NCBI GenBank assembly: GCA_037146775.1
Contig: JBAWWL010000004.1
Coordinates: 22,471 to 86,470 of the forward strand
Source: Candidatus Omnitrophota bacterium
Lineage (GTDB): Bacteria; Omnitrophota; Gorgyraeia; Duberdicusellales; 4484-171
Length of the DNA: 64,000 nt
Direction of reading: 5' to 3'
The position numbers and the translations under genes were made by a program. Within the stretch, counting starts at the first letter, position 1, and each line of letters begins with the position of its first letter. Positions 1 to 64,000 of this stretch are shown here, piece by piece. The notes beneath the pieces were generated by a model. The model saw only the letters and a program-made list of their open reading frames with translations, was not told the DNA's origin and made no database searches.

Positions 1-511
1 AGATCTGCTTCGGAGTATTGGGAATATGGTCTTCTCCCCGAATAACATGTGTCAGTTGCATAAGCGCATCGTCTATAACACAACTAAAATTGTAAGTGGG
101 TGTACCGTCTTTTTTGATAATTACTTCTTCATTTTTTGGCAGTTCGGTAAAAACTATTTTGCCGCGGATAAGATCGTCTATTTCTATGCTGGTGAATTCA
201 TATTTAAAAAATATTGCACCATCTTTTTGGTAGGCATTGCCGCTTGCGATCAACTTTTGCGCATAATCACGGTACAAATCAAATCGCTTTGACTGGTAAT
301 AAATCTCATCCCAATCCATTTCCAGCCATTTTATGCTTTCTAAAATTTCTTCTAAATACTCCTGTTTAGAACGCTGTAAATCCGTATCTTCAATGCGCAG
401 GATAAAGGTTCCTCCGGTATGACGCGCATACAACCAGTTAAAAAGACATGTGCGTGCGCCGCCGATATGTAAATATCCTGTCGGTGAAGGCGCAAATCTT
501 ACTTTTACCAT
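1..511 (-). CDS. gltX: Glutamyl-tRNA synthetase, N-terminal fragment (start codon in window, 3' end beyond window start)
   Basis: Reverse-complement translation from the ATG at 511..509 gives MVKVRFAPSPTGYLHIGGARTCLFNWLYARHTGGTFILRIEDTDLQRS..., the class I HIGH-motif N-terminus of GltX. An AAAGGAG Shine-Dalgarno lies about 8 nt upstream on the minus strand. Absent from the ORF track because it is truncated at the window edge. Confidence 0.9.
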   Translation of the reverse strand, partial: MVKVRFAPSPTGYLHIGGARTCLFNWLYARHTGGTFILRIEDTDLQRSKQEYLEEILESIKWLEMDWDEIYYQSKRFDLYRDYAQKLIASGNAYQKDGAIFFKYEFTSIEIDDLIRGKIVFTELPKNEEVIIKKDGTPTYNFSCVIDDALMQLTHVIRGEDHIPNTPKQI

Positions 512-553
512 AGGAAGCTCCTTTTGGTAGACGTTGTTTTTCTTACCAACAAA

Positions 554-1099
554 CTAACCCTTTGCCGCGTTAACGTATTCCATTCCTTTATTAAAAGCTT
601 TTATGTTCTGCGTTAACAACTCGCCAGAGATAAATGCTTCATTGAGAAATTCTAGAATTGTTTCTTTTTTTAGAAGTTCTGGTTTGAGCGCAATCAGTAT
701 CCCCAGGGCAACCGTGTTAGCCACTTTGGCATTGCCACATTCTAACGCCATAGCGTTAAGGGGCGCACACACCATCTGTATATCTTTACGCGCTGGTGCG
801 CGGGTAATTAAATCTGAATTTGCTATTACTAAACATCGTTTTTTTAATCCCTTTTCAAATTTATCCAGCGCTGGCTGGTTTAAGATAATAGCGATGTCGG
901 GATTTTCTATTAATGGCGATGCGATGAACGCCTCGGATATTTTTACAAAACAATACGCAGTGCCGCCCCTTACTTCCGCGCCGTATGAAGGAAAATAAAT
1001 AGGATATTTGCCTTCTTTGAGGGCAACGCTTGCCAACGCCTTACCTAAACTCATTATCCCTTGGCCGCCGAAACCGGAAAGAAGTATTTCCGTAATCAT
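554..1099 (-). CDS. korC: 2-oxoacid:ferredoxin oxidoreductase gamma subunit
   Basis: 181 aa with LSGFGGQGI...YGAEVRGG, typical of POR/KOR gamma subunits. Terminal gene of a four-gene operon with overlapping stop/start codons. Confidence 0.8.
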   Translation of the reverse strand: MITEILLSGFGGQGIMSLGKALASVALKEGKYPIYFPSYGAEVRGGTAYCFVKISEAFIASPLIENPDIAIILNQPALDKFEKGLKKRCLVIANSDLITRAPARKDIQMVCAPLNAMALECGNAKVANTVALGILIALKPELLKKETILEFLNEAFISGELLTQNIKAFNKGMEYVNAAKG

Positions 1100-1833
1100 C
1101 TTTCTTTTATGACCCCCAGAGGGAATGCTTTCACCATTTCTTCTTCAATCCACTTCATGGCCTGCAAAGGCTCTTTCTGCCATACCGTAGGACAGGGACT
1201 TAAAATTTCTACGAGAGAAAACCCTTTTTTCTCGAGCTGATTACTAAAAGCTTGTTTTATGCACCGTGCAGTGTTAATAATTTCTTTCGGGTTGGCAAGA
1301 GATGTGCGGGCAACAAAACTAACGCCTTCAAGACCAGCAAGAATTTCGCTCACTCTTATCGGCCAGCCTTCGCCGAAAAGAGGATTCCTGCCCCGTGGTG
1401 TGGTGGCGGTTTTCTGGCCAATAAGCGTTGTCGGAGCCATTTGCCCGCCGGTCATCCCATAACAGGCATTATTTACGAAAACACAGGTAAGCTGTTCGCC
1501 GCGATTAGCAGCATGGAAAGTCTCGGCAAAGCCAATAGAAGCCAGATCTCCGTCTCCCTGATAAGTAAAAACAATTTTATCTGGCCGGCAACGCTTTATA
1601 CCGGTAGCAACGGCAAGGGCCCTACCGTGGGCGGCCTCGCAGACATCAAAATCCCAATAATCATAAGCCACTACCGCACAACCAACCGGCGCAATACCGA
1701 TAACTTGCTCACGTATACCCAACTCGTCGATCGTTTCGGCGACTAAACGATGTAATATGCCATGGCCACAGCCAGGACAATAGTGCGTGCTGGTTTCTTT
1801 AAGAGACTGTGGGCGAGAGAACTTCTTACTCAT
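1096..1833 (-). CDS. korB: 2-oxoacid:ferredoxin oxidoreductase beta subunit (TPP-binding)
   Basis: The ORF-track ORF 1096..2028 was trimmed to the internal Met of MSKKFSRPQSL...HYCPGCGHG...GDGD...NNACYGMTGGQ, which carries the TPP-binding and CPGCGH Fe-S motifs. The ATG at 1833 overlaps the korA stop (ATGA coupling). Confidence 0.85.
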   Translation of the reverse strand: MSKKFSRPQSLKETSTHYCPGCGHGILHRLVAETIDELGIREQVIGIAPVGCAVVAYDYWDFDVCEAAHGRALAVATGIKRCRPDKIVFTYQGDGDLASIGFAETFHAANRGEQLTCVFVNNACYGMTGGQMAPTTLIGQKTATTPRGRNPLFGEGWPIRVSEILAGLEGVSFVARTSLANPKEIINTARCIKQAFSNQLEKKGFSLVEILSPCPTVWQKEPLQAMKWIEEEMVKAFPLGVIKER

Positions 1834-2891
1834 ACCAGTTTCTCCAGTGCCTGAACAATTTCCTGCGGCCGTGGTATACCACCGCCGGCTTTTCCTAGAA
1901 AATGGATGTCTTTCTCGGGTAAGCTCAGGCGGACATCCTCTATCATTTGCCCCAATGATTGTTCGACGACTAAAACTCTTTTTATTTTTTTTGCCACTTG
2001 GCGCAAACCCTTTTCGGGATACGGCCATAAGCTTATCGGCCGGAAGAGGCCGGCGCGTATACGCTTCTCTCTCAAAATATCAACCGCTTCACGGGCAATT
2101 CGCGCCTGCGAACCATATGCAACCACCAGACACGTTGCGTCCGAAACCTTGTAGGTATGGTATCTTTGCTCGTTCTTACGCAGCATATCCCATTTTTTCT
2201 TTAATAATTCGTTATGCATCTCCAAACGGCCTTCTTGCAGAAAAAAAGATTTTACTATATTGGCGGCTCTATTTTTTGCTCCCGCTAAAGCCCACGGCTT
2301 AGACGGCATTGTTTTTTTAAAACCGCTTTTTATGACAGGGGTGGCTGGTTCCATCATCTGGCCAATAATCGCATCCGCCAATACGACGACCGGGGTACGG
2401 TAATAATCCGCCACATCGAAAGAAAGACAGACCAGTTGCCCCGCCTCCTCAACGCTTGCGGGAGCGAATGCCGGAGTAAAATAATCTCCATGCCCGCCGC
2501 CTCGAGTAGTCTGAAAATAATCGCTCTGACCAGAAGCAATATTGCCTAAGCCAGGGCCGCCGCGCATTACATTAATAATTACCGCGGGAAGCTCGGCGCC
2601 GGCTAAATATGAAATACCTTCCTGCTTTAAGGAAATGCCTGGACTGGACGAACTGGTCATGGCTCGGTAACCAGCGGCTGAGGCACCAAAAACCATATTA
2701 ATTGCCGCAAGTTCGCTTTCAGCCTGTATAAAAATTTTATTTTCTTGATACATTCGTTTTGCCATGTACGCGATGAGCTCATTCTGAGGTGTAATAGGAT
2801 AACCGGCATAAAAATGACAGTGCGCCGCTATGGCAGCTTCCGCCATTGCTTCGTTTCCGGAAATTAATACTTTATTATTCGTCTTTTTCAT
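1830..2891 (-). CDS. korA: 2-oxoacid:ferredoxin oxidoreductase alpha subunit
   Basis: Trimmed to MKKTNNKVLISGNEAMAEAAIAAHCHFYAGYPITP..., the typical KorA/PorA N-terminus. The longer 380-aa ORF would overlap korD. An 11-nt gap to korD remains. Confidence 0.85.
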   Translation of the reverse strand: MKKTNNKVLISGNEAMAEAAIAAHCHFYAGYPITPQNELIAYMAKRMYQENKIFIQAESELAAINMVFGASAAGYRAMTSSSSPGISLKQEGISYLAGAELPAVIINVMRGGPGLGNIASGQSDYFQTTRGGGHGDYFTPAFAPASVEEAGQLVCLSFDVADYYRTPVVVLADAIIGQMMEPATPVIKSGFKKTMPSKPWALAGAKNRAANIVKSFFLQEGRLEMHNELLKKKWDMLRKNEQRYHTYKVSDATCLVVAYGSQARIAREAVDILREKRIRAGLFRPISLWPYPEKGLRQVAKKIKRVLVVEQSLGQMIEDVRLSLPEKDIHFLGKAGGGIPRPQEIVQALEKLV

Positions 2892-2902
2892 ATATCTGCG
2901 CT

Positions 2903-3112
2903 CTATGTTTCTGTATAGATCTCTAAACAAGCGTCCGGGCAGACCAGAAAACAAAACCCGCAAGCAACACATTTCGTTTCTTCTTTAGCCTTAGCGTAAC
3001 GCACGCCGCGTTTATTTAGTTCGCGAGAAAGCACCAAGTGCTTTGTCGGACAAAAAGCGATGCAAAGTTGACAGCCTTTACAGGCGTCTTTGGTTATCGA
3101 AACTTTTCCCAT
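2903..3112 (-). CDS. korD: 2-oxoacid:ferredoxin oxidoreductase delta subunit (2x[4Fe-4S] ferredoxin)
   Basis: 69 aa with two CxxCxxCxxxCP motifs (CKGCQLCIAFCP and CVACGFCFLVCP). It sits immediately upstream of korA. Confidence 0.8.
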   Translation of the reverse strand: MGKVSITKDACKGCQLCIAFCPTKHLVLSRELNKRGVRYAKAKEETKCVACGFCFLVCPDACLEIYTET

Positions 3113-4971
3113 AACACTTCCTGTCTCAGCGCCTTTTCAATTCTCATTTTCAGGCTAAGCGAATCTAGGCCGTACATCTTCATCAGATCTTCGCGCTTAG
3201 CCGAGGGAATAAATTCGTCGGGAAAGCCCGCCCTAATAAGCTTCGAGCGATCCAACAAGCCTTCTTTTTCGTAAAATTCCATTACCGCGCTCCCGAATCC
3301 TGCGGCCAAACTTCCTTCTTCCATAGTCACCAGCAGTGTGTGGCTCTCGGCGAGAGTACGCAATAGCGCTTCATCTAACGGCTTAATAAATCGCGCATTC
3401 ACCACAGTAGCGTCAATATTTTCTTCTTTCAGCAAGGTTGCCGCTTCTAGAGCGGTTTTCACCATGGAACCAAGCGCGATAATACAGACGTCTTTTCCTT
3501 CCAAAAGCAACTGGGATTTACCAAGTACAACTTTTTTTCTCATCCCCAGCGAATAGGCTTCTCCTTTAGGGTAACGAATACTTACGGGCGAGTCGAGATG
3601 GCAGGCCAATTCAAGCATATCCTCGAGTTCCTCTTTATCCTTGGGGGCCATGCACACCATATTCGGAATCAAACGCAAGTAGCCTATATCAAACACCCCG
3701 TGATGGGTAGGCCCGTCTTCACCAACCACTCCCGCGCGATCAATAGCAAAAATAACCCCTGCGTTCTGTAGGGCAACATCATGGACTATCTGATCAAACG
3801 AGCGCTGTAAAAATGTCGAATAGATTGCTACTACCGGCTTCATGCCGCCCTTAGCAAGGCCGCTGGCAAATCCTACCGCATGCTCTTCCGCAATACCGAC
3901 ATCGAAAAACCGGCGCGGAAAACGTTCCTTAAAAAGATGCAGCCCCGTACCTGTAGGCATGGCCGCGGTAATAGCAACGATTCGTTCGTTAACTTCGGCT
4001 AAAGAGATTAGTTTTTTGGCCAATATTTCATTAAAAGGATCTTTGCTTTCCTTTAAAGGCGCTCCCGTATTAATAGAAAAAGGAACCGCGCTATGAAAAT
4101 TTTCAGGGTTGGTTTCGGCAGGAACATACCCTTTTCCTTTTTTGGTTATCACATGCAAAATCCGTGGGCCCTTTAAGGGAAGAACATTGGCAAGCATGGG
4201 AATAAAGACGTTAAAATCGTGCCCGTCAATCGGACCGAAATACCTAAAACCAAGTTCTTCGAAAAATATGCCGGGAACAAGCAGCCCCTTGAGCGCTTCT
4301 TCAAACTTCCTTACTCGAGAAGCAAAATGCTGCACTACGGAAAATTGTTTTAAAAAACTTTCCAGTTCACCCTTGATACGGTTGTAAACCGGCGTGGAGA
4401 TGAGTTTCACGAAATAATTGCTTAAGGCTCCCACCGAAGGAGCGATACTCATTTCGTTATGATTAAAAATAATCAATACATTGCTCTGTGTATGCCCACA
4501 GCTGTTTAAGGCTTCGAAACACATACCACCGGTTAAAGAACCGTCACCGATGACTGCGATGGTTTTAGAATCGTGCGCGCGCAATTTCTTGGCATCAGCC
4601 ATTCCTTGTGCCCAAGAGATAGCTGTTGAGGCGTGCCCTGAAGTATAGACGTCATACGCTGACTCTGCAATATTGGGAAAACCGCTCACTCCTTTATACT
4701 CGCGTAACGTCTTAAATGCATCTTTGCGACCGGTAATAATCTTGTGAGCATATGCCTGGTGCCCAACATCAAAGATGACGGTATCGGAAGGGGTGTGAAG
4801 ACAATAGTGCAGTGCGACACACAACTCTACTGCCCCCAATGAAGAGGCTAGATGGCCACCGCGCAGAGAAACAACCGAAAGGATAAGTTGGCGTATCTCG
4901 TTACTTAGGATTTTGAGTTCTTCGACGGATAAACTTTTGAGATCTTGAGGAGAATTTACTTTCTCTAACAT
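3094..4971 (-). CDS. dxs: 1-deoxy-D-xylulose-5-phosphate synthase
   Basis: 625 aa. N-terminal LDxIxxPxDLK, a TPP-binding GDGxxxxG motif (IGDGSLTGGM) and transketolase-like pyrimidine-binding and C-terminal domains. Confidence 0.95.
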   Translation of the reverse strand: MLEKVNSPQDLKSLSVEELKILSNEIRQLILSVVSLRGGHLASSLGAVELCVALHYCLHTPSDTVIFDVGHQAYAHKIITGRKDAFKTLREYKGVSGFPNIAESAYDVYTSGHASTAISWAQGMADAKKLRAHDSKTIAVIGDGSLTGGMCFEALNSCGHTQSNVLIIFNHNEMSIAPSVGALSNYFVKLISTPVYNRIKGELESFLKQFSVVQHFASRVRKFEEALKGLLVPGIFFEELGFRYFGPIDGHDFNVFIPMLANVLPLKGPRILHVITKKGKGYVPAETNPENFHSAVPFSINTGAPLKESKDPFNEILAKKLISLAEVNERIVAITAAMPTGTGLHLFKERFPRRFFDVGIAEEHAVGFASGLAKGGMKPVVAIYSTFLQRSFDQIVHDVALQNAGVIFAIDRAGVVGEDGPTHHGVFDIGYLRLIPNMVCMAPKDKEELEDMLELACHLDSPVSIRYPKGEAYSLGMRKKVVLGKSQLLLEGKDVCIIALGSMVKTALEAATLLKEENIDATVVNARFIKPLDEALLRTLAESHTLLVTMEEGSLAAGFGSAVMEFYEKEGLLDRSKLIRAGFPDEFIPSAKREDLMKMYGLDSLSLKMRIEKALRQEVLWEKFR

Positions 4972-5330
4972 TATTTTTCTTCGACCACGATACTGTTAAT
5001 AAACCCTTCAATAAAAATGCGGTCGGGTTCGTTGATCTCATAAAATTCTATGCCGGTATCGCTGTAAGTGACGCCTTTACGGTAGGGGCTTTCTTTGCCG
5101 ACTACCCAGACGATACGGCCCTTACAATGGATGACGGCGTCTTTCAGGTGTACTTCCAGACCTACGATAGTTGCAAGTTCTAGTTGTTCCTCAATGATTA
5201 CCCGCACGCCGCCGGCCGATATGTTTTCCGTATGAGTTGAGATGACATGCTGGCGAGAAGGAAGAATAAATATTTTACAGGGGAACCTTGCCCTGACAAA
5301 TCTTCTTTTTTCTGTTCCGCCAAAATCCAT
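4971..5330 (-). CDS. PilZ domain protein (c-di-GMP receptor)
   Basis: 119 aa with RRFVRARF (RxxxR) followed by NISAGGVRV (D/NxSxGG), the canonical PilZ c-di-GMP binding motifs. Its stop overlaps the dxs start. Confidence 0.7.
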   Translation of the reverse strand: MDFGGTEKRRFVRARFPCKIFILPSRQHVISTHTENISAGGVRVIIEEQLELATIVGLEVHLKDAVIHCKGRIVWVVGKESPYRKGVTYSDTGIEFYEINEPDRIFIEGFINSIVVEEK

Positions 5331-5362
5331 ATCTCTCCTTGCTTGTTACCGAAAGATAAAAA

Positions 5363-6160
5363 TCAGACGCCTGTTTTCTGTTGGCATTCAACCCTTTTTA
5401 TAGAAAATGCCCGGCCAGTCGCCTCATCCACTTCGATAATAACACCCTGCATACGCACGTCGCCCTCGGCCAAATTGAAACGTACCGGCATATTCGTTAC
5501 AAACCGTTCGATAATTTGATGTTTCTCTCTGCCCAAGACCGAATCAAAACTACCGGTCATGCCTACGTCGGTAATGTAAGCGGAGAAGTTGTCGATAATA
5601 CGCTCATCAGCCGTGGGTATGTGTGTATGCGTACCAACAACTGCACTTACTTTTCCGGCAAGAAAATAGCCGAGTGCTAATTTTTCGCTGGTCGCCTCAG
5701 CATGAATATCTACCAGGATTATCTTTGCTTTACTCCTAATGTCATCAAGAATTGCCTTGGCGGCCCTAAAAGGGCATTCCGCCGGTTGCATAAAAACTCT
5801 GCCCAAAAGATTAATAATACCTATTTTTTTACCGTTTACCTCTTTTACCATATAGCCTCTACCGAAAGCTAGATCACCGTAATTAAGCGGCCTGATCACA
5901 TCCATCGTTTCCAGAACTTCGCGGGCCTCCTGTTTCTTAAAAATATGGTCGCCGGTAGTAAGCATATCTATGCCGGCGGCAAAAAGGTCTTTTGCGGTAG
6001 CGATGGTAAGGCTCGAGCCTCCAGCAGCATTTTCTCCATTGGCTATAATAACATCCAGGCCAATGCTTTCACGCAATGATGGCAGCAACTCTTTGAGGTA
6101 TAACCGTGCGGGCTTGCCTACAATATCACCGATAAATAATAACTTTACCGTGTTAGACAT
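5363..6160 (-). CDS. ymdB: YmdB-family metallophosphoesterase (2',3'-cyclic-nucleotide phosphodiesterase, TIGR00282)
   Basis: 265 aa with LFIGDIVGKPAR...NGENAAGG...GDH...GTHTH, a calcineurin-like phosphoesterase signature. Conserved position downstream of rny. Confidence 0.85.
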   Translation of the reverse strand: MSNTVKLLFIGDIVGKPARLYLKELLPSLRESIGLDVIIANGENAAGGSSLTIATAKDLFAAGIDMLTTGDHIFKKQEAREVLETMDVIRPLNYGDLAFGRGYMVKEVNGKKIGIINLLGRVFMQPAECPFRAAKAILDDIRSKAKIILVDIHAEATSEKLALGYFLAGKVSAVVGTHTHIPTADERIIDNFSAYITDVGMTGSFDSVLGREKHQIIERFVTNMPVRFNLAEGDVRMQGVIIEVDEATGRAFSIKRVECQQKTGV

Positions 6161-6383
6161 ACCTATGCATTGTATACCTCGTCATGGATTTCCTCAATAA
6201 CTTTATACAACATCGGTTATCTGGCCGGATAAGGCATGAAGATCTCCCGAAAACCTTCCGGAGTTACCCGGATGTTACCCTGAATTTTTCCAGACCCCAG
6301 GCCATACGCAACAAAATTAAAGCTTTTTGGCGGAACCAAGAACGAATAAACAACATTGCACAATAACCTGCCCCGGATGCCGG

Positions 6384-7964
6384 CTACTTAGCGTAGTCTA
6401 CCGCTCGGGTTTCTCTAATAGCGGTAATTTTTATGTTCCCGGGATAATCCATTTCTTGTTCGATTTTTTTCTTTATTTCGTGAGCAAGCAACGCAACCTC
6501 TTCATCTTTCACTTTACTCGGCTGCACAATAACACGTATTTCTCTTCCTGCTTGAATCGCGTAACTTTTATCGACTCCGGCGAAAGAGTTTGCCAATGTT
6601 TCCAGCTGACGCAGACGTTTAATATAACTCTCCAGAGTTTCCCGGCGCGCGCCAGGACGCGAGGCCGAAATAGCATCGGAAATTAAAGCAAGCAGAGAGT
6701 AGATGGAAGTAAATTCTTTTTCTTCATGGTGAGCTTCTGCGGCATTAATAACTGTTTCATTCTCGCCGTATTTTTTTAAAAGCTCGGCACCTATCTGCGC
6801 ATGCGTTCCTTCTACCTGATGGTCCACCGCTTTCCCAATATCGTGCAGCAACCCGGCGCGTTTGGCAAGGCGCGGATCAAGCTCCATCTCTGCTGCCAAA
6901 ATTCCCATGATAAACGCTACTTCTTTAGAATGTTGTAATGCATTCTGGCCAAAGCTGGTACGGTATTTTAGCTTACCTAAAAGCTTTATCAGCTCGGGGT
7001 GAAGATTATGAATCCCAACATCAAAAGCAGCAGCTTTTCCCTCTTCCATTAATTGTTTGTCAAAATCCTGTTTTGTTTTCTCGACGATTTCCTCGATACG
7101 GGCGGGGTGAATTCTGCCGTCCTGAACCAGGCGCTCAAGAGAAATACGAGCTACCTCCCTTCTCACGGGATCGAAACTGGAAAGGTTAACTGCCTCCGGA
7201 GTGTCGTCGATCACCAAATCTACCCCGGTTGCCATTTCAAAAGCGCGGATGTTACGGCCTTCACGGCCGATAATTCTACCCTTTATTTCGTCGTTAGGAA
7301 GCTGTACAACGCTTACCGTACTTTCTGTTGTCTGCTCAACGGCGCAGCGCTGAATCGCCAACGAAACCATTTCGTGAGCTTTCTTGTCCGCTTCCTCCTT
7401 AATTTCATCCTCCATCATCTTAATCATCTTTGCTTTTTCCATACGCAGCTCTTCTTCGTAACGCTTAAGCAACAATTCGCGCGCTTCTTGGGGCGTAAGA
7501 GAAGATATTCTTTTTAACTTTTCTTTTTCTTCCTCAATGAGCTGTTTCAGGGAATTATTTTTATCTTCTAAGTCTTGAGAGAGCCGTTTTAGGTCGGTTT
7601 CGCGGCGACCGATCTCCTGCTCTTTGCTTTCGATAAAATCCAGCCTTTTTTCAAGATTTTCTTCGCGCTGGATAAGCCGCTTTTCCATCTGGAAAAGTTC
7701 TTCTTTTTTGCCAGCATTTTGCTTTTCGAAATCTACGCGCAGTTTATACAACAGCTCTTTACCGTCCAAGTCTGCTTTACGTACGATTTCTTCGCCTTTT
7801 AGCTTGGCTTCTTTAATGATCTTTTCCGCATCTTCCTTTGCCTTTTTCAGTTTATTTTTTTCAAAAATTTCACCTAGCCACCAACCAGCGACTAAGCCGG
7901 CTCCGACACCGCCGATTACACAAAGAATAGCCTGTAACATAATGACCTCCTTCAAAGACGACAC
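6384..7964 (-). CDS. rny: Ribonuclease Y
   Basis: 526 aa with an N-terminal TM helix, a long coiled-coil, a KH domain and an HD domain ([21 protein letters not shown]). GGAGGT Shine-Dalgarno upstream. Confidence 0.95.
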
Positions 7965-8002
7965 GTCTTAAGTAGTAACACAATTACGCTCAAAAACCGA
8001 GG

Positions 8003-8584
8003 TTAGATAGTGAAATGTTCGCTGACAATGAGATCGACTTTTTCGTCGAAAGGAGGATGAATAGGAAGGTCGTCGCAGATTTGGAAATCAAACGCAATCC
8101 CAACCTTGCTGGTTGGGGGATGTATGTTTTTCAGGAAACGGTCGTAGAAACCAGCGCCTCTGCCCAGCCGGTTTTTCTCTCGATCAAACGCGAGAGCCGG
8201 CACGATAATCATGTCTATCTCACTTGTGGTAACTTTTCTTGTCCGTGAGGACAAAGGCTGTCTTACGCCAAATGGCCCAACTGCAAAATCATCTTCTAAA
8301 TTACTGACCTGAAAAGCCTGTAATTCTTTTTTGGCTACATCCATAACCGGAAAACAGAACCGTTTTGATTTCAAATCTTTCCTAATCATCCTCAGAATAT
8401 CTACTTCTCCCTTTAGAGGAAAATACGCCATAATAACTTTTGCTTTTTTATATAAAGGTAAGTTCGATAGTCTTTCCGTAACATTGTCGCTCCTCCTTTT
8501 TAATTCCTCTGCAGTTAGCGATAAAAGTTTCGCCAATAATTTTGCCCTTAATTCTTTCTTTTCGCCACTTATAGCCATTAGCAT
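8003..8584 (-). CDS. 5-formyltetrahydrofolate cyclo-ligase
   Basis: 193 aa with KxxLRxxL... and the GxGxGYYDR motif region (RLGRGAGFYDRFL) typical of MTHFS. Confidence 0.8.
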   Translation of the reverse strand: MLMAISGEKKELRAKLLAKLLSLTAEELKRRSDNVTERLSNLPLYKKAKVIMAYFPLKGEVDILRMIRKDLKSKRFCFPVMDVAKKELQAFQVSNLEDDFAVGPFGVRQPLSSRTRKVTTSEIDMIIVPALAFDREKNRLGRGAGFYDRFLKNIHPPTSKVGIAFDFQICDDLPIHPPFDEKVDLIVSEHFTI

Positions 8585-8758
8585 GTTTTATAGTATACCA
8601 TTTTTCTCGAAATAAGTAAACTCTGGGTAGAAATTATCTTTTATCGCTTTTTACCTAAAAATAGATGGTATACCGATTTTTTACAAAATATGCTTACTGT
8701 ATGTGGTTTTTTTCTTATGAGCGCCTTGCAATATATACCTATCTAAAGACTGGTTTGG

Positions 8759-10255
8759 CTAAAAACCATACCAATAATTCACCAAAGGCTTACCGTCAGT
8801 AGTGTTGTCCGCTAAAACATTCTTGAGGCGGGTGTATTCAAAAAAACCTTCCCTGCCTAACTCTTTGCCGAAACCGCTTTGTTTAAATCCGCCATACGGT
8901 AATTCATTAAAAAACATGCCGTAAGTGTTAACCCACACGGTGCCGGCATTAATTTTCTTTGCTGTCGATTGAGCGATAGAATCGTTGCTTGTCCAGATGG
9001 CTGCAGCCAGCCCGAATTCAGAATCGTTGGCTAATTGAATGGCTTGTTCTGCGGTAGTAAATTTCCCGATACACACAACCGGGCCGAAAACCTCTTCCCG
9101 GAAAATATCCATTTCTGGAGTCGTTGCAGCTAAAACCGTAGGTTCAAAGAAAAAGCCTTTTTTGAGTTTTTCGTCAGCAGGAACCTTTCCACCGCATAAA
9201 ACTTTTGCCCCTTGTTTTTTTGCCTGTTCAATCAAACTTATTACTTTATCGCGCTGCTGCTTCGAAATTAACGGGCCCATTTGTGTTTCAAAATCAAGAC
9301 TGTTGCCTAATTGGATACGCTGCGTTTTCTTAACAAAATCATTTATGAATCGTTCGTAAATACTGCTTTGCACAAAAATACGCGACATTGCCGTACACAT
9401 TTGCCCTTGATTTAAGAAAACGGAACAAAGCGAGCCGTTAACTGCCGCTTCCATATCCGCATCATCCATAACGATACTGGCGGATTTTCCTCCTAACTCC
9501 ATAATTGTTTTTTTGACATTATCGGAAGTATATTCTAATATTTTTCTCCCCACACTGTTACTTCCGGTAAAAGAAATCATATCCACACGGTTATCGCGGC
9601 ATAGATGTGCGCCAACAACCTCTCCGGGGCCCGTAATGACATTCACTACTCCGGCAGGCAAACCTGCCCCAAGACAAATTTTTCCGAGTTCCAGGGCGGT
9701 GAGGGGTGTCAGCGTTGATGGTTTTAAAATGACGGTATTTCCGGCAGCAAGCGCCTGAGCCATTTTCCAAGAAGCAATTAAAAGCGGGTAATTCCAAGGG
9801 ACAATTAAAACAACCACCCCACGCGGTTCGCGGATAAGCGTACTTTTAGCGTTTGCTATTTGTGAATTAATTAATATCTCTTCTTCTTCTAAAAAACGCT
9901 CTAAATTATTAGCAAAATACTCAAAAGTGGCGGCGGACGAAGGGATGTCCATAAAAGTTGTTTCTTTAATGGGTTTCCCGGTGTTTAAACTTTCTAGATT
10001 TGCCAATTCGCCGGCTTTTTCTAAAATACCCTGCGATATTTTAAGTAGGTAATTTTTGCGTTCGCTAAAACTTATACTATTCCACGCTCCTCTATCGTAG
10101 GCTTTGCGTGCAGAGCTTATTGCCAGCTCCACTTCTTTTTTATCCGCCACAGAAACCGTAGCAATAGCTTCGCCTGCACAAGGATTAATAATGTCCTGTC
10201 TCTCTTTTGAGTCTTTAAGTTCACCGTTAATGAATAATGAATAATGTGAAATCAT
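8759..10255 (-). CDS. NAD(P)-dependent aldehyde dehydrogenase
   Basis: 498 aa. ELGGKSA (catalytic Glu region) and FLNQGQMCTA (catalytic Cys) are ALDH-family signatures. Confidence 0.9.
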   Translation of the reverse strand: MISHYSLFINGELKDSKERQDIINPCAGEAIATVSVADKKEVELAISSARKAYDRGAWNSISFSERKNYLLKISQGILEKAGELANLESLNTGKPIKETTFMDIPSSAATFEYFANNLERFLEEEEILINSQIANAKSTLIREPRGVVVLIVPWNYPLLIASWKMAQALAAGNTVILKPSTLTPLTALELGKICLGAGLPAGVVNVITGPGEVVGAHLCRDNRVDMISFTGSNSVGRKILEYTSDNVKKTIMELGGKSASIVMDDADMEAAVNGSLCSVFLNQGQMCTAMSRIFVQSSIYERFINDFVKKTQRIQLGNSLDFETQMGPLISKQQRDKVISLIEQAKKQGAKVLCGGKVPADEKLKKGFFFEPTVLAATTPEMDIFREEVFGPVVCIGKFTTAEQAIQLANDSEFGLAAAIWTSNDSIAQSTAKKINAGTVWVNTYGMFFNELPYGGFKQSGFGKELGREGFFEYTRLKNVLADNTTDGKPLVNYWYGF

Positions 10256-10296
10256 TTTACTGCTCTCTTTAAAATGGTAAGAGTGGTTTTCCCGAT

Positions 10297-11190
10297 CTAC
10301 TCGAGATACGCTCCCGAGCCCACGATAAATGTTTCGTTGTTGTAGACGGCCTTACGCACATATGCATGTTTGCGGGATAGCGTAGACTCTCCCGGTTTTG
10401 GCCACATATAATCTATCCAGCCCAAGCCTTTATTAAGCGCAAGCGCAATATATTCCTGCACAAGTAACTTGCCGGTTGAATCCTGGTAGTCCATTAAGTT
10501 TTTTCCTTCTACATTTGGAAAGGCGGGATTAACCAGCTCTACGCCTTTGGGATCATCGACAAATATATATATGTTCATAAAGAGAAACGGGCCGGATTTG
10601 TCCCGAAGAACCGGGAAGGCGTTTTTTCCTTCCTTCTCAATCAAAGCAACTGCATCGTCTACCGCGCTGATAATAAAACATTTTTCTATCTTCATATTAT
10701 ATAATCCGCTGCCAATGACATATGTTTTGCCTGAAGGAGCAACGCAGCGTTTCGCAAAAGTGGTCTTCCACATCGGAAAAATACTTCCCGGCTCTGGCCA
10801 CTGATAATGAAACCATCCTTCGCCCTTATTATCATAACCGGTTGCCACCTCAAGAATATTCTTAATAATCGGCTTATTATTGATGTCTTTCAAGTCAATT
10901 TCGTTCTTGCCTGAAAGTGCGGGGTCGGGATGAACCAGCATATTGCCGTCGGTATCCAAGACAAAAATATACAGATTTCCATGCCGCCAAGCGCTGCCCT
11001 CTTTTTTGAATTCGGTAAATGCGGCCTCGCCCTTACTTGTCACAAGACCGGCGGCGTTTCTTACTAAACTAACCAAGTCCTTGGTTGTCTTATACTGATA
11101 ATCCGATAAATCTTCTGCAGAATGAGCCGGCAGACTGAATAAAAAAATGAAAAGAAATACCCTCACTGCTAACTCAGCTAATTTCTTCAT
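10297..11190 (-). CDS. Secreted tandem Cache-like (sCache_2-type) domain protein
   Basis: 297 aa. N-terminal signal peptide (MKKLAELAVRVFLFIFLFSLPAHSA). Two internal repeats, each with the YIFVxDxxGxxLVHP/NP motif characteristic of single-Cache-2 ligand-binding modules. Confidence 0.5.
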   Translation of the reverse strand: MKKLAELAVRVFLFIFLFSLPAHSAEDLSDYQYKTTKDLVSLVRNAAGLVTSKGEAAFTEFKKEGSAWRHGNLYIFVLDTDGNMLVHPDPALSGKNEIDLKDINNKPIIKNILEVATGYDNKGEGWFHYQWPEPGSIFPMWKTTFAKRCVAPSGKTYVIGSGLYNMKIEKCFIISAVDDAVALIEKEGKNAFPVLRDKSGPFLFMNIYIFVDDPKGVELVNPAFPNVEGKNLMDYQDSTGKLLVQEYIALALNKGLGWIDYMWPKPGESTLSRKHAYVRKAVYNNETFIVGSGAYLE

Positions 11191-11294
11191 TCCAAGTCTC
11201 CTCTTCCTTTATCTGTCGCTAAAAAATAATATCGTAGAGCCCGGAAGAAATATAAGAATAAAACAAATTTCGTGGCCCGGTAAAGTTTTAACAC

Positions 11295-12341
11295 TTACGC
11301 CTTAATAAATTTTACCTGCCTAAATAACTGGAACAGACGGCTAAAAGGCACATACCACTTGGAAAGTTGCCCTAATTGGCCATGAAGCTTCATCTTGCCT
11401 TGAGTTACTGCCACAAAGGAGTCTAGTTTACCTAAAAATATCTGCTCCCAAACAGGGGCGGGACCGGAGATAATAAAAGGTGCGTCGGCATCACAATCTA
11501 ACCTGATAATTTTTCCTTTCTCAAAATTGAATCTGTATGCTTTGTCGGTATCATCCAATTTAATCGCTAATTTTAGCGTTAGATCGAGCTCTTTACCTTT
11601 CGTGGCGATAAATTCATCTTTATTCACCAAATCCACAATCGCCTGAACATGTTCTCGTGAAAACATCGGATAAGCCGATTCACTTTTTGTAAGATTTTCT
11701 TTTAATGCACTGTCTAATTCGTCGAACATTTCTTTGTTAAAAAGACGGGCCAGCGCAGCAACCCTGATCGCCTCTTCCAGCGTTTCAATTAAAGCTAAAA
11801 CATCTTCGAACTTCTCTCCCACAGAAATAACACCATGGTTTTTCAGGATAACCAGGTTATTGGATCTCAAAGCATCAATTACCAGCTGCGGTTTTGTCAC
11901 CGTAGGGGTATCCTGCGCTACAACAGGAATCTCGCCTAAATAAAATTTTGTTTCGAAAGTGAGCGCTTTTAAGTTTTTTTCGACCGCAAAATATCCGTTG
12001 ATTAAGGGCGGATGAGCATGCACAACTGTTTTGGCGGGGAAATTTTTATAGACCAAGCTGTGTAAAGGTAATTCCGAACTTGGTTTCTTTAACGCTGCTG
12101 AATTAAGGGTATTTAAATTAACTTTAACAATGTCTTCTTCTTTTAAATCGCCCAGAAAAGTACCGGTTGCGGTAATAAAAATATTTTCCGAGTCTAACGC
12201 AGCGCTGATATTTCCCGACTTAGCCACACAAAGGCCTGCCTGATAGAGCCGTCTACCAACCTTGATAATTGCATCTTTTATTAACGCTTCATTTGTCATT
12301 TGAATTTTTACATCTGTCATTCGTATTGCATTATTTGTCAT
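11295..12341 (-). CDS. Class II aldolase/adducin-family protein (MtnB-like methylthioribulose-1-P dehydratase candidate) fused to a C-terminal SCP2 sterol-carrier domain
   Basis: The N-terminal ~200 aa match the class II aldolase fold (GNISA..., HxHP metal ligands in VVHAHPP). The C-terminal ~110 aa resemble SCP2 (KLHGQLGQLSKW). The start is ambiguous (ATG at 12341, 12320 or 12299); 12341 overlaps the mtnA stop by 11 nt. Confidence 0.65.
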   Translation of the reverse strand: MTNNAIRMTDVKIQMTNEALIKDAIIKVGRRLYQAGLCVAKSGNISAALDSENIFITATGTFLGDLKEEDIVKVNLNTLNSAALKKPSSELPLHSLVYKNFPAKTVVHAHPPLINGYFAVEKNLKALTFETKFYLGEIPVVAQDTPTVTKPQLVIDALRSNNLVILKNHGVISVGEKFEDVLALIETLEEAIRVAALARLFNKEMFDELDSALKENLTKSESAYPMFSREHVQAIVDLVNKDEFIATKGKELDLTLKLAIKLDDTDKAYRFNFEKGKIIRLDCDADAPFIISGPAPVWEQIFLGKLDSFVAVTQGKMKLHGQLGQLSKWYVPFSRLFQLFRQVKFIKA

Positions 12342-13275
12342 TTATCTCTAAATAAATATGTTCCGTGATCAGATTATTCGGTGTTACATCAAATGCCGGA
12401 TAATAACCTTTGACGCCCTTTGCAGCCAACCGCAAACCTTGATATTCTAAAAGCTCGTTCTCCGGTCTTATTTCTATTTTTATGTCTTTTCCGGTTTTAG
12501 CGCGTGAAGGCGGAGGGCACAAAACATAAAAAGGAATACCGAAATGCTTGGCTAAAATTGCAATCTGATATGTCCCTATTTTATTGGCAATATCGCCGTT
12601 TAAAGCTAAATTATCCGCACCAACAATAACCTTGTTGGCTTTTTTCTCATACATTACCTGCGCCACCATATTATCGGCAATGACGGTAACGTCAAGACCG
12701 GCCTTTTTAAGTTCCCAGGCAGTTAAACGCGCGCCTTGTAAATACGGCCTGGTCTCGGTCACAAAAAAGCTGATATTTTTATTTCCGTGCCGGCAAAATT
12801 GTCCGATTAAGGACATCAGACCGCTGACGTTACAATGCGTAAGCACCACATCATTATCGTTAAGCAACAGACTGGCATCTTGTGCCTGTTGAATACGTTT
12901 CTGCTTTAATATTTCTAAAAAGCCAAGAATATTTTTTTCTAACGGCTCTCCGGCACAGTGCCAACCCAATACCATATCAGTCAGATATTTAAAAGAAAGG
13001 GTGGGCCGGGTAGCGTTAATCTGCGCTGCGGTTTCATGTAAAATCGGCGTAAGGTTCTTTTTATTTTTATTTTTTCTGATCACCAAAAGAAAAGTATATA
13101 ACACCAAGATAACCTGGCCGACTGCGCGCGTTTTCATTTCTTTAATTGCGCGGCAAGCCTGCTCACAATTGTCGGCTTTGATATATTTTATTTTGCGAGG
13201 AAGAAGTGTCTCGTCAAGAATATAAATAGCCTTATTTTTAAATTGGATCGGCCAAAATAATGGTGAAAACTTCAT
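12331..13275 (-). CDS. mtnA: S-methyl-5-thioribose-1-phosphate isomerase (eIF-2B alpha/beta/delta family)
   Basis: Trimmed to MKFSPLFWPIQFKNKAIYILDETLLP... and contains ...TETRPYLQGARLTAWEL...GADNLALNGDIANKIGTY, signature blocks of MtnA/eIF2B. The longer ORF-track N-terminus would overlap the next gene. Confidence 0.8.
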   Translation of the reverse strand: MKFSPLFWPIQFKNKAIYILDETLLPRKIKYIKADNCEQACRAIKEMKTRAVGQVILVLYTFLLVIRKNKNKKNLTPILHETAAQINATRPTLSFKYLTDMVLGWHCAGEPLEKNILGFLEILKQKRIQQAQDASLLLNDNDVVLTHCNVSGLMSLIGQFCRHGNKNISFFVTETRPYLQGARLTAWELKKAGLDVTVIADNMVAQVMYEKKANKVIVGADNLALNGDIANKIGTYQIAILAKHFGIPFYVLCPPPSRAKTGKDIKIEIRPENELLEYQGLRLAAKGVKGYYPAFDVTPNNLITEHIYLEINDK

Positions 13276-13286
13276 ATGTTTTTTGC

Positions 13287-14099
13287 TTAATGATTCGTTA
13301 AATGTTCTCGGTAGTGTGCTGATATTTTTTGTGTCAGCACACCGGGGGAACCTTGCCCTATTTTTTTGCTTCCACATTCTACCAAGGGCATTACCTCAAG
13401 GAGCGCGCTGGACAAAAATGCTTCATCGCTATCGTATAAATCTTCCAAAGTCAATTCCGCCTGACGGACTTTCAGCCGTAATTTTAATAAATCTTTCATT
13501 ATGATTTGCCTGGTAATACCGGCGAAAGCGCCCGACTTATCGGAAGAAGTAAAAATCTGTTTTCCCTTTACCAGAAATAAGTTGCTGCGCGAGCCGCCGA
13601 TAAGATAATTTTGCTGATTCAATAGAAGCGCTTCGTCTTTGTTTACTTTCTGCGCCTGATACCAAGACATTCTATTTTCCATAAAACTTAATGATTTTAT
13701 TTGCGCAAAAGGGCTTTGAGTAGCTTTGCGATAAGGGGAAACTATTGCCGTGAAACCCTTTGCGTAGGCACTCTCCGGATAATAGCCAAAAGTGTCGGCA
13801 TAAATGGTGACGCCGGTAGAATTTCTTTTCTTATACGCTGTGATACGAATATAGGCTTCACTTAAATCGTTTACCTTGAGTAATTCTCGAAGTATCTGTT
13901 CGAAATCCAACGCTACCTTATCCATGTCTAAGACGGCTAAGCCATCATTCAATCGCTGGATGTGTAAATCAAGAAATGGGATTGTACCGCCATAAGCCCG
14001 CAGTGTTTCAAAAACACCCCAGCCGAAAAGAAACCCCGGCTCAAATATTTCCGTAAGTGTTTCTTTTTCAACAAAAGCTGTATTACAAAAAACTTTCAT
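13287..14099 (-). CDS. Class IV aminotransferase (PabC / branched-chain / D-amino-acid aminotransferase family)
   Basis: 270 aa, fold-type IV PLP enzyme pattern (FGWGVFETLRAY..., EAFLSSALLEVMPL). The length favours aminodeoxychorismate-lyase-like. Confidence 0.7.
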   Translation of the reverse strand: MKVFCNTAFVEKETLTEIFEPGFLFGWGVFETLRAYGGTIPFLDLHIQRLNDGLAVLDMDKVALDFEQILRELLKVNDLSEAYIRITAYKKRNSTGVTIYADTFGYYPESAYAKGFTAIVSPYRKATQSPFAQIKSLSFMENRMSWYQAQKVNKDEALLLNQQNYLIGGSRSNLFLVKGKQIFTSSDKSGAFAGITRQIIMKDLLKLRLKVRQAELTLEDLYDSDEAFLSSALLEVMPLVECGSKKIGQGSPGVLTQKISAHYREHLTNH

Positions 14100-14130
14100 A
14101 AGAATGTGGTTGACCGGCTAAAAAAAGAAG

Positions 14131-15012
14131 CTATAAATGAAAGAGCGTAAGAAAATTTTTATGCGCGATTTTCTCGGCACAGCCGCTATCAAGCGCGGCA
14201 ACCGCTTTTAAACTTTCCTGGATGTTCATGTTTGCCGGATAATCGGATCCCCAAAGAATTTTGTCTTCCCCAAACATCTCAATAGCCAACCTGATATTTT
14301 GCAGCGATGAGCCGGAAGCATCAACATAAACTTTGCTTAAAATCTGAGAAGGAAGCTTGCCTAAATCTTTTACCATTTCGCGTTTGCGTAGCATCGTGTA
14401 CACCCGATCAAATCTATCTCTCAAAAATGGGGCAACGCCGCCTAAGGATGAAAAAATGAATTTTATGTTAAATTTTTCTAGGATTCCTTCCATCATCAAA
14501 AGGCCGAGAAACATAGTGCTGTCGAAGCTGTATTCGAGAACCGGCATCAACAGCGGGTCTTTGATGCGCTCGAAACCAATAGGATTTATGGTTTGCGGAT
14601 GAACAAAAATAACCAAATTGTTTTTTTCTGCCGCTTCGAACAAAGGTTGTAATTTCTCCAAAATAAATTTGCCGTCATCACTCGAGGCAATGCTAATTCC
14701 TCTGCATCCTTCTTCCCGTAAATGCCTTACTTGTATAGCTATGTTGCCGCTTAAATCCACTATACCACAAGCAACAAATCTCTGGTCATCTTCAATCAAT
14801 GCCCCCAAAGAAGAGTTATACACTTCGCAAAGCTTTGGCCAACCAAGCTTTAAATGTGCGTCGGTGGCAGGGTATACTAAGAGCGCTTTCTGAATATCGC
14901 TGGTATCCAAAAATTCCAGTAACCTCTTTTTATCCATCCAGATACCCTGGTAAAAAGAGGTGTGCTCTGCTATTGGCGGTGGAATAAAATGAATATGACT
15001 ATCACACAGCAT
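14131..15012 (-). CDS. Amidohydrolase_2 (PF04909) TIM-barrel metal-dependent hydrolase
   Basis: 293 aa with an N-terminal DSHIHF metal-binding motif and C-terminal WGSDYP, as in ACMSD-like amidohydrolases. No Shine-Dalgarno at 15012; the start is uncertain. Confidence 0.65.
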   Translation of the reverse strand: MLCDSHIHFIPPPIAEHTSFYQGIWMDKKRLLEFLDTSDIQKALLVYPATDAHLKLGWPKLCEVYNSSLGALIEDDQRFVACGIVDLSGNIAIQVRHLREEGCRGISIASSDDGKFILEKLQPLFEAAEKNNLVIFVHPQTINPIGFERIKDPLLMPVLEYSFDSTMFLGLLMMEGILEKFNIKFIFSSLGGVAPFLRDRFDRVYTMLRKREMVKDLGKLPSQILSKVYVDASGSSLQNIRLAIEMFGEDKILWGSDYPANMNIQESLKAVAALDSGCAEKIAHKNFLTLFHL

Positions 15013-15030
15013 AATTTTAGATGACCGATA

Positions 15031-15140
15031 ACAGAGGTCAGAAGACAGATGTCAGATGACAGAAGATAAAAAAATGATTTTGTCTTTATTCTGTTTTCTT
15101 AAGTCTGTCCTCTGACTTCTGATTTCTGACTTCTGTCTTT
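15031..15140. repeat. Intergenic imperfect inverted repeat, family 1 copy A (CAGANG(T)CAGA iterations ... ACAGAAGATAAA ... GTCTGTCCTCTG)
   Basis: The left arm cagaggtcagaagacagatgtcagatgacagaag (15031..15067) and the right arm gtctgtcctctgacttctgatttctgacttctgtcttt (15104..15140) are approximate reverse complements. Related copies occur at 20481..20548 and 24325..24416. Confidence 0.5.
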
Positions 15141-15143
15141 CGA

Positions 15144-16601
15144 CTATATGTGCTTCTCTCCCTTCACTGCTCCTGCTTCCCACTTAGAAACACCACGCAT
15201 AACATCCTGGAAGCAAAGTTTTGCCAGTTGATCAAAGTTACTGGTCATAATTCTCTGGATGCGTCCAGGCTTAGAGAAAAATTCCCGCATACACCACGCA
15301 CCGAGCCTTCCGTAATCTTCAAGAGAAAGATGCGTAGTGCGCATGACCGGATGGAGAAAATCCCATTTAAGAAAATCGATCTTTTTAATATCTATCTCTC
15401 CCCGCTTAACCCTCTGCCTCCAGATAGGTGAATTCGGGGCCGGAGTAACATAACCAACCCATAAAATATCCGGGTCTACCTCGTCGGTAAACTCGAATCT
15501 TTGCTTTATGGAGTACTCGGTATCATCATCAAAACCCATCATAATATCAGCCACAATAGCAATATTCTGGGCGCGCAAAATATCAATGGTTTTCTTAATC
15601 TGGTCAATCGTGATGCCTTTGGCTATTTTTTTAAGTTCCTCGGGCGTAGTAACCTCAATGCCAAATACCCCCATGAACATGCCGGTTTCTTTCATGAGGG
15701 GTAAAATCTTCTCGCAATTAACCCAATCAACGGCTCTGCCTAAAGAAACCCATTTAATGGGATTATTCTTCTCTTTTTTCAATTTACAGAATTTCTCAAC
15801 CCTGTCAGGATTGACATTAAAATTATCGTCCTGGATAACTACAACTTTGGTGCCCATTTTATGCAGAAGCTCCAACTCTTCAATCACACGCTGGGGAGAT
15901 TTTGCCCGCCAGGTAAGAAAATCCTGCGGAGAACGGGGATCATATTGATCCCATTCGTAACAAAATGTACAAGCCGAAGGGCAGCCACGAGAAGTCATCA
16001 TTTCTACAAATGGTTTCCAGAAAGTATGCCCGACGTATTTATCCATCGGAAATAAATCGTACGCGGGAAGAGGCAGTGTATCCAGATCTTGCAATAATGG
16101 TTTATGCGGGCCCATGACTGGTTTACCGTCTATCCGACTGGTAACGCCGGCAACGTCTTTCATGTTTTTCCCTTTATCTATCGCCGCAATCAAATCGCAG
16201 AAAGACTCTTCCTCTCCCATAACCACATAATCTATCGCCGGATTGTCTTCCAAGGTCTGAACCGGCAAAGCGGAATACCAGAGGCCTCCCATAACTATCT
16301 TTACTTTGGGTAAAACTTGTTTTATTCTTGCGGCAGCCTGGTTAAAATACCAGATTATACCAAAACCTACTGAACAATGAATCATATCGCCGAGGACAAC
16401 TACGTCAGGATTTTTTTCCTTAACTTTTGCGGCGAGCTCTTCAATGGGGATTCCTAAGACGGTCGCATCCAAGACTTCCAGATTATTATAACCTTTTTCG
16501 CGAATATACGCTCCCCACTGGGCATAAAGCTGGTTAGGTGCAAAGTGGTTACCATGCGTTGCCCAAGCGCCGACTTTTGGCATAACGAAAAGAATTTTCA
16601 T
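15144..16601 (-). CDS. B12-binding radical SAM protein (class B radical SAM)
   Basis: 485 aa. N-terminal cobalamin-binding Rossmann-like domain followed by a radical-SAM CxxxCxxC motif (SRGCPSACTFCYEW). Confidence 0.85.
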   Translation of the reverse strand: MKILFVMPKVGAWATHGNHFAPNQLYAQWGAYIREKGYNNLEVLDATVLGIPIEELAAKVKEKNPDVVVLGDMIHCSVGFGIIWYFNQAAARIKQVLPKVKIVMGGLWYSALPVQTLEDNPAIDYVVMGEEESFCDLIAAIDKGKNMKDVAGVTSRIDGKPVMGPHKPLLQDLDTLPLPAYDLFPMDKYVGHTFWKPFVEMMTSRGCPSACTFCYEWDQYDPRSPQDFLTWRAKSPQRVIEELELLHKMGTKVVVIQDDNFNVNPDRVEKFCKLKKEKNNPIKWVSLGRAVDWVNCEKILPLMKETGMFMGVFGIEVTTPEELKKIAKGITIDQIKKTIDILRAQNIAIVADIMMGFDDDTEYSIKQRFEFTDEVDPDILWVGYVTPAPNSPIWRQRVKRGEIDIKKIDFLKWDFLHPVMRTTHLSLEDYGRLGAWCMREFFSKPGRIQRIMTSNFDQLAKLCFQDVMRGVSKWEAGAVKGEKHI

Positions 16602-16650
16602 TGTACTCCCCCTTTTTGTGTTGTGCGACGGCGCATTAAAGCACCGGTAT

Positions 16651-17424
16651 TTATTTCTCTGGATGTTCCTGCTTATATGGTATCACCGGTTTGGTCCAGG
16701 GCGTTTGTTGATTTATAACTGCGATCTCTAAAGGACACACATTCGCCGGAACCGTCAAAGCAAACCGTACTGCATTTTCAATCGCTTCGGTGGTCATCAG
16801 ACGCGAAGCGTCTGCAGTTATTTCCTGCAATTTACCGGTTAAGTCGGTATCAGTAACCCCGGGTAAGATTGACGTAACCTTTATACCCCGATCGCGCAAT
16901 TCCCAAAATAATCCTTTTGAAAAAGCCCGTAAACCAACCTTAAGCGAACTATATACGATAAAGTTTCTGGGTAATGGGTCGCAAAGAGTCGAACCAGAAA
17001 CCATATTAATAATTGCTCCTGATTTCTTAGCTATCATATCATTGATCACTAGGCGGATTAAACGCACATAGCCCAGATAGTTAGTGTGCGCTAAGCGCTC
17101 AAAGTCCTCGATAGGCTGTTTCTCGAAAGGATACTGGCTGGAAACACCGGCGTTATTAATTAAAATATCAATATCGCCGAACGTTTCTTTCGCTTTGTTA
17201 ACCAGGTTTTCTAAGTCATTAAGCTTGGTTACGTCGCAGACTACTGGCAGAACTTTTACTTTGTATTTTTTTGCGAGCTCTTCGGCTGTTTCTTTAAGCG
17301 GGCCTTCCTGGCGCGCGGCAATAACTAGATTTATACCCAGGCTTGCGGCAGTCGACGCTATGGCTTTACCGATTCCGCGGCTTGCTCCGGTAACAACAGC
17401 AGTTTTATTCTTTAGGTTGCTCAT
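16651..17424 (-). CDS. Short-chain dehydrogenase/reductase (FabG-like ketoreductase)
   Basis: 257 aa with TGASRGIGKAIA (TGxxxGxG) and NNAG plus YxxxK catalytic motifs. Confidence 0.85.
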   Translation of the reverse strand: MSNLKNKTAVVTGASRGIGKAIASTAASLGINLVIAARQEGPLKETAEELAKKYKVKVLPVVCDVTKLNDLENLVNKAKETFGDIDILINNAGVSSQYPFEKQPIEDFERLAHTNYLGYVRLIRLVINDMIAKKSGAIINMVSGSTLCDPLPRNFIVYSSLKVGLRAFSKGLFWELRDRGIKVTSILPGVTDTDLTGKLQEITADASRLMTTEAIENAVRFALTVPANVCPLEIAVINQQTPWTKPVIPYKQEHPEK

Positions 17425-17875
17425 CCAATATCCCTCCTCTTATCGGAAATTTGCTCAATTCCGAACGTAGGTCCTCCGCCGCTTTCCGGAAATCTGCCTG
17501 GGTCAGCTGTAAATCTACCCAAAGATCGTTCATTTCTCCGTCATAAAGAGCCCAGGAAGGCCTTACGCTATATTCAAAATATATCCGCAAATTAATATAA
17601 TTTCCTGATTTACCATTTATAATAAATCGCAGGTGCGGCTTGGCAAATTTTTTTTCCGTTTCGGTTTCCTCGTCTGCCGCCAAAGCTTGGAACCAATTAA
17701 TTATACTGTCGATTTCGAATGTTTGCAGGGCCGGATCAAAAACCTTCCAGTAACCATAGGGAGTGCTGACATAGAGACCAACGATCAGCCAGTTATCTTT
17801 GCGCACGGGCGGAATTTCGTATGCGCGAATCATGAGCCCGAATTCCGAACCGTGAGGACCTTTTAAAATTAGCAT
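17405..17875 (-). CDS. Hypothetical protein (no recognisable domain)
   Basis: 156-aa ORF co-directional with the cluster and overlapping the SDR start by 20 nt. No motif recognised by eye. Confidence 0.45.
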   Translation of the reverse strand: MLILKGPHGSEFGLMIRAYEIPPVRKDNWLIVGLYVSTPYGYWKVFDPALQTFEIDSIINWFQALAADEETETEKKFAKPHLRFIINGKSGNYINLRIYFEYSVRPSWALYDGEMNDLWVDLQLTQADFRKAAEDLRSELSKFPIRGGILDEQPKE

Positions 17876-17948
17876 ATACTTACTACTCTTTACACGAAAA
17901 CTTTAGATAATATATTACCTGCAACATTGTATAATAATATCGTATTTA

Positions 17949-19070
17949 TTATGTTTTTACAACAAAATATCTGCTCGTAAATAATAATCCCGCCAGCCCT
18001 GAGCCCAGCGTTATAAAGCCGAGCATAAAACTTTTGTGCATAAGCCAGCCGGAAAAAACTACACCGCAGGCTCCGGCAATAAAACGTACTCCGCTGTTTA
18101 AGCTCGCGGCTTCGTTAAGCATATTCTTAGGTAAATCGGTAAGTGCCGCAGAAATGCCCGCGTGATTGAACGTCCAGCCCAAGCCCCACACAAGCATTAA
18201 GAGTACTAATATGGCGAGTGGACTTTTTACCAACAATAAGAATGCGCTTATAATCATAAGCGCTATCCCGACATCGGCGGTTTTCCTGCGGCCAAGTATA
18301 TCGGAAAGCCAACCACCGATCGCCTCTCCAAAAATACCGCTTAAGCTTGTCAATGTTATCAACATACTGATAAGAAACTGGTTCATTGAAAATGTGGCAG
18401 CAAAGTAAACGGAAAGCCATTGCTGTATGCCATGGTAGAATAAACTGACAAAAAATATGTAGGCAAATATCGAAATGATTGTCTTGTCTCGCAATACTGT
18501 CATGTATGGAATTTTTCTGCTGCTTCGCTGTACCACACACGAAGGCAGCCACAGATACATCAACAGCCATACTATAAAACCGATTATTGCGGGAATTAAA
18601 AAAATCATTCGCCACGGCATAATACCACTTGAGAATAATCCTGCCAGTGATGCGACAAAGGTGGCACTAAAAAATATCCCTACCAATTTTCCGCGATTTT
18701 TAGCTTCGACGCTATGGCCGATAAGAATCAAAATGAGCGGCACTACTGAAGCGCCAAAAATACCCATTAAAAAGCGTGCAAGAAATAACATATCAAGGGT
18801 GGGCGATAAAGCCGCCAGTAAGTTTGCTGCCGAAAAAAGGAAAAAACATACTAATTCGATCCTTTTTGCGTCAAACATATTCGCCAATGGCCCATAAAAA
18901 AGAGCGGCAACACCGTAAGGGAGCATATAAAGCCATACAATTCTGCCGGCAACGAAGAACTCGACGCCGAAATCACCGGCTATTGAAGGGATAAGAGCGG
19001 CGCAGGCGGCAACATTGAAAGATAAAACCGCGCCCTCTAAACAAAGTATTATAAAAGTAAGTTTTCTCAT
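17949..19070 (-). CDS. Major facilitator superfamily transporter
   Basis: 373 aa with about 11-12 predicted hydrophobic helices. MFS signature-like GxLaDrxGrkxxl region (GGWLSDILGRRKT). Confidence 0.8.
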   Translation of the reverse strand: MRKLTFIILCLEGAVLSFNVAACAALIPSIAGDFGVEFFVAGRIVWLYMLPYGVAALFYGPLANMFDAKRIELVCFFLFSAANLLAALSPTLDMLFLARFLMGIFGASVVPLILILIGHSVEAKNRGKLVGIFFSATFVASLAGLFSSGIMPWRMIFLIPAIIGFIVWLLMYLWLPSCVVQRSSRKIPYMTVLRDKTIISIFAYIFFVSLFYHGIQQWLSVYFAATFSMNQFLISMLITLTSLSGIFGEAIGGWLSDILGRRKTADVGIALMIISAFLLLVKSPLAILVLLMLVWGLGWTFNHAGISAALTDLPKNMLNEAASLNSGVRFIAGACGVVFSGWLMHKSFMLGFITLGSGLAGLLFTSRYFVVKT

Positions 19071-19096
19071 TTATTATTGATTGCGTTGATTAGATA

Positions 19097-19150
19097 CAGA
19101 TTACACAGATTTTTATAATCGGTGCAATCATTGTCCTAATCTGTGTAATC
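19097..19150. repeat. Perfect 12-bp-stem hairpin (gattacacagat/atctgtgtaatc), family 3; shares the 18-mer tcctaatctgtgtaatca with 26089..26106
   Basis: Stem arms at 19099..19110 and 19139..19150. The right arm overlaps the stop codon of the SRPBCC gene. An identical 18-mer recurs 7 kb away. Confidence 0.45.
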
Positions 19151-19619
19151 ATTTCATCGTAGAGATTTCTTTTTCAATTACTTCCTTAAAAATTTTTAAA
19201 TTGTCTTTTGAATGTTTATTAATAAAGCCTTCGACCTGTTCATCATTGAATTTCGCTTTTTCATCCATCTCAAAATGCTGGATCCAAGTCATCTCAATGC
19301 CTGTGGTGCGCGGGGTATACAACCAGATGATTTTCATAAACTTAAAAGGAAACTTCGGCTCTTCTCTTTCGGCATAGGCAAGATATTTATCTTTAAATAA
19401 TAAGCGCCATGATTGCCAACTGCGATTTTCGTCATCGGTAAGTTTAAAAGTAATTTTATTGTTTTCCTTTTTAACAACCTCGGCCTTTTTATATTCTCCG
19501 CCGAACAGCTCTGTCCAGCGCGTAATATCATTAGAAATATCAAAGATCTTTTCGTAGGGTGCATTGATAACAATTGAATTAACTGTATGTCCCATTTGTT
19601 CCTCCTTTATATTGTTCAA
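19149..19619 (-). CDS. SRPBCC (START/Bet v1-like, polyketide cyclase/dehydrase family) protein
   Basis: 156 aa, the size and pattern of Polyketide_cyc2-type proteins. Lies adjacent to the cyclase, ACP and KS genes. Confidence 0.6.
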   Translation of the reverse strand: MNNIKEEQMGHTVNSIVINAPYEKIFDISNDITRWTELFGGEYKKAEVVKKENNKITFKLTDDENRSWQSWRLLFKDKYLAYAEREEPKFPFKFMKIIWLYTPRTTGIEMTWIQHFEMDEKAKFNDEQVEGFINKHSKDNLKIFKEVIEKEISTMK

Positions 19620-19626
19620 AGTTTAG

Positions 19627-19678
19627 AGTTCAATGTTCAATGAATACTCTCTGAACACTGAACGTTTAACATTGAACT
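19627..19678. repeat. Hairpin with 11-bp perfect stem (agttcaatgtt/aacattgaact), family 2 (GTTCAAYG half-sites); related copy at 41609..41639
   Basis: Seen directly in the sequence. The right arm overlaps the stop codon of the cyclase gene. Confidence 0.4.
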
Positions 19679-20474
19679 ATAATATTGCTACTACTCTCGC
19701 CCAGGCAGCTCCGGTAGTTTTAATTTTTACCGGAAAACAAATTACTTTAAATCCGAAATCCGGCAATTGCTCCAAATGAGCTAAGCGTTCTATATGGATA
19801 AACTCTCTTTTACGGCCGTAGAAATGCGTAGGGTATAGCTTCTTGGGATCTTTTGTTTCTAAAAACTCTTTGAGCATAAATTTATAAGGCCGGTCTATAC
19901 CCATGGTATCTACTCCAAAGATCGTAATACCTTTATCTAAAAGATAATCTATCGCCGAAATATCTACTCCTGGATAATCGCTAAAATATTTTTGCCCGCC
20001 GTATAATTTATCCGCCCCGGTACGTAAAAGTACAATGTCTAAGGCTTTGAGCGAATAATTTATTTTCTTTAATGCTGCCTCGATGTCGGCAGCAATAATG
20101 ACTTCATTTGGTTTTTTATGCGAAACGTCAAGTTTTACACCGTTTTGATAACACCACTGGAGAGGAATTTCTTCGGCGGTCTTTGAGGCGCGGCCTTCGG
20201 ACTTTGAACCGTAATGAAATGAGTAATCCAAGTGTGTTCCGATGTGTACTGGCGAATGCACTATTTCCAAAGACAAGAACTCTTCGTCGGGCAAGTCTTC
20301 TTTTCTTACAATACGCTTACCTAATATATATTGGAGTTTACCTTTAAGGGTTTTACCCATCAATACGCGGTTGAATTTTTCAACGCCTGCCTGATGAGAC
20401 ACACGCTCAATCTCCACATGGTGGACTTCAAAGGCCTTATCGTCTATGGGAAGGCTTAGGTCGATTATTTGCAT
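19677..20474 (-). CDS. PF04199 'putative cyclase' family protein (kynurenine formamidase-like fold)
   Basis: 265 aa with the HxGTHxD metal motif (HIGTHLDYSFH) characteristic of the cyclase/arylformamidase family. Confidence 0.75.
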   Translation of the reverse strand: MQIIDLSLPIDDKAFEVHHVEIERVSHQAGVEKFNRVLMGKTLKGKLQYILGKRIVRKEDLPDEEFLSLEIVHSPVHIGTHLDYSFHYGSKSEGRASKTAEEIPLQWCYQNGVKLDVSHKKPNEVIIAADIEAALKKINYSLKALDIVLLRTGADKLYGGQKYFSDYPGVDISAIDYLLDKGITIFGVDTMGIDRPYKFMLKEFLETKDPKKLYPTHFYGRKREFIHIERLAHLEQLPDFGFKVICFPVKIKTTGAAWARVVAIL

Positions 20475-20480
20475 ATTTTG

Positions 20481-20548
20481 TTTCTGAAGTCAGAAGACAG
20501 ACGTCAGAAGTCAGATTTTTCTGTCCTCTGTTTTCTGTCATCTGTCAT
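20481..20548. repeat. Intergenic inverted repeat, family 1 copy B
   Basis: The left arm tctgaagtcagaagacagacgtcagaagtcaga, then tttttc, then tgtcctctgttttctgtcatctgtcatct. It shares cagaagtcaga and ctgtcctctg blocks with copies A and C. It sits between the ACP stop and the cyclase start, ending 6 nt before the cyclase ATG. Confidence 0.5.
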
Positions 20549-20557
20549 CTAATTTTA

Positions 20558-20788
20558 TCACTTCTTCTTTTCAATTAGTTGTGCAATTTCAAGTGGTGTT
20601 GAAAATTTAGAGATCTCATTAGCCGCGAGTTTAACGCCAAAACGCTTGCCCAACGAAACACAAAGCTCAACCATTTCGGTTGAATCCACTCCTATAGAAT
20701 CGTATAATTTTTCACTTTCGCCAATTTCATCCACTTTCACATCCAAGATATCTGCGATTGCGTTTACGACATCCTCTTTTGAAGCCAT
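20558..20788 (-). CDS. Acyl carrier protein
   Basis: 76 aa with a phosphopantetheine-attachment motif (GVDSTEMVEL) in the standard helix II position. Confidence 0.85.
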   Translation of the reverse strand: MASKEDVVNAIADILDVKVDEIGESEKLYDSIGVDSTEMVELCVSLGKRFGVKLAANEISKFSTPLEIAQLIEKKK

Positions 20789-20821
20789 ATTCCCTCCTTT
20801 GATATAAGTAATTTTAATTTT

Positions 20822-21826
20822 TTATTTCAAACTATGTTTCTTGAAAAATTCCCAAATCTGCTCGAATGATATATCGCAAGAAACAGGTCCAACCATATTC
20901 GCTGGTAAATACTGCGCTCCACTGGGATACGCGTGCCCCATTCCTTCTACCATACATAACACAACTTCTGAACCTTGTGCGCAATCGTTATAGATCACGC
21001 ACCTCGCTGCGCCGTTTTCGTATCCGGCGACCTGTTTATCTGAACATTGGTTTATCTTTTTCCATACATCCACCACTTGATAAGGAGTCATCCTTTGATA
21101 GGGCATAGCAAAACCTGTACCACTATCTTTAGCAAAAATACTTCTTGGTTCGCTACCGTCGGGAGGATTGGCTGGATCAGCCGTACCGTGGATATTCATT
21201 ACCGGCATTGACCGGGACGGTTGGCATTCTGATTTTACTGCAGCGGGAGTCACAGTAGCAATAGCTGCTATTTTTTCTGAAAGTTCGCAGCCAAGCCGAT
21301 TAGTCATCAAACCACCGTTCGAAATACCGGTAGCATAAATCCTTCTGGCATCAACTTTAAATTTCGCTTTCAATTCGTCTATCATTTTGGAAATAAAGCC
21401 TACGTCGTCGGCGGAACCGCAACATTCGCCGGTTGCCCATTTCCCACCATTCCAAACTCCTCTTAAATGCCCAAATGTTAACTCGCCGGTTCCTTCCGGA
21501 ACCGCCAAGATAAAACCAAATTTATCTGCTGCTTTATCTACACCATCCATATAGACTGCTCGCATATCGCCAGAGCCTCCATGGATATAGATAACAACTG
21601 CAAAAATCGTTTTTCCGTCATAGGCTGGCGGGAGATGAACCTTATATTTTCTAATTATTCCGTCATGCGCTAAAGAAAATTCCGGATCGTCAGCACCGTA
21701 AGACTTTTCTTTCTTTTCTTGTGGGCGTTTCTTTATTTTTTCCTTCAAAATATTTTGAGCGGAAACGCTGGAAGAAAATACAAATAAAATACTCAATATC
21801 GCAATTATAGCTTTGTGCTTTTCCAT
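20822..21826 (-). CDS. Secreted alpha/beta-hydrolase esterase of the PHB-depolymerase (LpqC/Esterase_PHB) type
   Basis: Trimmed to MEKHKAIIAILSILFVFSSSVSA... (signal peptide). IYIHGGSG and GISNGG (GxSxG nucleophile elbow) motifs. Its ATG overlaps the KS-beta stop as TAATG. Confidence 0.65.
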   Translation of the reverse strand: MEKHKAIIAILSILFVFSSSVSAQNILKEKIKKRPQEKKEKSYGADDPEFSLAHDGIIRKYKVHLPPAYDGKTIFAVVIYIHGGSGDMRAVYMDGVDKAADKFGFILAVPEGTGELTFGHLRGVWNGGKWATGECCGSADDVGFISKMIDELKAKFKVDARRIYATGISNGGLMTNRLGCELSEKIAAIATVTPAAVKSECQPSRSMPVMNIHGTADPANPPDGSEPRSIFAKDSGTGFAMPYQRMTPYQVVDVWKKINQCSDKQVAGYENGAARCVIYNDCAQGSEVVLCMVEGMGHAYPSGAQYLPANMVGPVSCDISFEQIWEFFKKHSLK

Positions 21827-23070
21827 TACTTCTCTACTGCCAACACCACATTTATCCCGCCGCGGCCGCGCGCCAACAACAATGCTTTTTTTATCTTCTT
21901 TTCGCGGGCAACGTTCGGCGTATAGTCGAGATCGCAATAAGGGTCTGCCATTTCATAATTGACGGTAGGAAGAACTAAATTATTGTTCATGGAAAGCAGA
22001 GTTATGATCAAATCTAGGGCTGTTTGTGCACCCAAGAGATTTCCGTACATACTTTTCGGCGCACTGAGACTAATGTGTTCTAATTCTTTACCGAATACAT
22101 GTTTTAAGGCTTGCGTCTCCAGATAATCGCCCATCACGGTCGCCTCAGCATCAAGACAAATATAATCTATTTCTTTCTTGGTCCAACCCGCATCCCGAAG
22201 GCATTCCTCTATCGCATATTCGAGCATATCCGGGGTTGGGCTATAGCGCTGGTAATGATACCCGTCTGAAGAAAATCCAACACCCCTCAAAAATCCGTAA
22301 ATATGCGCGCCTCGGGACTTGGCGTGTTCTTCTTTTTCTAAATTGACTATGCCTGAGCCTTCGCCCAAAACAAAACCATCACGGTATAAATCATAGGGTT
22401 TATACGCTTTTTTCGGATTAAGGTTGTTCTTAGACAATTGTCCGCAGGAATTTGAACTTAAAAGCGCGTAAGGCGTGATGGGCGCTTCCATTCCTCCGGC
22501 TAAAATATAATCATTTTTTCCTTCACTAATATTTTTCGCGCCATACCACAGGGCAAGCGCCGAAGAAGCTTTATCGCATACAACCGTTTTGCTGTAACCC
22601 TTAAAACCGTAATAAATAGTGATCTGACCTTGCGGAGCTGCAGGAAACCATGCGCTGGCCATATAGGGTGAGACCCCTTCTCTACCTTCAATATACATAT
22701 CGCGCAGTTCTGTTTCCGCAAAAAGCCAACCCCCTATCGCATTACCCATAAAAACACCGACACGTTTTTTATCTACTTTATCCAAATCTACTTTTGCATC
22801 CTGCAACGCTTGCTCGCTGGCAACAAGTGCCATATGTGAAAACACGTCTATTTTTTTCACCAAGCGGCTGGGCAGATGCGAATAATGGTCAAGTTCGTGA
22901 ACTTGGCCGGCAATACGTGAAGGATACAAAGAAGCATCAAAACGCGTAATCTCGTCTATAAAGGATTTGCATTTTTTTAGGTTCGCCCAAAAAGTTTCTT
23001 TTTTTAAACCCGCGGGAGAAACAACGCCGATGCCGGTTATAGCAACTCTTTCTTTCATCATACTCTCCAT
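21826..23070 (-). CDS. Ketosynthase paralogue lacking the catalytic His-His pair (chain-length-factor-like KS-beta)
   Basis: 414 aa with a thiolase/KAS fold. The HGTGT and GHxxGAAG His motifs present in the adjacent KS are replaced by CLDAEATVMGDY and NLLGAQTALD. The active-site Cys region is altered (VVCDKASSAL). 13-nt overlap with the upstream KS. Confidence 0.75.
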   Translation of the reverse strand: MESMMKERVAITGIGVVSPAGLKKETFWANLKKCKSFIDEITRFDASLYPSRIAGQVHELDHYSHLPSRLVKKIDVFSHMALVASEQALQDAKVDLDKVDKKRVGVFMGNAIGGWLFAETELRDMYIEGREGVSPYMASAWFPAAPQGQITIYYGFKGYSKTVVCDKASSALALWYGAKNISEGKNDYILAGGMEAPITPYALLSSNSCGQLSKNNLNPKKAYKPYDLYRDGFVLGEGSGIVNLEKEEHAKSRGAHIYGFLRGVGFSSDGYHYQRYSPTPDMLEYAIEECLRDAGWTKKEIDYICLDAEATVMGDYLETQALKHVFGKELEHISLSAPKSMYGNLLGAQTALDLIITLLSMNNNLVLPTVNYEMADPYCDLDYTPNVAREKKIKKALLLARGRGGINVVLAVEK

Positions 23071-24308
23071 TTTTTGAATATAATAGACGAATGTATTCCG
23101 GAAAATCCACTGCTGGTTTTCAAAATATAATTAGGCATATATTGCCTTTTTACATTGGGAATATAATCTAAGTCACATTTCGGGTCAGGTTCTTCCTGGT
23201 TTATCGTGGGAGGTAAATAGCCTTTTTCGAAAATCATCGCGCATAAAACACTTTCTACTGCGTTCGCCGCAGCCAAGGGGTGTCCGATCATCGACTTCAC
23301 TGAACTGATAGGCAATTTATATGCGTAATCGCCGAATACTGCCTTATAGGCGTTAGTCTCAAAAACGTCGTTTTGACGGGTAGATGACCCGTGAGTGTTG
23401 ATATAATCTATATCTTCATTTTTTATTCCTGCGTCTTTAATTGCGTCTTTAATGCAGCGCTCCATTGCTTCGCCATCTTCCGGCAGATCGGTCATATGAA
23501 AGGCATTGCAACTGGTACCGTAACCGACTAATTCTCCATAAATATGCACACCTCTTTTTTTGGCGTGTTCAAGTTCTTCCAAAACTAAAACCCCGGCGCC
23601 TTCGGAAATTACAAAACCATTTCTCTTGTTATCAAAGGGACGGCTGGCTTTGTGTGGTTCGTCGTTGTTCTTAGCCAAAACATTAACTACGTCAAACGCG
23701 CCAAAGGTAATCGGACACACCGGCGCCTCCGTGCCTCCGGCGATAATCATGTCTTGCCGGCCTTCTCGGATAAGTTCGAAAGAAAATCCGAGCGAATCCG
23801 TTGCGGCGGTACAGCCGGTAGAAACTGTACAATTGAGTCCCTGTGTATGATAGAGAGCTCCTATTTCGGCACTCGGCGTATTAAACATGGCTGCATCATA
23901 AAGATATGGCCGGCCCTTACGCGGATCGATAGGTTTTTTACCCCAATCGGTTACCAACAAGAATTCCTCTTCCATGAAGCGCGTACCGCAGATAGCGTTA
24001 GCCAAAACGACTCCGCATCTTTTCCTGTCTATCTTGTTAAAATCAATATGGCTGTCCTCAACTGCCTGCTTGGCCGCGGCAATACCAAACTGTACATATC
24101 TATCCATGCGTATATGGTCTTTTATTCCGAATTTTAACGGGTCAAAACCTAAATCTTGTGAGGCTATTTTTGAGACAAATAAGCTTACGTCAAAATTTTC
24201 AACCCTTTCAACAAAAGGTTTACCCGCAATAAGGTTGTCGTAAAAAGTATTCTTATCTTCTCCTGCCGCGCTGATTACCCCGATTCCTGTTATAACTACA
24301 CGTTTCAT
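23058..24308 (-). CDS. Beta-ketoacyl synthase (KS-alpha; FabF/type II PKS KS family)
   Basis: 416 aa. Active-site Cys in VSTGCTAATDSLG, His in YINTHGSST and His in MIGHPLAAA. Confidence 0.85.
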   Translation of the reverse strand: MKRVVITGIGVISAAGEDKNTFYDNLIAGKPFVERVENFDVSLFVSKIASQDLGFDPLKFGIKDHIRMDRYVQFGIAAAKQAVEDSHIDFNKIDRKRCGVVLANAICGTRFMEEEFLLVTDWGKKPIDPRKGRPYLYDAAMFNTPSAEIGALYHTQGLNCTVSTGCTAATDSLGFSFELIREGRQDMIIAGGTEAPVCPITFGAFDVVNVLAKNNDEPHKASRPFDNKRNGFVISEGAGVLVLEELEHAKKRGVHIYGELVGYGTSCNAFHMTDLPEDGEAMERCIKDAIKDAGIKNEDIDYINTHGSSTRQNDVFETNAYKAVFGDYAYKLPISSVKSMIGHPLAAANAVESVLCAMIFEKGYLPPTINQEEPDPKCDLDYIPNVKRQYMPNYILKTSSGFSGIHSSIIFKKWRV

Positions 24309-24324
24309 TTTTTACCTCTTATTA

Positions 24325-24416
24325 TCAGAAGTCAGACGTCAGAGGACAGAGAACAGAAGATAAATTTTTCTGTCGTCCACCATCTGTCACCTATCGTCTG
24401 TCCTCTGTTTTCTGCT
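24325..24416. repeat. Inverted repeat, family 1 copy C (left arm intergenic, right arm overlapping the last 8 codons of the ApbA-fusion gene)
   Basis: atcagaagtcagacgtcagaggacagagaacagaagataaa ... gtctgtcctctgttttctg. It shares acagaagataaa and gtctgtcctctg with copy A. Confidence 0.5.
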
Positions 24417-26027
24417 CACCTTAAACACTATATTTCCTCCGTCAGGACAAGTCACTGTATTAATACCGTCCGGATCATCCATAAAGAAAAACTTTGCGCC
24501 GAAGTTAAGAGCAAATAACGCAGGAAAAGCGCAATGATATGCCGCACCACAGAAACCTTCCGAACATTTCAGCCCCTTAACTTCAAATTTATCTCCCAGC
24601 TTATACTGATACGCACATTTTCCTTTTGCTTGCACTACTTCTAAAACCATATCTTTAGGGTTGGGCCCTTTATGATTCGGGTCTTTTTCTATTGTTTCTA
24701 TATTTCCTTCTTTGTCAAATATTTCCGCTTTAAACTCTAATTTTCCTCCATCAGGACAAGTCACTAAAAGCGATCGTTGATTATCTCTAAAAGGAAATTT
24801 TGCGCCAAAACTTAAAGCATAAATAACAGGAAATAATGCGTGCGCCAGCCCCAGACAAAAATGCTTGGGGGGATGAGTGAAATCTTCCAAGATAATTTCA
24901 TCACCAATCTTGTAGCCGTGGTAACAATCTCCTTCTACTTTATTGACGGTAAGTTTCAAGCGTGGAAAGGGCGTATTAACTCTTTCTTCGCCCGCCAAAG
25001 TGGCTGCCTGAGGAATCAAATTCTTGGTTTTTGCAACAAGCTCGTCTATGGTTAGAAACTTTTTATCTTTCTCTACTTTATGCACAAGTTCAGCAAGTTT
25101 TTTATTGAGCGGGGTGTGGTAAGAGCATTCTTTTCCTAATTCCATAAAAGCTCCATTTAAATAATCAATTTCTGAAGGCCGGTCCCGCTTGATACTTTGC
25201 AATATTGAGCCATAAAGCGGCTCCTTGCTTAAACCGACCATGATGCCAGAAAATATTTTAGCTGCGTCTTTTATCGGCAAAGACGTTAATTTTACTATTT
25301 GTTCAATGCGAAAATCGGGTAAATCAAACAGCTTTATTCCCGCTTTTCTTACGACACCAAGGCCCTCCTGCCATATGCCGATACTTATTTCGCATAAATC
25401 CAAATTAGCGAAACACTCCTGCATACTTTTTCCGGTAATGGCGGGAATGCAGTTGTTGGCGTTAGCAAAAACTTTCAGCCACTTCATTCCCATAATATTA
25501 TCGCTCACTTCAACGGGAAAAATTTTGCTTAGTATATTCTTTACCTCTGCAACGCTGCTGTCGTTTTTAGCGTAAGGCTTGCCTATTACCCATTTTCTGT
25601 CGAAGTTATGCACCACCTTCCCCGGCTCTAAATAGGTTGAGCCAAACATCACAATGCTAGAAATAATATTTTCTCGAGCGGTATACCTGGAAACAATTTC
25701 ATCAGCTTTTACGCCATTTTGGGTGGTTACAATAGGCGTATTTTCTAAATATTTTCGGTTTTGTTCCAAAGCATTTTCTATATCCTGGGTTTTGGTTGCC
25801 AAAATAATAAGGTCTACCTGAGTATTAAGTTTTTCAAAAACATCGATTTTGATTTTGAAATTTCCCCTCACACCGGAGATTTGCAGACCATTTTTAACTA
25901 TAGCGCTGACAGAGTCTTTATGCCCAACCAAAAAGATATCTTGGTTGGCTTCCTTTAGATACCCAGCAACCAAACCTCCAATAGCCCCCGAACCTATAAC
26001 CGCTATTTTCATACTCGCTCCGCTCAT
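24387..26027 (-). CDS. Ketopantoate reductase (ApbA/PanE)-family NAD(P) oxidoreductase fused to two C-terminal Cys/His-rich ~85-aa repeats (motif C-x2-[YH]...FC...FP...FGAKF.F.D...CPDGG..FK)
   Basis: The N-terminal IAVIGSGAIGG Rossmann motif and ApbA-like body cover roughly residues 1-330. Two tandem repeats cover residues about 375-455 and 460-540, each ending in an invariant V-T-CPDGG block. Confidence 0.65.
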   Translation of the reverse strand: MSGASMKIAVIGSGAIGGLVAGYLKEANQDIFLVGHKDSVSAIVKNGLQISGVRGNFKIKIDVFEKLNTQVDLIILATKTQDIENALEQNRKYLENTPIVTTQNGVKADEIVSRYTARENIISSIVMFGSTYLEPGKVVHNFDRKWVIGKPYAKNDSSVAEVKNILSKIFPVEVSDNIMGMKWLKVFANANNCIPAITGKSMQECFANLDLCEISIGIWQEGLGVVRKAGIKLFDLPDFRIEQIVKLTSLPIKDAAKIFSGIMVGLSKEPLYGSILQSIKRDRPSEIDYLNGAFMELGKECSYHTPLNKKLAELVHKVEKDKKFLTIDELVAKTKNLIPQAATLAGEERVNTPFPRLKLTVNKVEGDCYHGYKIGDEIILEDFTHPPKHFCLGLAHALFPVIYALSFGAKFPFRDNQRSLLVTCPDGGKLEFKAEIFDKEGNIETIEKDPNHKGPNPKDMVLEVVQAKGKCAYQYKLGDKFEVKGLKCSEGFCGAAYHCAFPALFALNFGAKFFFMDDPDGINTVTCPDGGNIVFKVSRKQRTDDR

Positions 26028-26030
26028 ATT

Positions 26031-26106
26031 GATTACACTGATTGAGAAAAGATTACAGTGATTTTAATTGCTATTGCTGTAATCACTCTCCTAATCTGTG
26101 TAATCA
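26031..26106. repeat. Nested hairpins, family 3 copy (gattacac/gtgtaatc outer stem, gattacag/ctgtaatc inner stem; contains the 18-mer tcctaatctgtgtaatca)
   Basis: Seen directly in the 82-bp spacer between the 26110 stop and the 26027 start. Confidence 0.4.
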
Positions 26107-26109
26107 ATT

Positions 26110-26373
26110 TTATGTTTGTATGTATTTTTCGTATTCAATACCAAGCTTAGTAAATAATCTTTTCATCATATCCTTGAATGCCGGAGGAATTTCCTTGAAA
26201 AATGCTTCCACCAGCTCTTTCTCTTCTACGCTTGTCAGATTTTTACTTTTGGCAATTTCTTCCGCCGACTCCTTAACCAATCTTTCGGCAATAGTACGGT
26301 GAAATTGCGGCAAATTGCTGATTACTTTATCGAATATTTCTTTTGCCTTTGGACTCCATTGCATATCAGACAT
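26110..26373 (-). CDS. Small alpha-helical protein of unknown function (weak resemblance to PCP_red-type domain)
   Basis: 87 aa. The W-SPKA-E...LPQFHRTIAERLVKESAE pattern resembles the W..EA...PxFVR motif of the protochlorophyllide-reductase C-terminal (PF08369-like) module. Low confidence. Confidence 0.4.
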   Translation of the reverse strand: MSDMQWSPKAKEIFDKVISNLPQFHRTIAERLVKESAEEIAKSKNLTSVEEKELVEAFFKEIPPAFKDMMKRLFTKLGIEYEKYIQT

Positions 26374-26464
26374 ATTTTAACTCCTTAATTCGCAGAAATC
26401 TAACCGATATATAGGATAGGCGCGAGGGATAATGGCAGAAGCGGATTGCCGCGGATATCCGCTT

Positions 26465-27190
26465 CTAAATTATTTCAAATACCGCCCTGGTCATCTTTTC
26501 TTCCGCATCGAATAGCCGAAAATCAGCGAAACCCATTTCACCGGTAAGCAAGTTATCCGAAGCTACCAATACCGCGGCTACTTTCCTTTTGTAGACATTA
26601 GCAATAGTCACGAACGGACTGGTCACCATGTCGACACAAATAGCGCCTTTTTCTATGTAAGGATTTACGATCTCTTTGGTTTCCCTAAACATCGCGTCCG
26701 TTGTCCAACAGCCGCCCTGATACACCGTTCCTTCTTTCTTGAAGATTGCCGCTAATTTACCGGTTAATTCTTTATCTACCTGAGAAACAAACTTTTCATC
26801 CACATAGTAACGCGTAGCGCCGTCGCCCCTGATAACTTTATCGACTACAACAAAATCTCCCACAGTCATTTCCTGCAACATCCCTCCGCAAGAACCCAAA
26901 CGAATAAGCGTCTGTATTCCTCCTACGCATAATATTTCTGTAACGAACGCTGAATCGGGGGCATAGAAGCCGCCGTTACCTACGGTGACTTTTTTTCCTT
27001 TGTACGTTCCGGTCCAAAAGGTATATCCTAAAAATGTAAAATTTTTTACGGGGTTTCCCAGATATTGAAGGCAACGCTGAGCTCGCTGCATTTGACCGCT
27101 GATAATACCGATTTCGCCAAAGTCTCCCGGCCTAAACTGTAAAGACTCTAGTAACCCCTTCGCATGCAGATGAACATCTCTTTGCATCAT
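26465..27190 (-). CDS. PNP_UDP_1 family nucleoside phosphorylase/nucleosidase (MTA/SAH-nucleosidase or futalosine-hydrolase-like)
   Basis: 241 aa with GxGGxxTL-type phosphate-binding and a fold pattern (TVGNGGFYAPDS..., VGGIQTLIRLGSCGG) typical of PF01048. Confidence 0.7.
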   Translation of the reverse strand: MMQRDVHLHAKGLLESLQFRPGDFGEIGIISGQMQRAQRCLQYLGNPVKNFTFLGYTFWTGTYKGKKVTVGNGGFYAPDSAFVTEILCVGGIQTLIRLGSCGGMLQEMTVGDFVVVDKVIRGDGATRYYVDEKFVSQVDKELTGKLAAIFKKEGTVYQGGCWTTDAMFRETKEIVNPYIEKGAICVDMVTSPFVTIANVYKRKVAAVLVASDNLLTGEMGFADFRLFDAEEKMTRAVFEII

Positions 27191-27243
27191 AAGCGCAACT
27201 CCTTTGTAAATAGAAATAAATCCTCGTTAATATACTCGCGGTT

Positions 27244-28788
27244 TTATACTGACCCCGCGCTGTTTTCTCGTTTAGTTTTGCGTGTATTCGCTGCTATTAA
27301 TTTTGTTTTATCGATCTTGCCTACCCTATTTTTTGGCAATTCTTTTACATATTCAAAGTAGTGTGGGATCTTAAAATGCGCCAGGTGAACTTTTAAAAAT
27401 TCTTTCAGCTCATCCAGGGCTATCGGTTCGCCGTCCTTGGTTACGATAAATGCCTTGGGTACTTCGCCGCGCAACTCATCGGGCAAACCGATCACTGCAA
27501 CTTCTTTTATGTTCGGATGACGCTGCATCTTTTCTTCTACCTCGGCTGAGAATACAATCTCTCCCGCGACTTTTATCATATCCTTTTTCCTTCCTACCAG
27601 ATAAAAAAGCCCCTCCTTACAATAGGCGACATCGCCGGTTTTAAGCCATCCGTCGCCGGTCAAAACAGCCTGTGTCATCTGCGGCGCTTTATAATAACAT
27701 ACCATCACGCCATCGCCCTTCACCAAAAGCTCCCCTGTTTCGCCATACAATAATTTATTTCCTTTGTCATCCACTACTTTTGCGTCCATCCGGAAACCGA
27801 AGCTACCAATACTGTCTATGGCTTTTCCGTCCGGGGGCGAATAGGTGTTCGGAGCTGCTGTTTCTGTCATTCCCCAGCCGTTTAGTAATATCGCCTTGGG
27901 GCAAGAACGATGGAATTTTTTCAAAAGTTCCGGTGATGACGGTGCGCCAAAAACTACCGCATAGCGTAATGATGCCAACTCATAATAATCGTATTCTTTC
28001 AACGATAAAATCGCCACATACATCGCCGGTACGATACAAAATATGGTTACTTTATATTTTTCGATGTTTTTGAGAAACTCTAGCGGATGAAAGCGCTCCA
28101 TAAGCACCATTGTGGAAGCAAAACGAAGCATTAAAAGAATATAATCAAGGCCTCCGATGTGAGAGAAAGGTACGCCACCAGTAAGAAAAATATCTTTATC
28201 CGAAACTCCTAAAAAATGGTTGATGGTATCAACCGGGTTATCCAGATGCTTGTAACTAAGCATGACCCCTTTGGGATTACCAGTTGAGCCCGAGGTATAA
28301 AATAAAGAAGAAATATCGCTGTCTTTAATCTCTATCTTTGGCTCTGCCTCGGTATTATTAGCTAAAACATCATCCCAAAGAAGACACCCTCTCACCCTTT
28401 CCTTGCACACAATTACGTCTTTGAGCGAAGAGCAGGCGTTTTTAATATTCATGATATTGATATCTTTTCTCGGCTGGATAATTAATATTTTCGCTTCGCA
28501 ATGGTTTAAGATATCAATAATTTCTTCTTCGGTAAGCATAAAGTCGAGTGGAACAAGTGTTAACCCGGCACAAAAAACCGCTATGTAGCTATAGACCGCT
28601 TCGGGGATATTTGAAAGAAAAAGCGCTACCTTGTCTGGTTTTCTAACTCGCGCGCCGTAAAGATAATTAGCCAATCTAAAAGAAGGCCCCTTAAGTTGCG
28701 CAAAAGTAATATTCTGTCCCTCGAAAATAATTGCTGGTTTTTCGGGATACGAAGAAACTTGTTTGAGTAATAATTCTTTTACATTCAT
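27244..28788 (-). CDS. AMP-dependent synthetase/ligase (acyl/aryl-CoA or acyl-ACP ligase)
   Basis: 514 aa with the AMP-binding motif YTSGSTGNPKGV, the TGD motif (LKTGD) and the C-terminal PKNRVGKIDK lysine motif. Confidence 0.85.
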   Translation of the reverse strand: MNVKELLLKQVSSYPEKPAIIFEGQNITFAQLKGPSFRLANYLYGARVRKPDKVALFLSNIPEAVYSYIAVFCAGLTLVPLDFMLTEEEIIDILNHCEAKILIIQPRKDINIMNIKNACSSLKDVIVCKERVRGCLLWDDVLANNTEAEPKIEIKDSDISSLFYTSGSTGNPKGVMLSYKHLDNPVDTINHFLGVSDKDIFLTGGVPFSHIGGLDYILLMLRFASTMVLMERFHPLEFLKNIEKYKVTIFCIVPAMYVAILSLKEYDYYELASLRYAVVFGAPSSPELLKKFHRSCPKAILLNGWGMTETAAPNTYSPPDGKAIDSIGSFGFRMDAKVVDDKGNKLLYGETGELLVKGDGVMVCYYKAPQMTQAVLTGDGWLKTGDVAYCKEGLFYLVGRKKDMIKVAGEIVFSAEVEEKMQRHPNIKEVAVIGLPDELRGEVPKAFIVTKDGEPIALDELKEFLKVHLAHFKIPHYFEYVKELPKNRVGKIDKTKLIAANTRKTKRENSAGSV

Positions 28789-28913
28789 ATTTTACCTCCC
28801 GGAAATACAATACACACACGCCGCAGCCTTGTATACAAGAGCATATACCAGGTTAGCCCATAATAACTTCACCCTAAAGCAGGGTTATGTTATAGTAAAA
28901 TTTAAATAGTAAA

Positions 28914-28941
28914 ATTTTACTATTATTTGTTTTTTAGTCAA
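28914..28941 (-). promoter_or_regulatory. Putative sigma70-type promoter (TTGACT-16 nt-TAAAAT on the minus strand) in the 335-bp leader upstream of the AMP-ligase gene, overlapped by the perfect palindrome tagtaaaattttacta
   Basis: Minus-strand reading gives ...gccTTGACTaaaaaacaaataatagTAAAATtttacta.... The palindrome at 28903..28918 overlaps the -10 element and its first 10 nt recur 10 bp upstream as tagtaaaatt (28893..28902). Confidence 0.3.
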
Positions 28942-29123
28942 GGCATTTTTTGATACGTTCGGCGGTGCGCAAACCGTGCCTTTTAAGGTACAGTTTATAT
29001 GGGCACCACTCAGTATCAACCCTGAGCGCAAACCCCGGGTTTTAACCCGAAAAAAGTCGAATGGGTTGATTATACTTTTTACACCACCTTAGGCAGGACG
29101 AAAATCATAATCATAAAAAGTAG

Positions 29124-29777
29124 CTAAGAAGCTTCCGCTTCCAATTTCTCAATCAGGCTTTCCGTCTCTTTAAGAAGTTCCGGGGGCAAGAGCCTCGTGA
29201 TCTCAATTTCGCGCTTCATCAACCTTAAGGTGTGTAAGAACCTTTTTATGGTCATACTTCTTGCCTTTTCCTGCTCTGCTTGAGGGTCGATGTCCTTTCT
29301 TTGACGAATAAGACTTACCAGGTCACGGCGTACCTGCGAGGGGTCTTTACCTTTTTCAAAAATATCTTTTTTAAGATTTACGTAGTCCTGATTGTCCAAT
29401 TCCTTATTGTTTTTTGCCTTTCGCAACAAATCGATATTTTCATAAGTCGGCATCGCCGCCGCATGGGTGGATTCGGTATAGTCTTTAGTCAAATAATGCG
29501 GCTCTTCTTTTTCTAAGAAATAATATGACCGCAAAAGTTTCATTGCAGTCGGCTTCCGTATCCCGACTTCTTTGGCTACATAACCTTCGATGGTATTATA
29601 TCCCCAATCTTTATAAAGTTTGTCTTTCCAAACCGAATACAAGGCCCTGCCTAAAGCGACCCACGATGTTTTAAAACTTTTTGTAACTTCCAGTACGTGA
29701 TACCGAACCGAGTTAGTATCCAGCCCTTCCATTTTCTGCTCAATATGCTTAATATCTTTTGTCTTATAGGTACTCAT
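29124..29777 (-). CDS. Hypothetical protein
   Basis: 217-aa ORF with coding-like composition and a charged C-terminal coiled-coil-like region. No domain recognised. Confidence 0.45.
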   Translation of the reverse strand: MSTYKTKDIKHIEQKMEGLDTNSVRYHVLEVTKSFKTSWVALGRALYSVWKDKLYKDWGYNTIEGYVAKEVGIRKPTAMKLLRSYYFLEKEEPHYLTKDYTESTHAAAMPTYENIDLLRKAKNNKELDNQDYVNLKKDIFEKGKDPSQVRRDLVSLIRQRKDIDPQAEQEKARSMTIKRFLHTLRLMKREIEITRLLPPELLKETESLIEKLEAEAS

Positions 29778-29799
29778 ATTTTATCCTCCTTTATTCTTG

Positions 29800-30948
29800 T
29801 TATTTTTTTCGTAACAACACTAAACATTCCACATGCGGCGTATGCGGAAAGAAATCAAAAGGTTCAACGCGCTCTATGGTGTAGTTTTTTAAAAACTCAC
29901 TGAGGTCGGAAAACAGGGTTGAAGGGTTACACGAAGAATAAATGATCCGGTGCGGAGTAAGACGCACTACCGCTCTTTTAATCTTGTTGGAAAGGCCTGA
30001 ACGCGGCGGATTCAACACCACCAGCTCGGTATCCTTATAAAACATACCCTGGCTGTTAAGAAATTTACGCACGTCCGAGGCAAAAAAAGAAATATTGTCA
30101 ATAGCGTTCATCCTGGCGTTTTCCCAGGCTGAAGCGATAACTTCTTCCTGTAACTCTACTGCCCACACAAACTTCGCGTCCCGCGCGAGAAAAATACCGA
30201 TACAGCCCATGCCGCAAAAAAGATCAAGCACTCGCTCTCCTCCGGTAAGCGCTGCGTAGCTCCTTATTTTGGAATAAAAATCCTGTATCGCTGTCGAATT
30301 TATCTGGAAAAAAGAATCTATGCCGATTGAAAACCGGAACCCGGATAATTCTTCCTGGATAAACGCAGAGCCGTAAAGCAGTTCCTTTTTCTCAAACATT
30401 ACCGCGTCAGACATTGAGTCGTTGATTATCCAATATATCGACTTAAGGCTTGGCGCCAGAGATAGGGAAAGTAAGGTTTTAATAAATTCATCCTTATTTA
30501 GTTTTTCTTTGCTTGTAGTGACTAAACCGATCATTATCTCGTTAGTAAATTGAGTTTTGCGTATAACGAGGTTGCGTAAAAAACCTTGAAAAGAAAACTT
30601 ATTATATGGGGTATAGTTTTTTTGAATAGCGAAATTTTTAACTGCCCCAAGAATTTCGCCCACATACGGAGAAAAAATAAGGCATTCTTCAAGATCGACA
30701 ACCTGGGCGTGATCGCCTTTTTTATACAAACCACAGCGCAATATACGATCTGACGAAAAACTAAATTCCATCTTATTGCGATAAAACCATTCCGGATAAG
30801 CGTTGATGGGTTGTACTGTGTGGTTAAAATCGTGGGCGCTCAACAGCTCCTTGATCAGCTTTTCTTTATTGTATAGCTGCTCTTGGTAAGGAATATCTTG
30901 ATATGAGCAACCGCCGCAAGAACCAAAATGTTTACATATGTTATGCAT
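29800..30948 (-). CDS. RNA (uracil-5)-methyltransferase, RumA/TrmA family (RlmD-like) with N-terminal Fe-S cysteine cluster
   Basis: 382 aa. CKHFGSCGGCSYQ near the N-terminus and SAM-binding DLFCGMGCIG (motif I). The C-terminal catalytic Cys is in SCNPSTL. Confidence 0.8.
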   Translation of the reverse strand: MHNICKHFGSCGGCSYQDIPYQEQLYNKEKLIKELLSAHDFNHTVQPINAYPEWFYRNKMEFSFSSDRILRCGLYKKGDHAQVVDLEECLIFSPYVGEILGAVKNFAIQKNYTPYNKFSFQGFLRNLVIRKTQFTNEIMIGLVTTSKEKLNKDEFIKTLLSLSLAPSLKSIYWIINDSMSDAVMFEKKELLYGSAFIQEELSGFRFSIGIDSFFQINSTAIQDFYSKIRSYAALTGGERVLDLFCGMGCIGIFLARDAKFVWAVELQEEVIASAWENARMNAIDNISFFASDVRKFLNSQGMFYKDTELVVLNPPRSGLSNKIKRAVVRLTPHRIIYSSCNPSTLFSDLSEFLKNYTIERVEPFDFFPHTPHVECLVLLRKK

Positions 30949-30996
30949 AGCGCTCGATAATCCTACATCGGTAGATCAATATAACTGCACAAAAAA

Positions 30997-31959
30997 TTAC
31001 TTGTAACCCAGCGCCGCAAATAAATCTTTGGATGCGCCGAGATAGCTACTGGCTTTTATTTTCTTAAGCCAGCGTTCTTTGATATACAAGTTATCCTGAA
31101 TACGGGCATTTCCCCAACCTTGATTCTTAAACATGGGAAGTTTCTCCCAATCACTGTTAATATAGCACACGGCTTTCACGTCGTTATGTTCAATAAAATC
31201 AAAAAAAGGAACAAACCACTTCTGCCACGAATTTTCGCCATCCTGAATTCCCATCCCGCGTGGAGTTGCCTCAGCAATCATTAAAGGTTTTTTATGTTCG
31301 CGAGCGATCTGCACAATAGCTTCTCTATAGGATTCGTAACTGGTGTCAAAATATGATAGTGCTACCCAATCCACATATTCGTCTCCCGGATACCAGTCAA
31401 CGGGTGATTTTACCGGGCCGGCATACGAATGCCAGACATACGCAACATTTTGTACGCCGCGACGACGGAGAAAATCAACAATATAGCGATATGCAATAAG
31501 ATACTGTGAAGACGAATAGTGGTTGGACGGTAAGTCGAATTCATAACCGATACGTAAATATACCGGCCGATCCACCGCATTAAACCAGTTGGCCAGCTGC
31601 TCAAGCTGAACATCATACGCGCCGGTGGGCACATACATGAGCGCACCGACTAAATAAAGTCCTATTTGCAGAACAGTAGTCGGATATGCACGTGCAAAAT
31701 ACTGCGCATGCTGAGTACCGGAACCATATTCGGCTGGCTGCAAAAGGCCTTCAAGATTTTGCAAAGACGTGTAGACCATAAAACCTGCGGGAATGGTTTT
31801 AGTGGCCGTGACATATTCCCGCATGGTATTTTTGTCCTGTCCGACGATAAAAATAACTTTTTTGTCCGGCGGAACAAACTTATTGTCTTGGGCAAAAGAA
31901 CTTAAGCCGGGCCAAATAAAAAATAATGCGACGAGGATTATATACAGAATTTTCTTCAT
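30997..31959 (-). CDS. Secreted glycoside hydrolase, (beta/alpha)8 clan GH-A-like (GH26/GH113 mannanase-type)
   Basis: 320 aa. Signal peptide. The blocks LRIGYEFD and MIAEATP are candidate acid/base and nucleophile Glu residues, as in GH26-like enzymes. The family assignment is tentative. Confidence 0.45.
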   Translation of the reverse strand: MKKILYIILVALFFIWPGLSSFAQDNKFVPPDKKVIFIVGQDKNTMREYVTATKTIPAGFMVYTSLQNLEGLLQPAEYGSGTQHAQYFARAYPTTVLQIGLYLVGALMYVPTGAYDVQLEQLANWFNAVDRPVYLRIGYEFDLPSNHYSSSQYLIAYRYIVDFLRRRGVQNVAYVWHSYAGPVKSPVDWYPGDEYVDWVALSYFDTSYESYREAIVQIAREHKKPLMIAEATPRGMGIQDGENSWQKWFVPFFDFIEHNDVKAVCYINSDWEKLPMFKNQGWGNARIQDNLYIKERWLKKIKASSYLGASKDLFAALGYK

Positions 31960-31974
31960 TGTGCTTTTCTTATT

Positions 31975-32469
31975 TTAATAAATTATGAGATTCTTTAATT
32001 TTATACGCGGCGATTTTCTGGGATATTTCTTAGGATAACCCATAGCTAAAACGGCGGTAAATATATATCGGGCAGGAAATCGAAAGTGCGCGGCAATTTC
32101 CTTGCTTTTATTAATGATTTCACCCAGCCAGCACGCACCTAATTTTTGCGAGTGAAGATATAAAAGCATATTCTGTATGCTTGCACCTATAGCCATAAAA
32201 TCTTTTTCGTAATGATAAGAAGCGGTTTTATCCAGAAACACCAGGATAACCCTGTCTGCCCCTTTGATGATATAAGAATATTTTGTATAAGCAGCTAATG
32301 CGTCTTTATCCTCGCCTTCTAATACCGCAAATCGCCAAGGCTGATTATTCAATCCTGACGGTGCCCAGCGACCTGCTTCCAATATTTTTCCTACAGTTCT
32401 TGGTGGAATTATTTTTTTACTGAATTTCCTAATTGACCTGCGGCTTTTTATCAATTCTAATGTATCCAT
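31975..32469 (-). CDS. Nitroreductase family protein
   Basis: 164 aa. N-terminal RRSIRKF and an APSGLNNQPWRF FMN-binding pattern. Confidence 0.8.
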   Translation of the reverse strand: MDTLELIKSRRSIRKFSKKIIPPRTVGKILEAGRWAPSGLNNQPWRFAVLEGEDKDALAAYTKYSYIIKGADRVILVFLDKTASYHYEKDFMAIGASIQNMLLYLHSQKLGACWLGEIINKSKEIAAHFRFPARYIFTAVLAMGYPKKYPRKSPRIKLKNLIIY

Positions 32470-32532
32470 GCTATATATGTCGGTCGATACCGAAATTAAT
32501 GATTTTTGTGTTCGGAGGTATGTTTGTTTGGG

Positions 32533-33585
32533 TTAAGTATTGGAATATCCGAGCTCTTTTAATATTCTCGGCTTATCCTGCCAATTACTCAAAACCCCCA
32601 CCCACACATCAAGATATACTCTCCGGGAAAAAAGCGTCTCCATTTCTTTACGTGCCTGGGTGCCGATACTTTTGAGTAATTTTCCTTTTTCGCCGATAAC
32701 AATTTTCTTCTGGGAAGTTCTATTCACATATATTTTTACCTTTATATACATGAATCCGCCCTTGGGGCTATCCTTGAACTGTTCGAGCGACGATAACGCG
32801 AAATCGTCTTCCATACCTTCTTCTTCGATATCATCCTCTTCTACATCCTCGTCTTGTACAAAATCTTCCTCTTTTGCTAATTTATCCGGAGCGTTCCTCT
32901 TTTCGATAGTTTCAACTTCTACCGCGAGCGAATGCGGTAATTCCTCTTTTAGGTTTAAGAATAATTTTTCCCGCACGATATCGGCAACACGAAATTTTAA
33001 CGGAAAATCGGTCTGGGTGTTTGTGTCATAAAAAGGCACCTGCACAGGAAGGTGTTCAAGAATAATACTTTTAAGCGTATCAATATTCTTACCGCTTCGT
33101 GCGGAAAGAGGCAGGTAGGAAATAACCGGATCGTTGGATATTTTCTTTTTCTCAAGGCGCGTTTTCCAGGCAGAAACATATTCGCCCAAAAACCTCTGTC
33201 CCAAATCCATCTTATTCAGCGCCATTATAATTTTTATCTTCTGTGTCCCCAAAAATTTCATTATCTCGTATTCTTCTTTTCCGGGTGCGCGGGAAACATC
33301 CGCCACATAGAGAATCATATCGCAACCTTCCACCGACTGCCTGGCTACGGTATTTAGCTGTGTAACTAAGCTGTCGCGGAACGAGTGTATACCCGGAGTA
33401 TCCACAAAAACAATTTGCGCGCCCGGCATATTCAAAATGCCTTTTATCTGGTGCCGGGTAGTTTGTGGGATAGGAGAAACAATACTGATCTTATTGCCGA
33501 TTAACGCATTAAGGATGGTCGATTTCCCCACGTTGGGTCGACCCATAATAGCCACAAAGCCGGATTTAAACTGTTCATTATGCAT
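32533..33585 (-). CDS. era: GTPase Era (with acidic insertion)
   Basis: 350 aa. G1 GRPNVGKST, G3 DTPG and G4 NKMD motifs, plus a C-terminal KH domain. An unusual about 30-aa Glu/Asp-rich insert (EEDFVQDEDVEEDDIEEEGMEDD) precedes the KH domain. Confidence 0.9.
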   Translation of the reverse strand: MHNEQFKSGFVAIMGRPNVGKSTILNALIGNKISIVSPIPQTTRHQIKGILNMPGAQIVFVDTPGIHSFRDSLVTQLNTVARQSVEGCDMILYVADVSRAPGKEEYEIMKFLGTQKIKIIMALNKMDLGQRFLGEYVSAWKTRLEKKKISNDPVISYLPLSARSGKNIDTLKSIILEHLPVQVPFYDTNTQTDFPLKFRVADIVREKLFLNLKEELPHSLAVEVETIEKRNAPDKLAKEEDFVQDEDVEEDDIEEEGMEDDFALSSLEQFKDSPKGGFMYIKVKIYVNRTSQKKIVIGEKGKLLKSIGTQARKEMETLFSRRVYLDVWVGVLSNWQDKPRILKELGYSNT

Positions 33586-33588
33586 AGG

Positions 33589-33969
33589 TTATATTTTCGT
33601 TAATCGAACTTCAATCTGTTCGCCGAGCTGAATTTTTTTCAGTTCCACGGGTGAGATATTGGTTCTTCCGATAATGACCACCGGGCTGGCCGGAAGGGGC
33701 TTCTCGGTTATGCTGGCCGGAGTAGCGCCGAAAAACACACACAAACATTTACCCTGGCTCCAATAAGCGATATCTCCCACCTCTACCTCCATAGTTGCAC
33801 CGGCTGCGGAGGCTTTAAAACCTATCTCGAAATAAATTTCATCTCCCCAGCGCGACACCACGCCCGTGATGGGTAGGCGTTGCGCTAATTCTTTGGCTGT
33901 CAGGGTATCATTAAGTTGTGCGTCAAAAGTACAACTTTTTGTTTCAAAAACCACTCTCATCTTTTTCAC
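33589..33969 (-). CDS. Cyclophilin-like-fold protein (TM1367/DUF369-like), unknown function
   Basis: 126 aa. The resemblance in length and pattern to the cyclophilin-like family is weak (IAYWSQGKCLCVFFG). Confidence 0.3.
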   Translation of the reverse strand: MKKMRVVFETKSCTFDAQLNDTLTAKELAQRLPITGVVSRWGDEIYFEIGFKASAAGATMEVEVGDIAYWSQGKCLCVFFGATPASITEKPLPASPVVIIGRTNISPVELKKIQLGEQIEVRLTKI

Positions 33970-35096
33970 CTCCCTAAGAAGGTATCCAGTGCTTTTACAT
34001 AATCTTCCAACACCGCCACTCCCTTATAGAGATTATCTATCTTAACAGATTCGTTCTTTATGTGCGCGTTGCCTTTCGAGCCGAAACCGAACGCAAAACT
34101 TTCTATCCCTTGCTCCTGCAAAAAATTTATGACAGTCGCCCCGAACGAAGGGCTTAACCGCGAAACAATATTGTGCTTTTTCAAAACACGCCGCAAAATC
34201 GCGATTGAGGGCGTGTTCCGTTCTATCTCAATCGGCGTCTGATGAGCCAATATTTTTATTTTATATTTTATTTTCTGCGTTCGTATTATTTTCTCGATAT
34301 CGCGGATAATGGTATCTTTATGCATTGAAGGCAGATAACGGATGTCCAATTCAAAAAAAGCGTACCCGGCGACAATATTCACTTTATCCCCGCCGGAAAA
34401 TCTTCCGACATTCAGTGTGGGCTTTTTTAAAAGCGAGTGGGGCTGATACGGAAAATGGTGTGACAGGATCTGCGTCAACGCAGACACACCCTTCTCTACC
34501 GCGTTTACCCCGCGATGAGGATAAGCTCCGTGCGCTTCTTTGCCATAGAGCTCCACCCGAAGGTGCAAAAGCCCTTTTTGCGCAACTATAATGTTGAAAT
34601 CATCGGCGTCTAGCACGGCGGCATAATCGATATGTTTGAAGAATCGGGCTAAAGGAATTATTCCATGATGGCTCCCGGTTTCTTCGTCTCCGGTAAAAGC
34701 AAAAACTAAGTCAATATTTTTTAAAGTAATCTTTTCCTCTTTTAATTTTTTTATAAGATAGAGGGCCACGGCGACATTTATTTTACAATCCGTAGCGCCC
34801 CGGCCATAGAGCTTGCCGCCACGAACCGTAGCCCCTAACGGCGGGAAACGCCATTTCCCCGTGACCGGAACAGTATCGACATGAGGAGTAAAAAGAATTT
34901 TTTTCTTGGCATGCGTGGCCGGTAAAATACAGGTGAGATTCAACCGATTTTTTTTAAATTCGTATATGCGCGAAGGAACGCCGAGATATTTGAGATAGTC
35001 GCGGATAAAAAGAATAATTTGCTTTTCGCTACCCGGTGGATTCTGCGAATCTATCCTAATAAGTGTCTGCAGCAGCCTGATTAAATCCTTTTTCAT
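33966..35096 (-). CDS. M20-family metallopeptidase (ArgE/DapE-like deacylase)
   Basis: 376 aa with HVDTVP, GRGATDCK and GDEETG metal-binding motifs. Confidence 0.8.
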   Translation of the reverse strand: MKKDLIRLLQTLIRIDSQNPPGSEKQIILFIRDYLKYLGVPSRIYEFKKNRLNLTCILPATHAKKKILFTPHVDTVPVTGKWRFPPLGATVRGGKLYGRGATDCKINVAVALYLIKKLKEEKITLKNIDLVFAFTGDEETGSHHGIIPLARFFKHIDYAAVLDADDFNIIVAQKGLLHLRVELYGKEAHGAYPHRGVNAVEKGVSALTQILSHHFPYQPHSLLKKPTLNVGRFSGGDKVNIVAGYAFFELDIRYLPSMHKDTIIRDIEKIIRTQKIKYKIKILAHQTPIEIERNTPSIAILRRVLKKHNIVSRLSPSFGATVINFLQEQGIESFAFGFGSKGNAHIKNESVKIDNLYKGVAVLEDYVKALDTFLGR

Positions 35097-37053
35097 ATAG
35101 TTTTTTTAACGAAGTGCTTATAAATTCTCCCTTGAGGGGATTATAACCTTGATAGGCGATTAAAAAGTAGGCTGTAGCCGCCAGAGAACCTGTCCGGCTG
35201 CCCGAAGGCGTACGCCAGCCATGTCCAGTATCTACCGAGGCGGCTGAAGCATAAGGAAGACACGGCTCTTCCCTGCCGATCTTTGAAGGAGAAGTAATCA
35301 GCATTTTTTGCAATTCACCGAAATAGAATAGAGCCAACTTTGCATACGCATGATATTTATCTCGATTGGTATCTTTATAATAGTCGGCCATAATTTCAAA
35401 AGCTAAAATCATCTGGGCTGTCCATTCACACGATATAACCCCTCCCCTGGCAACGTGGCGAGACTTGGCAAAATCAAACCCGCGTACCGTAACGTCAGTT
35501 TCTTGACGGGGAAAAATAGTTTGAACCTCACAATTTTCTATGGCAAACTCCACGATCCTTTCCGGATTCATTTGCAGCGCTGCGAGTGCCTGCGGGCCAA
35601 ATGCCGTTATCGACCAGGTATAGGTATCGGTAGCTATTGTTGAATCTCCTTTACCCCGCATAACCGGCAACTCTTGGCTTGTGTAAGAATAACGTACAAT
35701 CCAGGACTGCACTTTTTGTGCGAGGCTACGATATTTTTCTTCTCCGGTTAACTCATAGAATAATGTAAAGAATGCAAAAGCATCCAGATTGTGTTCGGTC
35801 GCATACCAACTTTCGTTGGGCCCGCCCTTAATACCGCCTTCCTTGTCCATCATTTTTGTAAGAAAATCGGCTACGGCCTCAGCAAGAAAAATATACTTTT
35901 TACTCTTTGTTTGTTTCGTATATTGCAGACTCGCCAAGCCGATCCAAGCATTTGGCCCGCTATGCACCACGTATTCCGCCACGTCTCCGGCAGTATAATA
36001 TGCGTTATATATAGGCTCCTTATTCGCGATCTTACGTACATAAAAATCTAAAACAGCCTCTGCATTTTTTGTGTCGTGACCGATGAGAAAAGCGATTGCC
36101 GCCAATGCCTGGTCATAGGTAAAAGAAATTTTGTGCAAGTTGTTGTCGCCTTCGTAACTAAGCACAAGACCGCTTTTTATATCTTGGCGATTTTTTATCC
36201 AGCTATATACGCCTTCGAGTATCTTTTCCGAGACAGAAATCCTGGTTTTTTCTAAATCGCCGATTTCTTTCTTAAGAATACGAGTGGTCGCCTGCTGCTC
36301 CTTTTCTTTTGCTTCCAAGAATGTTCTTTCTCTGCGTAGGGCGGCGAGTTCGTTTTCCCGCTGAAAAATCTGCTCCTTTATGCTCGCTTGTTCATCCTGA
36401 TTCTTGGAGGCAGGACGAGACATTTGCTCGTGAAGACGCGCAATATTTTCCTCTATAACCTTGATGATCTCTCCAAGAGAGGCTGTTTCCTGTTTAAAAA
36501 ATAAGCCGCTTTTTTCCTGATGCGCTAATAGTGTTGTATACTGCGAACTTTTCGCAACAAGCGTAACATATTCGTTGACAAGTTCTCTATTGGCCCGAAT
36601 AAGCGCGAACGTTTTGAGCCCAAAAGAGAATGCCGAGAGAGAAAGAACAATTATGACCGTTGCAATTACCAGCGGCAGCGACTTTTTAAGGATGGCGTAA
36701 CGAAAAAGCACGCTGCGTTCTCTTTTATGCGAGGGGATAAATTCTAACCCTACGATATACTGGTTAAAATCTTTGAGTTTCTCTTGACTGGTCCAGGCAA
36801 CTTTGGCTTTTGTCGCAAGCGGTTTTTTTCTGAAAGGAACATGTATGTTAAGATGAAGCTGGGTGTTTTTGCAGTTTACTTTATCCCAGAACCCCCACCA
36901 AAGATCGTTCACCACAAGGCAGATGCCGCCCTTGCTAATATCCTGAGTAAAACCCTGGAACCACGGGGTAGTGCGCTTGCCCTGTTCGTCAATAACAAAA
37001 AATTCGACCGGCAAAACAGTGGTAATTCTAATATATTGTCTTCTGTTTTCCAT
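35056..37053 (-). CDS. PilZ domain - transmembrane - coiled-coil - (alpha/alpha)6 six-hairpin glycosidase-like domain protein
   Basis: 665 aa. N-terminal RRQYIRI ... DISKGGICL (PilZ motifs), a TM helix around residues 125-147, a coiled-coil around 150-270, and a C-terminal ~390 aa whose pattern resembles GH8 / N-acylglucosamine-epimerase-like toroid folds. Confidence 0.55.
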   Translation of the reverse strand: MENRRQYIRITTVLPVEFFVIDEQGKRTTPWFQGFTQDISKGGICLVVNDLWWGFWDKVNCKNTQLHLNIHVPFRKKPLATKAKVAWTSQEKLKDFNQYIVGLEFIPSHKRERSVLFRYAILKKSLPLVIATVIIVLSLSAFSFGLKTFALIRANRELVNEYVTLVAKSSQYTTLLAHQEKSGLFFKQETASLGEIIKVIEENIARLHEQMSRPASKNQDEQASIKEQIFQRENELAALRRERTFLEAKEKEQQATTRILKKEIGDLEKTRISVSEKILEGVYSWIKNRQDIKSGLVLSYEGDNNLHKISFTYDQALAAIAFLIGHDTKNAEAVLDFYVRKIANKEPIYNAYYTAGDVAEYVVHSGPNAWIGLASLQYTKQTKSKKYIFLAEAVADFLTKMMDKEGGIKGGPNESWYATEHNLDAFAFFTLFYELTGEEKYRSLAQKVQSWIVRYSYTSQELPVMRGKGDSTIATDTYTWSITAFGPQALAALQMNPERIVEFAIENCEVQTIFPRQETDVTVRGFDFAKSRHVARGGVISCEWTAQMILAFEIMADYYKDTNRDKYHAYAKLALFYFGELQKMLITSPSKIGREEPCLPYASAASVDTGHGWRTPSGSRTGSLAATAYFLIAYQGYNPLKGEFISTSLKKLYEKGFNQAAADTY

Positions 37054-37144
37054 TCCTTTTATGCCTGGAATCGCGTAAACATATGCACCATTATTCTTTA
37101 CGCAATATGGCTATCTCTGCATAGGAGTAACGCGTGGGGTGTCT

Positions 37145-37522
37145 TTAGGTTTTTTTTACCTTATGTACCTTATCAAAAAAATCGTGGAATTGGGAATGTT
37201 TACGCAGGTTGTCCAAATCAGGATCCTGCAAAATATACGGGATATCATCATAGCCGAATACTATTGCTTTCTTTAGTTCCCGCAAGGCATGGTCAATTTC
37301 GCCCGTGAGCGATAAACTGCAGGCCAGATTGTAGCGAACGACTGGGTCCTCTGGTTTGAGTTTAACTAACTTTTTATCCACCTCCAAACCTTCCTGATAA
37401 AATCCCCTACGCGTGTAAGCGTCACCTAAAGAAATAAGCGCTTGCACAAAGTTTGGTTTTTTTTCTAACAACCCTTCGTAAAATTTTATTTCAAAATCCT
37501 TTTTTCTTTTTTTCGGCATCAC
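37145..37522 (-). CDS. TPR-repeat protein
   Basis: 125 aa with a basic N-terminus and 2-3 TPR-like repeats (ALISLGDAYTRRGFYQEGL...). Confidence 0.55.
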   Translation of the reverse strand: MMPKKRKKDFEIKFYEGLLEKKPNFVQALISLGDAYTRRGFYQEGLEVDKKLVKLKPEDPVVRYNLACSLSLTGEIDHALRELKKAIVFGYDDIPYILQDPDLDNLRKHSQFHDFFDKVHKVKKT

Positions 37523-39899
37523 GAGTCATGCTCCTTTCTAAAATAGCTTCTTCCCGTAAAAGATATAATACCTCTTCCAGATGTTTTTTAAATTCTTTGT
37601 ATTCGGTAATTTCCACAAATCTTTTCTTTATGGCAAATTCCCGTTGAAAATCGAGAGTATTGCCGGACTGAGCATACGATGCGCTGAAGGTAAACCATGG
37701 AGTAATCACCTGCTGGTTCTGCGGAAGGTATTTTATCCGTAAAGTCGTGGGAAGATTTATTTTCACCCGGGAAACTTCTCTAAAAAGCCCGTTGAACTCT
37801 ATGGGATACTTACGATCTTCCTTACCAAGATATGAGGTATCAACGTCAACATCGTTAAGCGGAGGAACAATGCGTAAGTTCTGGGCGGGGTTCAAAAACT
37901 TCTTTGCTTGAAAGCGGTATTGTAAAACCGGGGTCTTGTCAAAATCATCTTCATAAATAATACGGTAATCAAACAGTTTAGAAAAAGGGTTAATCTGTGT
38001 CATTCTTCTTTGGATGTCTTCTTTGATGGTTTGCGGATGCGTATTTTTTAAGTAATAGCGCTGGAAGGCAGCAAAAAAACCTTTTGTATTCACTGTTCGC
38101 TCTATAAGAGCGTCTTCCGCTTCGTCGATCGTAATCGTCATCTCATAACTGGCTTCATTATCGCTTATCTGAGGAGTAGATACAATCTTGTATCCGTCGT
38201 CCAAAATCACTAAAACATTCCTTTCCTGGTCGTCGAGCGGCAAATCGAACAACGGTACGGTCGAAGCGGTGGCATCCATAAAAATAAGTTCATTGTTATA
38301 GTCAAGGGCGGCAATCGCATGGTTAAAATACACCGTAGGAAAATTTTCTTCGATAGGATAAATTTGCCGCGTAGGGATCAACACGGGGTATGCCTTAAGG
38401 CCGGCCTCTCGCAGCATGCCAACCAACAGTATAGCTTTATCCTTACAGTCTCCGTAGCGATTAACAAATATTTCGTCTGCCCGATGCGGCTCGTGGCCGC
38501 TTTCTCCGTACTCAACCGCTACATAACGTATATTTTTTGTGCAGAATTCGTAAATTTTTTTTGCTTTTTCTAAATCGTTTTTTGTACCTTTGGTAAGTTC
38601 CTTTACAAATGCTTTCAATTCGGAATTCAAAATTATTTTATCTTTGTATAAGTTAAACCACCAACGATAGATTTCATCCCATGATGTAAAGTTTGAAATA
38701 CTGACAGCCGGATTAATTAAAGACAGTTCGGGCATGTTCGGTTCGGGAATAATAGGCGACACCTCTTGCCATTGCCAGCTATAGATCGTTTTCCCCGGTT
38801 GCTCTTCTTTTGTCGGCTCAAGCGATATGTCTTTAGCATATTGTTCGTTGAAGAATTTTTTGCGCACGACCGATTTTTGAGGAATCGTCAGCCGAAAACG
38901 TGCTTTTGCGATCGGATAACGCTGGCGCACATCATACACAAACGCAAATTTGTCCTCTTTAATCAGTTTGGAAGAATAGATTTTGGCTTTATATTCAATA
39001 ATCGAGCCCACGTCTACCGAAGGCATGGAGATAATAAAAACTCTCGCATTACTATAGAGAGGGAAATTCAAGTATTTACTCACATCCCGGATATTGCTCT
39101 CTCCGGCATACACCATTTTACCGTCAGCGGTGATCGTACGTGCATACTCGAGCTCGACCCTCTCGTCGGTGGAATCATAATCAATCTGAACTTCCGCCAA
39201 CTCTTTACCTTTTTCTTTCAACACCTTTTGCAGAATATAGATAGTGGCGACCGAGGTATTATCTTCCTTAACCTCAATTGCCTCGTCCATTAAAAGAGTG
39301 ACTGCTTCTTCTTTATCTACACGCGAAACAAAATTCTCCTCCTGCCGTAGAAGCATTTTAATGTCCTCGGGAATCTGCTCTTCAACCTTCGTGCCAATCT
39401 TTGCGAGACGTTCATCACCCAATTGTTTAAAAGGCGGTTTTAGTTTTTTATATATCGCGACAGCCTTAGGGAAAAGGTTTTGCTCTTCCAGGGCTTTGCC
39501 ATACCAATATAGGTATTCGCTATCCTCCCGTTCTCCCACTTGCTGAAAAAGCTCAAGCGCCTGATTATAATTTTTCTCTTTGGCGTATGTTTTAGCGAGC
39601 ATGATTTTCGCGGTGGTATCGTTACTATCTTTCAGGAGAGATTTAACTTTTTGAAAATCATTAAAATTATAATAGAATTGGGCTAACCGAAGCCGTAAGG
39701 CAGTATCGCGAGGATTTTTTGCAAGAAGCACCTCATAATGGGCGGTACTTTTTTCATAGTCTTTAGAAACGGTGTCCAGCGCGGGACTACATCCGGCGCA
39801 CAGCAGCGCGAGTAGTATGCCGATACCCACACCACACGAGCCCACTATTTGTTTTCCTCGATAGCTCATAATTATACACATAATGTTTAGTGATAGCAC
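37491..39899 (-). CDS. Lipoprotein with N-terminal TPR repeats and a C-terminal DUF3857/transglutaminase-like/DUF3858 module
   Basis: 802 aa with a lipobox LLALLCAGCS and TPRs in the first ~170 aa. The transglutaminase-like Cys core is RYGDCKDKAILLVGMLREAGL. Confidence 0.65.
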   Translation of the reverse strand: MLSLNIMCIIMSYRGKQIVGSCGVGIGILLALLCAGCSPALDTVSKDYEKSTAHYEVLLAKNPRDTALRLRLAQFYYNFNDFQKVKSLLKDSNDTTAKIMLAKTYAKEKNYNQALELFQQVGEREDSEYLYWYGKALEEQNLFPKAVAIYKKLKPPFKQLGDERLAKIGTKVEEQIPEDIKMLLRQEENFVSRVDKEEAVTLLMDEAIEVKEDNTSVATIYILQKVLKEKGKELAEVQIDYDSTDERVELEYARTITADGKMVYAGESNIRDVSKYLNFPLYSNARVFIISMPSVDVGSIIEYKAKIYSSKLIKEDKFAFVYDVRQRYPIAKARFRLTIPQKSVVRKKFFNEQYAKDISLEPTKEEQPGKTIYSWQWQEVSPIIPEPNMPELSLINPAVSISNFTSWDEIYRWWFNLYKDKIILNSELKAFVKELTKGTKNDLEKAKKIYEFCTKNIRYVAVEYGESGHEPHRADEIFVNRYGDCKDKAILLVGMLREAGLKAYPVLIPTRQIYPIEENFPTVYFNHAIAALDYNNELIFMDATASTVPLFDLPLDDQERNVLVILDDGYKIVSTPQISDNEASYEMTITIDEAEDALIERTVNTKGFFAAFQRYYLKNTHPQTIKEDIQRRMTQINPFSKLFDYRIIYEDDFDKTPVLQYRFQAKKFLNPAQNLRIVPPLNDVDVDTSYLGKEDRKYPIEFNGLFREVSRVKINLPTTLRIKYLPQNQQVITPWFTFSASYAQSGNTLDFQREFAIKKRFVEITEYKEFKKHLEEVLYLLREEAILERSMTRDAEKKKKGF

Positions 39900-39908
39900 A
39901 AAATAACT

Positions 39909-40205
39909 CTAAGCGATTATTTTGAGAACATCTCTAATGGCTTGCCCCTTATAAATACCCAATTGCTTTGCGGGATACGTACAAGAGTGGACACATGCTT
40001 TTAGGGCATCTCCGACAGTAGACACCCCTGTTATTTTTATTGCCACATCTTGAAAAGTATTTGCCACTTTCAAGTTTAAATAACCGCACATCACATACCC
40101 TTTACGGCCCTTAATCACAATAAGATTCTTGGCCTGTAAAGGCATGAAAGCCGCCCAAAGCGTATGTTTTCCGATGATAATTTTTTTTACCGTTATTTTA
40201 CTCAT
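39909..40205 (-). CDS. Small conserved protein, DUF1805 (YunC)-like
   Basis: 98 aa. The assignment rests only on size and a GYLN-type pattern, so confidence is low. Confidence 0.3.
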   Translation of the reverse strand: MSKITVKKIIIGKHTLWAAFMPLQAKNLIVIKGRKGYVMCGYLNLKVANTFQDVAIKITGVSTVGDALKACVHSCTYPAKQLGIYKGQAIRDVLKIIA

Positions 40206-40421
40206 GATCGTGGCATATTGCCCGAGGTCCGCTCTGGCCTTTTATCGAGCATTCACCTTGCGCGGTGTCACCATGAACCATTCGCACACTTTACCTATAT
40301 GTATATTGAAGCTTTATTATCAACACTGTCGCGTTGCCAAAGAAGAGAACCATGATTTTACTGGATATCTGCGCTAAGACGCCAAAAACTAAAGGCCAAG
40401 CTATGTGCAGCCCGGAAAACT

Positions 40422-41582
40422 TTATTGCAATTTTTTCAAAAATTTCTCTATCGCAATCACTGCCTGTTTCAGTTCGTCCAACGAAGTGGCATACGAGATA
40501 CGGATATACGAGTCATATTCTTTACCAAACGCTCTGCCGGGAACCACCGCTACTTTTTCTTCGAAAAGAAGACGTTTGGCAAAATCCATTGAATTGATTT
40601 TGAAATTTTTTATCGAAGCAAAACAGTAAAAGGCACCTTGCGGCCGGTCGAGAGAAAAACCCAGCCGCTTCAATTCTCTTACCATAAAATCCCTTCTGCG
40701 TTTATAATCGAGCCTCATCTGGACTACTTCCTTTTGTGCTTTAAGAGCCTCATTCGCAGCTACCTGAGAAATAACAGATGCGCACATCATGGAAAAAGAA
40801 TGTACCTTAGTCATCGCGGCAATAATTTGTTCATGAGCGCACGCATAACCGATGCGAAAACCGGTCATTGCGTAAGCCTTTGAAAAACCGTTGAGTAAAA
40901 TTGTCCTTTCTTGAGCTTTCTTATCCAGAGAGGCAAAGCAGGTGTGCCTGCCTTCATACATCAGTTCTTCATACACTTCGTCGCTGATAACAATGGTTTC
41001 CTTACGTTTGATGACGTTCCAAATCCTTTGCAATTCTCCCCGCGTATACGCCGTTCCGGTAGGATTGGAAGGATTATTCAAAATAATGGCTTTGGGCTGC
41101 TGCGACATAAGCGCTTGTAATTTTTTTACATCAATCTTAAATCCTTCCTCTTCCCGCGTCGGCAAATAAAGCACGCGGCCGCCGATGATTTCCGTCAAGG
41201 CGGGATAAGCGACAAAATACGGACTTATCACGATTACCTTATCCCTGGGCTCCAAAATAGCGCGCAGGGCCAGATCCAACCCTTCACTTACGCCCACGGT
41301 AATTAATATTTCTGTGTCCGGATTATAAGAAAGCGCGTGTTTTTTTTCTAAAAAATTGGCGATGCTTTGGCGTAAAACAAACAACCCTTTATTTGAGGTA
41401 TAAGATGTAAACCCCTCTTCCAAGGCCGTAATCGCCCGCTCCCTGGCTCTCCATGGTGCGATGAAATCCGGCTCGCCCACACCCAGAGAAATAACATCAG
41501 GCATCCCTAATACTAAATCAAAAAATTCACGAATGCCTGATGGAGCCACTTTTTCGATATGTTTTGCGATCGTATTTTTCAT
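40422..41582 (-). CDS. PLP-dependent aminotransferase class I/II (AspC family)
   Basis: 386 aa with the PLP-lysine block GFSKAYAMTGFRIGY. Confidence 0.85.
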   Translation of the reverse strand: MKNTIAKHIEKVAPSGIREFFDLVLGMPDVISLGVGEPDFIAPWRARERAITALEEGFTSYTSNKGLFVLRQSIANFLEKKHALSYNPDTEILITVGVSEGLDLALRAILEPRDKVIVISPYFVAYPALTEIIGGRVLYLPTREEEGFKIDVKKLQALMSQQPKAIILNNPSNPTGTAYTRGELQRIWNVIKRKETIVISDEVYEELMYEGRHTCFASLDKKAQERTILLNGFSKAYAMTGFRIGYACAHEQIIAAMTKVHSFSMMCASVISQVAANEALKAQKEVVQMRLDYKRRRDFMVRELKRLGFSLDRPQGAFYCFASIKNFKINSMDFAKRLLFEEKVAVVPGRAFGKEYDSYIRISYATSLDELKQAVIAIEKFLKKLQ

Positions 41583-41608
41583 GGGAAAGTTCTAAGTTCA
41601 ATGTCCGA

Positions 41609-41639
41609 AGTTCAACGTTTTTGTCTCTTGGCGTTGAAC
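41609..41639. repeat. Hairpin (gttcaacg/cgttgaac), family 2 copy with upstream gttcaatg half-site
   Basis: aagttcaatgtccgaagttcaacgtttttgtctcttggcgttgaacg lies between the Lrp stop and the aminotransferase start. Related to 19627..19678. Confidence 0.35.
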
Positions 41640-41640
41640 G

Positions 41641-42123
41641 TCAATAAGTAATTGCTAACCGCTTATTCTTCTCGCCTTGCGTTAAAATTATGCCGTCCTC
41701 TTTGTATTTTTTCAGCATAAAATGCGTAACAGTCCCTTTTACCGTACTTAAGGGAGATAACTTTTCCGAAACAAACCCCGCCACCGTGTGCATGTTTTTT
41801 CCTTCTACAATGAGCAGCAAATCGTAGGTTCCGGATATAAGATAACAAGTTTTGACTTCAGGAAATTTATATATCCGTTCCGCCACTAAATCAAAGCCGA
41901 CGTCTTTTTGCGGGCTGACTCTTACTTCGATTAATGCGATAATACCGTTTTCATTTTTTATTTTCGCTTTATTAATCATGGTCTTATATTTTATAATGAC
42001 ACCTTTTTTCTCATACTGCGCGATTGATTTCTCAAGCTCTTTTTTACTTTTTCCGGTAAGTTTTTCCAAGTCTTCTAAAGAAATACGGGCGTTAGCTTCT
42101 AAGATCTCTAATATCTCATCCAT
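41641..42123 (-). CDS. Lrp/AsnC-family transcriptional regulator
   Basis: 160 aa with an N-terminal HTH (ILEILEANARISLEDLEKLTGKS) and a C-terminal RAM domain. Confidence 0.8.
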   Translation of the reverse strand: MDEILEILEANARISLEDLEKLTGKSKKELEKSIAQYEKKGVIIKYKTMINKAKIKNENGIIALIEVRVSPQKDVGFDLVAERIYKFPEVKTCYLISGTYDLLLIVEGKNMHTVAGFVSEKLSPLSTVKGTVTHFMLKKYKEDGIILTQGEKNKRLAITY

Positions 42124-42183
42124 AATTGCCTCCTTTTTTCCCTATTGTAAATAAATAAAGGGCTCTTGTAAAGACAATTCCGC

Positions 42184-43278
42184 TCAAGCGGGACGGCCAT
42201 AGGCGTGCCAAATACGGCAGCTGCCCTCAAAAGAAACCATACAAGGACCGAGAGGATTGTCCGGCGAACAAGCATGGGCAAACTGAGGACATTGAAATGG
42301 TGTTATTTTTCCTTTTACAACCTCTGCGCAAAGACACTCTTTTTTTTGTTTTGGCTCAGTACAGGCCGCCTTTGACAATAAACGAATTGCATCAAATGTT
42401 TTATAGCTATCTCTTAGGACTAACCCGCTTTTTTTAATCTTCCCGAAGCCCCGCCACGAAGCGTCTGACACGGTAAAAACCTGATCAACAATTTTACGCG
42501 CCACAGGGTTACCTTCCGGCTGAACAACCCGGCTATATTCATTTTCCACGCAAGGTGAGTCATTTTTGAGCTGTTTTAATAACATATACATGGCTACCAC
42601 CATATCCAGCGGTTCGAAACCGCAGATCACGCAACCTTTATGGAAACGCCGAGCAATAACCCGATAGGGCTTTGTTCCGATCACTACCGAAACATGCCCC
42701 GGACAAATAAAACCGTCTACTTTTATATCGCGATCTTTACATAGCTCCTTCATAGCCGGGGGAATCAGACGGTGAGAACAAAGCGCAAACACATTTTTCA
42801 GCTTTTGTTCCCGTGCTTCTTTAATGACCAAAGCGGTCAAGGGAGCTGTTGTTTCGAAACCAACCGCCAAAAATATAGCTCTCTTTTGCGGATGTGCGCG
42901 CGCAATATCAAGAACCTGTGCGGGCGAATACACTATTTCGATATGGCCACCACGGGCACGCTCATCCTCCAAGGAAGATTGCGTTCCTTTTACCCGTATT
43001 AAATCTCCGAATGTCGCTATGATGTTACGTTTATCTCTCGCCAAAGCCACTGCCTGGTCGATAAACGTGTCCTCGGTGATACATACCGGACACCCCGGCC
43101 CGGAGAGGAGCTGAACCGAAGGCGGAACGATATTGCGCAAACCGAATCGGAAAAAAGTATAGGTATGAGTTCCGCACACTTCCATCAGCCGCACCGTTCT
43201 TTTAATGCGTAAAGCCTCTATACGGCGGATAATTTCTTTTATAGCGTGTTTATTTCTTAGAAATTTTTCGTAGAGCAT
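42184..43278 (-). CDS. hypD: [NiFe]-hydrogenase maturation factor HypD
   Basis: 364 aa with CGTH, GPGCPVC, GFETT and C-terminal CPVC motifs. Confidence 0.9.
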   Translation of the reverse strand: MLYEKFLRNKHAIKEIIRRIEALRIKRTVRLMEVCGTHTYTFFRFGLRNIVPPSVQLLSGPGCPVCITEDTFIDQAVALARDKRNIIATFGDLIRVKGTQSSLEDERARGGHIEIVYSPAQVLDIARAHPQKRAIFLAVGFETTAPLTALVIKEAREQKLKNVFALCSHRLIPPAMKELCKDRDIKVDGFICPGHVSVVIGTKPYRVIARRFHKGCVICGFEPLDMVVAMYMLLKQLKNDSPCVENEYSRVVQPEGNPVARKIVDQVFTVSDASWRGFGKIKKSGLVLRDSYKTFDAIRLLSKAACTEPKQKKECLCAEVVKGKITPFQCPQFAHACSPDNPLGPCMVSFEGSCRIWHAYGRPA

Positions 43279-43486
43279 TTTTATATTCCCTAACGTAGCG
43301 TAACGTATCTTTTACCATTTCCGGTTTAAATTTTTCTATAGCGAACCCGGCATGCACCATGACATATTCTCCTACCTGTAAATCTTTCATGAGACCAATA
43401 TTGATTTTTTTTCTAATACCGTCGGCGTCAACGATAGCACCGTCAGCTTTGATATCAACGACCTTCATTGGATATGCTAAACACAT
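43250..43486 (-). CDS. hypC: Hydrogenase maturation factor HypC/HupF
   Basis: 78 aa with the N-terminal MCLAYP (MC(L/I)(A/G)(I/V)P) motif. Confidence 0.85.
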   Translation of the reverse strand: MCLAYPMKVVDIKADGAIVDADGIRKKINIGLMKDLQVGEYVMVHAGFAIEKFKPEMVKDTLRYVREYKNALRKISKK

Positions 43487-43527
43487 TTTTTATTCCTTTT
43501 TTTAGTGTAGATAAATATACGTGTATC

Positions 43528-45843
43528 TTATATATTCTCGTTTGCCACAACTGCCTGGCCTATTGATATCGCGCCATCGTTGAAGGGTGTGCGGTGGTGC
43601 CACGCAACCGAAAACCGCGAGGCTTTTAAAAGCTTTGCGGTTAAGGCAAGCAGCAAACAATTTTGGAATACTCCCCCCGAGAGCACTACCGTATTAATCC
43701 CGGAATCATTGCGCAGACGTTGCGCCATGTTTTGTATTATTTTTGCCATGGTAAAATGAAACGCATGGGCGACTAAACGACTGTCTTCCTTGCAAGAATA
43801 CGCTCTGGCCATGGCAGAAAACACAGGCCGCCAGTCAATACGGTAACTATTATACATTCTTTTGATGACCACCGGATAACTGTGCGCTTTACCTCTATAT
43901 TGCATAGCAAGCATCTCCAAAAGTATCGCTGCCTCAGCTTCGTAAGTAATTTTATGCTTCAACCCCAAGAGGCTTGAGGCTGCATCAAACAATCTGCCCG
44001 CCGAAGACGTAACAGTATATGTTTTATTCTGAATGAGACGAATAAATATATCGACTTCTTTTTTAGTAAAAGCCTCGAGAAAACTCATGCGTGTATCAAA
44101 CAGCCTTCCCCTGAAAAGCGCATATAAAAGATAGAGCGTAACCCGGGCTGGTTCTTGAATGGCTTTATCGCTGCCAAGAAGCCCGAAATAATCAAAATAC
44201 CCTTTGCGCACAAATGTTTTTCTATCCGCAATAAAAAACTCCCCTCCCCATACAGCATTATCCATACCCAGCCCCGTCCCGTCAAAACATACTCCGATGA
44301 CCTTCTCAAAAATCCTGTTCTCAAAAAGACAGGCAGCAATATGCGCATGATGATGCTGCACGGCTATTTTTTTTACATCTTTTAGCGAAAGTGCGTACTC
44401 GCTCGACATATAACCCGAATGATAATCATACGCGACAACATGCGGCTCGAAATTAAATATTTTTTTGTAATGAGCGAGCGCGGAAAGATAATATTCGTAA
44501 TTTGCGTAGTTCTTCAGGTCTCCGATATGCGGCGAAGCAATAAGATGATTGTTCTTGACGATAGAAAAGGTGTTTTTCAGTTCTGCGCCGCAGGCAAGTA
44601 TATTTTCTTTGTTGGCACATTCCATTACTTCGGGGGTATAGCCCCGCGCCGACCTGATAATAATTTCTTTATGCGCAAAAATTCTTACAATAGAATCGTC
44701 ACAGCGCATATGAATAGGACGATTATGAACAAGAGAATAATCTGTATAATTTTTAAGACGTGCCAGTTCTCTTTCGTTGGCGGCAAGAGGAAAGTCTTTT
44801 GCATTCCCCGAAGTCATCACCAAGACAGGTGACTTCGTATACGCTCTCAGGTAATGAAAAATAAGATAGTGTAACGGCGCATAGGCACACATCACCCCTA
44901 AGTATCCTTGTCCGGGCGCAACAGCCTCTACCCAAGGGGTCTTCCTTTTGATTTTCAAAAGTACGATAGGCCGGCGAGAAGAAAACAGAAGCTTTCTTTC
45001 TTCTTGGGTGATAGCGCAGATGTTTTTTAGCGTCCGTAAGTCATCGAGCATGACCGCAAAGGGTTTGGCTGGCCTTAATTTCTTTTCTCGTAAACGCATA
45101 ACGGCGCTTATGTTTTTTGCGTCGCACCCAAGATGATATCCGCCGATACCTTTTATCGCGACTATTTTTCCTCGATAAAGTAGTTTTGCCGTTTTCATTA
45201 ATAACGCTCTGTGGGGAGCAGAAAAATTTCCGGTACCCAGCGATACTGAGCGCCTTAAAGCAAGGCCGGGACCACAGCTAAAACAGGCGTTGGGCTGGGC
45301 GTGAAACCTGCGATTGGCCGGCTGATTATATTCTTCTCTGCATTGCGCACACAAAGAAAAACTATCCATGGTGGTAACACGCCGATCGTAAGGCACGTCT
45401 TTGGTGATCGTAAAACGAGGGCCGCAATTTGTACAGTTGATAAAAGGATATAAATATCTTCTATCGTTTTTACTGAATAATTCTTCCCGGCAATCTTCGC
45501 AGATAGACAAATCATGCGATATAAACGTGAACGCATCTTTGTCTGCGCGGCTTTCCCGGATACAAAACGTGGTTTCGCCTTGGCGTGCGAGCGACTTTTG
45601 GGTTATTGTGGCGATAGAGCTCGCGGGGGGAGGGTTATTTTTCATCTCCTTTATATATGCACTAATATCTTTTCTTTCTCCCTCAACCTCTGCGACGACG
45701 CCTTGTGGGTTATTAAAAACAAAACCGCCCAGGCGAAATTTTTTAGACAGATTATAGAGGTACGGCCGAAAACCTACGCCCTGGACAATACCGTTAATGT
45801 GTAGCCTTACACGCTGTTTCATTTTTTCACTATCCAGAAACAA
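43528..45843 (-). CDS. hypF: Carbamoyltransferase HypF
   Basis: 771 aa with an acylphosphatase domain, two CxxC...CxxC zinc fingers, a YrdC domain and a Kae1-like domain. Confidence 0.9.
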   Translation of the reverse strand: MFLDSEKMKQRVRLHINGIVQGVGFRPYLYNLSKKFRLGGFVFNNPQGVVAEVEGERKDISAYIKEMKNNPPPASSIATITQKSLARQGETTFCIRESRADKDAFTFISHDLSICEDCREELFSKNDRRYLYPFINCTNCGPRFTITKDVPYDRRVTTMDSFSLCAQCREEYNQPANRRFHAQPNACFSCGPGLALRRSVSLGTGNFSAPHRALLMKTAKLLYRGKIVAIKGIGGYHLGCDAKNISAVMRLREKKLRPAKPFAVMLDDLRTLKNICAITQEERKLLFSSRRPIVLLKIKRKTPWVEAVAPGQGYLGVMCAYAPLHYLIFHYLRAYTKSPVLVMTSGNAKDFPLAANERELARLKNYTDYSLVHNRPIHMRCDDSIVRIFAHKEIIIRSARGYTPEVMECANKENILACGAELKNTFSIVKNNHLIASPHIGDLKNYANYEYYLSALAHYKKIFNFEPHVVAYDYHSGYMSSEYALSLKDVKKIAVQHHHAHIAACLFENRIFEKVIGVCFDGTGLGMDNAVWGGEFFIADRKTFVRKGYFDYFGLLGSDKAIQEPARVTLYLLYALFRGRLFDTRMSFLEAFTKKEVDIFIRLIQNKTYTVTSSAGRLFDAASSLLGLKHKITYEAEAAILLEMLAMQYRGKAHSYPVVIKRMYNSYRIDWRPVFSAMARAYSCKEDSRLVAHAFHFTMAKIIQNMAQRLRNDSGINTVVLSGGVFQNCLLLALTAKLLKASRFSVAWHHRTPFNDGAISIGQAVVANENI

Positions 45844-45875
45844 TGGTGGGTTTACTTCTGCCGTGTTATATATTG

Positions 45876-46700
45876 CTATAATGCCGAGATAACGACGACA
45901 TCTAAGATACAGTTTACGTTGACGCGCCAGGACTGTTGTTGGTAGTTTTGATATAAAAGATAAAGATGATTGTTTTCTTGCACAAGACGTGTGGGTTTTA
46001 TTTTTTGTTCTTCGATTATATTCGCAGAAGAAAAATGGCGCATCTTTATGAAGTATTGTTTATCGATCGCCTCTTGCATTGAGGAAACCTTAATAGCCTT
46101 CCTGGTTTGAAACAAGTCGTTGCTAAATCCGTAGAGCGATAAAAAATCTTCCAAGCGTGCCAGTTGTTTTTCTTTCAAAATATCCGCCAGTTTAAAAAAT
46201 ACCTCAGATGCCATAAACGCATCATCGAGTGCTCGATGTGCCTTAGGAAAAGGTATGTTAAACGATGCAGCTACCGCGGCTAAATTATATTTTTCTAATC
46301 GCACTGTTTTTCGCGCCATAGCAAGAATATCTATGGCAGGAAATTGCGCAAGGCTGTGATTGACTTTTTTGAGTTCGTATTCCAAAAAGCCAGCGTCAAA
46401 TTCAATATTATAGGCAAAAATTACACAACCATCAAGAAACCCTAAAAGATTCTGCGCAAGATATTCAAAGGCCGGTGCATCCTTCACTGTTTCGTTGGAA
46501 ATACCGTGGATACGGTATGCTTCTTGAGGAATATCTCTTTTCGGATTCACTAAGTTATGAAACGTGTCGACAACTGTCCGGTTTCGTATCTTCACGACCC
46601 CCACCTCACATATCGCATCCCCTCTCGCCGGTTCCAAACCCGTAGTTTCGAGGTCAAGAAAAGCTAAATCATGACTTTCGATCTGCTGCTTAAATTCCAT
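45876..46700 (-). CDS. DEDDh 3'-5' exonuclease (DnaQ/Pol III epsilon-like) with ~100-aa C-terminal extension of unknown function
   Basis: 274 aa with FLDLETTGL (Exo I), an Exo II region and HRALDDA (Exo III). Confidence 0.7.
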   Translation of the reverse strand: MEFKQQIESHDLAFLDLETTGLEPARGDAICEVGVVKIRNRTVVDTFHNLVNPKRDIPQEAYRIHGISNETVKDAPAFEYLAQNLLGFLDGCVIFAYNIEFDAGFLEYELKKVNHSLAQFPAIDILAMARKTVRLEKYNLAAVAASFNIPFPKAHRALDDAFMASEVFFKLADILKEKQLARLEDFLSLYGFSNDLFQTRKAIKVSSMQEAIDKQYFIKMRHFSSANIIEEQKIKPTRLVQENNHLYLLYQNYQQQSWRVNVNCILDVVVISAL

Positions 46701-46744
46701 GTATTTTTTGTATTGCGAAAGGTTTTTACGCGTAACGATATCGA

Positions 46745-47167
46745 TTACGCTACTATCTTTACCACAATGGTCCGTTCCCTTTTTCGAATATCAAAATCAA
46801 TCAAAACAACCTGCTGCCACGTGCCTAAATCAAGCTTACCCGCAGTTATCGAAACAAATAAATTTGTCTTAAGCAATGAGCTGCATAAATGCGAGTGGGC
46901 ATTGTTATCATTCCAGGTAAAATTGTGAGCATAATCATTTTGAGCGGGAACAGTGTGCTCAAAAAATTTTTTTACGTCTTTTTCTAGGCCGGGCTCATAT
47001 TCCATGGTAGTAATTCCGGCAGTAGAACCAATTACTGATATAAATAAAATGCCGTCTTGTACATTTTCTTCGTCAATAATACCCTCTAACTGCGATGTGA
47101 TATTGATAATATCGGCGTTGCCTTTGGTTGAGAGCTTTATATACCTGGTTTTCATGGTACACAGCAA
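46745..47167 (-). CDS. YjbQ-family (UPF0047) protein
   Basis: 140 aa, a TIGR00149-like pattern. The start may be the internal Met at 47155. Confidence 0.7.
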   Translation of the reverse strand: MLCTMKTRYIKLSTKGNADIINITSQLEGIIDEENVQDGILFISVIGSTAGITTMEYEPGLEKDVKKFFEHTVPAQNDYAHNFTWNDNNAHSHLCSSLLKTNLFVSITAGKLDLGTWQQVVLIDFDIRKRERTIVVKIVA

Positions 47168-47178
47168 TAAAAATAGTG

Positions 47179-47499
47179 TTAGCGAATTTTACTGCCTGGC
47201 TCAACTGCGTTTAGAGGGATAAGAATGCTGGTGGTACTGCTGCCTTGCGCGGCGAGCAACATTCCTTCAGACATACATCCCCGGATCTCTCTTGGTTCTA
47301 GGTTGATTATAATAATGCCGCATTTATCCTTTAAATCTTCAGCGGTATAATAAGGCCTTATCCCAGCCACCAGTTGGACAACCTTTTCTCCTATATCCAC
47401 CTTTAAAAGATATAGCTTATCCGCGTTGGGATGCGTTGTGACTTCTACGATTTTTCCCACCCTTATATCCAGTTTAGCAAAATCATCAAAAGTGACCAT
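47179..47499 (-). CDS. tRNA-binding (EMAP/CsaA/MetG-C-like) domain protein
   Basis: 106 aa. DIRVGKIVEV...HPNADKLYLLKVDIGE is the canonical tRNA-binding OB-fold signature. Confidence 0.75.
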   Translation of the reverse strand: MVTFDDFAKLDIRVGKIVEVTTHPNADKLYLLKVDIGEKVVQLVAGIRPYYTAEDLKDKCGIIIINLEPREIRGCMSEGMLLAAQGSSTTSILIPLNAVEPGSKIR

Positions 47500-47649
47500 G
47501 ACCCCCTCCTTTTAGACTCCATTACGCTCGCTACCCAATCCATGTATGCCCCATTGGCATACAGAGTGGCATATTGGGATAGTATTGTAGCAACTTTGTC
47601 GATTTACGCAATATTTATTATAAGTACCGGGAGGAACTTATGAACCGCT

Positions 47650-48609
47650 TTACGGTCCGGGGTGAATTATTTTGTAGTCGCGGATAAATACTATTTTTTC
47701 AATCAGAGACTGCGGGCCAGTTTTAATTAATAACTCGTCAAGATAAGGATCGGCGGAAGAAATACCTAACTCCAGTTGATACATGTTCATATTTTCTTTT
47801 TCGCCAATCCAGCGAAAATCCGCGTAAAAACTGTTGTTTCTATAAAGTTTTACCGTAGTCAGCGGTTTGTTGAGATATGCTATTATTTTGAATGGCACTT
47901 TTTCGTATGGGAAACCGTATGCGTGAAGTTTAAAATCGCTGGCGCCAGGATATGCCACAAAATGTATACTCATGTCTCCCCACTTACTGTGAACTTCCGC
48001 TTTTATGGGGATGGTATCCGACAACAGTTTAAAATAGTCTCTCACTCTTTCCCACTGATTTGCATAGGCAAGAAACAATATCATGTGGTTAAAGGCTTTT
48101 TTATAATCTTGTTTTTGAATATAATATTGAGCTAAATACCGGTGTGGTTTATAGTTTTTCCAACTCAATTGTGCGGCCCTTAACAACTCCCCTTCCGCGT
48201 GAGGATTCTCCTTTTGGGCATAATAATACCCAAGTTTTAAATGATATTCCCAATTGATAGGATTTAAATCAATGGCCTGCCTGTAAAGCCCCTCTATCTC
48301 GTCATCTTTGATTACTAAGGCATTTGCCAGGCCCTCCCCGGATGCTTGCAGCATAGTATCGGCCTTGAGAACAATATATTCAGCGTTACCATTATGGTAC
48401 GCTATCGCTTTGGTTAAAAAAGAAAGTACGGTAGTATAATAATCATTCTCCGCATAATCAAGTGCGGTTTTTTTATGGTTGACGGCTTTTTCAAAAAGGA
48501 ACATCGATGCTGTATTGGTATAAAGAAAACATGCACAGACAGCGATCGCAAGGATAACTATGCTGGATAACCAATAAAGCATTTTTGTTTCAAATATCTT
48601 TTCTCTCAT
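47650..48609 (-). CDS. Membrane-anchored TPR-like protein, unknown function
   Basis: 319 aa with an N-terminal TM helix followed by helical-repeat content. The first gene of an EPS-type operon. Confidence 0.45.
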   Translation of the reverse strand: MREKIFETKMLYWLSSIVILAIAVCACFLYTNTASMFLFEKAVNHKKTALDYAENDYYTTVLSFLTKAIAYHNGNAEYIVLKADTMLQASGEGLANALVIKDDEIEGLYRQAIDLNPINWEYHLKLGYYYAQKENPHAEGELLRAAQLSWKNYKPHRYLAQYYIQKQDYKKAFNHMILFLAYANQWERVRDYFKLLSDTIPIKAEVHSKWGDMSIHFVAYPGASDFKLHAYGFPYEKVPFKIIAYLNKPLTTVKLYRNNSFYADFRWIGEKENMNMYQLELGISSADPYLDELLIKTGPQSLIEKIVFIRDYKIIHPGP

Positions 48610-49928
48610 GTCTCCTCTTCGTTATCGGAAGAAGGGTGCAAGAAACGAGTGTAAGCACATTTATAGCTTAAGCCCATAATAAGCCAAAACAAAAAGGTAA
48701 CCGCAGGAATATGAAAATTGAACTCAAAAATGCTATGAAATAATACACCAATGAGGCCACACCATCCTCCTAAGACAATATTTTGCACAAAAGGATCGTG
48801 TCGTTTCGTTATTTGCCCGAAGATATCTTTTAGTATCTTAAAAATAAAAAAGAAATAGAATAAGGCACCGATTAACCCGATTTCTACGATCATTTGCAAG
48901 TATTCGTTATGCAAATATTTATAATAGACGGGAAATGTCGCGAATGTTTGATAGATAGGGAATATATACGAAAAATTACCCAATCCGCACCCACACAAAG
49001 GAAAATCACGCGTTATCGCAAGAGAGTCCCTGGAAATAGCCCACCTTCCCAGCAAGCCTTCCTTTAAAAAAATGAATGTCTTTTTTAGCGGGCCGGGACC
49101 GGCAACCGCCAATAAAAGCATACTTACCGCAACCACTAAAATAATGACTCCGTATTTTGCCATATCGGCATTTTGCCGAAACAGCAGATAGCACATCACC
49201 ATTAAAGACAACAAAAGACTGAAGGATCCGGCACGGGAAAGCGAAAGGAAAATACTAGCCGAAATCATCGCGGCAATAAAGCCGAAAATGAGCTTTACAA
49301 AAATATTGCGGCACGATAAGCCGTACCCGATAGCTAAAGGTACAACCATAATCATATATCCGGCGAAATGATTGGCATTACCGAAGGTACTGAATGATTG
49401 CGTTTCTACTGCTCCAAGCACAGTGTATTTCTTAAAGAGGCCATAAAAAGATAGGAGGAGGCCCCAAAATATAATCACCAGGACGATCCTTTGAAATTGG
49501 CGTTTTTTTTCCAACACATTCATTGCAATTATAAATACACTGAAAATTGAAAAGAATTTTACTGCTTCCTCCTTGAGAGGCAGCGTGTAAAAAGCTATTC
49601 GTAAAAATTCTTGTGCTTTTGCAGAAAGTGCGTTATGTTCCACCAAGGCAGCCGTATGAGGAGAAAAAATCCGCAGTATAAAGGCGGGTAAAGAAATTAA
49701 CTGCAAGACGATTGTGCAAAGAAAAAAACCAATAAGGCATAGGTACGGAGGATATAGAATTTTATGCGGTCTGGAAAAAAGTAATCTGCCAATAAATAAT
49801 ATTATCAGGAGCAGGCAAACAAGCTGAAGAATAGCCGCGGATAACGGCGTAACCGCAGCGTAAAAAAGAGGAGAAAAGATAATAAGAAAGAGTAGGACAC
49901 ATTCGCAAGATACAGACCAACTCATCAT
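48606..49928 (-). CDS. O-antigen ligase/polymerase family (Wzy_C) membrane protein
   Basis: 440 aa and polytopic. Wzy_C-like block with LSLSRAGSFSL and H..EYLQMIVEIG. Confidence 0.7.
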   Translation of the reverse strand: MMSWSVSCECVLLFLIIFSPLFYAAVTPLSAAILQLVCLLLIILFIGRLLFSRPHKILYPPYLCLIGFFLCTIVLQLISLPAFILRIFSPHTAALVEHNALSAKAQEFLRIAFYTLPLKEEAVKFFSIFSVFIIAMNVLEKKRQFQRIVLVIIFWGLLLSFYGLFKKYTVLGAVETQSFSTFGNANHFAGYMIMVVPLAIGYGLSCRNIFVKLIFGFIAAMISASIFLSLSRAGSFSLLLSLMVMCYLLFRQNADMAKYGVIILVVAVSMLLLAVAGPGPLKKTFIFLKEGLLGRWAISRDSLAITRDFPLCGCGLGNFSYIFPIYQTFATFPVYYKYLHNEYLQMIVEIGLIGALFYFFFIFKILKDIFGQITKRHDPFVQNIVLGGWCGLIGVLFHSIFEFNFHIPAVTFLFWLIMGLSYKCAYTRFLHPSSDNEEET

Positions 49929-49937
49929 CGTTGGATA

Positions 49938-51782
49938 TCAGGGCTTTTCACGGGTGGAAGAGTAATAATAGTGGTGATAATAGTAGCGGTCGTGTGCCAC
50001 CTCTGTATTGTTCAACACTGCACCAACCACTTTGACTTTAGTATCAATAATCTTTTTCGCTTCCAAGATATATTTTATAGAGGTGGAGCCAGTTTTTATA
50101 ACAAATACCACACCATCACATTTGTCTCCTAAAATCAGCGCTTCAGCGACGTTTAAAATCGGTGTGGAATCAATCACAACTCTTCGAAATTTCTTTTCCA
50201 GTTCTCGCAAAATATTCGGCAGCCGTTCCGAACTGATAAGTTCGGTGGGATTCGGCGTGTAAGGACCCGCTGAAAGCAGAAACAGGTTGGGAATAAAGGT
50301 AGGAGTAACCGCCTCATCCAGAGAAGCCGTTCCTGCCAAAACACTGCTTAAGCCATGTTTTGGTTTAAGGTCGAATGTCTTGTGCAGGTTGCCTTTACGC
50401 ATATCTCCATCGACCAATATCGTCGGTTCTTTGGCTTGAGCGAATATGATTGATAAATTACAAGAAATCAATGTTTTGCCTTCGCCAGGGACTGAACTGG
50501 TTATCACCATAGTGCGTAAAGGCTTGTCTTCGGGAAATGAGAAAATCAAAGAGACCTTTAAGTTTCTAAACGCTTCAGCAATGCGTGACTTTGGTTTGAT
50601 ATGAGAAACTAAATTTCTGTGTTTTGGTTCTCTTAATTCTCTTTTTGCGGAAGGCAGATATCCCAAGAATGCGAATTTCGCATAAAACTCAACGTCGTCG
50701 GATGTTTTTAGGCTGGAATCTATCCTTTCTAAAAACAAAGAGAGGAATATACCAAACATTAAACTTCCCAACATGGCCACGGGAATATCGGTAAAAGGCC
50801 GGGGCCGATAAGGGCTTTTTGGTTCTACTGCTGCGTCCAGCACCCGCATACTCGAGAGAGTTAACTCCTTAGACACATCTAATTCCTTGGCGCGTGTTAA
50901 GAAATCGTCATAGAGAGACTTGTAGGTTTCAACCTTTCTTTTTAAGATTCCGTATTCGGCCATTTTCTCCTGTAACGCAAGGCGGATATTGGTTTCTTCT
51001 GTTAATTTATCCACAACCGACTTCGCCTGGCTTGTTAACGCAAGCATTTTAGGATGTTTGTTTTTGTACCGTTTTGACGCCTCTGCAATTTGCGTATCGA
51101 GCTGCGCTTTCTGCGCTTTCAAGCTCTCAATGAGCGCTTCGGTTTTTGATTCGATATCCGGAACGGTGACTATTTTGTTTATCCGGAGAAAATTATTCAA
51201 TAATTTTTCTGCCTCATTCAACTTTAACAGCGTATCCGTCAGTTGATTTTCTAAGAACGAGACGCCATACTTAGCAGTGCCTACCCTTCGCTCCACATCC
51301 TGGTAGATGAATTCGCGTGTCCACGTATTCGCTATAGCGGTAATTTTTAAAGGGTTTGCGCCTCTTACCGAGACAACAGCAATATTACTGAATTTTAGCT
51401 GTGATACCTTTACCATAGCAAGCAGTTGTCCGGCGGGGTCGGGAGAGTGTATGAATTCCGGGTCGCGGTCTAATTCTAATTTTTTTATTACCCGCTCGGC
51501 TAACGAACGTGACTCCAGAATATTTAATTGCGTGAGATAATAGTCTCGGCCAACTACGGGCTGCCCCTGATATACATCTTCAACTTTTCCGGTAATTTTT
51601 GGTTTTTCATATTCAATGATTACCGTTGATTTTACCTCGTATTTTTTTGGTGTTGAAAAATCGTAGAATGCGACCGTCCCGGTTGCAAATACAAAAATAG
51701 CGAAAATAAGCCATATGTGCTTCGTTAGTATGGCAACATAATCGTTTGCCGTTAATTCTTTTACTTCCGGTGGTGGTATCAT
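49938..51782 (-). CDS. Polysaccharide co-polymerase / BY-kinase (Wzc-like tyrosine autokinase)
   Basis: 614 aa with an N-terminal Wzz domain containing a TM helix, a Walker A motif (SSVPGEGKT) and a C-terminal Tyr cluster (YYYHHYYYSS). Confidence 0.85.
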   Translation of the reverse strand: MIPPPEVKELTANDYVAILTKHIWLIFAIFVFATGTVAFYDFSTPKKYEVKSTVIIEYEKPKITGKVEDVYQGQPVVGRDYYLTQLNILESRSLAERVIKKLELDRDPEFIHSPDPAGQLLAMVKVSQLKFSNIAVVSVRGANPLKITAIANTWTREFIYQDVERRVGTAKYGVSFLENQLTDTLLKLNEAEKLLNNFLRINKIVTVPDIESKTEALIESLKAQKAQLDTQIAEASKRYKNKHPKMLALTSQAKSVVDKLTEETNIRLALQEKMAEYGILKRKVETYKSLYDDFLTRAKELDVSKELTLSSMRVLDAAVEPKSPYRPRPFTDIPVAMLGSLMFGIFLSLFLERIDSSLKTSDDVEFYAKFAFLGYLPSAKRELREPKHRNLVSHIKPKSRIAEAFRNLKVSLIFSFPEDKPLRTMVITSSVPGEGKTLISCNLSIIFAQAKEPTILVDGDMRKGNLHKTFDLKPKHGLSSVLAGTASLDEAVTPTFIPNLFLLSAGPYTPNPTELISSERLPNILRELEKKFRRVVIDSTPILNVAEALILGDKCDGVVFVIKTGSTSIKYILEAKKIIDTKVKVVGAVLNNTEVAHDRYYYHHYYYSSTREKP

Positions 51783-51785
51783 AGT

Positions 51786-52841
51786 TTAGAAAAATCCCTC
51801 ATCTACCATTACTACATCGCCCTCGCCCAAAAGTATATCTTTTGATTTATCGCCGCTTTTCAGAAGATAACCAACCGGTACATTAAACGTTTGCCGCTTC
51901 CCTTTTATCTCTTCTCGAATTACCCGTACCGCGTTTTGATTTGCAGTCTCAGTAAAACCCCCTGCTCTTGCGATGGCATCGGTCACGGTAATACCGCGCT
52001 TAAAATCGTAGCTACCCGGTTTCTTTACCTGCCCAAGAACAGAAAATTGTTTGTATGCGGTGACAAAAACCGTATCGTTGTTTTTTAATAAAAACGATTT
52101 GCCCTGTTGATCCAAATTTATTATGTACGCGTTGATTCCTTTTTGTTCTTGCCTTTCAACTTTAATCTTGGTAACATCGGCGTCTTCTTTCGCTCCGCCG
52201 GCAAGAGCAACGACATCAAGCAACGCGGCATCTTTTGTGAGATAATAATTTCCGGGTCTATTCACTTCGCCCAATACAGAGACTTTTCCGTATTCGCCTA
52301 CGATAATCCTGTCGGAAGAATTGATAAGAAAATCCCTTCCTTGTGTTTCTAGGTTCAAAATATATTCCCGTTCAACATTATTTTCTTTCCTGACGACTTT
52401 TATTTTAGAAAGATCAGCGGACTCTTTCGCTCCGCCGGCAAGAGCTATGGCATCCAATAACGTTAAATTACCTTTAAGCTCATAGCCGCCTTCGCGGTTG
52501 ACCTTGCCTACAAGGTAAAACTTTGAATATTCACGTACAAATATGCTTACCTGCGGATTCACTAAATACTCTTTTTCAAGCAATTCCCCTATATTGGTCG
52601 CCGCTTCCTTTACGTTAAAGCCGACGACGGTTATTTCTCCGATGAAAGGATATGTAATTTTTCCGTCCTCGGAAACTTTTACGGTTTTATTTAAATCGGG
52701 CTCGTCATATACAGAAATCTCCAGAGTGTCGCCTGGTTTGATCGTATACGTTGTGTTACTATTTTGAGAGAACAGCAATGCTTCTTGATTACAAAAAAAC
52801 ACGATAACGAAAAGCGCAAGTATAGAAATTATTTTTTTCAT
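51786..52841 (-). CDS. Polysaccharide export protein (Wza-like; Poly_export + SLBB repeats)
   Basis: 351 aa. Signal peptide, a PGDTLEISVYDEPDL Poly_export motif and repeated soluble-ligand-binding beta-grasp segments. Confidence 0.8.
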   Translation of the reverse strand: MKKIISILALFVIVFFCNQEALLFSQNSNTTYTIKPGDTLEISVYDEPDLNKTVKVSEDGKITYPFIGEITVVGFNVKEAATNIGELLEKEYLVNPQVSIFVREYSKFYLVGKVNREGGYELKGNLTLLDAIALAGGAKESADLSKIKVVRKENNVEREYILNLETQGRDFLINSSDRIIVGEYGKVSVLGEVNRPGNYYLTKDAALLDVVALAGGAKEDADVTKIKVERQEQKGINAYIINLDQQGKSFLLKNNDTVFVTAYKQFSVLGQVKKPGSYDFKRGITVTDAIARAGGFTETANQNAVRVIREEIKGKRQTFNVPVGYLLKSGDKSKDILLGEGDVVMVDEGFF

Positions 52842-54280
52842 TAGAATTCTGCGGTTAGCTCCAAATCCCCAAGATTATTCTTATATTTGTTTGTTGCTAT
52901 ATTAGACATCCTGGTACCATACAAGTATCCGATTCCAATTGTCAACCACTTTTTTAATTTATATTCCGGCTTTAAGGTAACATAAAGATATTTGTCTCTG
53001 GTATCCGGTTCTGAATTCTGCTCTTTGTAGCCGACACCCGTAGCAAAACGAAGGCGTTTATTAAAAAGAGGCAGGTAGTTGCAGCCAAGCAAAACACCAT
53101 GGATCTTTGCCGTACCCTCATCAAGCAAATTTGCCTCGCCCAATCCGTTAACAAGTTCCAAGTTATATACTAACCGCGGTGTTTGTTGATAGTCGAATCT
53201 CATTTTGACGGTAGGGCCTGCGTATTTTCTTTGGCCTGAGGTGGGATCGGTACTTCTATAGCCATATTTTAGCGAACCGCTTAATTTGTTGAAAGCGCTG
53301 CTTACGCCCCACCAGTATTTGTTATAGGTCCAGCGGCCCGGCTTGGACTTTATCGTATCTATCCAGCCATGTACATAATCAAATAGTAAATTCGTTTTGG
53401 GAGTTATTTGCAATGAACTTACCAGCGCCAGATTATTACGCTTGCGGTTGCTGGAAACATAATCGTCTTGTTGGTATACCGTGTAGTTATGATAATATTG
53501 CAGCCCCCATTTAAGTTTCTTAAAACTCGTCTCAAAACTGCTGCCGTAATCAAAGAACCACATATCGATAAATTCACGGTTAGTTGCCTCGTTGTATACC
53601 TCAAGCTCGCCACTGGTAGCCCTTCGTCTGTAGATATTGGTCGTCACCGACACCCCATAGTTTTTCGCATTATATTTTACGAAACCGCCACCATAAGGAA
53701 GCTGGGTATCCTTCGCATGATTACGCACATAGCTGACAAGTTCCGTTCCGGCAACAAGACGATAATCGAGGCCTCCTTTGGAAATTTTATTTTTAATCTC
53801 TATACCGGGATCCGCTATGGTAACAAAATCGGACATTTCGTTGTCGTTATCCAGCAAAATATTATCGGTAAATTGTTCTTTTACCTTTAGATACGGACTT
53901 ACATTTTTCAAGAAACGCTTGACCTTAAGTAACTTTTCTTCCTGCCAGAGACGACGTTCTTTTTTTTCAACGACCGCGTCGGTTTCTGCCGGAATAGTCT
54001 CGGGGACCGGGGATACCGCACCTTGTTGTTCTTCCGGCGCAAGAGTCGATGATGCAGTGACCGTACTCATCTCAAAATTTTTACTGGGAGTGGTTTCGTT
54101 CGCGTAATAATCCAGAGTGTAAGAAACAAGGTCTTTTCGGGGTATGCCCGCAAACGCCGGCATGCACAGTAAACCTATTATACCGAGAAAAAATATGACT
54201 CTCAATTTTATATTTCCCAAACAAATATGCCCCGCTTCATAATAAATACCGCAAAGGATTATCAAAGCAATCAACAACAA
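52841..54280 (-). CDS. Outer-membrane beta-barrel protein (C-terminal Phe), EPS-locus associated
   Basis: 479 aa with alternating amphipathic beta-strand-like segments and a terminal ...LTAEF. The true start may be the internal TTG at 54204, giving the signal peptide MRVIFFLGIIGLLCMPAFA. Confidence 0.45.
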   Translation of the reverse strand: MLLIALIILCGIYYEAGHICLGNIKLRVIFFLGIIGLLCMPAFAGIPRKDLVSYTLDYYANETTPSKNFEMSTVTASSTLAPEEQQGAVSPVPETIPAETDAVVEKKERRLWQEEKLLKVKRFLKNVSPYLKVKEQFTDNILLDNDNEMSDFVTIADPGIEIKNKISKGGLDYRLVAGTELVSYVRNHAKDTQLPYGGGFVKYNAKNYGVSVTTNIYRRRATSGELEVYNEATNREFIDMWFFDYGSSFETSFKKLKWGLQYYHNYTVYQQDDYVSSNRKRNNLALVSSLQITPKTNLLFDYVHGWIDTIKSKPGRWTYNKYWWGVSSAFNKLSGSLKYGYRSTDPTSGQRKYAGPTVKMRFDYQQTPRLVYNLELVNGLGEANLLDEGTAKIHGVLLGCNYLPLFNKRLRFATGVGYKEQNSEPDTRDKYLYVTLKPEYKLKKWLTIGIGYLYGTRMSNIATNKYKNNLGDLELTAEF

Positions 54281-54295
54281 AACTATTTTTGGTGA

Positions 54296-54835
54296 TTACT
54301 TTTTTAGCAAGCTGGCCGCGATAGAGAACAATAAAAATGTATGTGCCAGGCGCATTAACACAAACGAGCTTATCAGTGCCGGGATGCCAAGATTCAATTT
54401 CATGGCGAAAGCTAAAGCAACGCTCAGTATCGCCAAAAGGAAACAGGTAATTGCTACAATCCGCATACTTTTACCTCCTTTTGTTTTTTCGAACACATTA
54501 AGAATTCTTCTGTTGATAAAATCTTTCGCCTCGTCATCGACGTTAATAAATTCAACCGCAACGTCGAAACCGCCTACAAGCTTAAGTGGAATTGCGCGCA
54601 AAATCTTTCCTACTGCTTTTACCGGCTTTGGATAAGAAGGAAAGTTAATCTGCAATTCTATAAATTTCCCCGGAGTCACGGTAACATCCGAATGGAAGAG
54701 CACGCCGCCGGCCGAAATGTTTCTGATAAAACAAAGCGTGTCCTTACTTTCTTTTTCGTCCAACACCCGATATTTCACAAGATGATGTACGCCTAAGCGT
54801 ACAAATTTTCTTCTTTCTTGAGGAAAGTTACCCAT
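54296..54835 (-). CDS. PilZ domain protein with C-terminal transmembrane segments
   Basis: 179 aa with RRKFVRL and NISAGGVLF PilZ motifs. The C-terminal 60 aa are hydrophobic (two TM helices). Confidence 0.65.
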   Translation of the reverse strand: MGNFPQERRKFVRLGVHHLVKYRVLDEKESKDTLCFIRNISAGGVLFHSDVTVTPGKFIELQINFPSYPKPVKAVGKILRAIPLKLVGGFDVAVEFINVDDEAKDFINRRILNVFEKTKGGKSMRIVAITCFLLAILSVALAFAMKLNLGIPALISSFVLMRLAHTFLLFSIAASLLKK

Positions 54836-54846
54836 AGCTTTTATGC

Positions 54847-56493
54847 CTAATAACCTATGTATTTTTTAATCTGTTCCAAATACCACTCCGTGCGCCTAAA
54901 TTTCGGACGTAATTCTCTGACACGCAGAAATTTTTCCCTGGATTCTTCATAGTTACTGAGTGTATAATACACCACGCCTAAATTATAGAGCGCATCAACG
55001 TAATCGTCCCTTAAGGTGACTGCTTTTAAAAAGTTTTCTTTTGCTTCGCTGAATTTTCCCGCCTCCCAAAGAACGTACCCCAAATTATTATACGCAAAAG
55101 CATAGGCCTGGTCAATATGAATTGCTTGTACGAAGTACTTTTCTGCCTTGATATAATTTTCTTTCAGCGTATAGAGGGTGCCTAAATTATACACATACAC
55201 GGAAGAATAAGGATTGGCCGTAACAACTTGCTCGTACCGAGCTATCGCTCTATCAAGCATGTTGAGCTTATAATATACGAAGCCGGTATTTGCGCTGGCT
55301 CGCACATTTCCGGGGGCGATTTTCTCGGCGGCCGATGCTGCTTGTTTTGCTTCTTGCGGTTGATTCAAAAAATAAAATGCCAGCGCCTTACCACTGTACG
55401 ATACTGCGTCGGTAGGATCAAAACTTATTGCAATATCAAATTGTTCCTGTGCTTCGTGATATTTACCTTCTATTAACAACCGTATTCCTTCTTCTAAGAA
55501 TATGAACCCTTTTTCCCGGTGATAACGCGCCGGCAAGGGCATTAGATTTTTTTTGATATAGGTACGGAACCTTGCGTCAGGAACTGACTTATACAGATCC
55601 ATAAAGGCATTGTAGGCTTTTTGTTCTTTTCCTCCTTCGTAAAAGTAGCTGCAACCTACGCGAAATTTCGAAAACTGGTTTAAACTCGACGAAGGGTCTT
55701 CTTGAAATGCTTCTTCCCATATCTGCCTTGCTTTATCACTCTCCCCCATCCGATTTAACGTATCTGCGTGCTCATATCTAATGAAATCATTCATCTGGCG
55801 GGAAAGCTTTCCTTTTATCTGCGCAAATATCTCCTCAGCTTTTTCGTATTTACCCTGCAATTTATAAATAAGAGCTGCATACAATTTTGCCTTCAACCCA
55901 ATTTTACCCTCAGGCGATACTTCTGTCGCCTTAGCGAGATAAACTTGCGCATTATCAAATTCTTTGAGCAAAATATAACTGCGGCCGATTTCTAACAACT
56001 TGTTTTGTAGATTGTCGCCTTTATATGTCGGCAGTGCGTCCTTAATGCGTTGGATTGTCCGGCGCACGGTTTCTTTGTCAATTTTTCTTTCTTGAGGAGC
56101 TATGTTGGTTAAAAAATTATCCAGCATGGCAGTAAATGGTGTGCCTGCCGACTTCTTTTCTCCGGCGGCGCCGGAAAGAAAATATCTTATATCGCGCCGT
56201 TGGTCAACAGTAGAAGTTGTTGACAATGTTTGCGCTGAAAATTCAATCTTAGCAAGCGTAACAGTGTCTAGGTCGGCTTTTGCCAGCTCCATAAGAAATG
56301 TCTCGTCGAGAATTTCTTTTATAGTCGCTATATCTTTTTCGTTCTCTATTGTGCTTAATTTTTTTAATGAGAGTCTGATGTTGGACAAAGAAGCATCCAG
56401 AAGGAAGCGGTTGTAAGTTATAAAAAATAAGGCAGCGACAGCCAGGGTAATAAGTAAGGGAATAAAGTGCTTAAAGATGTTTTTTTTTCCCAT
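54847..56493 (-). CDS. Multi-TPR repeat protein with N-terminal membrane anchor
   Basis: 548 aa with at least 8 TPR-like 34-mers (W-LG-Y-A-F-P motifs in the C-terminal half). Confidence 0.7.
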   Translation of the reverse strand: MGKKNIFKHFIPLLITLAVAALFFITYNRFLLDASLSNIRLSLKKLSTIENEKDIATIKEILDETFLMELAKADLDTVTLAKIEFSAQTLSTTSTVDQRRDIRYFLSGAAGEKKSAGTPFTAMLDNFLTNIAPQERKIDKETVRRTIQRIKDALPTYKGDNLQNKLLEIGRSYILLKEFDNAQVYLAKATEVSPEGKIGLKAKLYAALIYKLQGKYEKAEEIFAQIKGKLSRQMNDFIRYEHADTLNRMGESDKARQIWEEAFQEDPSSSLNQFSKFRVGCSYFYEGGKEQKAYNAFMDLYKSVPDARFRTYIKKNLMPLPARYHREKGFIFLEEGIRLLIEGKYHEAQEQFDIAISFDPTDAVSYSGKALAFYFLNQPQEAKQAASAAEKIAPGNVRASANTGFVYYKLNMLDRAIARYEQVVTANPYSSVYVYNLGTLYTLKENYIKAEKYFVQAIHIDQAYAFAYNNLGYVLWEAGKFSEAKENFLKAVTLRDDYVDALYNLGVVYYTLSNYEESREKFLRVRELRPKFRRTEWYLEQIKKYIGY

Positions 56494-56762
56494 ATATAAG
56501 GTACTATAGCATGGTTTTATCCACTGTCAATAAAACACGTCTTAAACACGGTAATAGTGTTTTTCTGTCACGCATTTTTTGACGGTAAATAACTCATAGC
56601 TTCGTATAAAGCGCGTATTGCGCCTCTCGTAGGTTTTGCCTCCAGTGCGTTTTTTGTTGGTGGGGCTTGCACACATTTTAAGCGGCACAGAAGTTGAGCG
56701 TATAATTTTTTGGGGGGGGTATTTTTTAATCATAAGTCTTTGTTCACCAACCAGTTAGCCAA

Positions 56763-56791
56763 TTGACAAAAGCATAAACTAATGTTATATT
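56763..56791 (+). promoter_or_regulatory. Putative sigma70 promoter TTGACA-17 nt-TATATT for the plus-strand small gene; strong Shine-Dalgarno GAGGGGG at 56798..56804
   Basis: Seen directly. Spacing to the ATG at 56811 is consistent with a short leader. Confidence 0.35.
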
Positions 56792-56810
56792 TAATATAGA
56801 GGGGGTTATT

Positions 56811-57128
56811 ATGAATAAAAAAATATACTTTGTGTGGTTAGTATGTATATTTGTGAGTGTGGGTATTGCGTTGCCGCTCGTAGGCCAGTCATCCCGACCA
56901 GCCAAAAAAGTGGATGGGAACCAATCCTCAATGTTTAGCGAACCAATGGTGCAGGATACAGAAAAAAGCGATTCGTCTCCTGCCGGCCCGGGGAAAGAGA
57001 AAAAAGTAGAGCCAAAGAAAGAAGAGTCGTTGAAGGATTTGGTTATTACCGATATAGTAGTGCCTATCACTAAAGATGAGGTATCAAAAGAAGAAGAGCC
57101 TGGAAAAGAAGACCAAGAAAAATATTAA
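56811..57128 (+). CDS. Small secreted Lys/Glu-rich protein (only plus-strand gene in window)
   Basis: 105 aa with a signal peptide (MNKKIYFVWLVCIFVSVGIALPLVG), followed by a low-complexity K/E/P-rich region. Strong RBS and candidate promoter. Confidence 0.5.
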   Translation: MNKKIYFVWLVCIFVSVGIALPLVGQSSRPAKKVDGNQSSMFSEPMVQDTEKSDSSPAGPGKEKKVEPKKEESLKDLVITDIVVPITKDEVSKEEEPGKEDQEKY

Positions 57129-58429
57129 TCTTTACGCTGATCCAAGATAAAACAACTTCTACATTCCTGTTTAGCTCTCTTTTTCACTTCGGCGGCAATA
57201 TTCGTTACTTCCGCATAGCTGGCGATGGCGCGGCATTCATTCGTGACTCCGGCGAGCGATATGGTCATAAGAGGAAATTGTTGGATAGTGTTATCGCGGC
57301 CATGCGCGATTATATAGCCCCTTTCTAAGTCTTCCTTGTCGTACAACGTACGAATACGGCTGTTGAAAGCTTCTATGATAGCGGAAGCAATGGCTTGTGT
57401 TCGTTGGGGAGTGGTAAGAATAATGAAATCATCTCCTCCCTCGTGACCGAGAAAATCATCGGTATTGCCTTGAGATTTAAGTGCTTCTTTAAAAACATTG
57501 CTGGTCAACTTTATTGCTTCATCGCCCTTAGCAATTCCGTATTTATCGTTAAAGGCCTTGAAATTATCCAAATCACAGTAGACTACCGTAAATTTCTTTT
57601 GGGTCTTTATTCTTTCTTCAACAGCCTCCCTAATGACGATGTTACCGGGCAACTTGGTTAAAGGGTTGGCATTTTCGGCGCGCTCTTTCATTTTTATCAA
57701 TGCCTGAGTCATAAAATTAAATGTGCTCGCCAATTCCTCAAGTTCATCGCTAGTCAGTATGTTAACTCGCAAATCGAGACGGCCGGATGCGATAAGTTTC
57801 GCCGCGCTATTAAAAACTTTTATTGGTGCAATAATTAAGCGGGAGAGAGAAAAACCTAAAATGATATTTACGATAATAAATAGAATTCCGATGAGAAACG
57901 CCGGCTGATATACCTGCTGGTATACCCCCCAAATTCCTGCCAAGGAAAAGAAAATTTTCCCTATATAATTTACCTTCCCGCCTTCGGCAAGGGGGATATA
58001 CACGGAAAACGTTTTCCGTGACTCATCAATAACCACCTCCCCCTCTATCGACTCGTTTCTTTTCAATTTATCCAACATTAACACATCATCGAAATTTACT
58101 CTATCGCCCTGCAATGTCTTTTCGGTAGAAAAAACTATTTTTTCCTGTCGGTTATATATATATCCGTGAGTAATTTCTTCGGACTGTTTCAAAGCAAGTA
58201 TTCTTTTGCGCAAAAAATCGAGCTTCTTTTCTTCGGGAAGAGGAAAGGCGGCCATATTATCCCACGTACTCTTTAGGACCGAATAAATAATCTGGGCATG
58301 TGAGCGGTGGAATCTGTTGAGCAGGTTTATCTCGTGAGAAAGCTGCACCGCCACGAACAAGGCAACAGTAACCACCGTAAAGATAGTAAGCAGTATAAAA
58401 ATTCTGCTTTTCAGTGTAATCGTTTTCAT
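57125..58429 (-). CDS. Membrane sensor diguanylate cyclase-type protein (GGDEF domain, GGDDF variant)
   Basis: 434 aa with an N-terminal TM helix, a periplasmic region, a second TM helix, a HAMP-like linker and a GGDEF domain (NPLTKLPGN..., GHEGGDDFIIL). Confidence 0.75.
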   Translation of the reverse strand: MKTITLKSRIFILLTIFTVVTVALFVAVQLSHEINLLNRFHRSHAQIIYSVLKSTWDNMAAFPLPEEKKLDFLRKRILALKQSEEITHGYIYNRQEKIVFSTEKTLQGDRVNFDDVLMLDKLKRNESIEGEVVIDESRKTFSVYIPLAEGGKVNYIGKIFFSLAGIWGVYQQVYQPAFLIGILFIIVNIILGFSLSRLIIAPIKVFNSAAKLIASGRLDLRVNILTSDELEELASTFNFMTQALIKMKERAENANPLTKLPGNIVIREAVEERIKTQKKFTVVYCDLDNFKAFNDKYGIAKGDEAIKLTSNVFKEALKSQGNTDDFLGHEGGDDFIILTTPQRTQAIASAIIEAFNSRIRTLYDKEDLERGYIIAHGRDNTIQQFPLMTISLAGVTNECRAIASYAEVTNIAAEVKKRAKQECRSCFILDQRKD

Positions 58430-58474
58430 ATATACCCTCTTCCTGTCAGGAAAGGAGATTCGACGCGTGCATCT

Positions 58475-59596
58475 CTAAAAACGCTCGATAGATTCGAAAT
58501 TCGTCTTGACCATTTTAAAAAAAATACCGAGAACTTCTCTGGAAATACTCGGATACTTCAAGAACTCCCACAAAAGAAGGGAGTGGTTTTCAAAGTCAGC
58601 AGCCTTTTCGATAATGTCGGTTTTTTTCTTGATGAAAGAAAAAAGCTTTTCGATATCTATATCGTTGAGCTGCGAAAAAACTTGACGCGCCTTAAGGCTC
58701 ACTTCAATTTCTTTCCCGAATTTTTTGAACCAGCGCGAGCTATATTTGTCGTTCTCTCCTTTTACTATACACTCGGCAAGTATTTCCGCTGCGCGCATAC
58801 CCATATAGATCCCTCCATAGCTTAACGGCTTTACCTGGGAAGCGCTGTCTCCAACCAAAAATATGCCATCCTTCGCCAGTGGTTTAAAATAAGCCAGAGG
58901 AACGATTCCGGCAAATTTTTCCAAAACCTCACCGGATAATTTCCTTTCTTTGATGAAGCTAAGTAAATCGTGGTAGGGATTCTTGGAGAGGACACCGACA
59001 CGTACCACACCGTCAGTTTCCGGAATAATCCAATAGAAATAAGGCTTTTTTAAATACACTTCCACCATATCGCTATGTTGCAGCTTCAGCTTCATTCGAA
59101 ACTGTACACCTTTTAAGTAATCCATATGATTATCGGTAACAAATTCTCTGACCGCCGAACGCGCCCCATCTGTACCCACCACAATATCCGCTTCCATCGA
59201 ACCCCTGTCGGTTTCGATAAGGTAGTGGTTATTTTCTTTCTCCAGCCCCAAAAACCTGCTCTCAAAACTAATTTGCAATCCTTCGCCTAACTTTTTATCG
59301 AATTTTTCTCGGTCAATTACATATGCAACTTCTTTTCTGTGAATAGGAATAACTTCTTTACCTATATAGATCACTGCTCCGTTAATGGTATTAAGCACGC
59401 AGTCTTTGGGGAGCGGAAGCTCGGCATCATCGAAGACTTTCTTTCCCACCAGACCCGCACAATGAACGGGCCGGCCGATTTCTTTATGTTCCTCGATCAA
59501 TAATGACCTTATACCGGCCTTCGATAAAAGCTGGGCGAGATAACATCCAACAGGCCCCGCCCCAACAATAATTATTCTCTGTTTTTTCTCATGCAT
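58475..59596 (-). CDS. Geranylgeranyl reductase family FAD-dependent oxidoreductase
   Basis: 373 aa with GAGPVGC (FAD) at the N-terminus and GDSASQVKPLSYGGI, matching the GDAAG...GGGI signature of the GGR family. Confidence 0.75.
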   Translation of the reverse strand: MHEKKQRIIIVGAGPVGCYLAQLLSKAGIRSLLIEEHKEIGRPVHCAGLVGKKVFDDAELPLPKDCVLNTINGAVIYIGKEVIPIHRKEVAYVIDREKFDKKLGEGLQISFESRFLGLEKENNHYLIETDRGSMEADIVVGTDGARSAVREFVTDNHMDYLKGVQFRMKLKLQHSDMVEVYLKKPYFYWIIPETDGVVRVGVLSKNPYHDLLSFIKERKLSGEVLEKFAGIVPLAYFKPLAKDGIFLVGDSASQVKPLSYGGIYMGMRAAEILAECIVKGENDKYSSRWFKKFGKEIEVSLKARQVFSQLNDIDIEKLFSFIKKKTDIIEKAADFENHSLLLWEFLKYPSISREVLGIFFKMVKTNFESIERF

Positions 59597-59662
59597 AATG
59601 TTTTCTTAATGACTGTGTGCTTGTAATTCTTGATTCGCGATGTTCTTTGCTGAAACCGGAAT

Positions 59663-60259
59663 TTATAATTTGTTATTCCTATGCTCCCATCTTCCTACAA
59701 AACTAATCCAAATGGATAAAAAAATAATTTTTAAATCTAGTAAAAAACTTCGCTCTTTTATATATTGCACATCCCACCTCAGCACTTCCTCGTCGCACGC
59801 GTGTTTTGGAGCAAATACCTGGGCTAAGCCGGTTAAACCCGGTTTTATTTTAAGTCGGCGGGCAAAAATTTCCATATCTTTTCTTCCTAAGGAAGACTGG
59901 AATATTTTTCCCTGGAAATCTTTTGAAATACCGTAATAATCAATACTGTATGGCCGGGGGCCCACAAAAGACATTTCGCCTTTTATAATATTGGTCAGCT
60001 GCGGTAGCTCATCCAAAGCAGTCGCACGCAGAATCCTTCCGACTTTTGTAACACTTAAGGTACCGCCTTTCATCGAGCGAAATTTAAGCATGTTGAATAA
60101 TTTCCCGTCCATACCTAAAGATTTTTTAATATACAATATCGGCAGGCCGTCTTCCAAAAATATAAGTACCGCGACTATGCTTATGACAGGAAAAAATAAA
60201 AATAGGCCAACAGACGAAAGAATACAATCAAAGATTCTTTTGGCGAGTAGATAACTCAA
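59663..60259 (-). CDS. Small monotopic phosphoglycosyl transferase (bacterial sugar transferase, PglC/WcaJ-C type)
   Basis: 198 aa with an N-terminal re-entrant helix and a KRxFD...DELPQ...GxMSxVGPRP signature (KFRSM, LDELPQL, GEMSFVGPRP). Confidence 0.85.
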   Translation of the reverse strand: MSYLLAKRIFDCILSSVGLFLFFPVISIVAVLIFLEDGLPILYIKKSLGMDGKLFNMLKFRSMKGGTLSVTKVGRILRATALDELPQLTNIIKGEMSFVGPRPYSIDYYGISKDFQGKIFQSSLGRKDMEIFARRLKIKPGLTGLAQVFAPKHACDEEVLRWDVQYIKERSFLLDLKIIFLSIWISFVGRWEHRNNKL

Positions 60260-60586
60260 GTATTACACCTTTTTTGTTTCTTGTATTGTTTTATTCTCTT
60301 AACCACAATTCTCTTTCGCATAAATAAAGTTCCCTTCAGCCACCGTACGTAATACTCAAAAACTGCGGGTGAAAATGGACGGCCCCGAAGATTTCAGACA
60401 TCCTACCCTGATTTTTTTGAATATGTTGGCATAGATATCCGGCACAACCTCGATTGGTGTGACGTGGCGGTGTTTTGCGTTGAATCGGGAACATGTTATG
60501 CCATATTAAAAAGAGCTGATACAACGTATTGTACCACGCGAATGACCTTTAAGAAAATGTTTCATTTTCATATTACAGATATGATA

Positions 60587-61621
60587 CTACAAGAATCTCT
60601 TGGCAAAAGCGAGTATACCCTGGTGCCAGGCAACCCTATGTGTGATCCCTGTAGTGTGTAACTCATTTTTGTGCTCCAAATACCACTGGTACGATTTTAT
60701 GAGCGCTTCTTTGTTGCTATATTTTGGGGCCCACCCTGCTATAGTTTTTATTTTATCTACACACACAAAAGAATCTTTGTCCGCCGTTGCATAAATCCAT
60801 TTATAGAGGGGCGATATTTTTAATTTTTCAAATATCGCCAACAACATCTTTACGCCCCGGGCGGGAGTACACATAACCCGTGATCCTGTGTGTGCATAAT
60901 TGCATAAGGCACCGACATCCTCTTCTACTGTTCTAAATTCCGCTGCGCCGATATTGAAAACGTCGTTTACTTGCTCTTCGGGGGCAACAAGAAGCAGGTA
61001 TATTGCATCGGCCAAATCTTCAACCTCTAACAACTGATAACGATTCTTACCATTTCCTATAATAGGTATTCTTTTGCCGCTTTCTATCCAATCATATAAT
61101 ATCTGAAAAACGCCCAGCCTGCCGGGACCAATAAAACTTTTCGGCCGCACAATCGGAATACACATTCCTTTTTGTCTATATTCCTGACAAATCAGTTCGG
61201 CCTCTATTTTACTCGAACCATAGGGGCCAACACCGACAAGCGCGCTGTTTTCGTAAAGAGGATGTGTTTTAGGAATACCATATACGGCCGTGGACGACAC
61301 AAAAATTACCTTCCGTATCTGCAGGGTTAAAGCAGTTTCTAATATATTTTTTGTACCGGTAACGTTTATCTCGAAAATTTCTTTCCGTTTCCACAATGGC
61401 AGGGCTGCGGCAGCGTGAACGATCACATCGCCTTTTCGTAATACTCCTTCAAGTTGTTTTCTGTCTCTTACGTCTACGTTGTAATAGATTGCGTGAGCGG
61501 GATATTCTTGAGGATCTATGGGGGCGATATCTAGAACAGCGATACTTTCATATTTATCTGCTAGTTGCCTGCACAAATGGTAGCCCAAAAACCCAGCGCC
61601 GCCGGTTACAACTAATCTCAT
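60587..61621 (-). CDS. NAD-dependent epimerase/dehydratase (extended SDR)
   Basis: 344 aa with VTGGAGFLG (Rossmann) and YGSSK (YxxxK). Confidence 0.85.
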   Translation of the reverse strand: MRLVVTGGAGFLGYHLCRQLADKYESIAVLDIAPIDPQEYPAHAIYYNVDVRDRKQLEGVLRKGDVIVHAAAALPLWKRKEIFEINVTGTKNILETALTLQIRKVIFVSSTAVYGIPKTHPLYENSALVGVGPYGSSKIEAELICQEYRQKGMCIPIVRPKSFIGPGRLGVFQILYDWIESGKRIPIIGNGKNRYQLLEVEDLADAIYLLLVAPEEQVNDVFNIGAAEFRTVEEDVGALCNYAHTGSRVMCTPARGVKMLLAIFEKLKISPLYKWIYATADKDSFVCVDKIKTIAGWAPKYSNKEALIKSYQWYLEHKNELHTTGITHRVAWHQGILAFAKRFL

Positions 61622-61809
61622 GGTACCCTCCCAAGAAAGTTTGTGGTATATGATGCATAAAATTGAAAAATATTTTTTGAGGCAAGTTTGAGCCGGTTTT
61701 ATTTTTACTAACGTTATTGTAGCAAATAAATCGCTTCAATTAAAATCAATCTTGGATCTTCTTGCCATCTAAAATTCAGCAAACCATACTTCCCTAGTAC
61801 TACAAACTG

Positions 61810-62682
61810 CTAAAACCCAAGATAAATTACCGCAACGCAGACGCTCACCCACAATAACAGATTTATTTGCAACTTGCGGTCAGAAAGTAAAATACGAGTG
61901 GGGTCGCCGTCGAGATAAATCTTATGAATAAGATAAAGATAACGAAAAAGTCCGTAGTATACAAAGGGAATACTGTAAAGCAAGTGGGTTGTCCCGAATT
62001 CTTTTAGCGTTCTCGCATCTACCGTATAAAGAGCATAAAATACCACGATTGAGGAAGTAATTACCGCAATCATTTGATCGATAAAATAAACGTTATATTT
62101 TGCGAGTATTTGGCGATGTGCGGCGGCTTTGTGTTCTAACAACCGCAATTCTTGCCGTCGCTTATTAAATCCCAGGAAAAGCGCCAGCAAAACAATCATA
62201 ATAACGATCCAATGAGACATGTGTACCGCCGCAATGACACTGCCAGCCAATATGCGCAAAAGGAAAAAACCACTGATACAGAATACATCGATGATTACTT
62301 CTTGTTTTAGCCATTTTGAATAAAATAAATTAAATATAAAATATATAATAATTATTGCACCAAAATATCTGTCGACCATCAAGGATAATACGAATGCAGT
62401 GACGCATAAAATGAATGCTGTGGTTTTCGCTTTTGATATACTGAGTTTTCCTGAAGCGAGCGGCCTCAGGCGTTTCGTAGGATGCACTTTATCTTTTTCT
62501 ATATCGAAGAGGTCGTTCACCACATATACCGCCGAAGATATCATAGAAAATAAAACAAAAGCAAGTGCAGTTTTCAGATTAAAGGGGAACACGAACATTT
62601 TTTTTCCAAAAAGCAATGGGAGAAAAATGAAAAGATTTTTAATCCACTGCTGCGGTCTTAAGGAAATTAGTAAATAGTTCAT
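61810..62682 (-). CDS. UbiA-family prenyltransferase, decaprenyl-phosphate 5-phosphoribosyltransferase (DPPR synthase)-like
   Basis: 290 aa and polytopic. NDLFDIEKDKVHPTKRLRPLASG matches the NDxxDxxxD motif region and the PTKRxRP block typical of DPPR synthases (Rv3806c-like). Confidence 0.65.
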   Translation of the reverse strand: MNYLLISLRPQQWIKNLFIFLPLLFGKKMFVFPFNLKTALAFVLFSMISSAVYVVNDLFDIEKDKVHPTKRLRPLASGKLSISKAKTTAFILCVTAFVLSLMVDRYFGAIIIIYFIFNLFYSKWLKQEVIIDVFCISGFFLLRILAGSVIAAVHMSHWIVIMIVLLALFLGFNKRRQELRLLEHKAAAHRQILAKYNVYFIDQMIAVITSSIVVFYALYTVDARTLKEFGTTHLLYSIPFVYYGLFRYLYLIHKIYLDGDPTRILLSDRKLQINLLLWVSVCVAVIYLGF

Positions 62683-63932
62683 CGTATATTTTTACTCTTT
62701 ATGCTCCGGATATTGTGCATTTCTAAACAACTCTCTATGCTTAAAACAAAAATAAAGTAAAGCAATATATGCGAGTATAATCCCAGCCTCATATCGCCGG
62801 TCAGGCCGAAAGAAGAAACAAAGTTATCATACAGAAATAATAATGATAAAAATACAAAATCAATTCTTTTCCCAAGAAACAAGAATCTTTTTTTAACAAC
62901 TAAACACCACCCGATACCGAGAAACAAAAATATATTTTTTACCGTTACAAGGCGCCTCAAAAAAGAGATGTGTTTCTTGGAATCCAATGCGCGTAAAGGG
63001 AAATTTAATCTTACGAAATTACCAATATAGTTCTTTGTTGCCCTCAAAGGATGCCTATAAATATCTTCAAAGAATAATTTGAAATATTCACTATCTTCCT
63101 GGGCCAACGTAGGTATTGCCTCTTTATTCGTTTTGTGTAATTTTTCTTTGGTTGAGCACTTCATACCCAAATAAAAAAAGTTCCCGCCATGAAATGAAAG
63201 CTTATATTGGCCAAAGGCGTTCTTGTTTCTTATTAAAACCGGTGAAATAATTATAACCGATACTAAGAAAAATAAAACTGCTTCTTTAAAAAAATACTTT
63301 CGGTGCGTAATGAGCGAGGCGAGTAGAAAGAATAAAGGCAGCAACTGAAATTTGTTTCTTACCAAAATTAAACATCCAAAAAAAATACTGGCAATAAAAA
63401 TATGCCTTTTCTTATAAGATATAAAATATCTTAGGCTAAACAATAAAAACAAGAAAAACAAGAAAATGCCCAGGGTCTCGGAAAGAATAAGGCTTGGAAA
63501 ATAAACTATTATATGGTTGGTAAAATACAAAAAAATAGAAATATATCTTACGGGTTCCGATGCAACTATCAGACGCACTATCTGCAAAAATAGAAAAAAA
63601 TTAGCTATTCCTAAAACATACTGGGTTATTACCACCGGAACGATCTTGTGCCCGAATATTTTAAACAGCGCACCTAAAAAAATCGGGTAACCGATTTGAT
63701 ATATTCCGTGCGGCGTTTTCCCGTCAAACGTATATCCCAATCCACGCGCCAGGTTACCTCCCGTTACTCTATAAACTAACTGATCGCCGGGCAATAAGCG
63801 ATCGTTATTTAAGAAACCTTTTGCAATCCCATACCCAACCATCGAAAAACCGTACACAAGAAAAATTATCAATAATATTTTCCTTGAATTTTTTTTGCCG
63901 GTAAAGATGTTTCGCAAATACTTTAAGAACAT
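62679..63932 (-). CDS. GT-C fold membrane glycosyltransferase (GT39/GT83 ArnT/PMT-like)
   Basis: 417 aa with about 10 TM helices. N-terminal loop-helix architecture of dolichyl/undecaprenyl-phosphate-sugar-dependent transferases. 4-nt overlap with the DPPR-synthase-like gene. Confidence 0.55.
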   Translation of the reverse strand: MFLKYLRNIFTGKKNSRKILLIIFLVYGFSMVGYGIAKGFLNNDRLLPGDQLVYRVTGGNLARGLGYTFDGKTPHGIYQIGYPIFLGALFKIFGHKIVPVVITQYVLGIANFFLFLQIVRLIVASEPVRYISIFLYFTNHIIVYFPSLILSETLGIFLFFLFLLFSLRYFISYKKRHIFIASIFFGCLILVRNKFQLLPLFFLLASLITHRKYFFKEAVLFFLVSVIIISPVLIRNKNAFGQYKLSFHGGNFFYLGMKCSTKEKLHKTNKEAIPTLAQEDSEYFKLFFEDIYRHPLRATKNYIGNFVRLNFPLRALDSKKHISFLRRLVTVKNIFLFLGIGWCLVVKKRFLFLGKRIDFVFLSLLFLYDNFVSSFGLTGDMRLGLYSHILLYFIFVLSIESCLEMHNIRSIKSKNIR

Positions 63933-64000
63933 AGACTATTTATATCCATAGTGCGCGGTTTTTTTACTGCTTTATGTCGTAGGTTATCTTCGATTTTATT

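Follow-up and report, generated by a model that had tools for sequence, protein, structure and literature searches.

The usual view of a type II PKS is that KS, CLF and ACP, together with cyclases and tailoring enzymes, are sufficient. Among the "ancestral" type II PKSs of non-actinomycetes, the dendrubin (den) and AQ-256 (ant) clusters combine KS-CLF-ACP with both cyclase types and an oxidoreductase (PMC7693217). KS-CLF pairs of Omnitrophica are included in a catalogue (PMC10132072), and such a listing is all that the literature searches returned on the Omnitrophota cluster; they gave nothing on a KPR in a type II PKS. In the E. coli KPR PanE, Lys176, Asn98 and Glu256 are catalytic, Asn180, Asn184 and Ser244 bind the carboxylate and Asn241 binds the 4-OH of ketopantoate (PMC3478992, PMC10127515). 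Another enzyme of the KPR family, KivR, supplies D-2-hydroxyisovalerate to an NRPS (PMC3478992). The protein family TIGR04076 was found in just two papers, each of which mentions it in passing, with nothing on its function apart from the guess by Burrichter et al. of a role in "redox or iron cluster metabolism". Here we describe a gene of an Omnitrophota bacterium in which a reductase of the ApbA/PanE family is fused to two TIGR04076 repeats next to a type II PKS. The window is the whole stretch of 64,000 nucleotides that was analysed.

Architecture of the fused gene

The gene and its parts are the following:

24387..26027, minus strand: whole ORF, 546 aa, ApbA/PanE-family reductase with a fused tandem TIGR04076 module
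25578..26006, minus strand: ApbA N-terminal Rossmann domain, aa 8-150 (Pfam PF02558, E=1.8e-32), with GSGAIGG, K79 and QN104G
25071..25499, minus strand: ApbA_C helical domain, aa 177-319 (Pfam PF08546, E=4.1e-16), with K185, N189, N192, S274 and E286
25218..25322, minus strand: conserved insertion of ~20-35 aa, aa ~236-270 (consensus IFSGIMxxLSKEP), at gaps of the alignments to 5hws/3hwr
24972..25016, minus strand: fusion linker IPQAATLAGEERVNT, aa 338-352, low-confidence (pLDDT 48) and variable in sequence
24717..24959, minus strand: TIGR04076 repeat 1, aa 357-437, β-β-α-β-β, Cys triad C368/C391/C424
24411..24653, minus strand: TIGR04076 repeat 2, aa 459-539, β-β-α-β-β, Cys triad C471/C493/C527

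The layout is that of an ApbA/PanE-type reductase (aa 8-319) followed by a linker of ~15 aa and two repeats of ~81 aa. A second ATG at 26012 (M6), which gives a 541-aa product, is likely the true start, because a GGAG Shine-Dalgarno site lies 5 nt upstream of it, homologues begin with MKIAVIG, and an NCBI protein of 541 aa (P0271) is identical. The linker stands where other genomes, with split genes, have a stop/start junction. It is disordered in the full-length AlphaFold model (pTM 0.65), in which docking of the tandem module on the ApbA half is not seen. The initial annotation did not recognise this fusion as a characterised architecture, and it is indeed not one, the fused proteins being named simply "2-dehydropantoate 2-reductase" in the databases.

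A type II PKS cluster around the gene

The genes surrounding the fusion are the following:

27244..28788, minus strand: AMP-forming acyl/aryl-CoA ligase, candidate starter-unit activator
26465..27190, minus strand: PNP_UDP_1 nucleoside phosphorylase/nucleosidase-family protein
26110..26373, minus strand: DUF2621/PCP_red-like protein, 87 aa
23058..24308, minus strand: KSalpha, with the catalytic Cys in STGCT and His/His present
21826..23070, minus strand: KSbeta/CLF-like partner, with Lys where the catalytic Cys would be
20558..20788, minus strand: acyl carrier protein, 76 aa, GVDSTE motif
19677..20474, minus strand: OxyN-type cyclase (PF04199)
19149..19619, minus strand: TcmN-type SRPBCC aromatase/cyclase
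16651..17424, minus strand: SDR ketoreductase
15144..16601, minus strand: B12-binding radical SAM enzyme (B12-rSAM), best match BchE-like

As initially noted, the fused gene is flanked on one side by the KS pair (21826..24308) and on the other by the genes for the PNP-family protein and the AMP-ligase (26465..28788), from which the 87-aa ORF separates it. The cluster has the hallmarks of a type II PKS, namely a KSalpha with the Cys, a KSbeta/CLF without it and a discrete ACP. TcmN-type and OxyN-type aromatase/cyclase genes are present, in the same order as in loci L001, L003, L165 and L167. The canonical active-site Gln of the CLF is absent, being replaced by Lys in the window and by Arg in L001 and L165. 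No FabZ/FabA-type dehydratase was found among the cluster genes scanned, and no pan genes were seen in the window neighbourhood or in the compared PKS loci.

The reductase half

The description of the N-terminal half as a complete ketopantoate-reductase-like domain is borne out by Pfam (ApbA and ApbA_C) and by NCBIfam TIGR00745 (apbA_panE; 166.6 bits against a cutoff of 141.35), and the catalytic residues are intact. Among solved structures, the T. kodakarensis KPR (5hws/5ayv) is the best relative, and by alignment to it K185, N189, N192, S274 and E286 correspond to E. coli PanE Lys176, Asn180, Asn184, Ser244 and Glu256. These five residues and N104 are invariant in 45 sequences, and the equivalents of PanE Lys72, Asn98, Lys176, Asn180, Asn184, Ser244 and Glu256 are all invariant. 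However, the equivalog KPR models remain far under their cutoffs (NF005092, 142 against 500; NF005091, 127 against 252; NF006083, 120 against 371). Moreover, all 45 sequences have a hydrophobic residue (Leu in 43, Val in one, Ile in one) at the position equivalent to Asn241, which precedes S274 by three residues, whereas the T. kodakarensis KPR keeps Asn there; the correspondence to E. coli numbering is approximate, as it was made through the S-x-L-Q motif. The insertion at aa ~236-270 is missing from solved KPRs in the alignments to 5hws/3hwr and may be where the TIGR04076 partner makes contact. The best reading is that of a 2-oxo-acid-type reductase dedicated to the PKS and tied to a probable metal-binding module acting with the carrier-protein machinery. 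Pantothenate synthesis, which the database name implies, is probably not its role.

The TIGR04076 repeats

The HMM search suggested for the repeat region matched the very family proposed for it, NCBIfam TIGR04076, over two stretches (95.7 bits against a cutoff of 33). Every position listed as common to the two repeats (C, H/Y, FC, FP, FGAKF and VTCPDGG) was found, and their Smith-Waterman score against each other is 144, compared with 25.5 +/- 4.4 for shuffled sequences (maximum 45, n=500). Three Cys and one Gly are the same in all of 55 diverse single-domain members of the family, and two Pro in nearly all. The resulting signature comprises the three Cys, the Gly after the first of them, an (F/Y)P in the helix and a C-P-(D) turn, and both window repeats carry all of it, including G375/G478, FP and CPDGG. 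The conserved Cys are spaced by ~22 and 33 residues and number just three, no fourth invariant ligand being found among the 55 members. The repeats do not show the usual marks of ferredoxins, which are four Cys ligands per cluster and a CxxCxxC...CP motif, and no Fer4 Pfam match was obtained even at E<=10.

In the AF2 model of the tandem (pLDDT 90.3, pTM 0.86), each repeat forms a β-β-α-β-β unit, with the three Cys predicted in the β1-β2 loop, at the helix N-cap and in the CPDGG turn between β3 and β4. Foldseek found no significant match to this predicted unit in the PDB, phmmer and a profile of the 55 sequences gave only chance matches to PDB sequences (E>=0.39), and comparison of the protein and each of the 55 members with Pfam, at a threshold of E<=10, returned no consistent family. 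TIGR04076 is a catalogued family with no assigned function, Pfam model, solved structure or dedicated literature, and the repeat region accordingly matches a named but uncharacterised domain. Metal- or cofactor-binding by the module, as initially suggested, is plausible because the three Cys, the Gly and the Cys-Pro are the sole invariant or near-invariant positions in the 55 members.

The family occurs as arrays of one, two, three and four repeats, mainly in anaerobic lineages, including Bilophila and Methanobrevibacter. The single-domain genes were compared in six contexts (Dehalococcoidales, Acidobacteriia and others) with no recurrent partner and no PKS genes, and in Omnitrophota themselves tandems of the P0121 type are unlinked to the PKS cluster and have uninformative neighbours; the core biochemical role of TIGR04076 must thus be broader than that of a PKS accessory. 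In addition, 7 nt separate the start of a four-repeat protein (P0143) from a preceding radical SAM gene, and their cluster includes four further B12-rSAMs.

Conservation in Omnitrophota and link to ACP in Bacillota

A relative was found in 282 species-level genomes. The order DUF2621-like, ApbA, tandem TIGR04076, KSalpha, KSbeta/CLF hardly varies over the ~150 loci compared in Omnitrophota: it is present in 82 of 82 loci, in 67 of 70 metagenome loci, some of them from lineages just 54-63% identical, and also in L167. The DUF2621-like gene precedes apbA wherever the contig reaches far enough. The B12-rSAM is also conserved, often directly after KSbeta, and the AMP-ligase and an aminotransferase, which would suit a starter-unit route, fall outside the invariant core.

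In most genomes apbA and the tandem TIGR04076 gene are separate yet translationally coupled, with a stop-to-start distance mostly between -8 and +5 nt (exactly 1 nt in 27 loci, e.g. TAA-A-ATG, and -4 in eight, an ATGA-type overlap). Fusion was observed in nine of 80 species-level loci. Around 35 fused protein clusters from independent metagenomes (531-548 aa, 59-100% identity) share the same architecture. Their linkers are of at least two to three distinct types, and split forms are the nearest relatives of one fused group; by sequence comparison, the fusion arose at least twice. The initial annotation needs correcting on one point, the fused form being a minority and the conserved unit being an adjacent, translationally coupled gene pair.

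Poor conservation of the repeats in orthologues would have spoken against their novelty, and the opposite was found. In split loci, identity to the window is 80.5% for the tandem, above most other cluster proteins, compared with 65% for KSalpha, 57% for KSbeta, 54.5% for ApbA and 47.5% for ACP; across ~40 Omnitrophota sequences 77 of 194 positions are invariant in the tandem versus 47 of 337 in ApbA. The Omnitrophota aromatic-polyketide cluster has the pair of ApbA and tandem TIGR04076 as a constant and highly conserved element.

A second association with type II PKS comes from the proteins P0162 and P0164, which are TIGR04076-ACP fusions. In the Bacillota MAG locus L165, such a fusion, with a single TIGR04076 domain, fills the ACP slot of a KS/CLF/ACP/OxyN-cyclase/TcmN-cyclase cluster whose PKS proteins are 44-47% identical to those of the window, and a free TIGR04076 ORF is present next to KSIII as a second copy. 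This locus has neither an ApbA nor a radical SAM gene within 8 kb, and the absence of ApbA makes its partnership with TIGR04076 a lineage-specific one. A plasmid search with the TIGR04076-ACP fusion returned plain ACPs only.

Proposed role and alternatives

The best explanation of the data as a whole, which we hold tentatively and at somewhat less than an even chance, is that the window carries the fused form of a unit of ApbA reductase and tandem TIGR04076 serving an "ancestral-type" type II PKS. The two halves would form a stoichiometric complex, in which the three Cys of each repeat would coordinate a metal or an Fe-S centre, a clustering argued from the predicted topology. The TIGR04076 module would engage the carrier-protein machinery, that is ACP and/or KS-CLF, while the ApbA half would reduce, with NAD(P)H, a 2-oxo-acid-type carbonyl of a polyketide starter unit or intermediate rather than ketopantoate, the product or substrate being passed on through the TIGR04076 module. 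The working model for the ApbA half is that of KivR-type KPR homologues, from which thiotemplate assembly lines obtain 2-hydroxy acids. Speaking against this explanation are the full-length model with its undocked tandem, the lack of an invariant fourth ligand, the PKS-free contexts of the single-domain genes, the P0121-type tandems outside the cluster, the absence of ApbA from L165 and the place of the AMP-ligase and aminotransferase outside the core.

A genuine 2-dehydropantoate 2-reductase for CoA/phosphopantetheine synthesis, carrying the tandem as a regulatory or stabilising appendage and lying next to the PKS because of its phosphopantetheine demand, would agree with the TIGR00745 score, the T. 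kodakarensis KPR as closest solved relative, the intact Lys/Asn/Glu set and the NCBI name. However, it is very improbable given the scores of every equivalog KPR model, the hydrophobic residue at the Asn241 equivalent and the conserved insertion that KPRs lack. The gene is moreover never beside pantothenate genes and nearly always, over the ~150 loci, between the DUF2621-like and the tandem/KS genes, and other 2-oxo acids are known as substrates within the KPR family (KivR; PMC3478992). A fusion produced by a frameshift, by a stop codon lost in MAG assembly or by pseudogene formation has a negligible chance: since most relatives are split, often by 1 nt, a single error could join the genes, but the added in-frame linker of about 12 aa is more than a lost stop would leave. 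This explanation was rejected in view of the ~35 independent fused clusters with a recognisable but diverged linker and of the nine species-level genomes with a fusion.

The remaining alternatives concern the repeats. TIGR04076 may itself be catalytic, a Cys3-bound Zn or an open-iron [4Fe-4S] acting as Lewis acid on a carrier-bound carbonyl or hydroxyl, so that ApbA and TIGR04076 would perform consecutive steps; candidate roles are a dehydratase after ketoreduction by ApbA (KR-then-DH), an aldol cyclase, or a priming decarboxylase compensating for the Gln-less CLF. Catalytic sites with an open coordination position are known from aconitase-type clusters and the Zn-Cys3 of ALAD, and a triad of invariant Cys that lacks a conserved fourth ligand fits such a site, as do the missing FabZ/FabA-type dehydratase, the Lys/Arg in place of the CLF Gln in both phyla, the ACP fusion, which would hold the domain in cis with a phosphopantetheine-bound substrate, and the copy adjoining the priming KSIII in L165. 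We nevertheless consider it unlikely, as the domain has no sequence or fold likeness to known dehydratases, cyclases or decarboxylases, is small for a complete active site (80 aa), forms three- or four-repeat proteins that resemble carriers or wires more than enzymes, and occurs as orphan single-domain genes with no consistent substrate-related context. Such arrays, the Cys triads with their Cys-Pro motif and the mainly anaerobic distribution would suit small Fe-S electron-transfer domains, polyferredoxin-like, which would feed the B12-rSAM or another reductive step with ApbA as NAD(P)H entry or anchor. The B12-rSAM conserved in the Omnitrophota cluster, the radical SAM gene 7 nt before P0143 and the guess of Burrichter et al. 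point the same way. However, chance may account for these neighbourhoods, as anaerobes often carry radical SAM genes. L165 has two TIGR04076 domains with no radical SAM gene within 8 kb, an ACP fusion is hard to square with a pure electron carrier, and neither a ferredoxin-type motif nor a Fer4 match was found. ApbA/KPR enzymes, in addition, transfer hydride and have no flavin for splitting the electron pairs of NAD(P)H, and electron transfer is in our judgement doubtful, at a low probability.

In two phyla, an uncharacterised Cys-triad domain is tied to the type II PKS core. The ACP fusion in Bacillota, the repeated fusion or coupling to the reductase in Omnitrophota and a conservation above that of the synthase itself point to TIGR04076 as a functional component that has so far been missed in "ancestral" aromatic PKSs. 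The family thereby gains its first testable functional context, and a systematic misannotation as "2-dehydropantoate 2-reductase" is brought to light. As the cluster occurs across this uncultured phylum, what it makes may have a central place in the biology of Omnitrophota. In a more far-reaching form, to which we give little probability, TIGR04076 would be an unrecognised metallo-domain with a fold absent from solved structures and an obligatory ACP-engaging subunit of ancestral type II PKSs, for example in chain initiation or in carrier-bound chain handling for a KS-CLF that lacks the canonical CLF Gln, and the cluster product would be physiologically important. If so, a cluster kept in at least 282 species would make an important aromatic metabolite and not a sporadic antibiotic. 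New here are the Cys triad, the β-β-α-β-β unit with no PDB match, the phylum-wide gene order, the coupling and repeated fusion, the conservation of the tandem and the ACP fusion.

Comparison with known systems

The reductase half shares with PanE/ApbA enzymes (E. coli PanE, T. kodakarensis KPR 5HWS/5AYV) the two-domain Rossmann and helical fold and the conserved active-site equivalents, but it differs by its place in a PKS operon, its coupling or fusion to a tandem TIGR04076, the Leu at the Asn241 equivalent and the extra insertion. MbtH-like proteins of NRPSs are small, highly conserved, free or fused stoichiometric partners which bind adenylation domains and have no Cys triad; TIGR04076 may be compared with them as an analogy in cluster role, with no relationship in sequence or fold. 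Functionally, the proposed analogues are the KivR 2-ketoisovalerate reductases of beauvericin and enniatin NRPSs, KPR-family NAD(P)H reductases that make a 2-hydroxy-acid block for an assembly line (PMC3478992). KivR is fungal, stand-alone and linked to an NRPS, whereas the window enzyme is bacterial, is encoded among type II PKS genes and comes with a Cys-triad module as partner; the likeness is proposed as one of function.

The proteins HMPREF0179_00636 of Bilophila wadsworthia and LOCUS_05160 of Methanobrevibacter smithii U29 match the same TIGR04076 HMM and have the Cys triad, the Gly, the Cys-Pro and a unit of ~85-90 aa. They are orphan single-domain genes with variable neighbours, whereas the Omnitrophota form is tandem, 80% conserved, locked to the PKS and coupled or fused to a reductase. 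Finally, the dendrubin, AQ-256 and clostrubin clusters likewise combine KS-CLF-ACP with TcmN- and OxyN-type cyclases and an oxidoreductase. The published descriptions consulted name no ApbA, TIGR04076 or DUF2621-like component, whereas the Omnitrophota cluster adds these to a CLF with Lys or Arg at the active-site position and is phylum-wide instead of sporadic.

A reductase fused to two TIGR04076 repeats

The ORF at 24387..26027 (-) was confirmed, with a product of 546 aa, although translation probably begins at the second ATG (26012), given a GGAG 5 nt upstream, homologues starting with MKIAVIG and an identical NCBI protein of 541 aa (P0271, 100% match, from a Candidatus Omnitrophota MAG). 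NCBIfam matches reach 166.6 bits for TIGR00745 (apbA_panE; cutoff 141.35) and, in two stretches, 95.7 bits for TIGR04076 (cutoff 33). The main features of the protein are:

aa 8-150: ApbA domain (Pfam)
aa 177-319: ApbA_C domain (Pfam)
C368/C391/C424: Cys triad of repeat 1, equivalent to the family-invariant Cys
C471/C493/C527: Cys triad of repeat 2, equivalent to the family-invariant Cys

Aligned with each other, the repeats (aa 357-437 and 459-539) score 144, whereas shuffled sequences give 25.5 +/- 4.4. The initial annotation described a reductase fused to tandem Cys/His-rich CPDGG repeats; every shared motif that it listed was found, and its interpretation is supported, with the main refinement that what is conserved is a pair of coupled genes within a phylum-wide PKS operon. 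A full-length structure model (pTM 0.65, linker pLDDT 48) does not define how the domains dock.

TIGR04076 is an already catalogued family without assigned function, for which we found no Pfam model, no solved relative by sequence search and only passing mentions, in two papers. Only 258 relatives emerged when 1.84 billion cluster representatives were searched exhaustively; they have single (~90 aa), double (~190 aa) or triple to quadruple repeats (350-400 aa). Across 55 aligned single-domain members of diverse origin, only three Cys and one Gly are invariant, and two Pro nearly so. A four-repeat protein, P0143 (locus L166, 7001..8212), begins 7 nt downstream of a radical SAM gene, in a cluster with four more B12-radical SAM genes, an SDR and two ~910-aa proteins without Pfam match.

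A conserved gene pair in the Omnitrophota

The neighbours of the ORF, all on the same strand, are:

upstream: AMP-ligase, PNP-family protein, 87-aa DUF2621/PCP_red-like protein
downstream: KSalpha, KSbeta, inserted secreted esterase, ACP, OxyN-type cyclase, TcmN-type SRPBCC cyclase
further downstream: MFS, SDR, B12-radical SAM enzyme, Amidohydro_2

The tandem part as query retrieved 842 proteins, nearly all free-standing, of ~198 aa, ~80% identical and from Omnitrophota; in relatives a separate apbA gene (334 aa) lies next to the tandem gene. A scan of species-representative genomes located relatives in 282 genomes, and 82/82 loci analysed share, as far as contigs allow, the order DUF2621-like, ApbA, tandem TIGR04076, KSalpha, KSbeta. 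When the most divergent tandems served as seeds for another scan, this order recurred in 67 of the 70 metagenome loci, including lineages only 54-63% identical; locus L167 likewise keeps it. Three P0121-type loci are unlinked to the cluster. This divergent Omnitrophota paralogue (L095-L097), which has a Cys-containing N-terminal extension (MCPDKCDE...), is linked to neither ApbA nor KS genes and neighbours TPR, PilZ and alginate-export proteins.

The pair is split in 71 of 80 species-level loci and fused, as in the window, in the other nine. In split genomes, the distance from apbA stop to tandem start is mostly -8 to +5 nt, being exactly 1 nt in 27 loci (e.g. TAA-A-ATG) and -4, an ATGA-type overlap, in eight, and the two genes are therefore translationally coupled. 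Fused proteins form about 35 protein clusters; because they contain no fewer than two or three unrelated kinds of linker, and the nearest relatives of one fused group are split forms, the fusion arose repeatedly. An artefactual origin of the fusion was refuted. The tandem module is among the best-conserved cluster proteins (80.5% identity to the window; KSalpha 65%, KSbeta 57%, ApbA 54.5%, ACP 47.5%). Many MAGs labelled 'uncultured Planctomycetales/Planctomycetia' (L024, L026, L030, L031 and others) carry the Omnitrophota cluster at ~80% identity, and these labels are probably wrong.

Databases already contain the fused proteins, named only 2-dehydropantoate 2-reductase, and Omnitrophica KS-CLF pairs are listed in one catalogue (PMC10132072). 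No literature description was found of a TIGR04076 function, of its pairing with a reductase resembling ketopantoate reductase (KPR) or of an association with type II PKS. We regard the Omnitrophota locus as a type II PKS whose strongly conserved accessory module was previously unrecognised.

Other genes of the cluster

The B12-binding radical SAM enzyme (15144..16601 (-)) has as top NCBIfam match the anaerobic oxidative cyclase BchE, at 201 bits and below cutoff; a possible role is O2-independent oxidation or methylation of the aromatic product. In many split-type relatives a B12-radical SAM gene lies directly between KSbeta and ACP. The 87-aa protein (26110..26373 (-)) is weakly similar to DUF2621 and to PCP_red, the C-terminal domain of the protochlorophyllide reductase BchB. 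In every Omnitrophota locus whose contig reaches that far, its gene lies 5' of apbA; the Bacillota cluster described below lacks it. Flanking the cluster with its radical SAM enzyme, PNP_UDP_1 (26465..27190), an IF-2B/MtnA-like isomerase (12331..13377) and a class II aldolase fused to SCP2 (11295..12341), all (-), form a set resembling 5'-deoxyadenosine/MTA salvage (DHAP-shunt-like); in L104, L105, L132 and L133, isomerase, aldolase and radical SAM genes lie immediately upstream of the DUF2621-like gene.

The secreted PHB-depolymerase/S9-like esterase between KSbeta and ACP (20822..~21700 (-)), with a signal-peptide-like N-terminus, occurs only in the clade to which the window belongs (L012, L014) and is missing from other relatives. 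Between MFS and SDR, a 156-aa ORF (17405..17875 (-)) matches WapI-like immunity proteins (E=3e-25); it shares 20 nt with the start of the SDR gene and has no tblastn match in the loci of 82 relatives. The related Omnitrophota contig L001 has instead an unannotated 136-aa ORF after the SDR, and at 1..1600 an SMC gene with an intein containing a LAGLIDADG endonuclease domain.

A link to the carrier protein in Bacillota

In P0162, from a Bacillota MAG, and P0164, one TIGR04076 domain is fused to an ACP bearing the DSTE serine motif. The P0162 locus (L165) encodes TetR, KS, KS-CLF, TIGR04076-ACP, OxyN-type cyclase, SRPBCC cyclase and PPTase, followed by ACP, hydrolases, a second, free TIGR04076 ORF and KSIII. 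Identity of its KS, CLF and cyclases to their window counterparts is 44-47%, and no ApbA was found within 8 kb. This fusion in a homologous PKS thus extends the link between TIGR04076 and the 'ancestral' class of type II PKS, whose architecture has been described (PMC7693217), to two phyla. The link is primarily to the minimal PKS and ACP, the reductase partnership being Omnitrophota-specific. At the KS catalytic-Cys position, where canonical actinobacterial CLFs have Gln, KSbeta/CLF has Lys in the window (21826..23070 (-)) and Arg in L001 (11847..13094) and L165 (6730..7959), which raises the question of chain priming.

Possible role of the module and its reductase

We infer that the reductase half and the TIGR04076 module would form a complex in which each repeat may bind a metal or Fe-S centre, the module would engage ACP and/or KS-CLF, and the reductase would act on a polyketide intermediate or on the starter unit. 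Alternatively, the module could itself be catalytic, working as a Lewis acid in the role of dehydratase, cyclase or priming factor, as the replacement of the CLF Gln by Lys/Arg in both phyla might suggest. It could also be an Fe-S electron carrier serving the B12-radical SAM enzymes, consistent with the occurrence of TIGR04076 as repeat arrays and with the four-repeat protein located among five radical SAM genes; however, the reductase lacks a flavin and the Bacillota cluster has no radical SAM gene within 8 kb.

The best solved relative of the ApbA half is the KPR of T. kodakarensis, and all 45 sequences retain equivalents of E. coli PanE Lys72, Asn98, Lys176, Asn180, Asn184, Ser244 and Glu256. 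A genuine ketopantoate reductase is nevertheless unlikely from the gene context and from the substitution of Asn241, which in PanE binds the 4-hydroxyl of ketopantoate (PMC10127515) and is Leu/Val/Ile in 45/45 sequences. Together with a conserved insertion (aa ~236-270) absent from KPRs and scores far below cutoffs for all equivalog-level KPR models, the conserved catalytic residues and this substitution give the ApbA half the appearance of an active, NAD(P)H-dependent reductase of the 2-oxo-acid type that probably acts on a substrate other than ketopantoate. A functional precedent is KivR, a KPR-family enzyme supplying a 2-hydroxy acid to an NRPS (PMC3478992).

What the first reader, a model, noticed from the sequence alone, without database searches (positions are those of the whole stretch)
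35056..37053. PilZ receptor domain fused through a membrane helix and coiled-coil to an (alpha/alpha)6 glycosidase-like domain
The N-terminal PilZ domain has intact RxxxR and DxSxGG motifs. It is followed by one TM helix, a ~120-aa heptad-rich coiled-coil and a ~390-aa C-terminal domain whose pattern resembles six-hairpin glycoside hydrolases or epimerases. A c-di-GMP receptor directly fused to a putative polysaccharide-processing domain is the inverse logic of BcsA (glycosyltransferase + PilZ). It would place polysaccharide trimming or modification under direct c-di-GMP control, an architecture I do not recognise as characterised.
Basis: partly seen in the sequence, partly recalled or inferred. 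Interest (0 to 1): 0.65.

Follow-up and report, generated by a model that had tools for sequence, protein, structure and literature searches.

The report
PilZ sensor with exported glycosidase-like domain
This gene encodes a membrane protein, conserved across the candidate phylum Omnitrophota, that joins a cytoplasmic c-di-GMP sensor (PilZ) through one membrane helix and a rigid helical hairpin to an exported sugar-enzyme-like barrel, a combination not described before that could let an intracellular signal control carbohydrate processing outside the cytoplasm.

Summary
ORF 35056-37053 (-) encodes 665 aa in four parts:
- a PilZ domain (above Pfam's cutoff, RxxxR and D-I-S-K-G-G intact);
- one TM helix;
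- two fixed-length helical arms joined by an indel-tolerant turn;
- a high-confidence (alpha/alpha)6 toroid.

The toroid belongs to no curated family. Its best PDB fold matches are MmpH, AGE-type epimerases and GH76, at TM about 0.5-0.7 and 10-15% identity. The GH76 Asp-Asp dyad is replaced by Gly-Pro. Four other carboxylates (D314, E420, D476, E543) at inner-helix N-termini are invariant even in distant paralogues.

Those paralogues are signal-peptide proteins or modules of giant Omnitrophota proteins. This supports an N-in/C-out topology.

The family occurs in 317 species-level genomes, the best 80 essentially all Omnitrophota. In 55 of 58 loci it follows an exported TPR-DUF3857-transglutaminase lipoprotein gene.

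One caveat: the motif Ser is Gly in about two thirds of orthologues.

Best reading: a c-di-GMP-responsive, inside-out regulated extracytoplasmic glycan-processing enzyme. Ligand binding, catalysis and substrate are all inferred. It is a new variant of a known kind (PilZ effector fusions). The closest architectural analogue is Alg44 and the closest logical analogue is LapD.

The parts
35056..37053 (-). Whole gene: PilZ - TM - helical hairpin - (alpha/alpha)6 toroid, 665 aa plus stop
   Evidence: ORF. Identical protein P0001 from a Candidatus Omnitrophota MAG, and 925 or more homologues. AF2 pLDDT 88.3, pTM 0.77.
36697..37047 (-). PilZ domain (residues 3-119): beta-barrel 8-105 plus the start of the C-terminal helix
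   Evidence: Pfam PF07238 at 35.5 bits, above the 22.5 cutoff. AF2 strands 8-105. Profile alignment to MotI/YpfA 5vx6.
37027..37041 (-). RxxxR motif (R5-Q-Y-I-R9)
   Evidence: R5 and R9 present in 56 of 56 aligned orthologues. Retained in all 64 species loci that matched the N-terminal pattern.
36925..36942 (-). [D/N]hSxxG motif (D38-I-S40-K-G-G43)
   Evidence: D/N in 57 of 57, I in 56 of 57, G43 in 57 of 57. Position 40 is Gly in 42, Ser in 12, Ala in 2 and Cys in 1; across species, Gly 41 and Ser 21.
36883..36909 (-). Family-specific Trp-rich block N49-D-L-W-W-G-F-W-D57 (short helix 53-59 inserted in the PilZ barrel)
   Evidence: N49, D50, L51, W52 and G54 are invariant or nearly so. Helix 53-59 in the AF2 model. 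Function unknown.
36616..36678 (-). Single transmembrane helix (residues 126-146), part of one unbroken helix 107-212
   Evidence: Kyte-Doolittle 19-mer score 2.47; a hydrophobic segment at about this position in the 57 orthologues. AF2 helix 107-212. Distance from G102 to K147 is 46 aa in 51 of 57.
36418..36615 (-). Hairpin arm 1 (residues 147-212)
   Evidence: Length 65-66 aa in all 57 orthologues. Heptad a/d positions 72% hydrophobic against 33% elsewhere.
36373..36417 (-). Turn or tip (residues 213-227), the only indel-tolerant part of the helical region
   Evidence: AF2 helix break at 213-218, where pLDDT dips to 67. All insertions in the helical region fall after residues 218 and 227. 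Lowest conservation of any segment, 0.28.
36193..36372 (-). Hairpin arm 2 (residues 228-287), running directly into the toroid
   Evidence: AF2 helix 219-287. Residues 228 to W285 span exactly 58 aa in 57 of 57 orthologues.
35059..36192 (-). (alpha/alpha)6 toroid domain (residues 288-665). It carries invariant D314, E420, D476 and E543 at positions 2-3 of inner helices 1, 3, 4 and 5, and an invariant flexible loop R466-G-K-G-D470.
   Evidence: Domain-only AF2 model: pLDDT 88.1, pTM 0.90. Foldseek: MmpH TM 0.62/0.68, cellobiose-2-epimerases about 0.6, GH76 0.52-0.59. Conservation mapping. The loop at 465-475 has pLDDT below 50.
37491..39899 (-). Linked partner gene: exported TPR - DUF3857 - transglutaminase-core - DUF3858 lipoprotein (802 aa)
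   Evidence: Pfam. Found upstream on the same strand in 55 of 58 loci with enough flank, including the ~40%-identity clade. Catalytic G-D-C motif in 55 of 55; hydrophobic leader followed by Cys in most.
37145..37522 (-). Small TPR protein (125 aa, no signal peptide) between the transglutaminase gene and the PilZ gene
   Evidence: Pfam TPR hits. NCBIfam TPR end-of-group domain at 60.5 bits. Detected in 44 of 69 loci. Overlaps the transglutaminase gene by 32 nt.
33966..35096 (-). Downstream ArgE/DapE-family M20 deacylase. Its start overlaps the end of the PilZ gene by 41 nt, so it is probably co-transcribed; a functional link is doubtful.
   Evidence: Pfam and NCBIfam. Present downstream in 45 of 73 loci. 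The same 41-nt overlap occurs in L001 and L004.

Best explanation
The gene encodes a bitopic inner-membrane protein with its N terminus inside and its C terminus outside. It most likely works as an 'inside-out' c-di-GMP effector.

**Steps shown by the data**
- A leaderless cytoplasmic PilZ beta-barrel has an intact RxxxR motif and an intact [D/N]hSxxG motif.
- The PilZ C-terminal helix continues without a break into the single TM helix and on into a 66-residue periplasmic helix.
- A short variable turn follows, then a second fixed-length helix that leads straight into an (alpha/alpha)6 toroid.
- The toroid's central face carries four carboxylates that are invariant across the whole wider family, together with many invariant Trp and Tyr residues.

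**Steps inferred**
- c-di-GMP binds the PilZ domain.
- Binding shifts or dimerises the C-terminal helix.
- The rigid, register-fixed helix-TM-hairpin unit transmits this change across the membrane.
- This alters the activity, accessibility or partner binding of the exported toroid.
- I propose the toroid is a carboxylate-based glycan-cleaving enzyme, hydrolase-like rather than a two-His epimerase. It would act on an envelope or surface glycan together with the co-encoded exported transglutaminase-like lipoprotein.
- The substrate is unknown. My best guess is the cell's own exopolysaccharide or envelope glycoconjugate.
For: - **PilZ domain.** It scores above Pfam's gathering cutoff. RxxxR is invariant; D/N, the hydrophobic residue and the final Gly of the second motif are also invariant. 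The motifs align with those of c-di-GMP-binding MotI.
- **Rigid helical link.** AF2 gives one continuous helix 107-212 that includes the TM segment, a break at 213-218, and a helix 219-287 entering the toroid. The connector, arm 1 and arm 2 have fixed lengths, and indels occur only at the turn.
- **Toroid fold.** High-confidence (alpha/alpha)6 model with only carbohydrate-active enzymes as structural neighbours.
- **Likely active site.** D314, E420, D476 and E543 are invariant in the 57 orthologues and in the 21 diverse paralogues down to 27% identity. The E420, D470..D476 and E543 contexts are found in 80 of 80 species loci. All four sit at inner-helix N-termini. The toroid is the most conserved part of the protein (0.72 against 0.64 for PilZ).
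- **Export.** Standalone paralogues carry signal peptides or lipoboxes.
- **Linked partner.** The exported transglutaminase-like lipoprotein gene lies upstream in 55 of 58 loci with its catalytic Cys motif intact.
- **c-di-GMP context.** The same window encodes a HAMP-GGDEF-type protein and a canonical small PilZ inside a Wza/Wzc/Wzy exopolysaccharide locus.
- **Precedents.** In Alg44 the PilZ C-terminal helix mediates dimerisation, and this helix has been proposed as the readout element of PilZ domains (preprint 10.1101/814665). LapD shows that c-di-GMP can signal inside-out (PMC3032553, listed).
Against: - No binding, topology or activity data exist.
- The c-di-GMP-contacting Ser is Gly in about two thirds of orthologues, so affinity may be weak or lost in much of the family.
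- The charge bias around the TM helix does not indicate orientation (3.4 against 3.9 K+R).
- The toroid reaches no curated CAZy-type family threshold and lacks the GH76 dyad.
- The top Foldseek E-values go to epimerases and isomerases, not hydrolases.
- The hairpin geometry is inferred from secondary structure and the indel pattern, not measured.
- No glycosyltransferase or synthase is adjacent. The exopolysaccharide locus is 10-12 kb away, with housekeeping genes in between.
- The window's GGDEF protein has GGDDF instead of GG[D/E]EF.
Confidence: 0.45

Rival explanations
1. The toroid is catalytically active but is a polymer-level or oligosaccharide epimerase/isomerase, using AGE-like or glucuronyl-C5-epimerase-like chemistry. 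c-di-GMP would then control modification of an exported glycan rather than its cleavage.
For: - The best Foldseek E-values go to glucose- and cellobiose-2-epimerases, mannose isomerase and YihS.
- Within the PilZ-type clade, H364, H421, H611, R466 and R614 are invariant.
- A few orthologues carry precomputed PF06662 (C5-epimerase C-terminal) hits, and paralogues give weak GlcNAc-2-epimerase hits.
Against: - The histidines are conserved in only 52-67% of the diverse toroid set, while the four carboxylates are at 100%.
- By TM-score the best match is a hydrolase, MmpH, at 0.62/0.68.
- From general knowledge, characterised AGE enzymes are soluble cytoplasmic enzymes acting on free sugars, whereas this family is exported.
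Confidence: 0.2
2. The toroid is a non-catalytic glycan-binding or scaffold module (a pseudo-enzyme). The protein would be a c-di-GMP-controlled anchor or adaptor, for example positioning or regulating the transglutaminase-like lipoprotein or tethering an envelope polymer.
For: - No curated enzyme family is matched above threshold, and the catalytic dyad of the nearest sequence family (GH76) is absent.
- The tight linkage with the transglutaminase-like gene would fit a regulator-enzyme pair, by analogy with LapD-LapG.
Against: - Four carboxylates at the canonical active-site face are invariant down to 27% identity, including in standalone secreted paralogues.
- An invariant flexible loop (R466-D470) precedes inner helix 4.
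- The toroid is the most conserved region of the protein.
Confidence: 0.17
3. The PilZ domain no longer senses c-di-GMP, at least in most orthologues. It would serve as a cytoplasmic protein-interaction or assembly domain, and the exported toroid would not be under second-messenger control.
For: - The Ser that contacts c-di-GMP (Ser37 in MapZ; preprint 10.1101/814665) is Gly in 64-74% of orthologues.
- About a quarter of orthologues fall below the precomputed Pfam PilZ hit threshold.
- A family-specific Trp-rich insertion (N49-D57) is more conserved than the Ser.
- Non-binding PilZ domains are known.
Against: - RxxxR, D/N, the hydrophobic residue and the final Gly are essentially invariant in 57 sequences that share only 46-58% identity with the window protein.
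- This window's protein has the full canonical motif.
- The preprint states that PilZ domains in fusion proteins invariably retain binding, and that PA2989 binds despite a substituted D/N.
Confidence: 0.13
4. The hydrophobic helix is not membrane-spanning, or the topology is otherwise such that the toroid is cytoplasmic. The protein would then be a membrane-associated cytoplasmic sugar-metabolising enzyme regulated allosterically by c-di-GMP.
For: - The charge distribution around the helix is uninformative.
- The nearest structural relatives by E-value are cytoplasmic sugar epimerases.
Against: - A 21-residue segment with KD 2.47 is conserved in position across the family, and it is the only hydrophobic segment in this protein.
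- A leaderless N-terminal PilZ followed by one TM helix implies that the C terminus is outside.
- Standalone paralogues of the toroid nearly all carry signal peptides or lipoboxes.
- The giant-protein paralogues are reported as predicted extracellular (preprint 10.1101/2023.11.21.568195).
Confidence: 0.05

Closest known systems
Alg44 (Pseudomonas alginate co-polymerase: N-terminal PilZ, single TM, periplasmic HlyD/MFP-like domain)
   Same: - The order of parts and the implied topology match: a cytoplasmic N-terminal canonical PilZ with a C-terminal helix, one TM helix, and a periplasmic region that begins with long helices.
- In both, c-di-GMP sensed in the cytoplasm must act on a process outside the inner membrane (preprint 10.1101/814665).
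   Different: - No HlyD/MFP domain is detected here.
- The periplasmic output is an (alpha/alpha)6 enzyme-like toroid.
- No Alg8-like GT2 synthase is adjacent; the conserved neighbour is a transglutaminase-like lipoprotein.
BcsA (cellulose synthase, GT2 with a C-terminal PilZ) and its companion periplasmic BcsZ (GH8 endoglucanase)
   Same: - A PilZ domain is fused to a carbohydrate-active module.
- BcsZ is an (alpha/alpha)6 periplasmic glycanase and appears among the fold matches (3qxq, E 2.6e-6).
   Different: - In BcsA, PilZ gates a cytoplasmic glycosyltransferase on the same side of the membrane.
- Here the PilZ domain and the sugar-active domain lie on opposite sides of the membrane, and the enzyme-like domain is of the degradative or modifying fold.
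- BcsZ itself has no PilZ domain.
LapD (c-di-GMP inside-out receptor that controls the periplasmic protease LapG)
   Same: The logic matches. Cytoplasmic c-di-GMP binding is relayed through helical transmembrane elements to a periplasmic output that involves a cysteine protease of the transglutaminase-like/BTLCP type (PMC3032553 and PMC3032545, listed; that LapG belongs to this fold class is from general knowledge).
   Different: - LapD senses through a degenerate EAL domain and relays through a HAMP domain, and its periplasmic domain is a non-enzymatic binding module.
- Here the sensor is PilZ, there is no HAMP domain, and the output is an enzyme-like toroid.
- The relation to the neighbouring transglutaminase-like protein is untested.
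Six-hairpin (alpha/alpha)6 enzymes: MmpH (7qsj), GH76 alpha-1,6-mannanases, AGE-superfamily 2-epimerases/isomerases
   Same: - Same fold: TM 0.62/0.68 to MmpH, about 0.6 to cellobiose-2-epimerases, 0.52-0.59 to GH76.
- A weak sequence-profile link to GH76-fold proteins (4mu9, E 1.2e-4).
- An acidic, aromatic-rich central face.
   Different: - Identity is only 10-15%, and every curated family scores below threshold.
- The GH76 Asp-Asp dyad is replaced by G366-P367.
- The AGE-type histidines are not conserved across the family.
- The relative positions of D314 and E543 resemble MmpH's Asp47 and Glu262 (PMC9883506). This is a lead only and was not tested by superposition.
Toroid modules of Omnitrophota giant proteins ('Archaeovorins')
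   Same: - The domain family is homologous: 30-37% identity, E 1e-20 to 1e-45, in proteins of 3,000-7,900 aa, with several matched stretches in one 5,959-aa protein.
- The preprint reports structure-only domains in these giants that resemble 5ZHB and 4C1S. Both PDB entries are among my matches.
   Different: Those are modules of huge, reportedly extracellular multi-enzyme proteins. This one is a single toroid tethered to the inner membrane and coupled to a PilZ domain.

Membership tests
PilZ domain (PF07238), canonical c-di-GMP-binding type | Pfam profile score above the gathering threshold | tested here: met
   35.5 bits against a cutoff of 22.5, residues 3-119.
PilZ domain (PF07238), canonical c-di-GMP-binding type | RxxxR motif at the N-terminal edge of the barrel | tested here: met
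   R5-Q-Y-I-R9. Both Arg present in 56 of 56 aligned orthologues.
PilZ domain (PF07238), canonical c-di-GMP-binding type | [D/N]hSxxG motif | tested here: met
   D38-I-S40-K-G-G43 in this protein. In the family, Ser is replaced by Gly in 42 of 57 orthologues and 41 of 64 species, while D/N, the hydrophobic residue and the final Gly are kept.
PilZ domain (PF07238), canonical c-di-GMP-binding type | [quoted passage not shown] | tested here: met
   AF2 strands between residues 8 and 105, then a helix from 107. An extra short helix at 53-59 is specific to this family.
PilZ domain (PF07238), canonical c-di-GMP-binding type | Actual binding of c-di-GMP | not testable with these tools
   Needs DRaCALA, ITC or MST on residues 1-120.
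GH76 (alpha-1,6-mannanase, PF03663) | Profile score above the gathering threshold | tested here: not met
   21.4 bits for the full protein and 24.0 bits for the domain alone, against a cutoff of 25.9. Only 6 of 21 diverse family members give any hit at E up to 0.1.
GH76 (alpha-1,6-mannanase, PF03663) | Adjacent catalytic Asp-Asp dyad (for example D136/D137 in Salegentibacter GH76A, or 'YYDDNIW' in BT_3782) | tested here: not met
   The dyad aligns to S365/G366-P367. G366 is 100% conserved, and none of the 57 PilZ-type orthologues is acidic at 365-367.
GH76 (alpha-1,6-mannanase, PF03663) | (alpha/alpha)6 barrel fold | tested here: met
   Foldseek TM 0.52-0.59 to several GH76 structures.
AGE superfamily (N-acylglucosamine / cellobiose 2-epimerases, PF07221) | Profile match | tested here: not met
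   No PF07221 hit for this protein at E up to 1. One of 21 diverse relatives hits at 6.5e-5.
AGE superfamily (N-acylglucosamine / cellobiose 2-epimerases, PF07221) | Pair of catalytic histidines at the barrel centre (from general knowledge of the family) | tested here: inconclusive
   H364, H421 and H611 are invariant in the PilZ-type clade but only 52-67% conserved in the wider toroid family. Structural equivalence could not be checked because no coordinates or structural alignments were available.
Alg44-type PilZ co-polymerase | N-terminal PilZ, single TM helix, periplasmic helical region | tested here: met
Alg44-type PilZ co-polymerase | Periplasmic HlyD/membrane-fusion-protein domain | tested here: not met
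   No HlyD-family hit in Pfam or NCBIfam at E up to 1. The periplasmic globular domain is an (alpha/alpha)6 toroid.
Alg44-type PilZ co-polymerase | Genomic association with a GT2 polysaccharide synthase (Alg8-like) | tested here: not met
   The conserved neighbours are the DUF3857-transglutaminase gene, the small TPR gene and the M20 gene.
LapD-type inside-out c-di-GMP receptor | Degenerate GGDEF-EAL sensor with a HAMP relay | tested here: not met
   No HAMP, GGDEF or EAL domain in this protein. The analogy is in logic only.

The most novel reading that the evidence does not exclude
The protein would be the first example of a PilZ receptor that gates an extracytoplasmic carbohydrate-active enzyme across the membrane.
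- c-di-GMP binding would be relayed through a rigid PilZ-helix/TM/hairpin unit to switch an exported, previously unclassified carboxylate-type (alpha/alpha)6 glycanase.
- That glycanase would work together with a co-encoded transglutaminase-like lipoprotein.
- Because the toroid is a paralogue of modules in the giant, predation-linked proteins of Omnitrophota, the module could place remodelling of the cell surface, or attack on a host or prey cell wall, under second-messenger control. It would be a phylum-wide core function of these ultra-small, host-dependent bacteria.
Probability: 0.22. Interest if true: 0.8.

Novelty: new variant of a known kind. Interest (0 to 1): 0.6.

Why it matters
Known c-di-GMP control of polysaccharides acts on synthesis or export (BcsA, Alg44, PelD, PgaCD). 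The one well-studied inside-out route, LapD, controls a protease.

A PilZ domain hard-wired through the membrane to an exported glycosidase-like domain would add a new output class: extracytoplasmic glycan processing. It would also offer a structurally simple system, one chain and one TM helix, for studying transmembrane relay by PilZ.

It would give a first functional handle on three things:
- an uncharacterised (alpha/alpha)6 family that is expanded in Omnitrophota, including in their giant proteins;
- the widespread but unstudied DUF3857-transglutaminase lipoproteins;
- c-di-GMP signalling in an uncultivated, host-dependent phylum.

Tried and rejected
- **Positive-inside rule.** It is uninformative here: 3.4 against 3.9 K+R in 15-aa flanks. 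The topology argument rests on other evidence.
- **Sequence searches against PDB.** With the full-length protein or profile, coiled-coil noise dominated. A toroid-only profile gave only a weak GH76-fold link.
- **NCBIfam.** No family is recognised for this protein.
- **Motif scan for GGDEF/EAL/HD-GYP in the window.** The only hit, 'EALLR', lies in DXP synthase and is a false alarm. The real GGDEF-domain protein was missed because its signature is GGDDF.
- **Promoter and terminator scan of 33.4-40.4 kb.** Counts are no higher than in shuffles, so it says nothing about operon structure.
- **Literature.** Nothing on DUF3857-transglutaminase function or on the Omnitrophota envelope.
- **M20 deacylase and aminotransferase as a mDAP/peptidoglycan-precursor link.** Rejected. 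Both match only generic or sub-threshold models. Their synteny is lost in the divergent clade, whereas the transglutaminase link persists.
- **GH76 membership.** Rejected, because the catalytic dyad is absent.
- **Partner domains in paralogues.** A Pfam scan found almost nothing; these proteins are largely unannotated.

Full report

Yes. The minus-strand ORF 35056-37053 encodes 665 aa.

- Pfam places a PilZ domain at residues 3-119, at 35.5 bits against a gathering cutoff of 22.5.
- R5-x-x-x-R9 and D38-I-S40-K-G-G43 are present. In a profile alignment they line up with the RRQYVR and N-I-S-A-G-G motifs of the c-di-GMP-binding PilZ protein MotI/YpfA (5vx6).
- There is one strongly hydrophobic segment, residues 126-146, with a Kyte-Doolittle 19-mer score of 2.47. 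It is the only such segment in this protein, and a comparable segment sits at about the same position in the orthologues.
- An AlphaFold2 model built on 57 orthologues is confident (mean pLDDT 88.3, pTM 0.77). It shows a beta-barrel at 8-105, one unbroken helix at 107-212 that contains the TM segment, a break at 213-218, a second helix at 219-287, and then twelve alternating helices.
- A domain-only model of residues 288-665 has pTM 0.90.
- Foldseek against the PDB returns more than 130 matches at E<1e-3, all to (alpha/alpha)6 carbohydrate-active enzymes.

The gene is clearly under selection. At least 925 homologues were found, the best 120 nearly all full-length at 43-58% identity. In addition, 317 species-representative genomes encode a relative.

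**2. Who has it, and what sits next to it?**

All named hits are Candidatus Omnitrophota. The 'uncultured Planctomycetia' titles are automated MAG labels on the same family.

Gene order around it is conserved in genomes whose copies are only about 47-55% identical: AsnC, aminotransferase, DUF1805, TPR-DUF3857-transglutaminase-DUF3858 (about 790 aa), a small TPR protein (about 125 aa), the PilZ protein, then an M20 deacylase.

I quantified this over 80 species-level loci, counting only loci with enough flanking sequence.

| Neighbour | Loci with the gene / loci with enough flank |
|---|---|
| TPR-DUF3857-transglutaminase (upstream) | 55 / 58 |
| Small TPR protein | 44 / 69 |
| M20 deacylase (downstream) | 45 / 73 |
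| AsnC | 36 / 51 |
| Aminotransferase | 38 / 52 |

- The transglutaminase link persists in the divergent clade (about 40% identity), where the housekeeping synteny is gone.
- All 55 complete partner proteins keep the G-D-C catalytic-cysteine motif, and most begin with a hydrophobic leader followed by Cys. That makes them exported lipoproteins.
- The small TPR and M20 proteins have no export signal.
- The M20 protein is a generic ArgE/DapE-family deacylase, just below its family cutoff.
- The PilZ gene's end overlaps the M20 start by 41 nt here and also in L001 and L004. The transglutaminase and TPR genes overlap by 32 nt.

Co-transcription is therefore likely. Only the transglutaminase link looks functionally meaningful.

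**3. The PilZ domain in the family**

- R5 and R9 are present in 56 of 56 aligned orthologues.
- D/N at position 38 is present in 57 of 57, Ile39 in 56 of 57, and Gly43 in 57 of 57.
- Position 40, the canonical Ser, is Gly in 42, Ser in 12, Ala in 2 and Cys in 1.
- Across 64 species loci with a readable N terminus, Gly occurs in 41 and Ser in 21. Ser dominates the divergent clade (13 of 19) and Gly the closer clade (36 of 45). Ser is probably ancestral.

The motif is defined as [D/N]hSxxG, with the Ser listed among the c-di-GMP-binding residues (Ser37 in MapZ). PilZ domains in fusion proteins are reported to retain binding, and PA2989 binds despite a substituted first residue (preprint 10.1101/814665).

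I conclude that this window's protein has a fully canonical site. Binding in the Gly-type majority is plausible but uncertain.

A family-specific Trp-rich block (N49-D-L-W-W-G-F-W-D57, forming a short helix) is nearly invariant and unexplained.

**4. The transmembrane link**

- The PilZ C-terminal helix, the TM helix and the first periplasmic helix form one continuous helix in the model.
- The distance from G102 to K147 is 46 residues in 51 of 57 orthologues. Arm 1 (147-212) is 65-66 residues in all 57. Residues 228 to W285 span exactly 58 residues in all 57.
- Every insertion in this region falls after residues 218 and 227, which is at the AF2 helix break and at the least conserved segment.
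- Both arms show heptad periodicity.

This is the signature of a register-sensitive helical hairpin with a tolerant tip, rather than a flexible stalk. It would place the toroid back near the outer face of the inner membrane, with a spike of about 10 nm projecting into the periplasm.

The hairpin is therefore inferred.

**5. Topology**

The charge bias is uninformative. The argument rests on three points:
- a leaderless N-terminal PilZ, whose ligand is cytoplasmic, followed by a single TM helix;
- standalone paralogues of the toroid that almost all start with signal peptides or lipoboxes, for example P0164, P0165, P0188, P0192, P0195, P0197, P0227, and P0202 and P0247 with lipoboxes;
- giant-protein paralogues that are reported as predicted extracellular.

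The window also encodes a Wza-like outer-membrane polysaccharide exporter. That indicates a two-membrane envelope, so 'outside' here means the periplasm.

**6. What is the toroid?**

No curated family is reached.
- GH76 scores 21.4 bits on the full protein and 24.0 bits on the domain alone, against a cutoff of 25.9. GH127 and GH88 score lower.
- NCBIfam finds nothing.

By fold, identity is 10-15% throughout.

| PDB family | TM-score (by query / by target) |
|---|---|
| MmpH endomannosidase (7qsj) | 0.62 / 0.68 |
| Cellobiose-2-epimerases | about 0.6 |
| GH76 mannanases | 0.52-0.59 |

An exhaustive search with the domain alone found 812 cluster representatives at E<1e-3.
- The first 55 or so are mostly PilZ-type proteins.
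- Beyond them are standalone secreted proteins of 370-450 aa, mid-size multidomain proteins, and giant proteins of 3,000-7,900 aa. One 5,959-aa Omnitrophota protein has several matched stretches.
- Most of those that carry an organism name are also from Omnitrophota.
- The giant-gene preprint (10.1101/2023.11.21.568195) reports structure-only domains in such giants resembling 5ZHB and 4C1S. Both entries are among my matches.

A toroid-only profile (A2, 21 sequences down to 27% identity) gives its best PDB sequence hit to the GH76-fold protein BT_3782 (4mu9, E 1.2e-4).
- In that alignment the GH76 catalytic Asp-Asp ('YYDDNIW') falls on 'H-S-G366-P367-N-A-W370'.
- G366 is invariant, and none of the 57 PilZ-type orthologues is acidic at these positions.
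- GH76 chemistry is therefore excluded.

Instead, D314, E420, D476 and E543 are invariant in both the orthologue alignment and the diverse alignment.
- Each sits at position 2-3 of an inner helix (inner helices 1, 3, 4 and 5), the canonical active-site face of six-hairpin enzymes.
- D470, D527, W370, W613, Y313 and Y601 are invariant or nearly so.
- An invariant loop, R466-G-K-G-D470, is the only low-confidence stretch inside the domain and may be a mobile lid.
- The histidines H364, H421 and H611 are invariant only within the PilZ clade, at 52-67% in the diverse set. That argues against two-His AGE-type chemistry for the family as a whole.
- The toroid is the most conserved part of the protein (0.72).

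In MmpH the acid Asp47 lies in the first hairpin and the base Glu262 late in the barrel (PMC9883506). The relative positions of D314 and E543 are similar, but I could not test this by superposition.

**7. c-di-GMP context**

The window itself encodes two relevant proteins:
- a HAMP-GGDEF-domain protein (57125-58429) whose signature reads GGDDF, so cyclase activity is uncertain;
- a small membrane-anchored canonical PilZ protein (54296-54835).

Both lie inside a Wza/Wzc/Wzy-type exopolysaccharide locus at about 47.6-63.9 kb. In the complete genome CP070684, a Wzy_C gene lies 7 kb upstream of the orthologue, with the same genes in between. This loose proximity is a lead for the substrate, not evidence.

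**8. Most likely mechanism**

Shown:
- a canonical PilZ site;
- a rigid fixed-length helical connection across one TM helix;
- an exported-type six-hairpin domain with an invariant acidic and aromatic pocket;
- an obligate neighbouring exported transglutaminase-like lipoprotein.

Inferred:
- c-di-GMP binding repositions or dimerises the PilZ C-terminal helix. In Alg44 these helices mediate PilZ dimerisation, and the helix has been proposed as the readout element.
- The change travels through the TM helix and hairpin to the toroid, which would be a carboxylate-type glycan-cleaving enzyme.
- The toroid would act on an envelope or surface glycan or glycoconjugate together with the transglutaminase-like enzyme.

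I put this at about 0.45. The rivals are an epimerase rather than a hydrolase (0.20), a non-catalytic binder or scaffold (0.17), a c-di-GMP-blind PilZ (0.13), and a cytoplasmic toroid (0.05).

**9. Comparison with what is known**

- **Alg44** is closest in architecture (N-terminal PilZ, one TM helix, periplasmic helical region). This protein has no HlyD/MFP domain and no adjacent GT2 synthase, so it is not a member.
- **LapD** is closest in logic (inside-out c-di-GMP signalling), with none of LapD's domains.
- **BcsA** couples PilZ to a carbohydrate-active domain, but on the same side of the membrane and for synthesis.
- **The toroid** is a divergent, unclassified member of the six-hairpin superfamily. 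It fails the GH76 membership test on both score and catalytic dyad, and it fails the AGE profile test. The AGE His-pair test is inconclusive.

I found no description of this architecture, either in the PilZ-architecture survey or in targeted searches.

**10. Verdict**

This is a new variant of a known kind: a PilZ effector fusion with an unprecedented extracytoplasmic enzyme-like output, conserved phylum-wide. I score interest at 0.6. Everything functional remains to be tested, but the system is simple and the tests are direct.

Noticed in passing
window 47650-63932 (- strand): A Wzx/Wzy-type exopolysaccharide locus. It contains Wzy_C (48606-49928), a Wzz/GNVR/AAA_31 Wzc-like gene (49938-51782), a Poly_export+SLBB Wza-like gene (51786-52841), a weak PEP-CTERM-associated outer-membrane-protein-like gene (52841-54280), a large TPR protein (54847-56493), Bac_transf (59663-60259) and an NAD epimerase/dehydratase (60587-61621). 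c-di-GMP parts are embedded in it. A Wzy_C gene also lies 7 kb upstream of the orthologue in CP070684 (L001).
   Followed up: partly
window 57125-58429 (-): A HAMP-GGDEF-domain membrane protein whose signature motif reads GGDDF instead of GG[D/E]EF. The Pfam match covers only profile positions 5-107 of 161. Its cyclase activity is therefore uncertain.
   Followed up: partly
window 54296-54835 (-): A second, small PilZ protein (179 aa) with canonical R9xxxR13 and N-I-S-A-G-G motifs and C-terminal hydrophobic helices, sitting inside the exopolysaccharide export locus. It is probably a c-di-GMP receptor for that system.
   Followed up: partly
window 36883-36909 (-), residues 49-57 of the PilZ protein: A nearly invariant Trp-rich block, N-D-L-W-W-G-F-W-D, forms a short helix inserted in the PilZ barrel. 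It is more conserved than the motif Ser and is not part of the canonical PilZ description. It could be a membrane-interface or partner-binding surface.
   Followed up: partly
window 33589-33969 (-): A cyclophilin-like (PF04126) gene lies between the M20 and Era genes in this genome only. It was not found at that position in any of 70 related loci, so it is probably a lineage-specific insertion.
   Followed up: partly
L023 (JAIWAR010000068.1, 5.2 kb): A contig carrying the transglutaminase, PilZ-toroid and Era gene order typical of Omnitrophota is binned in a 'Methanosarcinales archaeon' MAG. It is probably mis-binned. This is worth noting because Omnitrophota are reported to attach to and prey on Methanosaeta.
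   Followed up: no
P0235 (5959 aa), P0248 (7886 aa), P0269 (7623 aa), P0181, P0184, P0200 and others: Giant proteins carry one or several copies of the same unclassified toroid family at 30-37% identity. P0235 is from Omnitrophota, P0184 is labelled as a Deltaproteobacteria MAG, and the rest are unnamed or were not looked up. Pfam recognises no domain in the paralogues that were scanned, P0184 (3307 aa), P0182 (1498 aa) and P0174 (1009 aa).
   Followed up: partly
P0177 (871 aa), P0179 (967 aa): Mid-size toroid paralogues with weak MgtE_N/FliG-like matches N-terminal to the toroid. This is another unexplained architecture of the family. One cluster member is labelled as a Thermoplasmata archaeon MAG.
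   Followed up: no
window 30997-31959 (-): A secreted protein (N-terminal signal peptide) with a partial GH26 match (32.5 bits), four genes downstream of the PilZ gene. It is not part of the conserved block.
   Followed up: no
window 42184-45843 (-): Two ORFs whose sequences look like the hydrogenase maturation proteins HypD (42184-43278) and HypF (43528-45843). I judged this by eye from sequence motifs and did not scan them. They lie between RNase T and AsnC, where the related genomes L001, L002 and L004 have no such genes.
   Followed up: no

Follow-up and report, generated by a model that had tools for sequence, protein, structure and literature searches.

A probable lipid-linked pentofuranose module heading a c-di-GMP-regulated exopolysaccharide locus in an uncultivated Omnitrophota bacterium

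Introduction

The mycobacterial decaprenyl-phosphoarabinose pathway comprises Rv3806c, Rv3807c, DprE1/DprE2, and the Emb/Aft GT-C enzymes. A related principle is found in the three-component extracytoplasmic pentofuranose side-chain systems of Citrobacter youngae O1/O2, ORF15–ORF14–ORF12 with an optional ORF13, a GalE-like SDR that was genetically shown to turn lipid-linked ribose into xylofuranose (Kelly et al., PNAS 2024, PMC11127046). As that work defined these systems biochemically in Citrobacter, the statement in a sequence-only reading of the present DNA that such modules are poorly characterised outside Actinobacteria no longer holds. Geranylgeranyl reductase paralogues of Haloferax volcanii saturate dolichol phosphate, according to Naparstek et al. 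2012 as cited in PMC10821996.

Here we describe a locus within a window of 64 kb (the whole stretch of DNA analysed) from an Omnitrophota bacterium, in which a GT-C, a UbiA-type, and an SDR protein appear to load a five-carbon sugar on a membrane lipid and attach it to an extracytoplasmic surface glycan. Because the region agrees with the pentofuranose side-chain systems that Kelly et al. reported (PNAS 2024), we regard this module as a further case of a type known since 2024 and not as a new kind.

Results

Organization of the locus

All five open reading frames reported for 58475–63932 are present, on the minus strand. In transcription order, they encode a GT-C-fold membrane glycosyltransferase (62679..63932, 417 aa), a UbiA-superfamily polyprenyl-phosphate 5-phosphoribosyltransferase of the Rv3806c type (PPPRS/DPPRS; 61810..62682, 290 aa), an extended (GalE-like) NAD-dependent SDR (60587..61621, 344 aa), a small monotopic phosphoglycosyl transferase of the PglC type (59663..60259, 198 aa), and a geranylgeranyl-reductase-family FAD enzyme (58475..59596, 373 aa). 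The last three had been said to precede the UbiA gene, which is correct by coordinates but not by the direction of transcription. The overlap of the GT-C and UbiA genes was recovered as a four-base ATGA joining the GT-C stop with the UbiA start, and 68 bases separate the GT-C start from the end of the window upstream of it.

Comparison of loci divides the region into two parts. The GT-C, phosphoribosyltransferase, and SDR genes are a real pentose module, and the phosphoglycosyl transferase and reductase genes are part of a conserved c-di-GMP-linked Omnitrophota exopolysaccharide locus. The latter two are not members of the pentose module, and the exopolysaccharide/reductase locus also occurs without the pentose module and without any UbiA gene. 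The core of the earlier proposal, that a UbiA-type 5-phosphoribosyltransferase feeds the GT-C enzyme and that the SDR could alter the pentose, is supported by the family scores, the conserved active site, the fold search, and the recurring gene neighbourhood. Of the 35 closest loci, 29 encode a large polytopic membrane protein within 5 kb of the UbiA gene. When immediately adjacent polytopic proteins were scanned, 9 of 10 matched PMT_2, PMT, or GT87; among all polytopic proteins near UbiA, 12 of 46 match PMT_2 and 4 match PMT.

The GT-C glycosyltransferase

The GT-C protein has about 9–11 transmembrane helices and no C-terminal carbohydrate-binding domain. Its sequence signal is weak (PMT_2 24.7 bits, cut-off 26.1), and the identical protein at NCBI is named 'glycosyltransferase family 39 protein'. 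The fold was confirmed by an AlphaFold2 model (pTM 0.86), for which the top 25 Foldseek PDB matches are GT-C enzymes almost throughout, with PglB, STT3, ArnT, DPY19, ALG9/12, PMT, EmbB, and PimE among them, upholding the GT-C assignment. Conserved positions include D50-x-x-x-Y54 after TM1, E152, P199, and R235-N236. Only three close relatives are known (51–56% identity); beyond these three, no detectable homologue adjoins other PPPRS genes, and in the relative L083 the position with respect to UbiA differs. We propose that the enzyme would transfer a pentofuranose from a lipid donor to an acceptor at the periplasmic face.

The exopolysaccharide locus and its reductase

Within the exopolysaccharide locus, the segment for polymerisation and export spans 48606..56493 on the minus strand and, by Pfam, encodes a Wzy_C-type polymerase/ligase (48606–49928), a Wzc-like co-polymerase/tyrosine kinase (49938–51782), a Wza-like exporter (51786–52841), a BBP2-type outer-membrane barrel (52841–54280), a PilZ c-di-GMP receptor (54296–54835), and a TPR protein (54847–56493), with the same gene order in relatives. 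The best NCBIfam matches are PEP-CTERM/XrtA-type or Eps families, mostly below cut-offs, the one that passes being the generic tyrosine-autokinase domain model TIGR01007 (160.9 bits, cut-off 108). The HAMP-GGDEF diguanylate cyclase gene (57125..58429, minus strand; Pfam GGDEF 58 bits, HAMP 40.5 bits) is kept after the reductase gene in L081, L083, and L093 and lies nearby in L096 and L098, and its product is the predicted regulatory input of the locus.

The PglC-like assignment of the phosphoglycosyl transferase was borne out (Bac_transf 165.7 bits; TIGR03025 181 bits, below cut-off). Its gene starts with TTG behind the ribosome-binding site AAGGTG, the translation contains a D-E dyad (ALDELPQL) and a PRP motif, and the enzyme is predicted to start the repeat unit of the polysaccharide on polyprenyl phosphate. 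The reductase gene comes right after the transferase gene here and in five of the eight further Omnitrophota contexts examined. The reductase scores above the cut-off for its family (TIGR02032 170.4 versus 158.8), as expected from the earlier call, and its best solved relative is the digeranylgeranylglycerophospholipid reductase 3OZ2 (E = 2e-25), to which it aligns at the Cys (HCAG), YFYWIIP, and LVGDSA motifs. Each of the nine contexts examined has the reductase within a glycan gene cluster, and in several its gene overlaps the preceding one. This constant embedding lends support to carrier saturation by the reductase, as suggested earlier, and partial hydrogenation of the polyprenyl carrier would be its most economical role, although this is what we infer and no more.

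The acceptor of the pentose

Taken together, the GT-C, UbiA, and SDR genes probably form a lipid-linked pentofuranose module of the kind described by Kelly et al. (2024), heading the c-di-GMP-regulated exopolysaccharide locus, with the glycan of this locus as the most likely acceptor. The module points in the same direction as the exopolysaccharide genes, both in the window and in the relatives L083 and L084, and in these two it is part of a more extended series of glycan genes (GT4, DUF354, acetyltransferase, radical SAM); the PPPRS systems of Vibrio and Lactococcus plasmids are also within polysaccharide clusters. Against these observations stands a possible, though clearly less favoured, alternative in which the module is real and the adjacency is a lineage-specific accident, the acceptor being a protein, a lipopolysaccharide-type glycolipid, or another envelope glycan. 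Pseudomonas pilin arabinosylation is an example of a protein acceptor. This alternative would fit the extreme diversity and shifting position of the GT-C partners of PPPRS genes, and the absence from the present GT-C of the carbohydrate-binding module by which ORF12 and the Emb proteins hold polysaccharide acceptors. Moreover, in the Omnitrophota genome CP070807 roughly 0.5 Mb separates the PPPRS gene (L035) from the exopolysaccharide/reductase locus (L093), and the acceptor assignment therefore depends on adjacency in this lineage alone.

The SDR is genetically tied to the phosphoribosyltransferase

The SDR matches Pfam Epimerase at 141 bits, in agreement with its earlier classification as an epimerase/dehydratase-type enzyme, and T6-G-G-x-G-x-x-G13, D31, S109/S110, and Y134-x-x-x-K138 are invariant. 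It would be rather improbable, in our view, that this is an ordinary nucleotide-sugar epimerase or dehydratase serving the exopolysaccharide repeat unit, such that the module adds ribofuranose and the adjacency to UbiA reflects shared membership of a glycan locus. The best solved relatives are indeed UDP-glucose 4-epimerases and dTDP-glucose 4,6-dehydratases (E about 1e-21 to 1e-18), the protein reaches no NCBIfam equivalog, and its gene lies inside a polysaccharide locus. However, about 25 of the 35 closest genome loci have the SDR gene as the next one downstream of UbiA, and these Omnitrophota loci otherwise differ in gene content. On plasmids the subfamily is seldom found (17 of 72,556 records match at E ≤ 1e-30, and only 99 of the records bear a PPPRS gene), yet at least 12 of the 17 matches are within 12 kb of a PPPRS match, several of them directly adjacent, and the PPPRS-linked cases include haloarchaeal replicons with relatives of 46–48% identity. 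The subfamily thus adjoins PPPRS-type transferases in Omnitrophota, haloarchaea, actinomycetes, and rhizobia, co-localising with them on replicons of the latter three, and diverse GT-C genes flank such transferases. Over its full length, the present SDR also shares 33% identity with the epimerase that Kelly et al. (PMC11127046) list for the Rhizobium CCGE531 system, and their ORF13 provides a precedent for a GalE-like SDR acting on lipid-linked ribose. We therefore propose that the SDR is an epimerase of lipid-linked ribofuranose.

The UbiA-type protein groups with Rv3806c

The UbiA protein, identical to an NCBI protein from a Candidatus Omnitrophota MAG, scores 88.9 bits against Pfam UbiA and 268.7 bits against NCBIfam NF008977, 'decaprenyl-phosphate phosphoribosyltransferase' (cut-off 234, E = 6e-80). 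The motifs claimed before were found as N56-D57-x-x-D60-x-x-x-D64 and H67-P-T-K70-R-L-R73-P. Residues 7–287 align end to end with M. tuberculosis Rv3806c (PDB 8J8J, E = 3.6e-41), the next solved structure being DGGGP synthase at an E-value of only 7e-10. Nine of the 12 PRPP/Mg-binding residues of Rv3806c are identical: R9, K15, Y53, N56, D60, K70, R73, Y121, and K126 correspond to R22, K28, Y70, N73, D77, K87, R90, Y138, and K143 of Rv3806c. The Rv3806c structure paper reports that the 5′-phosphate binders K28 and Y70 are not conserved in other UbiA enzymes, and both are kept here.

It is thus hardly credible that the protein is an aromatic or glycerol-lipid prenyltransferase making a saturated isoprenoid lipid or quinone with the reductase instead of a sugar donor: the superfamily fold and Asp-rich motif are common to both, the reductase gene is 2.2 kb away, and JGI auto-annotation calls homologues '4-hydroxybenzoate polyprenyltransferase', but models of heme O synthase, UbiA, chlorophyll synthase, DGGGP synthase, and EboC give at most 60 bits, the phosphoribose-binding residues are kept, and the reductase is linked to UbiA in none of 80 genome loci and occurs in exopolysaccharide loci without UbiA. 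A MenA/UbiA/DGGGP-synthase identity is refuted at the level of sequence classification, and the protein does not group with the MenA/UbiA quinone prenyltransferases, the grouping named earlier as the one that would overturn the proposal.

Proposed pathway

The UbiA-type enzyme would transfer 5-phosphoribose from PRPP to polyprenyl phosphate at the cytoplasmic face, a step supported by its family membership and active-site conservation. A phosphatase encoded outside the window would then take off the 5′-phosphate, and the GalE-like SDR, with bound NAD, may epimerise the lipid-linked ribofuranose at C3 or C2 to xylo- or arabinofuranose, as the tight linkage of SDR and PPPRS across domains and the ORF13 precedent suggest. 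Ribosyl or arabinosyl decoration had been foreseen; these products are kept, and xylofuranose must join the list (Kelly et al. 2024, PMC11127046). After a flippase has carried the donor outward, the GT-C enzyme, for which the fold is established, would move the pentofuranose to an extracytoplasmic acceptor, presumably the polysaccharide that the neighbouring PglC-type transferase begins and the downstream Wzc/Wza/BBP2 proteins export. Neither a 5′-phosphatase (HAD-PRP, PAP2, or PHP) nor an SMR/GtrA/EamA/MATE flippase was found within the 64-kb window, which leaves two required steps without an assigned gene there.

Comparison with known systems

As in the Citrobacter system, the Omnitrophota module combines a UbiA-type polyprenyl-phosphate phosphoribosyltransferase using PRPP with a GT-C enzyme encoded alongside, has the optional GalE-like SDR that would alter the pentose, and is sited inside a polysaccharide gene cluster. 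It differs in that no HAD phosphoribose-phosphatase domain is fused to the transferase, the surroundings of the module contain no gene for a MATE or SMR flippase, and the GT-C is small, without the C-terminal carbohydrate-binding module, and PMT_2/GT39-like by a weak sequence signal. Furthermore, the locus of this uncultivated host resembles a Wzc/Wza (PEP-CTERM-like) exopolysaccharide system, whereas that of Citrobacter is an ABC-transporter O-antigen system.

With the mycobacterial pathway, the module has in common a first enzyme homologous over its full length with the PRPP site kept, and a final extracytoplasmic transfer by a GT-C enzyme. In contrast, the adjacent SDR is extended and GalE-like, and the GT-C matches EmbB weakly (Foldseek rank 23). 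The DprE1/DprE2 homologues whose search had been suggested were absent from the 64-kb window (no FAD_binding_4 oxidase, no classical-SDR DprE2), as was a PAP2 phosphatase, and with no flippase found either, the mycobacterial arabinose route is not evident here. A DprE1-like oxidase adjoins the transferase in some other Omnitrophota and Bacteroidota loci, so both routes are present in these lineages.

The same SDR subfamily is linked to PPPRS and GT-C genes in haloarchaeal and rhizobial clusters, for example on the Haloterrigena sp. KLK7 plasmid, Sinorhizobium fredii pNGR234a, and Rhizobium sp. CCGE531 pRCCGE531b, none of which is characterised biochemically in the searched literature. Unlike the Omnitrophota module, both groups carry genes that could fill the missing steps: in Haloterrigena these encode a DMT transporter as well as a phosphoesterase with a PHP domain, and in rhizobia an SMR transporter, a PPPRS fused to a HAD domain, a second SDR, and a GMC oxidoreductase.

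Finally, the reductase shares the Cys, YxWxxP, and GD motifs with the archaeal enzyme 3OZ2 and, as in Haloferax volcanii, is a flavoenzyme of the geranylgeranyl reductase family tied to a glycosylation carrier lipid. In Omnitrophota the host is bacterial, and the link to the carrier is purely genomic, drawn from the embedding in exopolysaccharide loci. This constant association with glycan clusters is the freshest lead from the locus, and hints at saturation of the polyprenyl carrier.

A five-gene region at the head of an exopolysaccharide locus

The sequence-only reading had described region 58475-63932 as a polyprenyl-phosphate-pentose glycosylation module next to a geranylgeranyl reductase, and the five genes were confirmed as co-oriented minus-strand ORFs. 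In transcription order they encode a polytopic membrane protein assigned below to the GT-C class (62679-63932, 417 aa), a UbiA-superfamily protein (61810-62682, 290 aa), an extended SDR (60587-61621, 344 aa), a Bac_transf phosphoglycosyl transferase (59663-60259, 198 aa) and a geranylgeranyl-reductase (GGR)-family flavoprotein (58475-59596, 373 aa). The GT-C and UbiA genes overlap by four bases (ATGA). Downstream on the same strand lie genes for a HAMP-GGDEF cyclase, TPR and PilZ proteins, a BBP2-type outer-membrane barrel, a Wza-like exporter, a Wzc-like kinase and a Wzy_C protein; among NCBIfam models, these genes best match exopolysaccharide families of the PEP-CTERM/XrtA or Eps type, with most scores short of the cut-offs. 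The source of the window is a Candidatus Omnitrophota MAG, and NCBI proteins identical to the window UbiA and GT-C proteins are named 'decaprenyl-phosphate phosphoribosyltransferase' and 'glycosyltransferase family 39 protein', respectively. Gene identities, the PRPP site, the GT-C fold and gene linkages support the module reading, and we conclude that a pentofuranose side-chain glycosylation module, of a kind already known, heads a c-di-GMP-controlled Omnitrophota exopolysaccharide locus.

The phosphoglycosyl transferase, a minimal protein of about 200 aa, belongs to the monotopic PglC/Bac_transf family; it scored 165.7 bits against Bac_transf over profile positions 1-176 of 179, and its translation contains ALDELPQL with the DE dyad and VGPRP with the PRP motif.

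The UbiA protein as a phosphoribosyltransferase

The UbiA protein scored 268.7 bits against NCBIfam NF008977 (curated cut-off 234), and 60 bits or less on the PRK12884 prenyltransferase, GGGP/DGGGP transferase, heme O synthase, ChlG, UbiA and EboC models. Its best match among all PDB sequences was the solved M. tuberculosis enzyme Rv3806c (8J8J, E=3.6e-41), with residues 7-287 of 290 aligned to residues 20-300 of 302; the second match, a DGGGP synthase, reached just 7e-10 and covered one third of the protein. When the Mg/PRPP ligand list of Rv3806c (PMC10994848) was transferred through the 8J8J alignment, nine of the 12 ligands were identical in the UbiA protein (R22, K28, Y70, N73, D77, K87, R90, Y138 and K143). 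The other three are replaced, Q135 by N118, Y157 by F140 and K208 by Q191, the last beside the invariant R190; the Y157 to F substitution also occurs in some mycobacteria (PMC10994848). K28 and Y70 bind the 5'-phosphate in Rv3806c and are not conserved among other UbiA enzymes (PMC10994848).

Grouping with the MenA/UbiA quinone prenyltransferases had been named beforehand as the result that would speak against the module. The NF008977 and 8J8J matches argue against such a grouping, and the question is answered because K28 and Y70 are conserved here, unlike in other UbiA enzymes. The window protein is predicted to be a phosphoribosyltransferase rather than a prenyltransferase acting on quinones or lipids, and would convert PRPP and a polyprenyl phosphate, its presumed lipid acceptor, to polyprenyl-P-5-phosphoribose. 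It would thereby be a polyprenyl-phosphate 5-phosphoribosyltransferase (PPPRS) of the Rv3806c type.

Homologues also occur in other settings. In Aminicenantes, Ignavibacteria, Chlorobi-like and Bacteroidota MAGs, the partners of more distant UbiA relatives (45-50% identity) are a DUF362 protein (about 360 aa) and an EamA transporter with 10 TM helices (about 300 aa), not the SDR or a GT-C. The pairing lies around position 10000 of the fetched loci L036, L037, L044-L047, L051, L055, L056, L059, L060, L064, L065, L071, L074, L076, L077 and L080, and may be a different use of lipid-linked phosphoribose. Another fetched locus (L078, 1748-12165) is a perfect mirror duplication around two divergent UbiA genes, each half-unit running phosphoglycosyl transferase, 416-aa protein, 360-aa protein and UbiA; the mirror image is most likely a palindromic assembly artefact. 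A PPPRS homologue with 36% identity was also found on MT837543.1, a 6.6-kb 'Bacteriophage sp.' contig from human faeces and the only such record in the phage collection, which brings to mind the Caudoviricetes case that Kelly et al. raised as a potential module for seroconversion (PMC11127046).

The membrane protein has a GT-C fold

By sequence, the GT-C assignment of the membrane protein was marginal (PMT_2, 24.7 bits versus a cut-off of 26.1). An AlphaFold2 model with 12 homologues as input gave a pTM of 0.86 and a mean pLDDT of 78, and a Foldseek search of the PDB with this model returned almost exclusively GT-C proteins among the top 25 matches (PglB, STT3, ArnT, DPY19, ALG9/ALG12/ALG3, PMT, EmbB and PimE). 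The family conserves D50-x-x-x-Y54 in the first extracytoplasmic loop, E152, P199 and R235-N236, and this motif region is similar to the region described as catalytic in ArnT and in ORF12, the GT-C of Citrobacter youngae (PMC11127046). The membrane protein itself is small and lacks a carbohydrate-binding domain. The modelled fold identifies the membrane protein as a GT-C glycosyltransferase.

Its three closest relatives are 51-56% identical. Profile comparison showed a weak relation to the GT39-annotated PPPRS neighbour of Legionella (hhalign probability 76%), and no relation was found to the Vibrio and haloarchaeal PPPRS partners. A phmmer search with the window GT-C against all genes in 80 genome loci gave zero matches even at E<=10, so the link between UbiA and GT-C was demonstrated by Pfam family instead.

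Gene linkage around UbiA

The 80 genome loci were fetched for their UbiA relatives, and homologues of the window proteins were mapped onto them. Of the 35 closest loci, most of them from Omnitrophota, about 25 have the SDR directly downstream of UbiA, and 29 encode a large polytopic membrane protein within 5 kb of the UbiA gene, often with the two genes overlapping. Nine of the ten immediately adjacent polytopic proteins scanned match PMT_2, PMT or GT87; among all 46 candidate polytopic proteins, 12 match PMT_2 and four match PMT. These family-level matches, found where GT-C sequence homologues were lacking, indicate that the UbiA/GT-C pairing is conserved as a family and that the GT-C sequences diverge fast, as expected of acceptor-specific enzymes. 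The phosphoglycosyl transferase is seldom close to the UbiA gene across the 80 loci. The reductase was also considered as a UbiA partner and was rejected, the two co-occurring in 0 of 80 loci.

In two close relatives of the window (L083 and L084) the order is a 520-aa protein, UbiA, SDR, GT-C, a Gfo/Idh/MocA oxidoreductase, a hexapeptide acetyltransferase, phosphoglycosyl transferase and reductase, followed by GGDEF, TPR, PilZ, BBP2 and Wza genes. Compared with these, the GT-C gene of the window is shifted ahead of UbiA, and the Gfo/Idh/MocA and hexapeptide transferase genes are missing, with no remnants of either in the 327-base spacer between SDR and phosphoglycosyl transferase or elsewhere in the window. 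This spacer (60260-60586) and that between UbiA and SDR (61622-61809, 188 bases) are unusually long; relatives have gaps of 10-60 bases or additional genes at both positions. Promoter and terminator scans gave background-level signals, with nothing convincing in either spacer. The long spacers are consistent with a recent rearrangement that placed GT-C upstream of UbiA.

The SDR belongs to a subfamily linked to PPPRS

The SDR is GalE-like and of the extended type, with the family invariants TGGxGxxG, D31, S109/S110 and Y134-x-x-x-K138, and the family is further distinguished by its C-terminal tail, H328-R...Q-x-I-L. Among solved structures, the SDR comes closest to GalE-type epimerases and 4,6-dehydratases rather than to DprE2. 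A tblastn search of 72,556 plasmid records returned just 17 matches at E<=1e-30, at least 12 of which lie within 12 kb of one of 99 PPPRS-homologue records. Several directly adjoin the PPPRS gene, among them those on four haloarchaeal replicons (46-48% identity), in Nonomuraea and on rhizobial symbiosis plasmids. The window SDR is 33% identical over its full length to the subfamily member in the pNGR234a and Rhizobium CCGE531 clusters, and the CCGE531 gene is annotated as an epimerase. No SDR homologue was found in the unannotated Burkholderia multivorans locus.

These data show that the SDR subfamily is a dedicated PPPRS partner across Omnitrophota, haloarchaea, actinomycetes and rhizobia, and its presence beside PPPRS in both Bacteria and Archaea could mark pentose-modifying systems. 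One possibility is that the PPPRS-linked SDR epimerizes lipid-linked ribofuranose by itself, in the manner of GalE, in place of the two enzymes DprE1 and DprE2, with arabinofuranose as a possible stereochemical outcome.

The reductase belongs to the exopolysaccharide locus

The reductase scored 170.4 bits against TIGR02032 (cut-off 158.8). In its alignment with 3OZ2, HCAG lies against RCGE, YFYWIIPE against GYIWVFPK and LVGDSASQVKPLSYGGI against LVGDAARLIDPITGGGI, so that the Cys, YxWxxP and GD motifs align. Judged by these matches, it is a bona fide GGR-family protein. Reductase homologues are widespread in Omnitrophota, and we compared nine contexts, namely the window, two close relatives (L081 and L083) and six distant homologues (L093-L098, 46-62% identity). 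The reductase lies within a polysaccharide gene cluster in all nine, and no UbiA gene was found near it in the six distant contexts. Several contexts have it directly behind the preceding gene or in an overlap of 4-8 bases with it. The preceding gene encodes a Bac_transf transferase (L093, L095), an epimerase (L096, L098) or, in L097, an epimerase or TPR protein; the genes after the reductase are usually GGDEF, TPR, PilZ, BBP2 and Wza. In CP070807, the UbiA gene and the reductase/exopolysaccharide locus are about 0.5 Mb apart. Since the reductase lies in glycan clusters in all nine contexts and, in the distant ones, apart from UbiA, it is part of the exopolysaccharide pathway, not of the pentose module.

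The sequence-only reading had also suggested that the polyprenyl carrier or the lipid may be saturated, and the embedding of the reductase in polysaccharide clusters lends indirect support to this idea. This setting suggests a role in carrier-lipid or lipid-anchored-glycan metabolism, and by analogy a polyprenyl glycan carrier may be the substrate that the enzyme saturates. A Haloferax GGR is described as saturating dolichol phosphate (Naparstek 2012, as cited in PMC10821996). Our literature search found no paper connecting GGR with bacterial phosphoglycosyl transferases. Omnitrophota may thus hydrogenate their polyprenyl-phosphate carrier via a GGR-family enzyme built into the exopolysaccharide locus, which would mean a dolichol-like carrier in a bacterium. 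To our knowledge, such carriers have been described mostly in archaea and eukaryotes. The reductase, a constant component of polysaccharide loci in Omnitrophota, is a testable lead on bacterial carrier-lipid saturation. We consider these proposals, GGR-family hydrogenation of the Omnitrophota glycan carrier and a GalE-style single-SDR epimerase, rather unlikely.

Other gene clusters in the window

Two ketoacyl synthases (21826-24308) and an AMP-dependent ligase (27244-28788) are encoded in a further minus-strand cluster (14131-28788), along with a cyclase-family protein (19677-20474), an MFS transporter (17949-19070), a classical SDR (16651-17424), an amidohydrolase and a radical SAM enzyme of the B12-binding type (15144-16601); the product of this cluster may be an unusual lipid or resemble a polyketide. 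The stretch 35056-39899 encodes a 665-aa protein that combines a PilZ domain at its N terminus with a weak GH76-like region and, downstream of it, an 802-aa TPR/DUF3857/transglutaminase-like protein, and a GH26-like protein is encoded at 30997-31959; lying near the exopolysaccharide locus, these genes may provide additional c-di-GMP-linked glycan-processing functions.

Comparison with known pentose systems

Decoration with pentofuranoses (ribo-, xylo- and arabinofuranose) influences the antigenicity of cell surfaces, and in mycobacteria such decorations serve as drug targets. We know of no description of the envelope chemistry of Omnitrophota.

In Citrobacter youngae, a UbiA-type polyprenyl phosphoribose synthase, a flippase and a GT-C (the GT136 founder) add alpha-ribofuranose side chains extracytoplasmically, and the GalE-like SDR ORF13 switches the sugar to xylofuranose; DprE1/E2 homologues go with arabinofuranose systems (Kelly et al. 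2024, PMC11127046). The GT-C, UbiA and SDR of the window match this scheme, whereas a 5'-phosphatase and a flippase were not found in the window. The overlapping genes and the GT-C fold also give an arrangement found in the systems of Kelly et al. 2024, a GT-C encoded with a PPPRS. By analogy, the lipid-linked phosphoribose would be dephosphorylated, epimerized, flipped and used for transfer of the pentose to a glycan acceptor.

For the phosphatase step, scans of window ORFs of at least about 180 aa and a motif scan detected neither a PAP2 motif nor any HAD or PHP gene, and the UbiA protein has no extra domain, so there is no fused HAD-PRP phosphatase. A scan for small multi-TM ORFs and an ORF domain scan found no MATE, SMR, GtrA or EamA flippase in the window, where the only other polytopic proteins are the MFS transporter and the Wzy_C protein; a flippase may sit beyond the window. 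The DprE1/DprE2 pair of the mycobacterial DPA pathway was not found either, as there is no DprE1-type FAD_binding_4 oxidase among the window ORFs of at least about 180 aa scanned, and the only classical SDR, the type to which DprE2 belongs, is part of the unrelated ketosynthase cluster. The route takes a stripped-down form at this Omnitrophota locus, which has a minimal GT-C and neither a phosphatase fused to the UbiA protein nor a flippase gene linked to it in the window.

Legionella adelaidensis has a minimal PPPRS and GT39 pair, likewise without phosphatase, flippase or oxidase genes. In contrast, Lactococcus has a fuller set with a HAD phosphatase and GtrA, and Vibrio has a HAD fusion and EamA; flippase-bearing loci also include Rhizobium (SMR) and the fetched locus L054 (EamA/SMR-like). 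At other loci in Omnitrophota and Bacteroidota there is a gene for a DprE1-like FAD oxidase, or one for a GMC oxidase together with additional SDRs, and Omnitrophota therefore use several variants.

Rhizobium CCGE531 is among the candidate systems listed by Kelly et al. (PMC11127046), and its cluster and that of pNGR234a have the order HAD-fused PPPRS, SDR, GT-C candidate, GMC oxidoreductase, SMR transporter and SDR-subfamily member. In Omnitrophota-like loci (L010, 10877-14826; L054, 8435-13428) and on the rhizobial symbiosis plasmids L089 and L091, the PPPRS lies next to a GMC oxidoreductase and a small Gluconate_2-dh3-like protein, together with two extended SDRs and an SMR/EamA-type transporter, and this set could be an oxidase-based epimerization route distinct from DprE1/E2. 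The Haloterrigena sp. KLK7 plasmid (L092, 6133-13285) encodes a PHP-domain phosphoesterase, a candidate 5'-phosphatase, with PPPRS, SDR, two GT-C genes and a DMT transporter; its SDR is 47.5% identical to the Omnitrophota SDR, strikingly high across domains.

Recent work explains the module itself, and the leads that merit testing are the cross-domain SDR linkage and the exopolysaccharide-embedded reductase. In summary, the comparison extends the lipid-linked pentose route into Omnitrophota, an uncultivated and often ultra-small phylum.
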